Source: an uncultured delta proteobacterium (lineage in GTDB: Bacteria; Myxococcota; Myxococcia; Myxococcales; Anaeromyxobacteraceae). Taken from it: a stretch of 48,427 bases of DNA. Positions 1-48,427 of the stretch are shown in pieces. The position numbers were made by a program, and so were the translations under genes. Where the stretch lies: the NCBI GenBank assembly GCA_963828255.1, contig CAWHDZ010000029.1, forward strand, positions 1 to 48,427. Direction: 5' to 3'. The notes beneath the pieces were generated by a model. The model did no database searches. It had not been told where the DNA came from and worked only from the letters and a program-made list of their open reading frames with translations. Numbering within the stretch: the first letter of the stretch is position 1; the number at the start of each line of letters is the position of its first letter.

Positions 1-1264
1 CTTCCTCCTCTTCCTCGCGCTTCCCTGGCCGGTACCGGCCTCGGGCATCGATGCCCCGCGCGGGGCGCTCGTCCTCTCCGGCGGGCAGGAGGCCGAGCCC
101 GCGCCGCTGCCGTCCGCACCGCCGCGGGTCGCGCCGGTGATGTCGGCCGTTGCGCCCTCCGAGCTCCGGCTCGCCGAGGCGACCCTCGACCGTGTCGCCG
201 ATCGCTACGTCGCGCCGCTCGGCAACGGGAGCGCGGTGCTCACCACCGTGCCGCGCCTGCAGGAGCGCATCGAGAAGGTGCTCTCCGACCACCGGGTCCC
301 GTGGGCCGCGGTGGTGCTCCTCGACCCCTCCACCGGCCGGGTGCTGGCCATGGCCGAGCACTCCCAGCGCGAGCCCGGCCGCCGCGGCCTCTCGCTCCAG
401 GCCCGGGCCCCGGCGGCCAGCGTCTTCAAGATCATCACCAGCTCGGCCCTGCTCCGGCGCGGCTTCGAGCCCGACGCCGAGGTCTGCGCCACCACGGCGG
501 CCAGCACCGGGTCCGGCCCTCCCTGCTCGCCGACGACCCGCGGCGCGACCGGCGCTGTCTCTCGCTCTCCTCGGCGCTCGGCAAGAGCGCCAACGTGGTC
601 TTCGTGAAGCTCGCCGACCGTGCGCTCAACCCCACGCTGCTGCGCGCCGAGGCCGACCGCTTCCTCTTCAACCAGACGATCCCCTTCGCGCAGCGGGTGG
701 AGACGTCGCGCGCCGAGATCCCCGAGGAGCCGTTCGCGCTCGCCACGACCGCGGCCGGCTTCGGGCCGGTCCGCCTCTCGCCGCTCCACGGCGCCGTGGT
801 GGCCGCCATCATCGCCAACGGCGGGGTCTTCGTGCCGCCGGACGTGGTCGCCTCGTCGTCCGGCGCCGTCGCGCGCCCCACGGTCCAGCCCTGGCGCGTC
901 CTCGACGAGCCGGTCGCCGCAGAGCTCGCCGCCATGATGCGCACCACCGTGACCGAGGGCACCGGGCGGCGCGCCTTCCGCGCGCCCCGTTCTCGCAAGT
1001 CGTCCCTGCGCGGCCTCACCGTGGCCGGCAAGACCGGCTCGCTCTCCGAGGCCGATCCGTTCCGCGACTACTCCTGGTTCGTGGGATTCGCTCCCGCCGA
1101 GAATCCCCGCGTCGCCTTCGCGGTGGTGGTGGTGAACGAGCGGAACTGGCGCGTGAAGGCGCCCTCGGTGGCGCGCGCCGCGGTGGAGGCCTGGGCCGAC
1201 TGGGACTGGGGGCCGCCTCCAGGCGTCGACGGCGGCACCGCGGAACCGGGCGCGCCGGCCCTGA
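1..1264 (+). CDS. Penicillin-binding protein, transpeptidase domain (5' partial, frameshifted)
   Basis: Motifs SVFK (SxxK), SAN (SxN) and KTGS (KTG), plus 'VLLDPSTGRVLAMA' and 'YSWFVGFAPAENPRVAFAVVV'. Split between ORFs 137..607 and 301..2283 by a frameshift near 490. The true stop is uncertain; a TGA at 1262-1264 lies in another frame. Confidence 0.85.
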
Positions 1265-1279
1265 CCTCGACGGGCGAGG

Positions 1280-2403
1280 TCAGGCCGTTCGCAGCTCGAC
1301 CACGCCCTGCTCGACGAAGTCCCGGAACGCCTTCAGCACCTCGAGCTCGTCGAGCGGCGCCACCTGGGCGATCTGCCCCAGCGCGCGCCGCCCGTCGCAG
1401 CGGGAGAGGAGGTACTTCTGCGAGGCGTCGAGGCCGAGCCCGGAGATCTCGCCGGAGGAGAGCCGGACCACCGGGATGGAGCGCCGGTCGAGCGTGGCGC
1501 GCAGGACGCCCCCAGCGCCTCGCGGGCCGCGGCGAGCGCCTGGCGAGCCTCGTCGGACGAGGGCGCGGCGCCGAGCGCGCGCGCGGCGGCCAGCTCGGCC
1601 TCTGCTGGCCGGCCCTCGGCGAGCAGCCGGGCCGACTCCCCGAGCACCGCGTTCACCTGGTCGGCGTCCTCGGGGAGGGGCTCGTCCACGATCTCGATGT
1701 CGGCGGCGGTCACCACGCCCTGGCGCGCCAGCGCGTAGAGCCGCTGGTACAGGTGGAACTCGGTGGCGTGGAGGGCGAGGCCGATCTCGTCGATGGTGCG
1801 GCCGTTGGCGGCCAGCATGAGCACCTTGCCGTCGATGGTTCCCTCGCCGGCGCTGGCGGGAATCCGCGACTCGTCCACGATCAGCGTGGCGCCGCTGCTC
1901 GGGAACTGGGACAGGAAGGCGTCCCAGGCGGTGGCACGGAACTCGGCCTCCTTCAGGATGTCGGCGAGCGGCACCGACACCGCCAGCTCGTCCTCCGAGG
2001 CCGCGGGAGGCTCCTCGTCCACCGGAAGACGCCCGATTCCCAGCGGAACACGTCGAGCAGGGTCTCGCGGATCTTGATGGAGAGGGCCTCGCGGAGGACG
2101 CGGGGCTGCACCAGCCCCACCATGGAGAGCACCTTCCCGAGGCGGATGCGGGTCTCCTGCTGGGTGCGGAAGGCCTTGGCGAGCTGCTCCTCGTCGATGT
2201 GGCCGAAGTTGATGAGGAGCTGCCCCAGGAACTCCCGGGGGTCGGTGGACGCGGCGCCGACCGCGCTCCCGTCGCGCAGGTAGATCGTCTTGCGGACCGC
2301 ACCGCGCTCGCAGGTGAGGGAGCCGGTCACCGCGCGGCGCGCGAGGAACTCCACGAGCTCCGGGAGTGGGTATGAACGACAGGCTTCCGGCGAGGCCGCG
2401 CAC
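1280..2403 (-). CDS. DUF4388-domain protein with MshEN-like helical repeats (frameshifted)
   Basis: Joined frames read VRGLAGSL..LPELVEFLARRAVTGSLTCERGAVRKTIYLRDG...LGQLLINFGHIDEEQL...RETLLDVFRWESGVF, the typical myxobacterial DUF4388 pattern. C-terminus 'YLLSRCDGRRALGQIAQVAPLDELEVLKAF'. About 3 frameshifts. Confidence 0.75.
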
Positions 2404-2468
2404 GCCCGGAGTCTCCCCGGAAAGACCCGTGGCGGCAAGGAACAGGTCGGTGTTATGACCGGCTCCAC

Positions 2469-3107
<639 letters not shown>

Positions 3108-3278
3108 GAACATCACCGGGGGTAAGCGGTTGGTGGCGACGCCCCACAAGGGTCTGGCGGGATGACCACGGCCGCTCGACGATCTCGTAACCGTCCACAA
3201 TCCTTGCATAAGTTGAGAATTGCCCGCCCCAGGTCCGGGCCACGCCGTGGGGGATTCACCCTCGGCGAACCGATCCTG

Positions 3279-3308
3279 TTGAAGGGTTTTGGAGGGATGC
3301 CATATAAC
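3279..3308 (+). promoter_or_regulatory. Putative sigma-70 promoter TTGAAG-N18-TATAAC
   Basis: Near-consensus -35/-10 pair in a lower-GC intergenic region about 55 nt upstream of the GTG at 3363. Confidence 0.5.
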
Positions 3309-3362
3309 CATCGGGATTTCCGCTAATCTCGGCACTCCGTCACCGCGGAGCGCGGGGGGAAC

Positions 3363-4349
3363 GTGACGAAAGTGGCGACGGGCATCCCGGTCGTGGTGGC
3401 GGGCCTCGGTGAGGTCGGCCGCGCCATCGCGCGCGCGGTCCTCTCCTCCGCCGACCTGCGGCTCGTCGGCGCGATTGACCCGGCCTTCGCGAAGGAGAAG
3501 CTCGACGCCCTCGTCGGGACCCCGACCGGCCTCGGCGTCGAGGCCGACCCGTCGCGGGCGCTTCGCGCCGCTCGCGGGGGCGTGCTCCTCCTCGCCACCT
3601 CGTCCCGCTTCCTCGAGGTGCTCCCCACCGTCGAGCTCGCGGTCCGGGCCGGGCTGAGCGTCGTCTCCACGTGCGAGGAGCTCGCCTATCCGTGGCTCGC
3701 GCACGAGGAGGAGGCAGACGCCCTCGACTCCCTCTGCGAGGAGAACGACGTGGCCGTGGTCGCGGCGGGCGTGAACCCCGGACTGGCGCTCGACCGGCTG
3801 CCGGCGCTGCTCTCGCAGGGCACCGGCGAGGTGCGCCGCCTCGAAGCGGCGCGCGTCGTGGACCTTTCCTCCCGGCGCGAGTCGCTCTGGAGAAAGGCCG
3901 GCGTCGGCCTCTCGCCGGCGGAGTTCCAGCGCGCGGTGGAGGTGGAGGCCATCGGGCACGTCGGGCTCGCCGAGTCGGCGACGCTGGCGGCGCTGGGCTG
4001 CGGCCTCGACCTCGACGAGCTCGAGGAGGAGGCCGAGCCGGTGCTGGCGACCCGCGACCTGGCCGGCCCGGTGCTGGTGCAGAAGGGCGGGGTGGCCGGC
4101 ATCCGGCAGCTCGCCCGCGGCTGGCAGGAGGGCCGGGAGGTCGTCCGGCTCGAGGTGGTGCTCGCGGCCGGCGCGGAGAACCCGCGCGACGAGCTGTTTC
4201 TCGAGGCCGACCCGCCGCTGCGGCTCGTCGTTCCCGGTGGATTCCCCGGAGAGGCCTCCACGGCGTGGTCGGTGGTCCACGCCGCCGCCGCCATTCCCCT
4301 GCTGCAAGGTCTCGTCACGGCGCTCGACCTCCCCCCGGGACGGTCCTGA
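3363..4349 (+). CDS. NAD(P)-dependent oxidoreductase, dihydrodipicolinate reductase-like / 2,4-diaminopentanoate dehydrogenase-like family
   Basis: Rossmann 'VAGLGEVG', 'VVSTCEELAYPW', 'GVNPG', 'GHVGLAES'. Intact ORF. Confidence 0.75.
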   Translation: MTKVATGIPVVVAGLGEVGRAIARAVLSSADLRLVGAIDPAFAKEKLDALVGTPTGLGVEADPSRALRAARGGVLLLATSSRFLEVLPTVELAVRAGLSVVSTCEELAYPWLAHEEEADALDSLCEENDVAVVAAGVNPGLALDRLPALLSQGTGEVRRLEAARVVDLSSRRESLWRKAGVGLSPAEFQRAVEVEAIGHVGLAESATLAALGCGLDLDELEEEAEPVLATRDLAGPVLVQKGGVAGIRQLARGWQEGREVVRLEVVLAAGAENPRDELFLEADPPLRLVVPGGFPGEASTAWSVVHAAAAIPLLQGLVTALDLPPGRS

Positions 4350-4360
4350 GCGAGGCGCGC

Positions 4361-4797
4361 ATGCTCGACAAGACCCTCATCGGACGGGAGAGCGAGGCCA
4401 CCGTGGTGGAGGTGGAGAAGGGCGCCATCCGGCGCCTCGCCGACGCCGTCGGAGACGCCAACGTCGTCACACCTGACGAGGCGGCGGCCCATTCGGCCGG
4501 CTTCCCCTCGCTGGTGGCGCCGCTCACCTTCCCGGCCGTGCTCTCGCTCAACGAGCGGTTCCGCCACTCCCTCGACCTGGGCACCCGGTCGCTCCTCCTC
4601 GGGAGGAGTCGATCGAGTACGGGCGCCCCATCGTCGCCGGTGATTGACTGACGGTGAAGACCAAGGTGGCCGACGTCCAGGAGCGCGCCGGGACCAGCGG
4701 CGCCACCGACGTCCTCATCCTCGAGACCGAGGGGCGCGGCGCCGAAGGCGAGTTCGTCTTCCGCACGCGCGAGACCTACATCCTCCGGCGTGGCTAG
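4361..4797 (+). CDS. MaoC/HadA-like hotdog dehydratase subunit (frameshifted)
   Basis: 'VEVEKGAIRRLADAVGD..DEAAAHSAGFPSLVAPLTFP' then 'IEYGRPIVAGD.LTVKTKVADV'. Frameshifts near 4605 and 4645. Confidence 0.75.
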
Positions 4798-4810
4798 GGA
4801 GGGAGACCCC

Positions 4811-5641
4811 GTGCTCCTGGCTCGGCAGCTCTACTTCGAGGCGGTGAAGGTCGGCGACGAGCTCCCCCCGCTCGTGAAGCCCCCGGTGGACCGCTCCCAG
4901 ATTGCCCGCTTCGCCGGGGCCACCGGCGACTACGGCCCGCTCCACGTGGACGAGCCCTTCGCGCGGAACGCCGGCTTCCCCAGCGTGCTCGTGCCCGGGA
5001 TGCTCGCCATGGGCTTCCTCGGCGAGCTGGTGACCGACTGGCTCCGCGGCGCCCGGGTGCGGCGCTTCGGTGCACGTTTCGTGAAGATCGTCTGGCCCGG
5101 GGACGTGGTGACCGTGCGGGGCCGCGTGGCCGACCGGCGCTTCGAGGCGGCCGGCCGCTACGCGGTGGACATCGAGGTCTGGGGCGAGAACCAGCGCGGC
5201 GAGCTGGTGGTGCGGGGCGCGGTGACGGCCCAGCTCTACTACAGCGCCGAGGACGAGACCCGGCAGCGCAACGGGCAGCCCCCCCTGGCGGTGACGCCGG
5301 CCGAGGAGGAGGAGCGGCTCGCCAAGCTCTCCCGCAGCACCGCCCCGGCCCGCCCCGCGGTGGGCACGCGGCCGGTGGTCGCGCCGGCCCGGCCCCCGGC
5401 GGCTCCCCCGCCGAAGGCCCCACCGCGGCCGGAGCAGAAGCCCGCGCCGAAGGCAGCTCCCGCGCCGGTGAAGCCTCCGGAGCCGCGGCCGGCGGTCCCG
5501 AGGAAGGCACCGGCGAAGGCCGTCCGCGAAGAGGCCGCGGAGGCCGGGCCGAAGAAGCCCGCGCCGAGGCCGGTCTCGAAGAAGTCCGCGAAGAAGGACT
5601 CCCGGCCCGCGCCGAAGAAGAAGCCCGACAAGCGACGGTGA
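4811..5641 (+). CDS. MaoC/HadB-like (R)-hydratase/dehydratase with long Pro/Ala/Lys-rich C-terminal tail
   Basis: Hydratase-2 motif 'FAGATGDYGPLHVDEPFARNAGFPSVLVPGML'. About 100 aa low-complexity PAK tail. Confidence 0.85.
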   Translation: MLLARQLYFEAVKVGDELPPLVKPPVDRSQIARFAGATGDYGPLHVDEPFARNAGFPSVLVPGMLAMGFLGELVTDWLRGARVRRFGARFVKIVWPGDVVTVRGRVADRRFEAAGRYAVDIEVWGENQRGELVVRGAVTAQLYYSAEDETRQRNGQPPLAVTPAEEEERLAKLSRSTAPARPAVGTRPVVAPARPPAAPPPKAPPRPEQKPAPKAAPAPVKPPEPRPAVPRKAPAKAVREEAAEAGPKKPAPRPVSKKSAKKDSRPAPKKKPDKRR

Positions 5642-6460
5642 TGCTGCTCCTCGCGCTCGCCCTGCTCGGCGCGACGCCTGCGCCCGCACCTCCGCAGCCC
5701 CTCGGCGCGGCCGGCCGGGCCGCCCGGATCGCCCGGGGAGACCAGGCCTTCGCCGCGAGCGGGGGACCCGGCGCGCCTGGCCGAGGCCATCGAGGCCTGG
5801 ACCGCCGTGGCGGCCCACCCGCCGGAGGACCCCGCGGTCGATCTCCGCCTGGCCCGCGCCGAGGCCTTCCGCGCCCTCGCCGACCCTGCGTCGGCCCGCT
5901 CCGCCTGGCTCGCCTCCTCGCGCGCCGCGGAACGGGCCCTGCGCCACCTCTCCCCGGCCTGGGCCGCCGCCGTGGACGCCGGCGACCTGGTCGGCGCGCC
6001 GCCCCGCGTCGGGCCGGAGGGTGCCGAGGCGCTCTACTGGCTGGCGCTCGCCACCTGGTCCTCCGCGCGGGAGAAGGGGCTCGCCGCCCTGCTCGCGGTG
6101 AAGGACCCGGCGCTCTCGGCGATGGAGCGCGCCGCGTCGCTCGACGGCTCGGTCGACTGCGCGGGTCCCCACCGTGCGCTGGGCGCCTGGGCGGCGGCGC
6201 TCCCGGCCGCGGTCGGCGGGGGAGTGGCCCGCTCGCGGCGCCACTTCGAGCAGGCCCGCGCGCTCGGGCCCGGCTGCCTCCTCACGCCGGTCGCCGAGGC
6301 CGGCTCGCTCCTCGTCCTGCTGCAGGATCGGGCCGCGTTCGAGCGGTCGCTCGCCGAGGTGGAGGGGTCCGGGGACGTCGATCCGCGCTGGGCTCCGGAG
6401 AACGAGATTGCCCGCCGGCAGGCGCGGGAGCTCCGGGCGCGCGCCGCCCGGCTATTCTGA
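5641..6460 (+). CDS. TRAP transporter TatT (T-component)-like TPR protein (frameshifted)
   Basis: Signal peptide, 'ALYWLALATWS', 'GPHRALGAW..ALPAAVGG...SRRHFEQA', and C-terminal 'PENEIARRQARELRARAARLF'. Frameshift near 5765. Confidence 0.65.
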
Positions 6461-6477
6461 CGGGAAGGGGAGGACAC

Positions 6478-6843
6478 ATGGCCGACCAGACCCAGGACCG
6501 CAACGCCACGCAGGCCGCCACGCCGGCGAACCAGGGGAAGGGGCGCCTGGGCAGCGCCATGATCTGGATGCTCGTCCTCTCGCTGTTCCTGTTCTGGCTG
6601 CCCGTGCTGGGGATGTTCATCGCCGGGGTGGTCGGAGGGCGGAAGGCAGGGTCGGTGGGCACGGCCATCGGCGCCGCCCTGCTGCCGGCGGCCATCGTGG
6701 CCGGGGTGATGTTCCTCGCCGCCTCGTTCCTCACCGGGATGCCGCTCCTGGGAGTCATCGCCGGGCTCGGCTCCGGCGTGTTCGTGGTGGCCAACGTGGT
6801 GCCGCTGGTCGCCGGCGCGGTGGTCGGCGGCATCCTCGCCTAG
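6478..6843 (+). CDS. Small integral membrane protein of unknown function
   Basis: GGAGG RBS and ATG at 6478; 3-4 Gly-rich hydrophobic helices. Confidence 0.7.
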   Translation: MADQTQDRNATQAATPANQGKGRLGSAMIWMLVLSLFLFWLPVLGMFIAGVVGGRKAGSVGTAIGAALLPAAIVAGVMFLAASFLTGMPLLGVIAGLGSGVFVVANVVPLVAGAVVGGILA

Positions 6844-6862
6844 GGTGGGGTAGACTGGCTCC

Positions 6863-8039
6863 ATGAGCGAGCCGAAGCTGGGAACGCTGGCGGTCCACGC
6901 CGGCGAGGGCGAGACCCTTTCCGTTCCCGCCACCACGACCCCCGTCTACCAGGCCACCACCTACCGCTTCGAGACCGCCGCCGACGCCGCCGCCTACCTC
7001 GACGCGCCCGGAGGGGCGCTGGCTCTACGCGCGGCTGGAGAACCCCACCGTCGTCGCCGCGGAGCGGAAGATTGCCGCGCTCGAGGGGGCGGAGGCGGCC
7101 GCCTGCTTCGCCTCCGGCATGGCGGCGCTCACCGCGGCGTTCCTGGCCTCGCTGCGGGCCGGGGACGCGTTGCTGCTCTGCGACACCCTCTACGGCCAGA
7201 CCACGCGGCTGGCGCGGGACGTGCTCGAACGCTTCGGCGTGGAGGTCCGGGTCGTCCCCTTCGACGGCCTGGCCGCCGCGGTGACGGCCGCGCCCCGAAA
7301 CGCCCGGGCGCTGGTCTTCGAGAGCCCCACCAACCCCACCCTGCGCATCGCCGACGTCCCGGCCGTGGCGGCCGCCTGCCGGGCGCGCGGCATCCGCAGC
7401 GTCTTCGACGCCACCTTCGCCTCGCCGGTGAACCTCCGGGCCATTCCACTCGGAGTAGATCTGGTGGTCCACAGCACCACCAAGTTCCTGAACGGCCACT
7501 CCGACCACCTGGGCGGCGCGGTGGCCGGGTCCCGCGCGCTCGTGGACGGCGTGCTCGCGGTGCGCCGCTCCACCGGCGGCAACCTGGACGCCGCCGCGGC
7601 CTACGACCTGCTGCGCGGGATGAAGACGCTCGAGGTGCGGGTGCTGCGCCAGAACGAGACGGCGCTCCGCGTGGCCCGGGCGCTCGAGGGACACCCCCGG
7701 GTCGAGCGCGTGCTCTACCCGTTCCTCGAGAGCCACCCCGACCACGCGATGGCGCGGGCGCTCCTGCGCGGGGGCGGCGGCGTCCTCTCCTTCACCGTCC
7801 GTGGAGGATACCCCGCGGTGGCCCGGGTGCACGACGCGCTCCGGCTGGTGGCGCGGGCCAGCTCGCTGGGCGGCGTGGAGAGCCTGGCCTCCATCCCGGT
7901 CATCTCCTCGCACCGCAACGCCACCGACGCCGAGCTGGCGGCGCAGGGGATCGGCCGGGGGACCCTGCGCGTGTCGGTGGGCCTGGAGGACGCGGAGGAC
8001 ATCGCGGCCGACCTCCTGCAGGCCCTGGAGCAGGCGTGA
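6863..8039 (+). CDS. PLP-dependent trans-sulfuration enzyme (cystathionine gamma-synthase/lyase, methionine gamma-lyase family; frameshifted)
   Basis: 'TPVYQATTY', 'FASGMAA', 'FESPTNP', PLP-lysine motif 'HSTTKFLNGHSD', 'SLGGVESL', 'RVSVGLED'. Frameshift near 7015. Confidence 0.9.
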
Positions 8040-8854
8040 GGAGGAGGGCTGCCGGAGTGCTGGCGCTCGCCGTCGCGGCCGGTTGCGTCCGCGCGCCGCC
8101 TCCCGATCTGTCCCGCAACCCCGCCTCGCTGCTCGCGCAGGTCCGGGCCGCCCAGGGGGGCGTCTCCTCCTGCCGGGGGTCGGCGCGACTGGGGCTCTCG
8201 TCTCCCGACCTCTCCGGCTCGCTCGACGCATGGGTCGCCGCCGAGAAGTCGGGGCGGCTCCGGTTCGAGGTCTTCGACTTCTTCGGCAACCCCGCGGCGG
8301 TCCTGGTCGCCGGCGGCGGACGCTTCGCGCTCCTCGACGCGCGCGCCGGGACGCTCTACCGCGGCGACGACACCCCGGAGAACCTGGCCCGGCTGCTCCC
8401 GGTGCCGCTCGGCGCCCGCGAGCTCGCCAGCGTGGTGTGCGGAGCGGTGCCGCTCCTCGACGGACAGGCGGTGGCGGCCGAGCCGGGGGACGGCGTCGTG
8501 CTCCTCGAGGTCGCCGGCGCGGCCGGGCGGCAGGTGCTGGCGGTGGGGGAGGGCGCCTCGGTGGTCTCCGCGAGCTTCCTGCCCGGCGCGCGGGGGGGGA
8601 CCGCCTGGAAGGCCGCCTTCTCGGTCTTTCGCCACCCCGGCGGCCGCCGCTTCCCCACCGAGGTGGAGCTGCGGGGCGGGGGCGCCGAGCTCTCGCTGCG
8701 CTGGAAGGACGACCTGGAGGTCAACGGGGCACCGCAGGACGCCCTCTTCGAGCTCGACCCCCCTCGCGGCGCCCGCGTCGTCGACCTCGCGCCCGGAGCG
8801 GCCCCGCCTCCGCTCGACCTCCCGATCCGTCCCGCAACCCCGGGCGGCAAGTGA
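8036..8854 (+). CDS. Lipoprotein, LolB/DUF4292-like
   Basis: GTG overlaps the previous stop. Lipobox 'VAAGC'; 'RLRFEVFDFFGNP' and 'TPENLARLLPVPL' beta-rich body. Confidence 0.6.
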   Translation: MRRRAAGVLALAVAAGCVRAPPPDLSRNPASLLAQVRAAQGGVSSCRGSARLGLSSPDLSGSLDAWVAAEKSGRLRFEVFDFFGNPAAVLVAGGGRFALLDARAGTLYRGDDTPENLARLLPVPLGARELASVVCGAVPLLDGQAVAAEPGDGVVLLEVAGAAGRQVLAVGEGASVVSASFLPGARGGTAWKAAFSVFRHPGGRRFPTEVELRGGGAELSLRWKDDLEVNGAPQDALFELDPPRGARVVDLAPGAAPPPLDLPIRPATPGGK

Positions 8855-8861
8855 CCGGGAT

Positions 8862-8884
8862 CCGGGGCGACCCGTTCGCCCCGG
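8862..8884 (+). terminator. GC-rich hairpin after the lipoprotein gene
   Basis: Perfect 9-bp inverted repeat CCGGGGCGA-cccgt-TCGCCCCGG; no strong U-tract. Confidence 0.4.
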
Positions 8885-8894
8885 GCGGTTCGGC

Positions 8895-8922
8895 TTGAAT
8901 CCCCCCGGAAATCGACTAGCTT
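8895..8922 (+). promoter_or_regulatory. Putative sigma-70 promoter TTGAAT-N16-TAGCTT for exbBD
   Basis: -35/-10-like hexamers about 35 nt upstream of the TTG start at 8957. Confidence 0.45.
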
Positions 8923-8956
8923 TGCCCCTCCCCGGAACCCGGAAAGGCGCGAAGAC

Positions 8957-9616
8957 TTGAACCTGGAACTCCTCACGGTCCTGAAGACCGGTGGCGTCGC
9001 GATGTGGATCATCGCGTTCTTCTCGGTCCTCGCCGTGGCCGTGGCCGTCGAGCGGGCGCTGGCGCTCTGGCGCTTCACCGACCGGGCCCGAAGCCTCGCC
9101 GACGCGGTGACCCGTTCGCTGCTCCGCGGCGACACCGAGGACGCCCGTGCGCAGGCCGAGCGCTCCGGCTCGCCCGCCGCCGAGGTCTTCCTGGCGGCGC
9201 TCGTCCCGACGCCCCCCGGCAAGCGGCCGGCCACCGACGCCCGCATCGAGGCGGCGGTGGAACGGGAGCGCCAGGAGGCCAACCAGAAGCTCCGGGCCCG
9301 CCTGTGGATCCTCGGCACCATCGGCGCCACCGCTCCGTTCATCGGTCTCTTCGGGACCGTGGTCGGGATCATGCGCGCCTTCCACCAGATGGGCATCACC
9401 GGCCAGGGGGGCTTCAGCGTGGTCGCGGCCGGCATCTCGGAGGCCCTCATCACCACCGCCGGCGGCATCGCGGTGGCGATCGAGGCGGTCATCCTCTACA
9501 ACATGCTCAACGTGCTGGCCGGCCGGCTCCAGCTCCAGCTCAAGCTCCTCACCGAGGAGTTCCTGGAGATCGTGAAGGAAGTCCGCGCCGGTCCCGCCGG
9601 GGCGCAGGAGTCCTGA
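8957..9616 (+). CDS. MotA/TolQ/ExbB proton channel family protein
   Basis: 'LGTIGATAPFIGLFGTVVGIMRAF' and 'VAAGISEALITTAGGIAVAI'. Confidence 0.95.
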   Translation: MNLELLTVLKTGGVAMWIIAFFSVLAVAVAVERALALWRFTDRARSLADAVTRSLLRGDTEDARAQAERSGSPAAEVFLAALVPTPPGKRPATDARIEAAVERERQEANQKLRARLWILGTIGATAPFIGLFGTVVGIMRAFHQMGITGQGGFSVVAAGISEALITTAGGIAVAIEAVILYNMLNVLAGRLQLQLKLLTEEFLEIVKEVRAGPAGAQES

Positions 9617-9617
9617 C

Positions 9618-10066
9618 ATGTCGATGAACAATCCCGACGACGACGGCGGCACCGGAACCGGCGCGGGGATCTTCGCCGACATCAACATCACCCCGCTCAC
9701 CGACATCTTCCTCGTCCTCCTCATCATCTTCATGGTGACCACCACCGCCATCGCCGAGGCGGGAGGGCAGAACGGCGGGATCAAGGTCAGCCTCCCCAAG
9801 GGAGGCCAGGCCAACGCCGTGAAGGAGGTCCACGACCTCGCCATCGCCGTCCTCTCCGACGGCCGCGTGGTGGTGCAGGGCAAGGTGGTCGACGAGGATG
9901 CGCTGAAGAAGATCCTCGGTCAGGCCCGGCGGAGAACCCGGAGACGCTGGTGCTCGTGCAGGCCGACGAGGGAGTGGCCCACGGCAAGGTCGTGGCGGTC
10001 ATGGACCTGGCCCGCCGCGAGGGGCTGCCGCGGCTCGCCATCGCCACCCGCGCCGACGCCCCCTGA
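9618..10066 (+). CDS. ExbD/TolR family protein (frameshifted)
   Basis: 'DINITPLTDIFLVLLIIFMV'; after a frameshift near 9925, 'LVLVQADEGVAHGKVVAVMDLARREG'. Confidence 0.9.
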
Positions 10067-10125
10067 CCGGCTCCCGGCCCGGCGCGCCCCTCGACCGGGG
10101 CCGCCTGGACGGATACAGTCGGTCC

Positions 10126-11113
10126 GTGGCCCACCCGCAGCGCAAGCGTCTCGGCGGAGATCCTGCTCGAAGCCGGGATCATCGACGGCACCCAGCTCCA
10201 GGCGGCGCTCGGACACCAGCGCCGCTGGGGCGGACGCCTCGGGCAGGCCCTCATCGACCTCAAGATGGCCAGCGAGGAGGACATCGTCTCCACGCTCGCC
10301 AACAAGCTGGGGTTCGAGCGGGTGCCGGTCGAGACGGTGGAGTACGGCCCCGGGCTCGAGCTGGCGCTGCGCCTCGTGCCCCACGAGTTCGCCGAGCGAA
10401 ACCAGCTCCTCCCCTACGCCGCCGACACGGCGAGCCTCTGGGTCGCCATGGCCGACCCCACCAACATGGGCGTCATCGACGAGCTGGCCTTCCGCACCGG
10501 CCGGAACGTGAAGCTGGCCATCGCCGGCGACCGCGAGATCGCCCGCGCCATCCGCCGCCTCTACCTGGGGGACAAGCGGGGGGTCGAGGCCATCGCCCTC
10601 GACGAGCTGGACGACGGGCCGGTGGAGATGATGGGCCCGCTCGACGCCGGGTACACGCAGGGTCAAGACGGCTACTTCCCGGGCAAGCAGGCGCCGGCTT
10701 CACCGGCCGCCCCCGCGGCCCAGGGCCCCGGCGGAGCGCCGCCCCCCCTGCCGGTCCGCCCGGGCCCGCCCACGACGGGTCCCGAGGCCCGCCTCGCCGC
10801 CGCCGTGCGCGGGTTGCGGATGGAGGACGACGCTCCGGTGGCCGTGCGTGCCCAGATGCCCGAGGCGCCGCCGGAGCTGGTGGTCGAGCTCGAGCCGGAG
10901 CCGGACGGAGGGTTCGTCTTCGGACCGCGGGTCGAGGCCATCCTCGACGGCCTGGAGCGCATCGGCGGGCGCGCGGGCTGCCCGCCGGAGGTCGATCGCC
11001 TCTCGCGGTTCTCGTCGGCGCTGGTCCGCCTTCTCGTCAAGAAGGGGTTCATCTCCGAGGACGAGCTGGCTGCGGCGTTCGTCCAGGCGGAGCGCGGCGC
11101 ACCCAAGCGGTAG
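10126..11113 (+). CDS. Stand-alone MshEN (GspE/PilB N-terminal) domain protein (frameshifted)
   Basis: Joined frames give '[40 protein letters not shown]' and 'LWVAMADPTN..IDELAFRTG'. No ATPase domain. Frameshift near 10155. Confidence 0.85.
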
Positions 11114-11497
11114 TCAGTTCAGCGCGGCCGGGACGGCCAGCGCGAAGGGCGCGATCTCCACCGGGAAGGTCTCGCCGTCGTCGCGCGCCATGGTGTAGGT
11201 CCCGCGCATCTGCCCGAGCGGGGTGCGGAGCACGCAGAAGCTCGAGTACTGGAACGACTCGCCGGGCTCGAGGTGCGGCTGCTGGCCGACCACGCCCTCG
11301 CCGGTGACCTCCTCCCGCTCGCCCCGGGCGTCGGTGATGATCCAGTGGCGGGAGAGGAGCCGGGCACCCGAGGTGCCGCCGTTCCGGATGCGGACCGTGT
11401 AGGTGTACAGGAAGCGCGCCTGTCCGGGCGCCGAGCGCTCCGGACGGAACTCGCTCTGCACGGAGACCTCGATGCCGTCGGTGACTGCGGTGGACAC
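11114..11497 (-). CDS. apaG: ApaG protein
   Basis: 'LLSRHWIITD', 'GEGVVGQQP', 'GQMRGTY'. Confidence 0.95.
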   Translation of the reverse strand: MSTAVTDGIEVSVQSEFRPERSAPGQARFLYTYTVRIRNGGTSGARLLSRHWIITDARGEREEVTGEGVVGQQPHLEPGESFQYSSFCVLRTPLGQMRGTYTMARDDGETFPVEIAPFALAVPAALN

Positions 11498-11542
11498 CGG
11501 GTTCCGTTAACCGCGGGCGGGCCCCCGTGCCACAATGGCCGG

Positions 11543-12375
11543 ATGGCACTCGAGCCCCGGCTCCGCGAGATCCTGGACGAGGTGCGGGCCGACGGCGGGC
11601 GGGTGGTGGCGCTCACCGGAGCCGGCATCTCCGCCGAGAGCGGCATCCCCACCTTCCGCGGGAAGGAGGGGTTCTGGGTGGTCGGCTCCCGGAACTACAT
11701 GCCCCAGGAGATGGCCACCCACGCCATGTTCCTGATGGAGCCCGCGGAGGTCTGGCGCTGGTACCTCCACCGGTTCGGCGTGGTCCGCCACGCCGCGCCC
11801 AACGCCGGGCACGAGGCGCTGGTGCGGCTCGAGCGCGCGCTGGGCGACCGCTTCACGCTGGTCACCCAGAACATCGACGGCCTGCACCGGCGCGCCGGCG
11901 CCTCGCAGGAGCGGACCTACTGCATCCACGGCGACGCCGCCTGGGTCCGCTGCGCCCACGACTGCGGCGTGGGGCTCCTCCCGCTCCCCGGTTCTCGGCC
12001 CCCGCGACGCCGCCTCGCCGCTCACCGCCGCGGACCGCGCCCGCCTCACCTGCCCGCGCTGCGGCGGCTGGCTCCGGCCCCACGTCCTCTGGTTCGACGA
12101 GTGCTACGACGAGGAGAACTACCGCTTCGAGTCCACCCTGCGCGCCGCCGCCGAGGCCGACCTTCTGCTCGTCGTGGGCACGAGCGGCGCCACGAACCTG
12201 CCCATGCGCGTGGGGCAGCTCTGCTTCACGGGCGGCGCGGCGCTGGTCGACGTGAACCCGGAGGAGAACCCCTTCTCCGAGCTGGCGGAGCGGAGCCGCC
12301 GCGGCTTCTTCGCCCGGGGCTCGGCCACCGGGAGGCTCCCGGAGATCGTGGAGGCCCTGGGCGGAGGCGCCTGGA
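11543..12375 (+). CDS. cobB: Sir2/CobB-family NAD-dependent deacylase (frameshifted)
   Basis: 'LTGAGISAESGIPTFRG', 'TQNIDGLH', 'IHG', Zn cysteines, 'LRPHVLWFDE', 'VGTSG'. Frameshift near 11990; 3' end approximate. Confidence 0.9.
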
Positions 12376-12376
12376 G

Positions 12377-12901
12377 CTACCGCTGCAGCGCCTCGAGCTT
12401 CGCGATCCAGGCCGGCGAGAGTCCCGAGGCGCGGGCGCCCCGCAGCATGACGTCGAGGTAGGGCGGGGCGGGAGGGCCGTCGGCGGGGAGCCGGCGAGCC
12501 GGGGCCACCCGGAAGGCCAGCGCCGGCACGGGCCCGGCTTCCGTCTCGAGGGTCACCTCCACCGGCTCGTAGAGCCCGGAGACCGCCCCCTCCTTGTGGT
12601 CGACGAGGCCGCGAGCCTCCCCGGGCATGGGGACGGCGAGCCCCTCCACCGCGTCTCCCGGCGCCTCCGCCAGGCTCGCCACCGGACCGCCCCACATCCG
12701 GCTCGGGGCGTCGAAGGAGAGGCGCCACCCGGGGAGCCGCGCCGGGCGCGCCACCGAGAAGTCGGGCACCCGGTAACCGTGGTCCCGCGCCCAGCTGCCG
12801 AAGGCCTCGGCGTCGAGGGAGGACCCGTAGACGAACCAGGTGAACCCGGGGCCGCCCGCCGCCTGGTGGGCCCGCCCGACGACGTTCAGGGGATTGGCCA
12901 T
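12377..12901 (-). CDS. Gamma-glutamylcyclotransferase-family protein
   Basis: 'WFVYGSSLD', 'ARLPGWRLSF', 'VDHKEG', 'PPYLDVMLRGA'. Confidence 0.8.
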   Translation of the reverse strand: MANPLNVVGRAHQAAGGPGFTWFVYGSSLDAEAFGSWARDHGYRVPDFSVARPARLPGWRLSFDAPSRMWGGPVASLAEAPGDAVEGLAVPMPGEARGLVDHKEGAVSGLYEPVEVTLETEAGPVPALAFRVAPARRLPADGPPAPPYLDVMLRGARASGLSPAWIAKLEALQR

Positions 12902-12933
12902 GTGGGCTTCGCTCCCGCCGCGGGACGCGGCGA

Positions 12934-14133
12934 TCAGGTGAGGACGACGTGGGCGATCTCGGGGGGGCTGCCGAGCCGCATGGGAGGACCCCAGTACCCG
13001 GTGCCGCGCGAGACGAAGATCTGCGAGCCGTTGCCGTCCTTCACCCCGTACAGGCCGTGAAGGTAGGGGTAGACGAGCGCCGTGGCCAGCGTGAACGGGA
13101 AGATCTGGCCGCCGTGGGTGTGGCCGGAGATCTGCAGCTCGACGCCGGCATGGGCGGCCGCCTCGACGCCGCGCGGCTGGTGGGCGAGCAGCACGAGCGA
13201 GCGGTCGGGGTCCCTCCCCGCCAGCGCCGCGGCCAGGTCCGGCCCGTGACCGGGAGCCATCCCGGCGGAGCGCCAGTCGTCGATGCCGGCCAGGTCGATG
13301 GAGGCCCCGCGGTCGCCGATCTCGACCCGCTCGTTCCGGAGCACCCGGATGCCCAGGCGGCGGAAGTGCTCCACCCATGCCGCCGCCCCCGAGTAGTACT
13401 CGTGGTTCCCGGTGACGAAGTAGACGCCGTAGCGGGCCGAGAGCGCGGCCAGCGGGGCGGTCGCCGCCTCGAGCATCCGCACGCTGCCGTCCACGAAGTC
13501 GCCGGTGAGGGCGATGACGTCGGGGCGCAGGGCGTTGGTGGCGGCCACCACCCGCCGCACCTCGTCCTCGCCGATGGTCCGGCCGACGTGCAGGTCGGTG
13601 ATCTGGGCGATGGAGAGGCCGGATAGCTGCCGGGGGAGGCGCGCCAGCTTGACCGGCACCTCGTGGATTTGGGGAGCCCCGAGCGCGCTCGAGACCGCGA
13701 AGGCGGTCGCCCCGCCCGCCGCCAGCACGGCGCCGCCGGCGACGGCCCGTGCCATGAGCCGGCGCCGCTCCGGGTCGGCGGGGGCCTCGGGGGCGTGGCG
13801 GATCCAGTCCGTGAGGAGCTCGACCCCCGAGAAGGCGAGCCGGGCCAGGTCGACCACCACGAGCGCCGAGAGCAGGAGGAAGGCCACGCCCATCCAGATC
13901 ATGGCCCCGAAGACGAAGCCGTCGGCGAGGGCGCCCGCGCGGGCGCGCATGACGAGGAAGGCCAGCGGCACGGCGACGGCCGCCGCCACCAGCCCCACGG
14001 TGAGCAGGCGCCGCCAGGGCTCGCCCACGTCGGTGTCGCGGACCAGGCGCGACCAGATGTAGTAGTGCATGCCGCCCACGAGGAGCAGGGCGACGCCGAA
14101 GAAGATCACGAACGAGAGCAGGGAGCGCGACAC
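12934..14133 (-). CDS. Membrane-anchored metallophosphoesterase (YkuE/YaeI-like)
   Basis: DLH, GDFVD, GNHE, LAHQP, GHTHGGQ motifs and N-terminal TM helices. Confidence 0.9.
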   Translation of the reverse strand: MSRSLLSFVIFFGVALLLVGGMHYYIWSRLVRDTDVGEPWRRLLTVGLVAAAVAVPLAFLVMRARAGALADGFVFGAMIWMGVAFLLLSALVVVDLARLAFSGVELLTDWIRHAPEAPADPERRRLMARAVAGGAVLAAGGATAFAVSSALGAPQIHEVPVKLARLPRQLSGLSIAQITDLHVGRTIGEDEVRRVVAATNALRPDVIALTGDFVDGSVRMLEAATAPLAALSARYGVYFVTGNHEYYSGAAAWVEHFRRLGIRVLRNERVEIGDRGASIDLAGIDDWRSAGMAPGHGPDLAAALAGRDPDRSLVLLAHQPRGVEAAAHAGVELQISGHTHGGQIFPFTLATALVYPYLHGLYGVKDGNGSQIFVSRGTGYWGPPMRLGSPPEIAHVVLT

Positions 14134-14212
14134 GGGGAAGAGCTAACCGGGAAACGGCCCCGCCGCCAGCGGGGGCCGGCGGCGGGGAGGGGACGGGCCC
14201 GGGACGCCGGGA

Positions 14213-14625
14213 TCAGTCGTCGCGGCGGAAGCGATCTCGGTCGTGCCCGCGGTCGTGCCCGGCGTGGCCCAGGCCAGGTGGCCGGGAGGCGACCGGCGGG
14301 CGTCGAGCCCGGCGCGGTAGCCGCCGTACCAGGCGTCGTAGCGGGCCACGCGCCAGGGGTTCCAGCCCCAGCGGGCCAGGTAGGCGGCCCGGTTCGCGTC
14401 GAGCCAGCGGTAGTACACGGAGAGTGACGGGCCACCCCGGGTCGCCAGGGGAGGCGGGGGCGGGAGCACGGTGGCCACCCAGGGAGGCGGCGCGGGCGGG
14501 AGCGGCACGGCGAGCTGCGGGACCGGGCGCCACCGCTCGTCGTGCGCGCTGGCGGGGCGGGGAGCGAGGAGGGCGGCTGCGGCGAACGCGGCGAGACAGG
14601 CGGCGACGGCATTGCGGTGGGTCAT
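14213..14625 (-). CDS. Hypothetical secreted Pro-rich protein (frameshifted near the 3' end)
   Basis: GGAGG RBS, signal peptide ending PASA, poly-Pro linker, W/Y/R-rich core, and probable tail GHAGHDRGHDRDRFRRDD after a frameshift near 14270. Confidence 0.6.
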
Positions 14626-14694
14626 GGCTTCCTCCGTTTCCTTCGACGGAGAAGGGACGCGGGAGCCCGCCCCGGGATTCACCGGGCCGCGCGA

Positions 14695-15030
14695 TCAGCC
14701 GGGCGGCGCCCCCGGCAGCCGGTCGATCTTGGCGGCGAGGATGAAGTCGTTCTCGGTGAGCCCGCCGGCGGCGTGGGTCCAGATCTCCACGTCCACCGCG
14801 GAGTAGTGGACGCAGAAGTCCGGGTGGTGGCCCTCCGACTCGGCCAGGTCGGCCATGGCCGAGACGAAGGCCATGGCGGCGCGGAAGTCGGAGAAGCGGA
14901 GGTGCTTGCGGATGCGGTCGCCGGCGAGCTGCCAGCCGTCCACCGAGGCGAGGAGTGCGTCGAGCGCGGCCCCCTCGACGCGCGGGACTCCGCCTTCGCA
15001 GGGGACGCACTTCTTCCGGGTGAGGTCCAT
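14695..15030 (-). CDS. phhB: Pterin-4-alpha-carbinolamine dehydratase
   Basis: 'KKCVPCEGG', 'EGHHPD', 'WTHAAGGLTENDFILAAKID'. Confidence 0.95.
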   Translation of the reverse strand: MDLTRKKCVPCEGGVPRVEGAALDALLASVDGWQLAGDRIRKHLRFSDFRAAMAFVSAMADLAESEGHHPDFCVHYSAVDVEIWTHAAGGLTENDFILAAKIDRLPGAPPG

Positions 15031-15090
15031 GGTGGCCAGATAACCGAACCGGCGGCGGCGCGCCGCCCCGGGCGCTATGCTCCGCCGACC

Positions 15091-15465
15091 ATGGAGAGAA
15101 CTTTTTTCGCGCTGGGCGCGATCTCGGCCTGCATCGCGGTGGGGACCGGCGCGTTCGGCGCCCACGGCCTGAAGTCCCGGGTCACGCCGGAGATGGTGGC
15201 CGTCTTCGACACCGGCGCGCGCTACCAGATGTACCACGCGCTGGCGCTCGTCGCGGCCGCCTGGGCCGCCGCGCGCTGGCCCGGAGCGGCGGTCAACTGG
15301 GCCGGCTGGCTCTTCGTGGCCGGGACCGTGCTCTTCTCGGGAAGCCTCTACGCGCTCGTGCTGACCGGCGTGAAGGGGCTCGGGGCGGTCACGCCGGTGG
15401 GCGGCCTGCTCTTCCTGGCCGGGTGGCTCTCGCTGGCGTGGGCCGCGCTTCGCGGCGGACGGTGA
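15091..15465 (+). CDS. DUF423 (YgdD/TMEM256) membrane protein
   Basis: 'GAFGAHGL', 'YQMYHALAL', 'LFSGSLY', 'TPVGG'. Confidence 0.9.
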   Translation: MERTFFALGAISACIAVGTGAFGAHGLKSRVTPEMVAVFDTGARYQMYHALALVAAAWAAARWPGAAVNWAGWLFVAGTVLFSGSLYALVLTGVKGLGAVTPVGGLLFLAGWLSLAWAALRGGR

Positions 15466-15472
15466 GGCGACC

Positions 15473-15796
15473 CTACCCCGTCTCGATGGGAAGCCCGGCG
15501 TCGGTCCAGGCGACCACTCCGCCGTCGAGGCTGTAGGCCTTCTCGCAGCCACGTTGCGACGCGGCCGCGGCGGCGGTGAGGCTGCGGATGCCGTGGGCGC
15601 AGACGAAGATGGCGTGGCCGCGTCCCTGGCGCAGCCCTCCCTGGGGATCGCGCAGCAGCGAGCCGAGCGGCAGGTGGCGAGCTCCCGGGATGTGGCCCGA
15701 GGCCCACTCGTAGGGTTCGCGGACGTCGACCAGGTCTACGTCGTCGTGTGCGAGGAGGTGGACGGCCTCCTCGGGGGAGATGCGATGGACCGGCAT
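15473..15796 (-). CDS. Single-domain rhodanese
   Basis: 'VDVREPYEWASGHIPGA', active-site 'CAHGIRS', 'LDGGVVAW'. Confidence 0.9.
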   Translation of the reverse strand: MPVHRISPEEAVHLLAHDDVDLVDVREPYEWASGHIPGARHLPLGSLLRDPQGGLRQGRGHAIFVCAHGIRSLTAAAAASQRGCEKAYSLDGGVVAWTDAGLPIETG

Positions 15797-15879
15797 GAGG
15801 GGAGTGCTTAATCGGGCCCCGGCGCGCCCTCTCGCGAATCTGCGGGGCGGCTCCTTCCAGGCTAGACTGTGCCCTCCTC

Positions 15880-17272
15880 ATGAGCCGACCTCCCCGGGAC
15901 CGCTTCCCCTCGCAGATCAAGTACCTGGCCTGGAACGAGGGGTGCGAACGCTTCTCGTTCTACGGCATGACCTCGATCCTCACCATCTACATGGTGACCT
16001 TCCTGGGGGTCCGGGAACCCGACGCCGAGGCCAACTACCACTTCTTCGTCTTCGCCGTGTACCTCACGCCGCTCGTCGGCGCCTGGATCGCCGATCGCTT
16101 CCTGGGGCGCTACCAGGTCATCCTCTGGCTCTCGCTGGGCTACGTCTTCGGCCACGCCGCCATCGCCATCTGGGAGTCGCCGGCCGGGCTCGTGCTGGGC
16201 CTGTCGCTCATCGCCATCGGTGCGGGCGGGATCAAGCCCACCGCCGCGGCCTACGTGGGCGACCAGTTCGACGCGAGGAGCCAGCACCTGCTCGAGAAGG
16301 TCTACGACCTCTACTACTGGATGATCAACCTGGGGTCGTTCACCTCCATGCTCGTCATCCCCGAGCTCCTGGCCCGCTTCGGTCCCTGGGTGGCCTTCTC
16401 GGTCCCCGGCGTGCTCATGGCGTTCGCGCTCGTCATCTTCTGGCGCGGTCGCCGCCTCTACGTGAACGTCCCGCCCACCGGCCCCAACCCGAACGGCTTC
16501 TTCCGGGTGGTCCGGCTGGCCCTGAAGAGGCTGGGGACCACCCGTCCCGGCGAGCACTGGCTCGACCCGGCCCGGGCGCAGTTCCCCGCCGAGGCGGTCG
16601 ACGGCGCCAAGGCGGTCTTCCGCATCCTGGGGGTCTTCGCGCCCATCGCGGCCTTCTGGGCCCTCTTCTTCCAGTACGGGTCCTCCTGGGTGCTGCAGGC
16701 CGAGCGCATGAACCGCGAGATCCTCGGCTACACGGTGAAGGCGTCGCAGATGGGCTCCCTGAACGCCATCTTCGTGCTCACCACCATCCCGGTCTTCGCC
16801 GGCCTGGTCTACCCGGCGCTGCAGCGGCGCGGGGTGAAGACGCTGGCCCTCCAGAAGATGCAGATCGGCATGTTCGTCACCGTGCTCTCCTTCCTCTGGG
16901 TGATGGGCGTCCAGGTCGCGCTCGACGCGGGCCTCCGGCCGCACGTGGCCTGGCAGGTCCCGGCCTACCTCTTCCTCTCCATCGGCGAGGTGCTGGTCTC
17001 GGTGACCGCGCTCGAGTTCGCCTACACCCAGGCGCCGCCCTCCATGAAGAGCGTCATCATGAGCCTCTGGTACGTGACCATCGCGGCCGGCAGCCTGCTC
17101 ACCGCCGGCGTGGCCAAGCTCAACCGCTTCCACGGCGGTCTGGTACTTCGCCTTCTTCGCGGTGCTCATGTTCATCGGCGCGCTGGCCTTCGCCTGGGTG
17201 GCGCGGCGCTACCGGCCCACGTCGTTCGCGGCCGGGCCCGGGACGGCGCCGGCGGCGGAGGGCAGTCCGTGA
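15880..17272 (+). CDS. POT/PTR-family proton-dependent oligopeptide transporter, copy 1 (frameshift near 17135)
   Basis: 'EGCERFSFYGM', 'GGIKP....VGDQF', 'LEFAYTQAP'. The last helix (WYFAFFAVLMF...RRYRP) lies in the shifted frame, ending at TGA 17270-17272. Confidence 0.9.
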
Positions 17273-18675
17273 GCGCTGCCGCGCCCGCCGCCGTGGCCGG
17301 TCGCGATCGCTTCCCGCCGCAGATTCGCTGGATCATGGCCTCGGAGGGGGCCGAGCGCTTCTCGTTCTACGGGATGCGCAACATCCTGGTCATCTACATG
17401 GTGCAGTACCTGGCGCTCTCCGCCGCGGACGGGAAGGCCAGCTACCACTACTTCGTGATGGCGAACTACCTCATGCCGCTCGTGGGCGGGTGGCTCGCCG
17501 ACCGCTGGCTGGGGCGCTACCGGGTGATCCTCTGGCTCTCCTTCGGCTACGTGGTCGGTCACGCGGTGGTGGCGGCCTACGAGACGCGCATGGGGCTCCT
17601 CGCCGGGTGTGCCCTCATCGCCGTCGGGGCAGGCGGCATCAAGCCCTGCGTCTCGGCGTACGTGGGCGACCAGTTCGCGCCCGACCAGAAGCACCTGCTC
17701 CAGAAGGTCTACGGCCTCTTCTACTGGATGGTGAACCTGGGGAGCGTCACCGCGTCGCTGCTCATCCCATGGCTGCTCAAGGCCCACGGCCCGGCCGTGG
17801 CCTTCGGCGTGCCCGGCGCGCTCATGGCGCTCGCGCTGCTCCTCTTCGTGGCGGGCCGGCGCCAGTACGTGAACGTGCCGCCCACCGGTCCCAACCCGGA
17901 CTCGTTCGTGAAGGTGGTGGCCACCGCGCTCGCCCGCCGCCGGGAGCGCACCCCCGGCTCCGACTGGCTCGAGGCGGCCCGCGCCGTCCACCCGGCCGAG
18001 GCGGTCGACGGGGCCCGAGCCGTGCTGCGGGTGTCGGCGGTCTTCGCCATGGTGGCCGGGTTCTGGGCGCTCTTCGACCAGAAGGGGGCGGCCTTCATCC
18101 TCCAGGCGAAGCAGATGAACCTGGACGTGGGGACGTTCGAGTTCCTGGGGACGACGCTGGGCGGGTTCAGGCTCGCCGAGTCCCAGATGAACGCGGTGAA
18201 CCCGTTCCTCGTGCTCCTCATCATCCCGCTCCTCCAGGGGGTGGTCTACCCGGGACTCGTCCGCAGGGGGGTGAAGGTGACCCCGCTCGGCCGGATGAGC
18301 GTCGGCATGTTCCTCACCATGCTCTCCTTCGTCATCATGGCCGGCATCCAGGCGGTCATCGACGGCGGGGCCCGACCGCACGTCTTCTGGCAGGTCATCC
18401 CCATCCTGGTCCTCACCGTGGGCGAGGTGATGGTCTCGGTGACCGGGCTCGAGTTCGCCTTCACCCAGGCGCCGAAGACCATGAAGAGCACCATGATGAG
18501 TTTCTGGCTGCTCACCTCCGCGGTGGGGAACTTCATCGCCGCCGTGGTCTCGCAGTGGAACCGCTTCCACGGCGCCGCCTACTTTCTCTTCTTCGCGGCG
18601 CTGATGCTCGTCGCCTCGGTGGCGTTCGTGGTGCTGGCGCGGCGCTACCGGCCGGTGGCGTCGGTGGCCGGGTAG
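17269..18675 (+). CDS. POT/PTR-family oligopeptide transporter, copy 2
   Basis: GTG overlaps the copy-1 stop. 'EGAERFSFYGM', 'GGIKPCVSAYVGDQF', 'LEFAFTQAP'. Confidence 0.9.
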   Translation: MSAAAPAAVAGRDRFPPQIRWIMASEGAERFSFYGMRNILVIYMVQYLALSAADGKASYHYFVMANYLMPLVGGWLADRWLGRYRVILWLSFGYVVGHAVVAAYETRMGLLAGCALIAVGAGGIKPCVSAYVGDQFAPDQKHLLQKVYGLFYWMVNLGSVTASLLIPWLLKAHGPAVAFGVPGALMALALLLFVAGRRQYVNVPPTGPNPDSFVKVVATALARRRERTPGSDWLEAARAVHPAEAVDGARAVLRVSAVFAMVAGFWALFDQKGAAFILQAKQMNLDVGTFEFLGTTLGGFRLAESQMNAVNPFLVLLIIPLLQGVVYPGLVRRGVKVTPLGRMSVGMFLTMLSFVIMAGIQAVIDGGARPHVFWQVIPILVLTVGEVMVSVTGLEFAFTQAPKTMKSTMMSFWLLTSAVGNFIAAVVSQWNRFHGAAYFLFFAALMLVASVAFVVLARRYRPVASVAG

Positions 18676-21600
18676 GCCGGCACCGGTACCCCGTCGACGT
18701 ACGCCACCCGGGCTCCCAGCGTCGCCGGCACCTTCGCGCCCGGCAGGATTCCCCCCACCAGGTTGAGCGGGTCGGCACCCGAGAGCTCCACCCGCTCGCG
18801 GCCCCCGGGCGCGCGGCGCACCGCGCGCAGCGACTCGACGGCGGCCGGGAGCGCGTACTGCTCGCCGGAGAGGCCGGCCACGAAGCGCCCGCCGCGGATT
18901 TCGCCACGGGCCTCGAGCGCCCGGTAGACCGGGCAGGAGCTCGCGCCAGGGTGGGGCGAGCGGCTCTCGGCCGAGGAGGTCGCGGAAGACCACGCCCCAG
19001 CGGGCGAGGAGTTGCCGGGCCATGGGCTCGACGGGCGAGGGAGGCGACGGAGCGTCTTCGGCCCGGGGGAGGCGGAGCAGCGCCCACCGTCCCCCTCCCT
19101 GACCCGGTCGGCGCGGTCGGTGGCGCGGCGGGGGATCGAGCAGCGCACGCAGCCCGGCGAAACCGTCGCAGGTGACGAGCCCCGCCGAGACGAGCTCCCA
19201 GAGCGCCCCCTCCACCTCGCCGGGGAGCCGCCCGGTCATGGCGGCAAGGTCGGGCAGGAAGCAGGCGCCGCAGCGGCCGAGCAGGTCGACGAGCGGCGCG
19301 GGCCGAGGCGCCGAGCGGCGGCGGCAAGCCGTGCGCAGCCGAGAGGAGCCAGGGCAGGTCGCTGCGCAGGGCCAGCGTCACCGGCGCGTGGCGGGTGGGA
19401 GCGGCGCGACGGCGCGGGACGTCGCCTTGCTCCGGGGCGACGGCGAGCCTTCCCCAGGCCACCTCGCCGGAGAGGCAGAGGGCGTCGAGCATGCCGGGCT
19501 CGTAGCCGGTGAGCCGCGCGGGGAGGATCTCCCGCTCCCAGGCGCCCGCCGCCGCATGGAACCCCTGGAGCTGGCCGACGACCTCGGCGAGGCCGCGCGT
19601 TCCGTGGAGCCGCGCGCCCGGCGCGGCGTGCTGCCAGCGGAGGAGGAAGCGCACCAGGTCGGCGCCGGAGACGGGCTCGATCTCGCGGCGCAGGCGCCCC
19701 AGCGTGAGCCGGTGGATGCGGGCCAGCAGTCCCCGGTCGCACCAGTCGGCGCCCGGCTCGCCGCCGGGCAGGAACGAGCCGCGGAGCAAGACCCCCTCCG
19801 ACTCGAGGCGGTGGAGCGCGGCCACGGCGAGCGGCAGGGGAAGGCCGAGGCGGGCCGAGACCGAGGGTGCGGTGACCGGACCGAGCCGCGCCATCCAGCC
19901 GCGAAGCGCCCGCGCTGCCGCCACGTCGGGCGACGCGGGAAGGTCCTCGCCGGGGAGCCCCGGAAGCGGTGGTTCGAGCGGCGAGGCGTCGATCCCCGGC
20001 TCCGCCGCGAGCACGCGCCAGGCGCCGGCCCGCTCCGCCGCCACCCAGGCCTCCCTCCCGCCCAGCCGCGCCCGCGCCGCACGCCCACCGGCGAGGAGCG
20101 TGTCGAGGAACCCGCGGAAGGGCGCGCCCTCCGTCGCGGGCAGGAACCCCACGTCGAGGAGCAGGTCGTGCAGCTCGTCGGCGTCGCGGGGACCGGGGCG
20201 CGCCTGCTCCACCACCTCGGCGATCGCCTCCGGGGAGAGCGCGCCGATGCCGGCGGCGTCGGCCGCGGGCAACGATCGCCGCAGCACCACCGCCCGGGCC
20301 CGCCGCTCCTCGAGCGGGGCGTCGTCGAGGAACGCCCAGGGCTTCGCCCCCAGGATCTCGTGGGCCAGCGGCGAGGGCTCGGCCAGGTCGCGTGCCAGGA
20401 GGCGCACCTCGCCGGCCTCGATGCGCCGGAGGAGCCGTTTCAGCCCCGCCGCGTCCATGGCCTCTCCCAGGCAGTCGCGCAGGGCCTCCTCGACGAGCGG
20501 GTGGTCGGGCGGCTCGACCGGCCCGGCGTGCTGGTCGGCGTTGTCCTGGCAGGCCACCGCCAAGGGGAAGACCGCGGCGAGCAGGTCGTCGGCGCGCATG
20601 CGGGCGATGGGCGGAGGCACCTTGCGACCGCCCAGCACCCTCGGGAGCGCCAGCGCGCGGGTGGCGTCCCAGCGCCAGCGGATGGGGAACATGGGGGACT
20701 GGAGCGCCGCCTGCGTGAGCACCTCGCTCGATGCGTTCCGAGGAGAGCATCTCGAAGATCGACGCGAGCGGGAAGGAGTGCTGCGGCCCGAGCGACAGCA
20801 GCACGCCGTCGTCGCTGGCGGCGGCCTGCAGCTCGAAGTCGAAGGCGCGGCAGAAGCGCTTGCGGAGCGCGAGCCCGAGGGCGCGGTTCTGGCGGGCGCC
20901 GAACGGGGCGTGGAGCACGAGCTGCATGCCGCCCGACTCGTCGAAGAAGCGCTCGGCGACGAGCGTCTCCTGGGTGGGCAAGGCGCGAGAGCACGCGCGC
21001 GCGCCGCGGTGAGGTAGTCGACCGCCTGGCGCGCGCCCGGCCTCCGGCAGGGAGCCCTCGGCGGCGAGCCACGCGACGGCGGCGTCGCGATCGCCGAGCC
21101 GCGGCTCGAGATCGGCGCGAAGCCGCGAGACCTCCGCCGAGAGGGCCGCGCTCCTCCCCGGCGCCTCGCCGAGCCAGAAGGGGATGCCCGGGGCCGCGCC
21201 GCCGGCGTCCTCGACCCGGACCACGCCCGACTCGATGCGCCGGATGCGCCAGGCGGTGTTGCCGAGCAGGAAGACGTCGCCGGCCATGCTCTCCACCGCG
21301 AAGTCCTCGTCCACCTGCCCGACCGCCAGGCCTCCGGGCTCCGCCACCACCTGGTACTGGGCGTTGTCGGGGATGGCGCCGCCCCCGGTGAGCGCGGCGA
21401 TGCGCGCGCCGCGCCGCCCGCGGACCACGTGGTTCACGCCGTCCCGGTGGAGGAGCGCCCCGGATCGCCCGCGGCGGGTGGCGGTTCCCTCGGAGAGCAT
21501 CGTCACGACGGCGTCGAACTCCCGGCGCGGGAGCTCGCGGTAGGGCCAGGCCCGCCGGACCATCGCGAAGAGCTCGTCCTCCCCGACCGGCCGCGACGCC

Positions 21601-22868
21601 GCCTCGGCCACGATCTGCTGGGAGAGCACGTCGAGCGGCCAGGGGGGAGGGGCGATGGCCTCGAGCGCTCCGGCCCGCAGGCCCCGCACCAGCGCCGCGC
21701 ACTCGACGAGCTCGTCGCGGCTCATGGGGAAGAAGCGTGCCTTCGGCGTCGCGCCCCGCCAGTGTCCGGACCGTCCGGCGCGCTGCAACGCCACGTGGAG
21801 CGCCCCCGGGCTGCCCAGCTGGGCCACCAGGTCCACCGTGCCGATGTCGATGCCGAGCTCGAGCGACGCGGTGGCGACGATGGCCCGGAGGGAGCCCGCC
21901 TTGAGCCGGTCCTCGGCGTCGAGCCGCCGCGCCCGCGACAGGCTGCCGTGGTGGGCGGCCACCTGCCCCTCGCCGAGCCGCTCGGAGAGCGCGTGGGCGG
22001 CCCGCTCGGCGAGCTTGCGGGTGTTCACGAACACGAGGGTGGTCCGGTTCTCGCCGGGTGAGCTCCGCGAGCCGGTCGTAGGTCTCGGCCCACTGCTCCT
22101 TGGAGGCCACCGAGGAGAGCTCGTCCCGCGGGATCTCCACGCCCAGGTCGAGGACGCGCCCGCGCCCCACCTCGACGACGGCGCACTCCGCGGCCGCCGC
22201 GACGCACCCGCCCGGCGCCCACCAGGAAGCGGGCCACCTCCTCGACCGGGCTCACCGTGGCCGAGAGGCCGATGCGCTGGGGGCGGCGCGTGCAGAGCGC
22301 CTCGAGCCGCTCGAGCGAGAGGGAGAGGTGGCTGCCGCGCTTGTCGCGGGCCACGGCGTGGATCTCGTCGACGATCACCTTGCGGACCGGGGCGAGCGAC
22401 CGGCGCCCCTTCTCGCTCGTGAGGAGCAGGTAGAGCGACTCGGGGGTGGTGACGAGGACGTGGGGCGGGCGCTTCAGCATGGCCTGGCGGCGCGACGAGG
22501 GCGTGTCCCCGGTGCGGACCGCGGCGCGGATGGTCGGGGAGGCGCAGCCCGGCCGCCCGGGCCGCCTCCTGCGAGCGCCGGCGAGCGGCTCGCGCAGGTT
22601 CTTCTCGATGTCGTTCGAGAGGGCCTTGAGCGGCGAGACGTAGAGGATGCGGGTCTCGTCGGGGAGCGCCCCCTCGAGCCCCTCGCGGAAGAGCGAGTCG
22701 AGACCGGAGAGGAAGGCGGCGAAGGTCTTGCCCGACCCCGTGGGCGCGGAGATCAGGACGTCGCTGGCCGGCCTGGATCTCCGGCCAGCCGGCGGCCTGC
22801 GGCTCGGTGGGGGAGCCGAAGCGGGCCTCGAACCAGCCCGAGACCAGAGGGTGGAAGCCGGGGAGCAC
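18645..22868 (-). CDS. lhr: Lhr-family (large helicase-related) SF2 helicase with extended C-terminus (multiple frameshifts)
   Basis: 'APTGSGKT', 'SPLKALSND', 'VDEIHA', 'GLSAT', 'HHGSLS', '[12 protein letters not shown]', 'QRAGRSGH', and C-terminal '[10 protein letters not shown]', '[16 protein letters not shown]'. Spread over several frames. Confidence 0.9.
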
Positions 22869-22978
22869 GTTCCCGATCTATCGCAGGGGGCTGTCGGGTG
22901 CCCGGGCCCTGGCGCCGCGCCGCCGCGGCGGGCCGATCGGCGTCCGTTCCGCGGACCATCCGGCCAGATGGGGCGTAA

Positions 22979-23004
22979 GGAAACGACGTATTGACAAGGT
23001 TTCC
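22979..23004. promoter_or_regulatory. Inverted repeat GGAAAC-N14-GTTTCC enclosing a perfect TTGACA
   Basis: TTGACA at 22991-22996 inside the inverted repeat, in the lhr/HNH divergent intergenic region. No clear matching -10. Confidence 0.35.
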
Positions 23005-23182
23005 GTGGAGATCCGGTTCGGCGAATCGGCGGCACGTGGATGGTGGTTCTCGCCGCGCATCCGCCCCGTGCGCGCGCTTGCGGCGTTCCTGGCGAGGGTC
23101 GAGATCGTCGCGCCCTGGAATGCGAGCCCGGCCGTTCTCGTGCGTTCCAGGAGGTCGTGAAAACGCGTGAGAGAGTGGTGGC

Positions 23183-24233
23183 ATGAACGCACGCGAATGG
23201 TCACCTCCGTCATGTCGAACTCCTCCGCGCCGAGCGAGGCGCCCTCGCCGACCTGCTCCTCTCGCTCGCGGAATTCGACCGGGTGCGGCGTACCGGGAGC
23301 TCGGCTTCGCCACGCTCTTCGACTACCTCCACCGGGAGCTCCATCTCTCCCGGGGCTCGGCCCACTACCGGCAGGTCGCCACCCGGCTCGTCGTGCGGTT
23401 CCCGGAGATTGTGGAGCCGCTTCGGGATGGGCGGTCTATGCCTCACCACCGTGATCGTGCTCGCGCGGGTGATGACCGAGGCGAACCGGCACGAGGTTCT
23501 TCCGCGCTTCTTCGGCCTCTCCCGTCAGGAGGCGGAGCAAGTCGCGGTGGAGATCCGGCCCGTCGAGGTGGTGCCGCGGAGGACGGTCGTCACCGAGGCG
23601 CCGGTTTCGAGGACGGCAACGGCAGGCGATCCCGCCGACGTCGTCGTGCCGAACGTGAAGGACCACTCGCGTTCAATCGTTGAACTGGCCCCGGCCCGGA
23701 CCCTCGTCGAACCGCTCACACGCCGGGAGACCCGGATTCACATCACGGTGTCGCCGGAGTTCCTGGCGCTGCTCAAGAAGGCCAAGGCCGGCCAGTCCCA
23801 CCGTACAGCCCGGCGCGACCGACGAGCAGGTGCTCACCGCGGCGCTGGAGTTGCTCATCGCGAAGCAGGAGAAGCGGCGGGCCAGCGTGCCGCCGAAGGT
23901 GAAGCGGGAGGTGTGAAGCGGGACGGGGGCAAGTGCACGTGGCCGCTCGCGATACGGCGGTATCTGCGGCGCGACGGTGCGGCTGGAGGTGGACCACGTC
24001 GTCCCGCGAGGGAAGGGCGGCCCGTCGACGGTGGACAACTGCAGGATCCTCTGCAGACCGCACAACCTCGAGGCTGCGCGGCAGGCCTACGGCGACGAGG
24101 TGATGGACCTGTTCACCCGGGGTGGAGCACGGACGGGGACCGCGGCGGCACGAGGAGGTCGGCGGAGTACGGGCCAGCACGGGGTGCGACCCGGCGCGGA
24201 ATCCGATTGTGCGCCCGGCCGCAGGCGGGGTAG
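23183..24233 (+). CDS. HNH endonuclease with DUF222-like helical N-terminus (heavily frameshifted; possible pseudogene or selfish element)
   Basis: Joined frames: '[40 protein letters not shown]...[16 protein letters not shown]' and '[18 protein letters not shown]...[34 protein letters not shown]'. About 6-7 frameshifts; 3' end approximate. Confidence 0.8.
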
Positions 24234-24243
24234 GGTGCGGTCC

Positions 24244-24713
24244 ATGCTCTGGAAGGAAACCGCCGCCGTCCGCGCGCTCGGGCTGCGCATCCCGCTCCTC
24301 CTCTTCATCGCCCCCCGCGTCCTCGAGCTCGACGACGAGGGCGCGGCCGTCGGCGTCCCGCTCGGCTGGCGCACGACGAACCACGTCGGATCGCTCTACG
24401 TGGGGGTGATGGCCGCCGCCGCCGACCTGGCCTCCGGCATGAACGCCTTCTCGCTCATCCGGTCGCGGTACCGGCGCATCGTGCCGGTCTTCAAGTACGC
24501 CAACATGGAGTTCCTGAAGCGGGCCGACGGGGACACGGTGTTCCGGACGCCGGGACGGGCGGCGGATCGCCGAGGCCATGGAGGAGACCGAGCGGACCGG
24601 GGAGCGGGTGACGCTCCCGGTGGAGGTGGTGGCGACGGTCCCGGAGAAGTACGGCGACGAGGTGGTGGCCCGGTTCACGATGGGCTCTGTCGCTGAAGAA
24701 GAGGAGGGAGTAG
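24244..24713 (+). CDS. DUF4442/YiiD-like hotdog thioesterase (frameshifted)
   Basis: 'VPLGWRTTNHVGSLYVGVMAAAAD', 'FLKRADGD', 'EVVARFTM'. Confidence 0.75.
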
Positions 24714-24843
24714 AGGGCATACGAGGGGCTTCCGCCGGGTCCGACGGAGGAGGTCGTGCGGGCGATCGCGAGGTGGATCGGGAGGGCGTGACCCGGGTCG
24801 GCGAGGGCCTTCGAGGGCATTGCGCCGGCCGAGGCCGGCGCTG

Positions 24844-26024
24844 CTAGCGAAACGCCTGGATCCCCGTGACCGCCTCGCCGATGACCAGCGTGTGCATCTC
24901 GTGGGTCCCCTCGTAGGTGTAGACCGACTCGAGGTTCGCCATGTGGCGCATGACCGGGTACTCGCCGAGGATGCCGTTCGCCCCCAGGATGGTCCGGGCG
25001 CGGGAGCAGATCTCCCGGGCCACCGAGACGTTGTTCATCTTGGCCATGGAGATCTGGGCCGGGCGTGACCGTGCCCGCGTCCTTCCGGCGGGCCACGCTG
25101 GAGCGCGAGCAGCTGCCCCTTCGAGAGCTCGGTCACCATCCAGGCCAGCTTCTCCTGGGTGAGCTGGAAGCCGGCGATCGGGCGGTCGAACTGGATGCGG
25201 CTCCCGGCGTAGTCGAGCGCGCACTGGTAGCAGGCCTCGGCGGCGCCCAGCACGCCCCAGGCGATGCCGTAGCGGGCCTGGTTGAGGCAGCCGAGCGGCC
25301 CCTTCAGGCCCTTCACCCCGGGCAACAGGCTCCGCTCCTCGTCCACAGCACGTCCTCGAGGACCAGCTCGGAGGTGACCGAGGCGCGCAGGGACCACTTC
25401 CCCTTCATCTCCGGCGCGGTGAACCCGGGCGTGCCCTTCTCGACCAGGAAGCCGCGGATGCCGTCGTCGGTCCGGGCCCAGACCACCGCCACGTCGGCGA
25501 TGCGTGCCGTTGGTGATCCACATCTTCGAGCCGTTGAGCGCCAGCGGCTGTCCGCTCCCGCACCGCCCGCGTGCGCATGCCGGCCGGGTTGGAGCCGAAG
25601 TCCGGCTCGGTCAGGCCGAAGCAGCCGATCGGCCTCGCCGCTGGCCAGCCGCGGCAGCCAGTAGTCCTTCTGCGCCTCGCTGCCGTAGGCGAAGATCGGG
25701 TACATGACGAGCGAGCCCTGCACCGAGGCGAAGCTGCGCAGCCCCGAGTCGCCGCGCTCCAGCTCGTACATGAGCAGCCCGTAGGCCGCGCTGGAGAGTC
25801 CGGCGCAGCCGTAGCGGGCCGGGAGGGTGGGACCGAGGAAGCCCAGCTCCCCCATGGGCCGGACGAGCGCCGCCGGGAAGGTCTGCTCCTGGGCGTGCGC
25901 GCTCGATCACCGGGAGCACCCGCTCGTTCACGAACTGGCGGGCCTGCGCCTGCACCATCCGCTCCTCGTCGGTGAGGAGCTCGCGCATCCCGAGGAAGTC
26001 GGTCATCCGGTTCGATCCGCTCAT
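24844..26024 (-). CDS. gcdH: Glutaryl-CoA dehydrogenase-like acyl-CoA dehydrogenase (multiple frameshifts)
   Basis: 'ELERGDSGLRSFASVQGSLVMYPI', 'GCFGLTEPDFGSNP', 'KWSLRASVT', 'CLNQARYGIAWG', 'RHMANLESVYTYEGTHEMH'. Confidence 0.8.
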
Positions 26025-26821
26025 CCGCCCTCCGCCTCGCGGTGGGGGAGAGCCCCGACCGCACGTTGTCCGAGGAGCGCCAGCAGCCGCGGCCCCACGT
26101 CGCGCTTCAGCGTCTCCGGCTCGAGCTGGAAGGCCGCCCCGCTCACGCCCACCACGACGAGGCCGGCGCCGTCGGGGAGCGGGAGCGGCGCCGCCACGGC
26201 GTTGATCTCGCGCCGCCAGTCCCCCAGGCCGAAGCAGAGGCCGAACGCGTCGTGGTCGCGGAAGGCCTGCTCCATGCGCTTGCGGTTCACCGGCCAGTCG
26301 GCCGGCCGGGCCAGCCGCATGGCCTCGAGGATGCGCTTGCGCTCCGGGGGCGGCAGCGCCGAGACGTAGGCCCGCCCCAGCGAGGTGGTGGCCACCGGGA
26401 CGCGCGAGCCGATGTCGATGACGAAGGAGGCGCTGTTCCAGTAGGTGTCGACCACCTGCATGGAGAGCCGGTCGTTCACGGCCAGGTGGACCGACGCCCT
26501 GGTGTACTCGGAGAGCTCCTGCAGGAAGGGGCGGGCCACGCGCCGCACGTCCATCTGCCCGAGCGCCGCGAAGCCCAGGCTGATGGCGGCGCTGCCCAGC
26601 GCGTACTTGTTCGTGGTCTCGGACCAGCGCAGGTGTCCGAGGCGGGTCAGCGTGTAGGCGAGGCGCGAGACGGTGGGCTTGGCGAGCCCGGTGCGCCGGG
26701 CGATCTCCTGGTTGGCGAGCCAGCGGTCCCGGGGTCCGAAGCAGCGCAGCACCTCGAGCCCGCGCGACAGGGCGGTCACGAACTTCCGGTCCACCGGGGG
26801 CTTGCGCTTCTCCACGGCCAC
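26021..26821 (-). CDS. IclR-family transcriptional regulator
   Basis: 'FVTALSRGLEVLRCF', HTH 'EIARRTGLAKPTVSRLAYTL', 'IGSRVPVATTSLGRAY', 'INAVAAP'. Confidence 0.95.
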   Translation of the reverse strand: MAVEKRKPPVDRKFVTALSRGLEVLRCFGPRDRWLANQEIARRTGLAKPTVSRLAYTLTRLGHLRWSETTNKYALGSAAISLGFAALGQMDVRRVARPFLQELSEYTRASVHLAVNDRLSMQVVDTYWNSASFVIDIGSRVPVATTSLGRAYVSALPPPERKRILEAMRLARPADWPVNRKRMEQAFRDHDAFGLCFGLGDWRREINAVAAPLPLPDGAGLVVVGVSGAAFQLEPETLKRDVGPRLLALLGQRAVGALPHREAEGG

Positions 26822-26891
26822 CCCGGCAGCCTAGCAGATCGGGCGGGTCCGTTGTGGAACGCGCACCCTCCGTGCTACGGTGCGGCACCTC

Positions 26892-26908
26892 GTTTCGTAC
26901 CGCGAAAC
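26892..26908. promoter_or_regulatory. Palindromic operator GTTTCG-N5-CGAAAC (site 1)
   Basis: GTTTCGtaccgCGAAAC between divergent iclR and the quinone oxidoreductase gene; the same motif recurs at 32228. Confidence 0.75.
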
Positions 26909-26914
26909 TCCTCC

Positions 26915-27899
26915 GTGCGCGCGCTCCTCTGCACCGAATTCGGTCCGGTCTCGAACCTGCGGGTCTCGGAGGTCCCGGACCCCGTCCCCGGCGACGGCGA
27001 GGTGCTCGTCCGCGTGGAGGCGGCCGGCCTCAACTACCCCGACGGCCTGATGGTCCAGGGGAAGTACCAGGTCCGCCCGCCGCTCCCCTTCGTTCCCGGC
27101 ATGGAGCTCGCCGGGGTGGTCGAGGCGGTCGGCAAGGGGGTCGACGCCTTCGTCCCCGGCGACCCGGTGATGGCCGTCCCCGGGGCCGGCGCCTTCGCCG
27201 AGCGCTGCGTCCTCCCCGCCGACCAGGTGCTGCCCCGCCCGGCCTCGCTCCCTCCCGACCTGGCCGCCGCCTCGCTCCTCACCTACGGCACCACGCTGCA
27301 CGCGCTCGAGGATCGCGCCCGCCTCCGCTCCGGCGAGACGCTGCTCGTGCTCGGCGCCGGCGGCGGGGTGGGCACCGCGGCGGTGGGAATCGGCAAGCTC
27401 CTCGGCGCGAAGGTCATCGCCGCCGCCTCCTCGGCCGAGCGCCTCGAGACCTGTCGCCGCCTCGGCGCCGACTTCACCGTCGACTACTCCACCGAGGACC
27501 TGCGCGAGCGGGTCAAGGTCCTCACCCAGGGACGCGGCGTCGACGTGGTCTACGACCCGGTGGGGGGCGCCCTCTCCGAGGCGGCGCTCCGCTCCACCGG
27601 CTGGGGTGGCCGGTTCCTGGTGGTCGGCTTCGCGTCCGGGGAGATCCCCCGCATCCCCCTCAACCTGGCGCTGCTCAACGCCCGCTCCATCCTGGGCGTC
27701 TACTGGGGGGACTGGTCCCGCCGGGAGCCCAGGAAGTCGGCCGACGAGCTCTCCCGCATCGCCGCCTGGATCTGCGAGAAGCGCCTCTCCCCCGTGGTGA
27801 CGGCCCGCCTCGGCCTGGCCGAGCGTCCCCGGAGCCCTCGAGGACCTGCTCGCTCGCCGCGCCCACGGCAAGCTGGTGGTCCTCCCCGGAGGGCCGTGA
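26915..27899 (+). CDS. NADPH:quinone oxidoreductase (zeta-crystallin/MDR family; frameshift near 27825)
   Basis: 'GLNYPD..QGKYQ..PPLPFVPG', 'VLGAGGGVG', 'DVVYDPVGG', 'VGFASGEIP'. Confidence 0.9.
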
Positions 27900-28285
27900 C
27901 CCTCTCCGAGCTCATCGGCCGGCCGGTCCCCTTCGCCGAGTTCCTGGGCATCCGCATCGTGGGGAACGAGCCCGGTGCCCCACGGCTCGAGCTGGCCCTG
28001 CGCCCCGAGCTCATGAACAGCTTCCACGACGCCCACGGCGGCGTGGTCATGGCGCTCGCCGACGTGGCGCTGGCGGTGGCGGCCATCACCCGGGACGGGA
28101 CGGCCCGGGGCGCCATCACGGTGGACCTGTCGGTGAGCTTCCTCGGCCCCGGCAAGGGGACCCTCGCGGCGGAGGCCCGCTGCCTGCGCGCCGGGAAGTC
28201 GCTCGCCTTCTCGGAGGGGGAGATCCGCGACGCCTCGGGGACCCTGGTGGCGAAGGCGATCGGCACCTTCAAGCTGCGGCGCTGA
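27896..28285 (+). CDS. PaaI-family thioesterase
   Basis: 'NSFHDAHGGVVMALAD', 'TVDLSVSFLGP'; GTG overlaps the previous stop. Confidence 0.85.
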   Translation: MTLSELIGRPVPFAEFLGIRIVGNEPGAPRLELALRPELMNSFHDAHGGVVMALADVALAVAAITRDGTARGAITVDLSVSFLGPGKGTLAAEARCLRAGKSLAFSEGEIRDASGTLVAKAIGTFKLRR

Positions 28286-28994
28286 TCAGGCTGCGCCCTC
28301 CGCGCAGCTCCGGCACCACCGCCAGGTGGTCCTCGCGCGCCGCCCATTCCACCTCCCGCTCGAGCCCGCGCTCCCGCATCATCCTCCCCACCCGGCTCCG
28401 CGACAGGCAGTCGAGCGCGTCGCTGCCGTCGTGGAGGATCTGCGCCGCCAGCGCCGTGTCGGAGAGCTCCCAGCCCGGTTGGCTGCGGGTGAAGTGGGAG
28501 ACCAGGTGGCCGGCGCCGTAGAAGTCCTCCAGGTTGAAGGCGTCGACCGATCCGGAGCAGACCACCAGCACGGTCTCCCCCTCGGCCCGCGCGATCACGT
28601 GCTCCACCACCGCCGCGCCGTTCGCGAGCGCCGCCGCGTAGACCCGGGAGGCACCGGCGGCCCTGCGGATGGCCACGGTGCCGTTGGTGGTCGAGTAGAC
28701 GAGCGCCCGCCCGCGGAGCGGCTCCCCGAGCAGCGAGAGCGGGGTGGGAGGGGCGAAGCCCGGGAGCGTCTCGGCGCCGTACTCCCCGGCCAGCACGAAG
28801 GAGCCGGGCGGCCGGGCCGCCGCCACCGCCCGGGCCGCGTCGCCGTCGAGCGCCGGGATCACCTCGGTGGCGCCGTGGGCCAGCGCCGCCGCGATGCTCG
28901 AGGTGGCGAAGAGCACGTCGAGGACGATCACCACCTTGCCCGGCAGGCGCTGCCCGTCGAGCTCCTCCTTCTTCGCGAGGACGTGGAGCTTCAT
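28269..28994 (-). CDS. 2-phosphosulfolactate phosphatase (ComB)-family protein
   Basis: 'VIVLDVLFATSSI', 'LAGE', 'YSTTNGT', 'VCSG....FNLEDFYGAG'. Confidence 0.85.
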   Translation of the reverse strand: MKLHVLAKKEELDGQRLPGKVVIVLDVLFATSSIAAALAHGATEVIPALDGDAARAVAAARPPGSFVLAGEYGAETLPGFAPPTPLSLLGEPLRGRALVYSTTNGTVAIRRAAGASRVYAAALANGAAVVEHVIARAEGETVLVVCSGSVDAFNLEDFYGAGHLVSHFTRSQPGWELSDTALAAQILHDGSDALDCLSRSRVGRMMRERGLEREVEWAAREDHLAVVPELRGGRSLISAAA

Positions 28995-30085
28995 CCCAGG
29001 TCGTGAATGCGCTGCCGGTCGAGGGCGCGGGTGGCCTGCGTGCCGAGGACGCGCACCATGTGGATGAGCGGGGCGAAGCGCGGGTCGGTGGTGTGGCCGT
29101 CCCTGTAGCGGCGGTAGATCTGCTGGACGATCACCGCCAGCTTGAAGAGGGCGAAGACGTAGTGGAAGAGCACGTTCTCCACGGCCCGCCCCGACCGCTC
29201 CGCGTAGCGCTCCACCACCTCGCGGCGGGAGAGGCCGCCGGGCAGGTGGGTGGGGCCGAAGGCGTGGGCGCGGAGCTCGACGGGATCGTCCGGGTCGGTC
29301 CAGTACCCGAGCGCGGTGCCCAGGTCCATGAGCGGGTCGCCGATGGTGGCCATCTCCCAGTCGAGCACCGCAACCACCCGCGACGGGGTGGCCGGGTCGA
29401 GCACCACGTTGTCGTACTTGTAGTCGTTGTGGACCAGCGCCACGCCGCTCTCCGGAGGCATGTGGGCCGCGGCCCAGGCGGCGGCCGCCTCGATCTCCGG
29501 AACCAGGTCGGTCCGAGCGGCGAGGTAGCGATCGGTCCAGCCCTTCACCTGCCGTCCCACGTAGCCGGCCGGCTTGCCCAGGGCGGCCAGCGCCGTGCCC
29601 TCCACCGGGACGGCGTGGAGGTCGACCAGGTTGTCCACGAGCGCCGTGGAGGTGGCGCGGAGCAGTTCCGGCGTGAGCGCGAGGCCGGAGCCCGAGCCGT
29701 CTCCGCGCAGGATCACCCCCTGCACCCGCTCCATGAGGTAGAAGCGGGCCCCCAGCACCGTCTCGTCCTCGCAGAAGGCGAGCGGCCTCGGGGCGCGCGG
29801 GTAGACCCCCTGCAGCGCCGAGAGCAGGTTCCACTCCCGCCCCATGTCGTGCGCGCTCTTCACCCTGGCGCCGAAGGGGGCGCGGCGCAGCACCGCCTCG
29901 TGGTCGCCGATGGCCACCAGGTAGGTGAGGTTGGAGTGCCCCTTGCGGAACTGGCGCGCCAGGATGGGCCCCTCCGCGCCCGGGAAGGCCCGGACCAGGT
30001 AGGGACGGATCCGCTCCGGGTCGAAGCGTTCCTCCTCGCGGACCTCGTCGGCCTCGTCGATGCGCGGAGCGGACGGATCGCTCAC
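28991..30085 (-). CDS. APH-family phosphotransferase (LvaA / ACAD10-11 kinase-like)
   Basis: 'QFRKGHSNLTY', 'SAHDMGRE', 'LVHNDYKYDNV', 'LDWEMATIGDPLMDLG', 'AVIVQQIYRRY'. Confidence 0.9.
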   Translation of the reverse strand: MSDPSAPRIDEADEVREEERFDPERIRPYLVRAFPGAEGPILARQFRKGHSNLTYLVAIGDHEAVLRRAPFGARVKSAHDMGREWNLLSALQGVYPRAPRPLAFCEDETVLGARFYLMERVQGVILRGDGSGSGLALTPELLRATSTALVDNLVDLHAVPVEGTALAALGKPAGYVGRQVKGWTDRYLAARTDLVPEIEAAAAWAAAHMPPESGVALVHNDYKYDNVVLDPATPSRVVAVLDWEMATIGDPLMDLGTALGYWTDPDDPVELRAHAFGPTHLPGGLSRREVVERYAERSGRAVENVLFHYVFALFKLAVIVQQIYRRYRDGHTTDPRFAPLIHMVRVLGTQATRALDRQRIHDLG

Positions 30086-31297
30086 GCCTCGCCCCTGCCC
30101 TTCGCGTACCCGTGCAGGATGCGCTTCGCCACGCTCGAGATGTGCACCTCGTCGGCGCCGTCGTAGATGCGCGCCGGCGCGCTCGTGGCGGTACCAGAAG
30201 GCCAGCGGCGTGTCGTCGGTCATGCCCAGCGCCGCCGTGCACCTGGATGGCCCGGTCGAGCACCCGCTGCAGGATGCCGGCCACGGAGAACTTGATGGTG
30301 GAGATCTCCTCGCGGGCCGCCGATGCCCCCTCCTGCGTCGATCTTCCGCGCCGCGTCAAGCACCAGCAGGCGCGCCGCGTCGATCTCGGCGCGGCTCTCG
30401 GCGATCCAGTGCTGCACCATCTGCTTGCCGCCAGCGGGTCGCCGGGCGCCAGCTGCCGGGTGGCGGCGTACCGGCACATGAGGTCGAAGGCCCGCTCGCA
30501 GATGCCGATCCAGCGCATGCAGTGGTGGATGCGCCCGGGCCCGAGCCGGTCCTGGGCCAGCACGAAGCCGCCGCCCTCCGCGCCGAGCAGGTTGCCAGCG
30601 GCACGCGGCAGCCGGTCAGCACGCACCTCGCCGTGGCTCAGCCAGTCCGCGCCGCGCTCGCCCATCACCGAGATGTTGCGCACCAGCTCGAAGCCCGGCG
30701 TGTCCGGTGGGCACGATGATCATGCTGGCGCGCGGTGCGGCTTCGGCTCGCCGGGGTTGGTCACCGCCATGCACGATCGCGAAGGCGGCGCCTTCGGCCG
30801 AGGAGGCGAACCACTTGTGGCCGTCGATCACCCAGTCGTCGCCCTCCTTCACGCGCGGTGGTGCCCATCCACACCGGGTTGGAGCCGGCGAGCTCCGGCT
30901 CGGTCATGGCGAAGCAGCTGCGGATCTCCCCGCGGCCAGCGGCGCCAGCCAGCGCTCCTTCTGCTCGGCGGTGCCGTGCTGCGAGGATGAGCTCCATGTT
31001 GCCGATGTCGGGTGCCTGCACGTTGAAGCAGTAGTGGCCGAGCGGGCTCTTCCCCAGCTCCTCGGAGAGGTGGGCGAACTCGGTGAGCGGCAGGTGGGCG
31101 CCGCCGTACCCGGGCGGCATGTGGGCGGCGAAGAGCCCCGTCTCCCGTGCCTTCTCCCTCACCCGCCGCAGCTCGGGGAGGATGGATCCGAAGCCGCCGT
31201 GCCGGAAGCGCGGCTCGAGGGGGAAGACCTCCTTCCGCATGAAGTCGCGCACCAGGCCCTGGAAGCTCCGAACGCGATCCGACGTCGAGAAGTCCAT
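30082..31297 (-). CDS. Acyl-CoA dehydrogenase, ACAD10/11 (LvaC)-type (multiple frameshifts)
   Basis: 'FNVQAPDIGNME', 'RSCFAMTEP', 'AQDRLGPGRIHHCMRWIG', and 'RIYDGADEVH' with Asp at the catalytic position. Confidence 0.85.
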
Positions 31298-31309
31298 GGA
31301 GTCTCCCGA

Positions 31310-32083
31310 TCAGTAGAGGCAGGCGCCGCCGTCCACCACCAGGCACTGGCCGGTGACGTGGCGGGAGGCGTCGGAGGCCAGGTAGGCCACCGCGCCCTTG
31401 AGGTCCTCCTCGCCGCCGATCCGGCCGAGCGGCGTGCTCGCCACGACCATGTCGCCGATGACGTCGAGGAGGCCGTGGGTCATCTTCGACGGGAAGAAGC
31501 CGGGGCAGATGGCGTTCACGTTGATGTCGTACCGGCCCCACTCCACGGCGAGCGCGCGGGTCAGGTTCACCGCCGCGCCCTTGCTGGCGTTGTAGGCGAT
31601 GGTCTGCATGCCGGGAGGGTTGCCGGAGAGTCCGGAGACGGAGGCCACGTTCACGATCTTCCCGGAGCGACGGGGGATCATGAAGCGCCGGGCAACCTCC
31701 TGGGAGAGGAAGAACACGGCGTCGATGTTGAGGCGCATCACCTTGTCCCAGGCCTCGGCGGGGTAGTCCTCGGCCGGGGCGCCCCAGGTGGTGCCGGCGT
31801 TGTTCACGAGCACGTCCACCGTCCCGAAGCGGGCCGCCACCGCGTCGACCAGCGCCGGGATGCCCTCCCGGCGCCCCAGGTCGACCGGCACCGTCATCGC
31901 CTCGACGCCCAGCCCGGCGAGGTGCTTCGCGGCCACCTCCAGCTCGGCGGCCTTGCGCGCGGTGATGGCCACCCGGGCGCCCATCTCGCCGAGCGCCTCC
32001 GCCATCTGCAGCCCCAGGCCGCGGGAGCCGCCGGTGACGAGCGCCACCTTTCCGGAGAGGTCGAGCAGTTTCTTGAGGCTCAT
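31310..32083 (-). CDS. Short-chain dehydrogenase/reductase (gluconate-5-dehydrogenase/LvaD-like)
   Basis: TGGSRGLG, NNAG, YNASK motifs. Confidence 0.9.
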   Translation of the reverse strand: MSLKKLLDLSGKVALVTGGSRGLGLQMAEALGEMGARVAITARKAAELEVAAKHLAGLGVEAMTVPVDLGRREGIPALVDAVAARFGTVDVLVNNAGTTWGAPAEDYPAEAWDKVMRLNIDAVFFLSQEVARRFMIPRRSGKIVNVASVSGLSGNPPGMQTIAYNASKGAAVNLTRALAVEWGRYDINVNAICPGFFPSKMTHGLLDVIGDMVVASTPLGRIGGEEDLKGAVAYLASDASRHVTGQCLVVDGGACLY

Positions 32084-32150
32084 CGGGGGGGTCTCCTCCG
32101 GACGGCACGGGGGTTCGAGAACGGCTATTCTCTCCGGTGCGGAACCCGGG

Positions 32151-32180
32151 ATCCTGGCACCGCCGCCTTGCCACCGTCAA
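32151..32180 (-). promoter_or_regulatory. Putative sigma-70 promoter TTGACG-N18-CAGGAT for the SDR-ACAD-kinase-phosphatase operon
   Basis: Minus-strand -35 TTGACG and extended -10 TGcCAGGAT. Confidence 0.4.
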
Positions 32181-32226
32181 CAGGGGCGTGTTACGGGGTG
32201 GACCGTAGGTACGCTTGCCGGACCAT

Positions 32227-32245
32227 TGTTTCGCAGAGCGAAACA
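32227..32245. promoter_or_regulatory. Palindromic operator TGTTTCGC-AGA-GCGAAACA (site 2)
   Basis: Perfect 8-bp arms, just downstream of a TACGCT -10-like box and upstream of the pimC-like RBS. Confidence 0.8.
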
Positions 32246-32280
32246 TCGACCGGGGCCGCGAGGCGCCCGGAGGAGGGCTC

Positions 32281-33477
32281 ATGGACCTCACGTTCACCCC
32301 GGACGAACGGCGCTTCCGCGACGAGGTCCGGGACTTCCTCGCGTCGAGCCTGCCCGCCGCCATGCGCCACACCGTGCTGGAGGGGCTGCACATCCCGCCC
32401 GGGGACACCGTGGAGTGGCAGCGCATCCTCTTCCGCAAGGGCTGGGGCGGCCCGAACTGGCCGGTCGAGTTCGGAGGCACCGGCTGGGACCCGGTCCGCC
32501 AGTTCATCTTCGAGGAGGAGTGCGCCGCGGCCGGGACGCCGCGCCTGCTCCCCTTCGGCCTCAAGATGGTCGGGCCGGTGATCCAGCGCTTCGGCAACGC
32601 CGCCCAGCACGCCCGCTTCCTGCCCCGCATCCTCTCCGGCGAGGACTGGTGGTGCCAGGGCTACTCCGAGCCCGAGGCCGGCTCCGACCTGGCCTCCCTC
32701 CGGACCCTGGCCGTCCGGGAGGGCGACCATTACGTGGTGAACGGCCAGAAGACCTGGATCACGCTGGCCCAGCACGCCGACTGGATCTTCTGCCTGGTCC
32801 GCACCGACCGCACCGGCAAGGCCCAGGCCGGCATCTCCTTCCTGCTCATCGACATGAAGTCACCGGGAGTGGAGGTTCGCCCCATCACCATGCTCGACGG
32901 CGGCCACGAGGTGAACGAGGTCTGGTTCGAGGACGTGAAGGTCCCGGTCGAGAACCTCGTCGGCGAGGAGAACAAGGGCTGGACCTACGCCAAGTTCCTC
33001 CTCGGCCACGAGCGGGCCAACATCGCCGGGATCGGCACCTCGAAGCGGGAGCTGGCCCGGCTGAAGCACATCGCCGCGGCGGAGAGGAAGAACGGCCGCC
33101 CCCTCACGGAGGATCCGCTCTTCGCGGCCCGGCTGGCCCAGGTGGAGATCGACCTGCTCGCCCTCGAGATCACGAACCTCCGGGTCCTCTCGGCGGAGGC
33201 CGAGAAGCGAGCCCCGGGGCCGGAGGCCTCGCTGCTCAAGATCAAGGGGACGGAGATCCAGCAGGCCCTCACCGAGCTCATGGTGCAGGCGGTGGGCCCC
33301 TACGCGCTGCCCTTCCGGATCGAGGCGCTCTCGGGAGGCTTCGCCGGCCCGCCGGTGGGGCCGGCGTACGCGGCGCCGCTCGCCGCCACCTACTGCAACA
33401 TGCGCAAGACCTCGATCTACGGCGGCTCGAACGAGATCCAGAAGAACATCATCTCCCAGATGATCCTGGGCCTGTAG
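32281..33477 (+). CDS. pimC: Acyl-CoA dehydrogenase, PimC-like large subunit
   Basis: 'WWCQGYSEPEAGSDLASL', 'GWTYAKFLLGHER', 'RKTSIYGGSNEIQKNII'. Confidence 0.8.
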   Translation: MDLTFTPDERRFRDEVRDFLASSLPAAMRHTVLEGLHIPPGDTVEWQRILFRKGWGGPNWPVEFGGTGWDPVRQFIFEEECAAAGTPRLLPFGLKMVGPVIQRFGNAAQHARFLPRILSGEDWWCQGYSEPEAGSDLASLRTLAVREGDHYVVNGQKTWITLAQHADWIFCLVRTDRTGKAQAGISFLLIDMKSPGVEVRPITMLDGGHEVNEVWFEDVKVPVENLVGEENKGWTYAKFLLGHERANIAGIGTSKRELARLKHIAAAERKNGRPLTEDPLFAARLAQVEIDLLALEITNLRVLSAEAEKRAPGPEASLLKIKGTEIQQALTELMVQAVGPYALPFRIEALSGGFAGPPVGPAYAAPLAATYCNMRKTSIYGGSNEIQKNIISQMILGL

Positions 33478-33486
33478 GAGCGCGCC

Positions 33487-34618
33487 ATGCACTTCCACCT
33501 CACCGACGAGCAGCAGGCGCTCTCCGACATGGTGCAGCGCTTCGTCGCGCAGGAGTACGGGTTCGACGCGCGGCGCAGGATCCTCCGCTCCCCCGAGGGC
33601 TGGAGCCGCGAGATCTGGGGCAAGCTGGGGGAGATGGGGCTCCTCGCCCTGCAAGTCCCGGAGGAGCAGGGCGGGATGGCGCCGGCCACCGTCGAGACCC
33701 TCGTCACCCTGGGTGCCATGGGGCGCGCGCTGGTCGTCGAGCCCTACCTCTCCTCGGCCGTCGTGGGGACGGCGCTGGTCCGTGGGCTCGGCACGCCGGC
33801 GCAGCGGGAGGCCCTGCTCCCCGGCATGGCGACGGGCGAGCGGATCGCCGTCGTGGCCCACGGGGAGGAGGGCGCCCGCCACGATCCCTCCCGCGTCTCC
33901 ACCGCGGCCCGCCGGGAGGCTCGGGGTGGATCCTCGAGGGCAAGAAGGCGGTGGTGCTGCACGCCCCCGCCGCCGACCTGCTCCTCGTCACCGCCCGCAC
34001 CTCCGGCGCGCCCGACGCCGAGGACGGGCTCTCCGTGTTCGTGGTCCCGGCCTCGTCACCCGGGGTGAAGCTCACCGCGTACCCGACCATCGACGGGCAG
34101 CGGGGAGCCGACGTGGCGCTCTCCGGGGTCGAGGTGCCGGGCGACGCGCTGCTCGGGGCGGAGGGGAAGGCCTTCCCGGCCCTCTCGGCAGCCCTCGACC
34201 TGGGCGTGGCCGCGCTCTGCGCGGAGGCGGTGGGAGTGCTCCAGGCCACCCTCGACGCCACCACCGAATACACCCGGACCCGCAAGCAGTTCGGCGTTCC
34301 CATCGCCCGGTTCCAGGCGCTGCAGCACCGCATGGCCGACATGCTGATGCACGTGGAGCAGGCCCGTTCGATGAGCTACCTCGCCGCCATGCACGCCGCC
34401 TCGGAGGACGTCCGGGAGCGGCGCCGCCTCGTCTCCGCCGCCAAGGTGACGGTGGGGCAGGCCTGCCGGTTCGTGGGGCAGCAGGCGGTCCAGCTCCACG
34501 GCGGCATGGGAGTGACCGACGAGCTCATGGTGAGCCACCTGTTCAAGCGGCTCATGGCCATCGAGCTGTCGCTCGGGGACACCGAGCACCACCTGGAGCG
34601 CTTCATCACGGAGAGCAA

Positions 34619-34622
<4 letters not shown>
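33487..34622 (+). CDS. pimD: Acyl-CoA dehydrogenase, PimD-like small subunit (frameshift near 33915)
   Basis: 'GRALVVEPYL', 'RKQFGVPIARFQALQHRMADM', 'QLHGGMGVTDE', 'LGDTEHHL'. Paired with the pimC-like gene. Confidence 0.8.
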
Positions 34623-36707
<2,085 letters not shown>

Positions 36708-36722
36708 GAAACGGAGATCGCC

Positions 36723-37901
36723 ATGTCCGACGCCGTCATCGTCTCCACCGCCCGCACCGGCCTCGCCAAGTCCTGGCGCGGCGCGCTCAACATGACCCAC
36801 GGCGCGACCCTGGGCGGCCACGTGGTGAAGGCCGCCGTCGAGCGCGCCCGCATCGACCCCGCCGAGGTGGAGGACGTGATCTTCGGCTGCGGCCTTCCCG
36901 AGGGCACCACCGGAGGCAACGTGGCCCGGCAGATCGCGCTGCGGGCCGGGCTCCCGGTCACCACGGCGGGTCACACGGTGAACCGCTTCTGCTCGTCCGG
37001 GATGCAGGCCATCGCCATGGCCGCGCACCGGGTCATCGTCGACAAGGTGCCGGTGCTGGTGGCCGGCGGCATCGAGCAGATCTCCTGCGTGCAGCAGGAG
37101 CTGAACCAGCACATGTTCGCGGACCCCTGGCTCGTCGAGAACAAGCCGGCCGTCTACATGTCCATGCTGGACACCGCCGAGGTGGTGGCGAAACGGTACG
37201 AGATCCCCCGCGAGAAGCAGGACGAGTACGGGGTGCGGAGTCAGCAGCTCGCCGCCGCCGCCCAGGCCGCGGGCAAGTTCCAGGACGAGATCGTCCCCTT
37301 CCGGACGGTGATGGGGGTGGGCGACAAGGCCACCGGCCGCCTCTCCATGAAGGAGGTCACGCTCGACGCCGACGAGGGCATCCGCGCCGACACCACCTAC
37401 GAGGGCGTGGCGAAGATCAAGCCGGTGGTCCCGGGCGGCACCATCGCCGCAGGGAACGCCAGCCAGTTCTCCGACGGCGCCTCGGCCTGCGTGGTCATGG
37501 ACGGGAAGCTGGCCGGGAAGAGGGGTCTCGCGCCGCTCGGAATCTTCCGCGGGTTCGCCGTGGCCGGGTGCGAGCCGGACGAGATGGGCATCGGCCCGGT
37601 CTTCGCGGTGCCGCGGCTCCTCGAGCGCACCGGCGTGAAGATGCAGGACGTCGGGCTCTGGGAGCTGAACGAGGCCTTCGCCGTCCAGGTCCTCTACTGC
37701 CGCGACCGCCTGGGAATCCCCGACGACCGGCTCAACGTGAACGGCGGCGCCATCGCCGTGGGGCACCCCTACGGCATGTCCGGGGCACGCCTCGTGGGGC
37801 ACGCCCTCATCGAGGGGAAGCGGCGCGGGGTGAAGCTGGTCGTCGTCACCATGTGCATCGGGGGCGGCATGGGCGCGGCGGGGCTCTTCGAGGTCGCCTA
37901 G
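36723..37901 (+). CDS. Acetyl-CoA C-acyltransferase (thiolase, PimB-like)
   Basis: 'NRFCSSG', 'NEAFA', 'GHPYGMSG', 'MCIGGGMG'. Confidence 0.9.
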
Positions 37902-37914
37902 CAGGGTTTCCGGG

Positions 37915-39114
37915 GTGCTCGAGGCCTACCTCTACGACGGGCTGCGAACCCCCTTCGGCCGCCACGCCGGGGTGCTCGCACCGGTCCGCCCCGACGACCT
38001 GGCCGCCGGCGTGATGCGGGCGCTGCTCGCGCGATCGCCCTGGCGGGCGGAGGAGATCGAGGACGTCTACCTGGGCTGCACGAACCAGGCGGGCGAGGAC
38101 TCCCGCAACGTGGCCCGACACGCGGCGCTCCTGGCGGGCCTTCCGCCCACCACCCCGGCGATGACCGTCAACCGGCTCTGCGCCAGCGGGCTCGCCGCGG
38201 TGGTCGATGCGGCGCGGGCCATCACCGCGGGGGAGGGGGACCTCTACCTGGCCGGCGGGGTGGAGAGCATGAGCCGCGCCCCCTTCGCCATGGCCAAGGC
38301 CGAGGCTCCGTACGCGCGGGAGGCGAGGGTGTTCGACACCACGCTGGGGGCCCGGTTCCCCAATCCACTGTTGGTGAAGATGTACGGGTCGGACAGCATG
38401 CCCGAGACCGGCGACAACGTGGCCCGGGAGCAGGGCGTCTCCCGCGAGGAGGCCGACGCCTTCGCGGCCCGTTCGCAGGAGCGCTGCGAGCGGGCCCGGG
38501 CGTCGGGGTTCCTGGCCGGGGAGATCACCCCGGTGGAGGTCCCCGGGCCCAGGAAGGGAACCACCGTCGTGCGCGAGGACGAGCACCCGCGCCCCGGGAC
38601 GACGCTCGAGGCGCTCTCGCGGCTGCGGCCGCTCTTCGATGGCGGAGTGGTCACCGCCGGGAACGCCTCGGGGGTGAACGACGGTGCCGCGGCGCTGCTG
38701 GTGGGCTCGCGCGCCGCCGGGGAGCGGGCCGGGGTCCGGCCGCTCGCACGGATCCTCGCGTCGGCAGCGGTGGGGGTGGAGCCGCGGGTGATGGGGATTG
38801 GCCCGGCCTTCGCCATCCCGAAGGCGCTGGCGCGCGCCGGGCTCGCGCTGTCCGATCTCGACGTGATCGAGGTGAACGAGGCCTTCGCGAGCCAGGTGCT
38901 GGCCTGCCTGAGGCTCCTCGGCATCCCGTTCGACGACCCGCGGGTGAACCCCAACGGCGGCGCCATCGCGCTGGGTCACCCGCTCGGCGCGTCCGGGGCG
39001 CGGCTCGCCCTCACCGCGGCGCGGGAGCTCCGGCGGCGGGGGAGCGGGCGGGCCGTGGTGAGCCTGTGCATCGGCGTGGGGCAGGGACTGGCCATGGTCA
39101 TGGAGGCAGCCTGA
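37915..39114 (+). CDS. pcaF: 3-oxoadipyl-CoA thiolase (PcaF/PaaJ-like)
   Basis: 'VRPDDLAA', 'NQAGEDSRNVAR', 'NRLCASG', 'GVESMSRAPF', 'CIGVGQG'. Confidence 0.85.
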   Translation: MLEAYLYDGLRTPFGRHAGVLAPVRPDDLAAGVMRALLARSPWRAEEIEDVYLGCTNQAGEDSRNVARHAALLAGLPPTTPAMTVNRLCASGLAAVVDAARAITAGEGDLYLAGGVESMSRAPFAMAKAEAPYAREARVFDTTLGARFPNPLLVKMYGSDSMPETGDNVAREQGVSREEADAFAARSQERCERARASGFLAGEITPVEVPGPRKGTTVVREDEHPRPGTTLEALSRLRPLFDGGVVTAGNASGVNDGAAALLVGSRAAGERAGVRPLARILASAAVGVEPRVMGIGPAFAIPKALARAGLALSDLDVIEVNEAFASQVLACLRLLGIPFDDPRVNPNGGAIALGHPLGASGARLALTAARELRRRGSGRAVVSLCIGVGQGLAMVMEAA

Positions 39115-39869
39115 TGTCGAACAACGTGCGGACGTCCACGGCGGACCGGATCGTGGAGATCGAGATCCACCGGCCCGAGAAGAAGAACGCGCTCACCGGC
39201 GAGATGTACGACGCGATGTCGCTGGCCTTCGATCGGGCCGACGCGGACCCGCAGGTCCACGTGATCTTCCTGCACGGCCAGGCCGGCTGCTTCACCGCCG
39301 GGAACGACCTCGCCGACTTCCTCTCGGCCGGGCGCGGGGAGGGGGTGGCCTCGCCCGCGGCAAATTTCCTCGCGGCCATCCGCACGGCCCGCAAGCCCGT
39401 CGTCGCCGCGGTGGGCGGCGTGGCGGTGGGCATCGGGACCACCATGCTGCTCCACTGCGAGCTCGTCTTCGCCGCCCCGAACGCCCGCTTCCAGATGCCC
39501 TTCGTGCCGCTCGGGCTCGCGCCGGAGGGCGGGTCGAGCCTGCTCCTTCCCATGCTGGCCGGCTACCAGCGGGCCGCCGAGATGCTGCTCCTGGGGCGCC
39601 CGTTCGGCGCCGAGAGGGCCATGGCGGCGGGGCTCGTGAACGAGGTGGTCCCGGAGGACCGCCTGCTCGCCCACGCGCGCGAGGCCGCCCTGGCGGTGGC
39701 GGCGCTGCCCGTGGAATCGGTGCGGATCACGAAGGAGCTGCTCAAGCGGCCGCACGCCCGGGCGCTCGAGGAGCGGATGGCCGAGGAGTTGCGCATCTTC
39801 GGGGAGCGGCTCCACTCGCCGGAGGCGAAGGCGGCGATGGGGGCGTTCTTCGAGCGGAGGAAGGGGTAG
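39114..39869 (+). CDS. Crotonase-family enoyl-CoA hydratase/isomerase (ECI2-like)
   Basis: 'FTAGNDL', 'AVGIGTTMLLHC', 'PFVPLGLAPEGGSS'. Confidence 0.85.
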   Translation: MSNNVRTSTADRIVEIEIHRPEKKNALTGEMYDAMSLAFDRADADPQVHVIFLHGQAGCFTAGNDLADFLSAGRGEGVASPAANFLAAIRTARKPVVAAVGGVAVGIGTTMLLHCELVFAAPNARFQMPFVPLGLAPEGGSSLLLPMLAGYQRAAEMLLLGRPFGAERAMAAGLVNEVVPEDRLLAHAREAALAVAALPVESVRITKELLKRPHARALEERMAEELRIFGERLHSPEAKAAMGAFFERRKG

Positions 39870-39887
39870 GGTGCACCGGCAAGCTCC

Positions 39888-41243
39888 ATGAGCGACTCCG
39901 GCCCCATTCCGCTCCGCGTGCTCGTCATCGACGACGAGCCCAACATCCGGGACACGCTCGCGCTCTGCATCCAGTCGGCCGGGGCTCGCGCGGACAAGGT
40001 CGCAACCGGCGCAGCCGCGGTCGAGGCCCTTCGGCTGGCTCCGTATGACCTGGCCTTCTGCGACCTCCGGCTGGGGTCGGAGAGCGGACTCGACCTCATC
40101 CCGCGCCTTCTCTCCGAGCGCCCGGGCCTGGACGTGGTCGTCATCACCGCCTTCGCCACCTTCGACACGGCCGTCGAGGCCATCCGCAGGGGCGCCCGCG
40201 ACTACCTTCCGAAGCCGTTCACGCCGGCGCAGATACGTCACCACATCGAGGCCGCTCGCCAGCGGCGCGCCACCGCCTCCAGGCTCGACGACCTGGAGGC
40301 TCGCCTCGCCGACGCTGCGCCGGACGTCCGGCTCGACTCGTCCTCACCTTCCGTCCGCGCCGCTCTCGAGACGCTCCTCAGGGCGGCCCCCCACGACGTG
40401 TCGGTCTTGCTACGCGGGGAGAGCGGCACGGGCAAGGGGGTCATGGCCCGGGCACTTCATGCGGCCAGCCCGCGCCGGGAGCGCCCCTTCGTCGTCGTGA
40501 ACTGCCCGACGCTTTCGGACGAGTTGCTGGCGAGCGAGCTCTTCGGGCACGCCCGCGGCTCGTTCACCGGCGCCGTCCGCGACCAGCCCGGACGCATCGA
40601 GGCCGCCGAGGGAGGCACGGTCTTCCTCGACGAGATCGGGGAGATCGCGCCCGCCCTCCAGGCCAAGCTCCTCCGCTTCCTCCAGGAGAAGCGCTTCGAG
40701 CGGGTCGGCGAGAACCGTACCCGCGTCGCCGACGTTCGCGTGGTCGCCGCGACGAACCGGGACCTGGAAGCCGCGGTGAAGGAGGGCCGGTTCCGGGAGG
40801 ACCTGCTCTACCGCCTGAACGTGGTGGAGGTGACCGTTCCTTCCCTCCGGGAGCGGGCCGAGGACATCCTTCCGCTGGCGAGGAGCTTCGTCGCCTTCTT
40901 TGCCTCGCAGGCCCGGCGTCCGCCACCGGAGCTCTCGCCTGCCACGGAGCACATGCTCCTGGCGTGGCCCTGGCCCGGCAACGTCCGGGAACTGCGGAAC
41001 GCCATCGAGCGGGCCGTGATCCTGACGCCCGGACAGGTGCTCGAGCCCGAGAGCTTCCCGGAGCGGATGGCGGGGCACGCCGGGCGGGTACCGGCGCTCG
41101 GAGGGGATTTCACCGTCGACGAGGTGGAGCGAGAGCACATCCTCCGCGTGCTCGCCCGGACGTCCACGCAGGACGAGGCCGCGGGCATCCTGGGTCTCGA
41201 CACGTCCACCTTGTGGCGGAAGCGCAAGAAGGAAGGGCGCTGA
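39888..41243 (+). CDS. Sigma-54-dependent response regulator (NtrC family, AlgB-like)
   Basis: Receiver (IDDE, CDL, KPF), AAA+ 'GESGTGK', 'ELFGHARGSFTGA', 'WPGNVRELRN', Fis-type HTH 'ILGLDTSTLWRKRKK'. Confidence 0.9.
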   Translation: MSDSGPIPLRVLVIDDEPNIRDTLALCIQSAGARADKVATGAAAVEALRLAPYDLAFCDLRLGSESGLDLIPRLLSERPGLDVVVITAFATFDTAVEAIRRGARDYLPKPFTPAQIRHHIEAARQRRATASRLDDLEARLADAAPDVRLDSSSPSVRAALETLLRAAPHDVSVLLRGESGTGKGVMARALHAASPRRERPFVVVNCPTLSDELLASELFGHARGSFTGAVRDQPGRIEAAEGGTVFLDEIGEIAPALQAKLLRFLQEKRFERVGENRTRVADVRVVAATNRDLEAAVKEGRFREDLLYRLNVVEVTVPSLRERAEDILPLARSFVAFFASQARRPPPELSPATEHMLLAWPWPGNVRELRNAIERAVILTPGQVLEPESFPERMAGHAGRVPALGGDFTVDEVEREHILRVLARTSTQDEAAGILGLDTSTLWRKRKKEGR

Positions 41244-41247
41244 TCCC

Positions 41248-43075
41248 TCACGCGTCCGGTAGCGGAGTGGCCGGGAGCGTGAACCAGAAGGTGCTTCCCT
41301 TTCCGACCTCGCTCGTCGCGCCCATCTCCCCGCCATGCGCTCGCACCACCTCGCGGGAGATGTAGAGGCCGAGCCCCACCCCGCCGCGCTTCGCCCCCGG
41401 GACCTGGAAGAACCGCTCGAAGATCCGTTCCTGGTACTGGGGCGGGATCCCCTCGCCCGAGTCCTGGACCTCGAATCGGGCCCCCTCGTTCGTCCGTCGC
41501 AAGCGTACGTCCACCCGTCCGCCCGGCGGGGTGTGGCGCACCGCATTCCCGAGCAGGTTGTCGAGAACGACCCCGATCCGCTCCGGATCGGCCTGGAGCG
41601 CGAATGGCCAGGGGCGGTTCCTCCAGCGTGAGGTCCACTCCTCCCGCCCTTGCCGCAGCGTCGACCCCCCGGACGGCCTGCTCGGCCAGCGCGACCGGGT
41701 CGACGGCGCGGACGTGGAGCTCGACCCGACCCGCCTGGATCCGCGAAAGGTCGAGGATGTCGTCGACGATCCCCTGGAGCCGCTCGCAGTCCTGGCGTGC
41801 CGCGGCCATGAGGTCCGCCTGCTGGGTCGTGAGCGGCCCGGCGGCCTCCTCGGCACACATGTGGACGGCCATCCGGAGCGACGTGAGGGGGGTGCGGAAC
41901 TCGTGGGCCACTGTGGCGACGAGGTCGTTCTTCAGTTCGTCGAACCGCACCAGCCTGGTGACGTCCTGCAGGACCACCGTGACGCCGGTGACCGCTCCCT
42001 CCTCGGAATACAGCGCAGTCGCCCGCGGGAGGAGTCGGTGGGGACCGTCCTGGAGATCCACCCGGATGGCCTCGTCGAAGCCGCGAGGCACGACCGCACC
42101 CTTCCCGGAGAGGACGTGTGCCCGGATCGCCTCGACGCGCTCCCGCAGCATCGGGTCGAGCGCATGGATGGGCGTGCCAGCGCCCCCTCCGGGCCCCAAC
42201 CGGAGCAGGGCCTCGGCGGCACGGTTCAGGTTCAGGATCCCCCCTTCCGCATCCAGCACGAGGACCGGGTCCGGCAGGCTGTCGATGGCGGCCTGGGATG
42301 CCTGCTGCGCCTGGATGAGGTCGCCAAGCGAACTCTTGCGATACTCCTCCAGCCGGCCGGCCATGGTGTTGAACTCGGTCGAAAGGGCCGCGATCTCGTC
42401 CTTTCCTCGGGGGAGCGCCCTGGACTCGAGGTCCCCCTCACCGAAGCGGCGCACCGCCAGCGAGAGCGCCGAGAGCGGCTTCACGATCCGGGAGGTCAGG
42501 GCGAACGAGGCGATGAGCCCGAACACCAATGCCCCGACGGTCGCCACCATCATGAGCTGAAGCAGCCCCTCGGCGGAACGGCGCGCCTGGTTGCTCTTGC
42601 GGACCATGGCGTCCTGGTTGAGCGACAGCACGTCGTCGATGGCGGCTCGCACGGCGCCGGAATGCCGCTGGAGCGACCCGAGGTACGCGGGGAGCTTCTC
42701 GGTCGCGCCCTCCTGCTCGCGCTCCGCGGCCAGGTACGCCGTCCAGGCGCCGCGAAGGCGCTCGGTCAGCTGCCCCTCTCCGGGCTCCGTCAGGTTGCCC
42801 TCCTGGACCCGGAGCTCCAGCTCGAACCGGTCCCGCAGCGCCTGGGCCCGTTCCACCTCCGGCAGCGAGAGCGCCCGGAGGAGCGCCTCTCGGTCGAGCC
42901 CGTCGAGCGCGTCGCCCAGGCGCTGGGAGGCGAGAAGGCTCCGGTAGTTGTCCCGGAGGATGCCCTCCGAGCTGTCCCCCAGAAACGAGACCGTGCGCAG
43001 GGAGGCCGCGCCGACCACCAGCAGGGCGGCCGCCAGCGGGACCTGCGCGAGCAGGAGTCGGCGCCGGAGCGTCAT
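41248..43075 (-). CDS. Membrane sensor histidine kinase, HAMP-PAS-HisKA-HATPase (KinB-like; frameshift near 41600)
   Basis: Two TM segments around a helical periplasmic domain, HAMP 'DEIAALSTEFNTMA', PAS, H-box 'VAHEFRTPLTS', 'NLLGNAVRHT', 'GLGLYI'. Confidence 0.9.
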
Positions 43076-44220
43076 GCCCGCCCCTTCTCCTCGTCGAAGG
43101 AGACGACGTGCACGTCGAGACCCTCCGCGCCGTCGACCACCCTGTCGAGAACCGAGCGACGCAGGTGGCGCCGCCACCAGGGCTCGCTTCCCCGGCCGAG
43201 GATGACGTCACTCACCCGGTGGGACCTCGCGAAGTCGAGCAGGGCCGCGGCCGGGTCCTCCGACTGGAGCCGCACGACCTCTCCTCCCATCTCCCTCGCG
43301 CGGGCGATGTTGGTGTGCAGGTGGCGCTGCGCCTCCGAGTCGATGCGCTCGGGCGACTCCCGGGAGGTCTCCACGTATACGGCGTACCAGTCGGTGTTGA
43401 GCCGGCCGGCCATCCTCGAAGCCCGGCGTAGGAGCGTCGCCGCGTGGGGCGGGTTGGAGGAGAGGCACACCATGACGCGCCCCGGGGCCGGCACGGTCGG
43501 AGCGGCGGAGGGCTGCCGGATGGCGGCGCGGTCGAGGCTCTGCGCGACCTCGCGGAGCGACAGCTCCCGGAGGGTGGAGAGGTTGGGGTCGCGGAAGAAG
43601 TGCTCGAGCGCCCAGGGGATGCGGTCGGCCGGGTAGATCTTCCCGGTCTTGAGCCGCTCGACGAGGTCCTCCACGGCGAGGTCGAGGTTCACGACCTGGT
43701 CGGCCTGCTCCAGGAAGGAGTCGGGGACCGTCTCCCGCACCTGCACGCCGGTGTTGCGCTGGATGAGGTCGTTCAGGGACTCGAGATGTTGGATGTTGAG
43801 CGCCCCGATCACGTTCACGCCCGCGTCGAGGAGCTCGACGACGTCCTCGTAGCGCTTCCCGTGGCGCGATCCGGGCGCATTGGTGTGCGGGATCTCGTCG
43901 ACGACGGCCACCGTGGGCTTGCGGGCCAGGACCGCGTCGAGGTCCATCTCCTCGACCGATACTCCCCGGTACTCCACCCGCTGTCGGGGAATCACCTCCA
44001 GGTCGCCGACCAGCGCCGCGGTCTCTGCCCGGCCGTGCGTCTCGACCAGGGCGCCGACCACGTCCACGCCCCTCTTCCGGAGCGCGTGGGCCTCCTCCAG
44101 CATGCGCCAGGTCTTGCCGACGCCTGCCGCGAATCCAATGTAGAGCTTGAGCTTCCCGCGCCGGGCCCGCTCCACGAGCTCGAGGAAGTCCTCCGGACGC
44201 TGGCGGGCGGGCGTCGTCAT
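43072..44220 (-). CDS. kdpD: Truncated KdpD (N-terminal KdpD domain + Usp domain only)
   Basis: 'GKLKLYIGFAAGVGKT', 'ETHGR', 'NIQHLESLND', 'VRETVPD', then Usp. No TM or kinase domain; clean stop overlapping the next start. Confidence 0.9.
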   Translation of the reverse strand: MTTPARQRPEDFLELVERARRGKLKLYIGFAAGVGKTWRMLEEAHALRKRGVDVVGALVETHGRAETAALVGDLEVIPRQRVEYRGVSVEEMDLDAVLARKPTVAVVDEIPHTNAPGSRHGKRYEDVVELLDAGVNVIGALNIQHLESLNDLIQRNTGVQVRETVPDSFLEQADQVVNLDLAVEDLVERLKTGKIYPADRIPWALEHFFRDPNLSTLRELSLREVAQSLDRAAIRQPSAAPTVPAPGRVMVCLSSNPPHAATLLRRASRMAGRLNTDWYAVYVETSRESPERIDSEAQRHLHTNIARAREMGGEVVRLQSEDPAAALLDFARSHRVSDVILGRGSEPWWRRHLRRSVLDRVVDGAEGLDVHVVSFDEEKGRA

Positions 44221-44230
44221 TCTCCTCGTT

Positions 44231-44833
44231 CTACCCCTTCGTCCCGGCCACCGGGCGACCGAACTGCCGGTCGAGGGAGAGGTTGAGCAGGAGGACGTTC
44301 ACCCTCGGCTCCCCGAGGAGCCAGAGGTCGCGCCCCTCGACCGAGTCCTCGACGACCGCCCGGATGCGCGACACGCTGACGCCCCGGGCAGACGCGACCC
44401 GCGACACCTGCCAGAGGGCACCGGCGGGGGAGAGGTGCGGATCCAGTCCGCTCCCGGAGGTCGTCACGAGCTCGGACGGGATCGGCCCCGGGGCCGACGG
44501 ATTCTTGGCCCGGAGCCGGGCAACGTCTGCCGCGGCGCGGTCCCGGAGCTTCGCCGAGGTCGGACCCAGGTTCGAGCCGCCCGAGGCCATGGGATCGAAG
44601 CCCCGCTCGCCCGCCGCGGAGGGGCGCGGCTGGAAGTAGGCCGGCGACGAGAAGCCCTGGGCGAGCAACTCGGAGCCCACCGGCCTGCCCGAGCCGTCGA
44701 GGACGATGCTCCCCCCGGCCCGCCGGGGAAAGGCGACCCGGGCCACGCCCGTCACGGCGAGCGGATAGAGGAACCCGGTGAGGACGAGGGTGACGACGCT
44801 GACCCGGAGTGACGTGAGGATGGATTCGCGCAT
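44231..44833 (-). CDS. kdpC: K+-transporting ATPase subunit C
   Basis: 'YFQPRPS', 'SGGSNLGP', 'VTTSGSGLDPH', 'GEPRVNVLLLN'. Confidence 0.95.
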   Translation of the reverse strand: MRESILTSLRVSVVTLVLTGFLYPLAVTGVARVAFPRRAGGSIVLDGSGRPVGSELLAQGFSSPAYFQPRPSAAGERGFDPMASGGSNLGPTSAKLRDRAAADVARLRAKNPSAPGPIPSELVTTSGSGLDPHLSPAGALWQVSRVASARGVSVSRIRAVVEDSVEGRDLWLLGEPRVNVLLLNLSLDRQFGRPVAGTKG

Positions 44834-44842
44834 GGTCCGTCC

Positions 44843-46888
44843 TCAGGCGGCGCCGGCTGCGGAGAGCGCCATGTCGATGAGCTTGATCCCGACGAACGGG
44901 GCCACGACGCCGCCCAGTCCGTAGATGAGCAGCGAGCGACGCAGCACGGCCGCGGCCCCGAGCGGGCGGTAGCGCACCCCGCGGAGCGCCAGCGGGATGA
45001 GCGCCACGATGATGAGGGCGTTGAAGATGACGGCGGAGAGGATGGCGCTGTAGGGCGAGGTGAGATGCATGACGTCGAGCGGCGCCATCTCGGGGTAGGC
45101 CGCCACGAAGAGCGCCGGGAGGATGGCGAAGTACTTCGCCACGTCGTTCGCGATGGAAAAGGTGGTCAGCGTCCCTCGGGTCATGAGGAGTTGCTTCCCG
45201 ACCTCGACGACCTCGAGGAGCTTGGTGGGGTTGGAGTCGAGGTCCACCATGTTCCCGGCCTCCTTGGCTGCCTGGGTGCCGGTGTTCATGGCCACGCCCA
45301 CGTCGGCCTGGGCGAGCGCGGGGGCATCGTTGGTGCCGTCGCCGGTCATGGCGACGAGCTTGCCCTTCGCCTGCTCGTCCTGGATGAGCCGCATCTTGGC
45401 CTCGGGGGTCGCCTCGGCGAGGAAGTCGTCGACGCCGGCCTCCCGGGCGATGGCGGCCGCAGTCCGGGGATTGTCGCCGGTGATCATGACCGTGCGGATG
45501 CCCATGGCCCGGAATCGCTCGAACCGCTCGGCGATCCCCCCCTTCACCACGTCCTTGAGCTCCACGATCCCGAGAACATCTGCCCCGTCGGAGACCGCGA
45601 GCGGAGTTCCTCCGGTGTCGCCGATCCGGCCGGCTGCGGCCGAGAGGTCATCGGGCATCGCGCCGCCGAGGGAGGCGACGTGCCGGGCCACCGCGTCCAC
45701 CGCTCCCTTGCGGATGATCCGGTCGCCCAGATCGCAGCCGCTCATGCGGGTCTGCGCCGTGAAGGGGACGAAGCGCACCTGGCCCTCCAGGTCCCGGCCG
45801 CGCAGCGCGAAGCGTTCCTTCGCCAGCACGACGATGGAGCGCCCCTCCGGCGTCTCGTCGGCGAGACTGGCCAGCTGCGCCGCCTCTGCCAGGTCCTCCA
45901 CCCGGACGCCGGCGGCCGGGACGAAGTTGGAAGCCATGCGGTTCCCGAGCGTGATGGTCCCGGTCTTGTCGAGGAGAAGGACGTCCACGTCGCCTGCGGC
46001 CTCCACGGCCCGCCCGCTCATGGCGAGCACGTTCTTTCGCAGCAGCCGGTCCATGCCGGCGATGCCGATGGCGGAGAGCAGGCCCCCGATGGTGGTGGGG
46101 ATGAGGCAGACGAGCAGCGCGACCACCGCGGTCACCGAGAGCCGGATTCCGGAGTAGGCCGCGATGGGAACCAGGGTGACGCATGCGAAGAGGAAGATCA
46201 GGGTGAGGCCGACGAGGAGGATGTGGAGCGCGATCTCGTTGGGGGTCTTCTGGCGGGAAGCGCCCTCGACGAGGCCGATCATCCGATCGAGGAAGGACTC
46301 GCCGGGGTTGGCCGTGATGCGGACCAGGATCCGGTCGGAGAGCACCGTGGTGCCGCCGGTGACGGCGCTCCGATCGCCGCCCGACTCCCGGATGACGGGA
46401 GCCGACTCGCCGGTGATGGCGGACTCGTTGACCGACGCCACGCCCTCGATCACCTCGCCGTCGCCCGGGATCATCTGCCCCGCCTCGACGATCACGACGT
46501 CCCCCTTGCGGAGGGAGGCGGCGGGGACCCGCTCCTCCCTGCCGTTCGAGAGGCGGCGGGCCTCGACGTCCTTGCGCATCTTCCGCAGGGTGTCGGCCTG
46601 GGCCTTGCCACGCCCCTCGGCGACCGCCTCGGCGAAGTTGGCGAAGACGACCGTGAACCAGAGCCACAGACTGACCGCCAGCGTGAACCACCCCGGTGCC
46701 GCGCCAGCGGGGGGGACGATCCGATCCCGCAGCCAGAGGAGCGTGGTGAGAAGGCTGCCCACCTCCACCACGAACATCACCGGGTTCTTCGCGACCAGGC
46801 GGGGGTCGAGCTTCGCGAGGGCCGCCAGCGCTGCGGCGCGCAGGATCGCCGGATCGAGGAGCGACGACTTCCGGGAACGGGCGGCCAT
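44843..46888 (-). CDS. kdpB: K+-transporting ATPase subunit B
   Basis: 'NPVMFVV', TGES, DKTGT, '[11 protein letters not shown]'. Confidence 0.97.
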
Positions 46889-46890
46889 GG

Positions 46891-48427
46891 CTAGAAGACC
46901 CTTCCGCGCAGGGCGGCGAAGTGCTCGAGCACCGGCCCGAGGGAGAGCGCCGGGAAGAAGGTCAGCGCTCCCACGATGAGGATCACCGAGACGAGGAGGA
47001 GCACGAAGGTGGGGCCTCCGGTGGGGAACGTCCCCGGTCCCGGGGGGACCGACTTCTTCGCGACCATTGCCCCGGCGATGGCGAGCGCGGGCACGATCAT
47101 GAGGAAGCGCCCGAGGAGCATGTCGAAGCCGAGCGCCAGGTTCCAGAAGGGGGTGTTCGCGTTCAGGCCGGCGAAGGCGGACCCGTTGTTGGCGGCGCCG
47201 CTTGTGAAGGCGTAGAGGATCTCCGAGAGCCCGTGAGGCCCGGCGTTGGAGAGCGACGAGGTGCCATATGGCACGACCGCCGCCCAGCCCGCGAGGACCA
47301 GCACCGAGACCGGAAGGACCAGGATGTAGAGCACGGCCAGCTTCATCTCGCGTCCCTCCACCTTCTTCCCCAGGTACTCGGGCGTGCGCCCCACCATGAG
47401 GCCAGCGAGGAACACCGTGAGGATCGCCATGACGAGCATCCCGTAGAGGCCGGCCCCGACCCCTCCGAAGACGACCTCGCCGAGTTGCATGTTCACCATC
47501 GGGACGAGCCCGCCGATGGGCGTGAAGCTGTCGTGCATGGAGTTCACGGCGCCGCAGGAGGCGTCGGTGGTGGCGGTGGCGAAGAGGGCGGAGTTTGCGA
47601 CCCCGAAGCGCGTCTCCTTGCCCTCCAGGTTGCCCGCAGACTGGTCGATACCCATTCCCGCAAGGGCCGGATTGTGGCCCGCCTCGGCGCCGTAGGCGAT
47701 GGCGACCCCGCCGAGGAAGAGCACGGCCATGGCGGCGAAGAGGGCCCAGCCCTGCCGTCCGTCTCGCGCCATCCGCCCGTAGGTGAAGGTGAGCCCCGCC
47801 GGGATGAGGAAGATGAGGAGCATCTCGACCAGGTTCACGAGCGGAGTCGGGTTCTCGAACGGGTGGGCGCTGTTGGCGTTGAAGAAGCCGCCGCCGTTCG
47901 TGCCCAGCATCTTGATGGCCTCCTGGGAGGCCACCGGGCCGAGCGCGATGACCTGCTTCGCGCCCTCGACCGTCCTGACCTCGAGGTTCGGCGCGAGCGT
48001 CTGCACGACACCCTGGGAGACGAGGAACAGCGCCACGAGGAAGGAGACCGGAAGGAGGACGTAGAGCGTTCCCCGGATCAGGTCGGCCCAGAAGTTCCCG
48101 AGGGTCTTCGGACCTCCCGGACCTCCCCGGCGGGTGAGCCCGCGCGCGAGCGCGAGCGCCACTCCGATGCCGGCCGCGGCCGAGATGAAGTTGTGCCAGG
48201 CGAGGCCTGCCATCTGGGCCAGGTATCCCATCGTCGCCTCGCCCGCATAGGACTGCCAGTTGGTGTTGGTGGTGAAGCTGACGGCCGTGTTCCAGGCCAG
48301 CGCGGGAGGGACCGCTCCGAGGCCGTTCGGGTTGAACGGGAGCACGGCCTGGAGGCGAAGGATGGCGTAGGTGACGAGCAACCCCATGGCGCTGAAGACG
48401 AGCACCGAGACCGCGTACTCCTTCCAT
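46891..48427 (-). CDS. kdpA: K+-transporting ATPase subunit A (5' partial)
   Basis: '[11 protein letters not shown]', 'LGTNGGG', '[10 protein letters not shown]', '[10 protein letters not shown]', 'NNGSAFAG'. Confidence 0.97.

Follow-up and report, generated by a model that had tools for sequence, protein, structure and literature searches.

What does a protein of the ComB family do at the end of an operon of acyl-CoA enzymes? The name phosphosulfolactate phosphatase is attached to thousands of proteins of this family from organisms without coenzyme M, and ComB proper carries out the Mg-dependent hydrolysis of 2-phospho-hydroxy acids. The question is raised by a 48,427-nucleotide stretch of DNA (the window; contig CAWHDZ010000029.1) from an uncultured delta proteobacterium of the Anaeromyxobacteraceae. 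On the minus strand at 28269-32083, the window carries genes for a short-chain dehydrogenase (SDR), an ACAD11/LvaC-type protein, an APH kinase and a ComB-family protein, which we call ComBx, all at the place given in the initial annotation.

The tight spacing described for these four genes was confirmed by checking the coordinates, the domains and the start/stop overlaps of the last three. The SDR gene (31310-32083; 257 aa; PF00106/PF13561) is separated by a 12-bp gap from the gene for the ACAD11/LvaC-type acyl-CoA 'dehydrogenase', a predicted phosphate-eliminating enzyme (30082-31297) recognized by motifs in the window DNA. This gene, the APH-fold kinase gene (28991-30085; 364 aa; PF01636) and the ComBx gene (28269-28994; 241 aa; PF04029) follow one another with successive 4-bp overlaps, GTGA at the ACAD stop and APH start and ATGA at the APH stop and ComBx start; the SDR, kinase and ComBx genes are open frames in the window. 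A PaaI/4HBT thioesterase gene on the plus strand (27896-28285; PF03061 on 27926-28285) is convergent to the ComBx gene, the two 3' ends overlapping by 17 bp, and its product is a possible source of free 4-phospho acid; a thioesterase gene is present in 38/57 long dereplicated ComBx loci. Divergent from the operon lies a plus-strand beta-oxidation block (32281-39869; Pfam and NCBIfam matches) encoding a PimC/PimD-like ACAD pair, a FadB-like ECH-HCDH protein, two thiolases and an enoyl-CoA hydratase. This arrangement is repeated in relatives, and the block would receive the enoyl-CoA product of the operon.

The ACAD and kinase can be compared with published systems, which are described here from the accessible portions of the reports (PMC6692424, PMC11342911, PMC13596139, PMC12440821). 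The phosphate-pocket motif and the Asp of IYDG that had been noted for the ACAD are both in the window DNA (RLGPGRIHHCMR and RIYDGADEVH), but in different frames, and the gene is broken by 12 single-base indels when compared with a copy on contig C31 of the same bin, which is intact and encodes 403 aa. Contigs of relatives lack eight of the 12 indels. Since both the C31 copy and the genes of close relatives are intact, the indels are probably assembly errors rather than the mark of a private pseudogene. The intact ACAD of one relative (locus L030) has ACAD11 as its best match (E 3e-81), other ACADs being far weaker (3e-45). Alignment of this protein to 8v3u and 2wbi, together with the two window motifs, places the catalytic Asp and the R...HCMR phosphate pocket at the equivalents of R626, H634, R637 and D753, the phosphate-pocket and catalytic residues of mouse ACAD11 (PMC12440821). 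The window operon has both its kinase and its ACAD family in common with ACAD10 (HAD-kinase-ACAD) and ACAD11 of mammals and worms (PMC12440821, PMC11342911, PMC13596139).

The window kinase, with the motif HNDYKYDN, belongs, in contrast to ACAD10 and ACAD11, to the HND/HYD subgroup (the HND[YFW] type of ACAD10/11/LvaA-like kinases), which shares about a third of its residues with the HGD type. Its best PDB matches are 9o56 (E 5e-91), 3dxp (3e-47) and the mouse-type ACAD11 8v3v (3e-46); judged by residue numbers, 9o56 is probably the Caldalkalibacillus thermarum 'ACAD10 kinase'. All seven residues reported as needed in that enzyme (PMC13596139) are conserved in the window kinase, and R67, E84, D221, K223, N226, D242 and E244 are invariant among 48 linked kinases. 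The C. thermarum kinase carries the motif of the ComBx-linked kinases of low-GC loci, HYDYKLNN, and was assayed on alkylglycerol, this closest solved kinase phosphorylating chimyl alcohol in vitro (PMC13596139). Our search of the literature, in the portions accessible, found no assay of bacterial kinases on 4-hydroxyacyl-CoA. Judged by motifs and best PDB matches, the kinase/ACAD module is of the known lva/ACAD10-11 kind, as the initial annotation had proposed; phosphorylation followed by phosphate elimination is reported for LvaAB and ACAD10/11.

The SDR scores 390 bits with the NCBIfam subfamily model NF006070 (cut-off 279), is 49% identical to the SDR of a low-GC locus (L146) and recurs in related, kinase-linked loci; it is likely to be a 4-oxo/4-hydroxyacyl-CoA reductase with a putative LvaD-like role. 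CoA ligases (PF00501) have no match on the window contig, and none is encoded in the operon, in agreement with the earlier observation; there are 16 matches elsewhere in the genome, one of them on contig C31, roughly 4 kb beyond the block of synteny. The overlapping operon genes leave no room for an lvaB-like small gene, and DUF6285, which we take to be a possible LvaB-helper family, was not found in the genome. As described in the accessible text, the Pseudomonas putida KT2440 lva operon (LvaA/B/C/D/E; PMC6692424, PMC11342911) likewise combines an APH kinase, an ACAD11-type enzyme and an SDR with phosphorylation-elimination motifs, whereas the window operon has no small lvaB-like gene between its overlapping genes and no CoA ligase gene, and has a ComB-family gene in addition. 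The lva cluster of Pseudomonas citronellolis LA18T, in which lvaB was not found, has a histidine phosphatase gene (PCLA_07f0393) adjoining the kinase gene (PMC6692424). Its product has the PF00300 fold, unrelated to the ComB fold of the window protein. In ACAD10 a phosphatase-family domain of the HAD fold is tied to the kinase, whereas the window has separate genes and a ComB fold (PMC11342911, PMC13596139).

ComBx is a member of the ComB family (PF04029, 184.4 bits against a cut-off of 26.4), yet it lies below the equivalog cut-offs of all eight NCBIfam/TIGR models (best 131 against 330 bits; TIGR00298, 71.7 against 175) and forms a separate branch in the family tree. The AF2 model (pLDDT 97.5) has the ComB fold, with a Foldseek TM of 0.93 to 1vr0, and structure comparison (VIA) gave Z 36.2 to 2z0j (rmsd 1.4, 229 aligned), the next family reaching Z 6.4. 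With Arg-type ComB, including the 2-phosphosulfolactate phosphatases 1vr0, 2yyv and 2z0j (PF04029, TIGR00298), ComBx shares D26, T31, E71, T102-T103-N104-G105-T106, N125, C146, G148 and D157, and this acidic and TTNGT core is kept among sequences only 30-50% identical. Unlike ComB proper, ComBx occurs in an acyl-CoA context and has F29, Y72, P83 and T84 in place of R29, R72, N83 and S84. Arg-type ComB, the three PDB entries among them, retains the Arg of DxLRA, the Arg of GER and the Asn-Ser of GNSP (R72 in 31/34, N83 in 33/34 and S84 in 32/34 of the group), all of which are absent in ComBx; we infer that these positions bind substrate in ComB proper. Across the ComBx branch, position 29 changes from Arg to F, L or M, and there is a new N-terminal K-E motif. 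The lost arginines could reflect a loss of catalysis instead of a new substrate. The absence of comA, noted earlier for the window, extends to the whole genome (PF02679 not found; 99.2% complete, 6.6% contamination) but is uninformative, because ComA is also missing in 5/7 control genomes with ComB.

Gene neighborhoods tie ComBx to the kinase in two of three groups. In low-GC (Bacillales-like) metagenome loci the kinase gene lies within 200 bp of the ComBx gene in 63/69 informative cases (49/54 after merging at 90% identity, 28/32 at 70%), and in Myxococcota/delta loci in 11/19; counted anywhere in the locus, it is present in 68/69 and 18/19, respectively. The expected conservation of a ComB gene beside the kinase thus stands for these groups and fails for betaproteobacteria, where the kinase gene was adjacent in 0/58 loci and within the locus once. 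Among 20 betaproteobacterial kinase loci that were fetched, ten were on the ComBx contig at a distance of 12.5-21 kb and ten on other contigs. No kinase was found in 9/50 ComBx genomes, mostly MAGs; in 251 genomes sampled evenly from the window's phylum, the kinase was present in 13/13 ComBx genomes and 111/251 overall. Loci with weak or Arg-type ComB matches had no kinase within 1.5 kb (0/15). ComBx accompanies both kinase subtypes, the adjoining HN/HY type and the HG type found in 40/48 betaproteobacterial-type genomes, a pattern more in keeping with a common metabolite than with one constant protein partner. Of the long low-GC and Myxococcota loci left after dereplication, 35/42 contain an LvaC-type gene, and 26/29 of the low-GC ones have a CoA ligase gene. 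In low-GC loci the kinase and ComBx genes stay joined while those for ACAD, SDR and ligase change their order.

The predicted mutual exclusivity of the ComB gene and histidine phosphatases held in the genomes searched. A kinase-linked histidine phosphatase was found in 0/13 ComBx genomes of the even sample as against 67/98 other kinase-positive genomes, and the histidine-phosphatase profile matched 0/62 ComBx genomes and 0/160 ComBx loci. In a single family (f5), the histidine phosphatase is found in three genomes and ComBx in the fourth. Among 301 genomes of the phylum to which genome G254 belongs, each of the 19 that carry the same HN-type kinase also has the histidine phosphatase, within 6 kb in 15/19, and none has ComBx. 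The Fisher P of 1.7e-6 for the exclusion in the even sample comes from few lineages in which kin are not independent, and it overstates the case because 12 of the 13 ComBx genomes belong to one family that has 0/33 histidine-phosphatase matches regardless. The slot is often empty, as a histidine phosphatase of the kinase-linked type is missing in 31/98 and 38/91 kinase-positive, ComBx-negative genomes. The second His of the histidine phosphatase of locus L295 is presumably catalytic, and 29/31 kinase-adjacent histidine phosphatases have Ser at this position.

From these data we slightly favor the reading that the operon is an lva/ACAD10-11-type 4-hydroxyacyl-CoA module in which ComBx would be a counter-phosphatase, the third to be recruited independently, that acts on 4-phosphoacyl-CoA or on the corresponding free acid. 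Activation of a 4-oxo or 4-hydroxy acid would fall to a CoA ligase from elsewhere in the genome, the SDR would set the 4-hydroxy state, and the kinase, by its motifs, would make the 4-phosphoacyl-CoA from which the ACAD11-type enzyme is predicted to eliminate phosphate, giving a 2-enoyl-CoA for beta-oxidation. ComBx may then dephosphorylate stalled product left uncleared by the ACAD, acting on the thioester itself or once a neighboring thioesterase has freed CoA; this step is suggested by the gene context, the exchange with the histidine phosphatase and the remodeled pocket. Taken more broadly, ComBx likely undoes or restrains the phosphorylation made by the kinase. Weighing against the counter-phosphatase reading are the distance to the kinase in betaproteobacteria, the frequently empty slot, the broken ACAD gene of the window, the negligible activity of the ACAD10 HAD domain on 4-phosphohexanoyl-CoA (PMC11342911) and the action of the closest solved kinase on chimyl alcohol (PMC13596139). 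The relief-phosphatase role proposed in the initial annotation is not new as pathway logic because it is in print for two other folds: the histidine phosphatase beside lvaA is proposed to act on 4PV-CoA (PMC6692424), and disabling the phosphatase domain in ACAD10 gives more kinase product (PMC11342911, PMC13596139). The new part is the ComB-family occupant of the phosphatase slot, of which we found no description in the literature. Rather more tentatively, the ComBx branch of Bacillales, Myxococcota and betaproteobacteria may be mis-annotated as a whole and, following the HAD and histidine phosphatase folds, meet an obligatory control of phospho-acyl-CoA metabolism in a third independent way; all three occupants, their sites remodeled or partly disabled, would then serve 4-phosphoacyl-CoA as its valve or its sensor.

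An unlikely alternative, though the best of those considered, is that ComBx catalyzes slowly or not at all, being a pseudo-phosphatase that would bind the phosphorylated intermediate and curb or aid the kinase, much like the regulatory role suggested for the HAD domain of ACAD10 or for LvaB as a helper. Each of the three occupants of the slot has a degenerate look: ComBx by its four lost residues, the histidine phosphatases by their Ser, and the human ACAD10 HAD domain, which restrains the kinase, by retaining half a DxD motif (PMC11342911). Moreover, the P. citronellolis cluster has the phosphatase and no lvaB (PMC6692424), and the kinase/ComBx start/stop overlap suggests coupled translation. 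Against this, the acidic and TTNGT core of ComBx persists at low identity, ComBx goes with two kinase subtypes about 33% identical and lies kilobases from the kinase in betaproteobacteria, and the recruitment of three unrelated folds, all of phosphatase families, points to a catalytic need. That the kinase and ComBx act on another lipid alcohol (alkyl- or acylglycerols) as a partly ACAD-independent unit, as reported for ACAD10 in ether-lipid salvage, is improbable; two loci (L195 and L197) hold thioesterase, kinase and ComBx genes but lack an LvaC-type gene in the surrounding 8 kb or so, but the prevalence of LvaC-type and ligase genes at other loci, and neighbors that are acyl-CoA enzymes and not glycerolipid genes, argue otherwise. 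It is also quite improbable that ComBx is a housekeeping phosphatase of beta-oxidation clusters, acting for example on CoA-derived or damaged phosphometabolites, with kinase proximity a matter of hitch-hiking: the betaproteobacterial neighbors (pimCD, enoyl-CoA hydratase, MaoC, thioesterase, CoA ligase and alpha/beta hydrolase, not kinase) would suit such a role, but the kinase-ComBx pair survives shuffling in low-GC loci and exclusion with the kinase-linked histidine phosphatase would not be predicted. That ComBx is simply a 2-phosphosulfolactate phosphatase in the synthesis of sulfolactate or coenzyme M, as the PF04029 match, database names and 1vr0 fold would have it, is highly implausible for a protein that falls below eight equivalog cut-offs, branches separately, has lost the Arg-type invariant residues and is encoded among fatty-acid genes in a genome where ComA was not found.

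Under the counter-phosphatase reading, a large branch of the ComB family gains a specific, testable candidate job and a two-residue recognition signature, and the kinase-linked phosphatase slot is seen to be filled by three unrelated folds. Two groups dispute the roles of the ACAD10 phosphatase domain and the kinase substrate, in the accessible text of their reports favoring 4-hydroxyacyl-CoA (PMC11342911) and ether lipids (PMC13596139), and the stand-alone bacterial kinase/ComBx pairs, including thermophilic ones with the solved kinase type, allow a direct test of this dispute. If true, the broader proposal of a valve or sensor would give the ComB fold its first non-coenzyme M function in fatty-acid catabolism and would offer, for the disputed role of the ACAD10 phosphatase domain, a simple bacterial model. 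The findings also bear on the engineering of levulinate and gamma-lactone use.

The operon lies on the minus strand and comprises genes for an SDR (31310-32083), an ACAD of the ACAD11/LvaC type (30082-31297), an APH kinase (28991-30085) and a divergent ComB-family protein, here called ComBx (28269-28994). The initial annotation had described this four-gene order, the overlap of the last three genes and a set of protein motifs, and all of these were recovered: the SDR and ACAD genes are spaced by 12 bp, the ACAD/kinase and kinase/ComB junctions each overlap by 4 bp, and the motifs are present in the window sequence. A PaaI thioesterase gene is convergent with the ComB gene, and a divergent beta-oxidation block with PimC/PimD-like, FadB-like, two thiolase and hydratase genes begins at 32281. 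A plasmid tblastn search returned zero matches, a promoter and terminator scan gave 0 sites and is uninformative at 73% GC, and RNA run X20, with only 0.06 of the words, was left aside for expression.

The window is an entire contig of its genome bin, and its positions 1-39880 are collinear with positions 85421-128201 of C31, another contig of that bin. As this synteny extends over ~40 kb at 84-89% identity and the contamination of the bin is 6.6%, the window contig most likely represents a second, related population in the bin; a true two-copy duplication within one genome is less likely given the same synteny. Past the end of the synteny, the window (39888-48427) carries a sigma54 response regulator, a histidine kinase and a kdpA/B/C/D potassium-pump cluster; at this point C31 instead encodes ABC transporters and a CoA ligase. 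Among named loci, the closest belong to Anaeromyxobacteraceae (80-93% protein identity), so that the phylum would be Myxococcota. Single-base indels relative to C31 are clustered and number 12 in the ACAD gene, 8 in a glutaryl-CoA-dehydrogenase-like gene and 0-2 in other genes; the SDR, kinase and ComB genes are in frame, and the ACAD copy on C31 is intact (403 aa). In contigs of relatives from public runs, the window indels are absent at 8 of the 12 ACAD places among the matches listed. The ACAD indels are likely an assembly error, a pseudogene private to the window being the other explanation that may be entertained. An Lhr-type helicase (18533-23035, minus strand) is also spread across several frames, consistent with indel errors of the contig. 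Two repeated features were observed elsewhere in the window: a ~1.2-kb element (22933-24130) with copies 65-80% identical on >15 contigs of the bin, whose ORFs gave no Pfam match at 1e-5 except for the adjoining DUF4442 gene, and tandem stretches (15895-17236 and 17302-18672) ~70% identical to each other and both present on C31, in which the ORFs tried gave no Pfam match.

The lva/ACAD10-11 pathway is already known, and phosphorylation of 4-hydroxyacyl-CoA with subsequent phosphate elimination is established for LvaAB/LvaC and ACAD10/11 (PMC6692424, PMC11342911 and PMC12440821). An intact relative of the ACAD best matched human and mouse-type ACAD11 (E 3e-81 and 9e-80, with ordinary ACADs from 3e-45) and has equivalents of R626, H634, R637 and D753, the ACAD11 residues named in PMC12440821. 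The kinase matched PDB 9o56 (E 5e-91), followed by 3dxp and ACAD11. Residue numbering of 9o56 agrees with that of the Caldalkalibacillus thermarum kinase described in PMC13596139, from which we infer that they are the same protein, and the seven residues needed according to that paper are invariant across 48 ComBx-linked kinases. The window operon would presumably carry out the same phosphorylation-elimination chemistry.

ComBx belongs to a separate branch of its family. The gene product scores over the Pfam PF04029 cut-off and under all 8 NCBIfam equivalog cut-offs, and its predicted structure (pLDDT 97.5) has the ComB fold. Position 29 is Phe in 118 of the 121 close homologues with the column filled; among 115 full-length representatives (50% clustering) it is Arg in 34 and Phe/Leu/Met in 79. 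Both groups have D26, T31, E71, TTNGT, N125, C146, G148 and D157, and R72, N83 and S84 are retained in the Arg group only. A quick tree of 108 rows placed the Arg-type proteins apart from the rest with SH-aLRT 96, a split that counts representative P0245 as Arg-type against its initial pattern-based label. The residues lost in ComBx would line the substrate site. Longer proteins were screened for a fusion of ComBx to the kinase: an APH domain was absent from all 6 matches (weak evidence). A kinase-ComBx complex prediction scored 0.00, with no verdict either way. Other fusions were encountered. In P0303-P0307 (572-574 aa; P0304 carries a Mesobacillus name) ComBx is fused to an alpha/beta hydrolase_3 esterase, and many betaproteobacterial loci likewise have an alpha/beta hydrolase gene after ComBx; that this hydrolase serves as a gamma-lactonase is a guess. 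Singletons P0212 and P0308 join ComBx with a thioesterase or zinc-type oxidoreductase domain and are possibly frameshift artefacts.

To map the neighborhood of ComBx, the best 80 loci from each of two locus scans were taken, a sample that consequently leans toward the queries, and counts were made from six-frame profile searches, which replaced an automatic ORF clustering muddled by antisense frames. The expectation that ComB genes would lie beside APH kinases elsewhere held in two groups of loci, but not in the betaproteobacterial type. The low-GC metagenome loci have protein clusters that bear Bacillaceae names; in them the kinase is <=200 bp from ComBx in 63 and anywhere in the locus in 68 of the 69 loci with >=400 bp upstream (11 short loci excluded), and within 200 bp in 49/54 and 28/32 when loci are collapsed at 90% and 70% identity. 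It is adjacent in 11 and within the locus in 18 of 19 informative Myxococcota/delta loci (21 in total). For the betaproteobacterial type (n=58) these numbers are 0 and 1, and the neighbors of ComBx are pimCD, hydratase, MaoC, thioesterase, ligase and hydrolase genes. The kinase was found in 41 of 50 genomes searched, out of 80, and for 10 of 20 fetched kinase loci the contig equals the ComBx contig in length, with kinase and ComBx 12.5-21 kb apart. None of 15 loci with weak or Arg-type ComB matches has a kinase at 1.5 kb or less. A thioesterase is present in 38/57 long dereplicated ComBx loci. Four loci (L191, L192, L195 and L197) contain a TetR-thioesterase-kinase-ComBx unit but neither an LvaC-type gene nor an SDR (~8 kb per side in L195 and L197), which suggests that kinase and ComBx can move as a pair even when the ACAD does not.

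Mutual exclusivity of ComB and histidine phosphatases, also anticipated in the initial annotation, was borne out in the genomes searched: a 7-sequence histidine-phosphatase profile (E 1e-12) matched 0/62 ComBx genomes and 10/10 control genomes, 9 of them picked as known carriers. The window's own bin has three weak generic matches elsewhere in the genome. The large searches scored only some of the candidates in each genome, and many genomes are MAGs. In an even sample of the window's phylum (251 genomes) the kinase was found in 111, ComBx in 13 and the histidine phosphatase in 70; the kinase accompanies ComBx in 13/13 genomes and the histidine phosphatase in 0/13, 12 of them being one family without histidine phosphatase throughout, and the other 98 kinase-positive genomes divide into 67 with the histidine phosphatase and 31 with neither. 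Another family of this phylum has the histidine phosphatase in three genomes and ComBx in one. In the phylum of G254, kinases of the same HN subtype adjoin a PF00300 protein. Among 301 genomes around G254 the kinase occurs in 92 and ComBx in G254 only, and the histidine phosphatase in 53 of the other 91, including 19/19 HN-type (7 of the matches being profile members by construction). The exclusion pattern appears in three lineages, Anaeromyxobacter-like, Rhodocyclales/Burkholderiales and, at the locus level only, the low-GC loci. Kinase-adjacent histidine phosphatases (L253-L351) have Ser (TSGG/SSGG/TSAG) in 29/31 where L295 has His (LHGG), and genomes with this protein also carry the kinase in 67/70 and 53/57 cases in two genome samples; these phosphatases are apparently a degenerate subfamily tied to the kinase. 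Where the place for a kinase-linked phosphatase is empty, a Pfam scan that took in 46 selected kinase neighbors from 257 cluster representatives revealed no HAD or other recurrent phosphatase, and one LMW phosphatase (L317).

On balance, the probable explanation, and the simplest, is a single slot for a phosphatase whose substrate is the product of the kinase. Its occupant would be the HAD domain in ACAD10, ComBx here, and in gammaproteobacteria and most myxobacteria a histidine phosphatase. A histidine phosphatase was previously proposed as a relief phosphatase (PMC6692424). Results for the ACAD10 HAD domain in this role are mixed, with negligible activity on 4-phosphohexanoyl-CoA in PMC11342911 and reversal of the kinase on ether lipids in PMC13596139. 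All three slot occupants have a degenerate look, which fits a slow or dead sensor restraining the kinase, an unlikely alternative for ComBx. In line with the ether-lipid results of PMC13596139, the kinase and ComBx may instead be paired to phosphorylate and dephosphorylate alkyl- or acylglycerols, which we consider improbable. Betaproteobacterial gene order would suit a general phosphatase of the cluster, a reading we hold to be slightly more doubtful still. A classical ComB function is very improbable, and the absence of comA was discarded as an argument against it and carries little weight because ComA occurs in just 2 of the 7 ComB-positive genomes among 14 controls, the other 5 lacking it.

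No report tying ComB to the lva/ACAD10-11 system was found in the open-access literature, and subscription papers may bear on this point. The genomic case for the predicted role of ComBx in the kinase module is well supported. As the occupant of the phosphatase slot, ComBx would hydrolyse 4-phosphoacyl-CoA left uncleared by the ACAD, or the free 4-phospho acid that remains once a thioesterase has acted, a compound observed in cells (PMC11342911).
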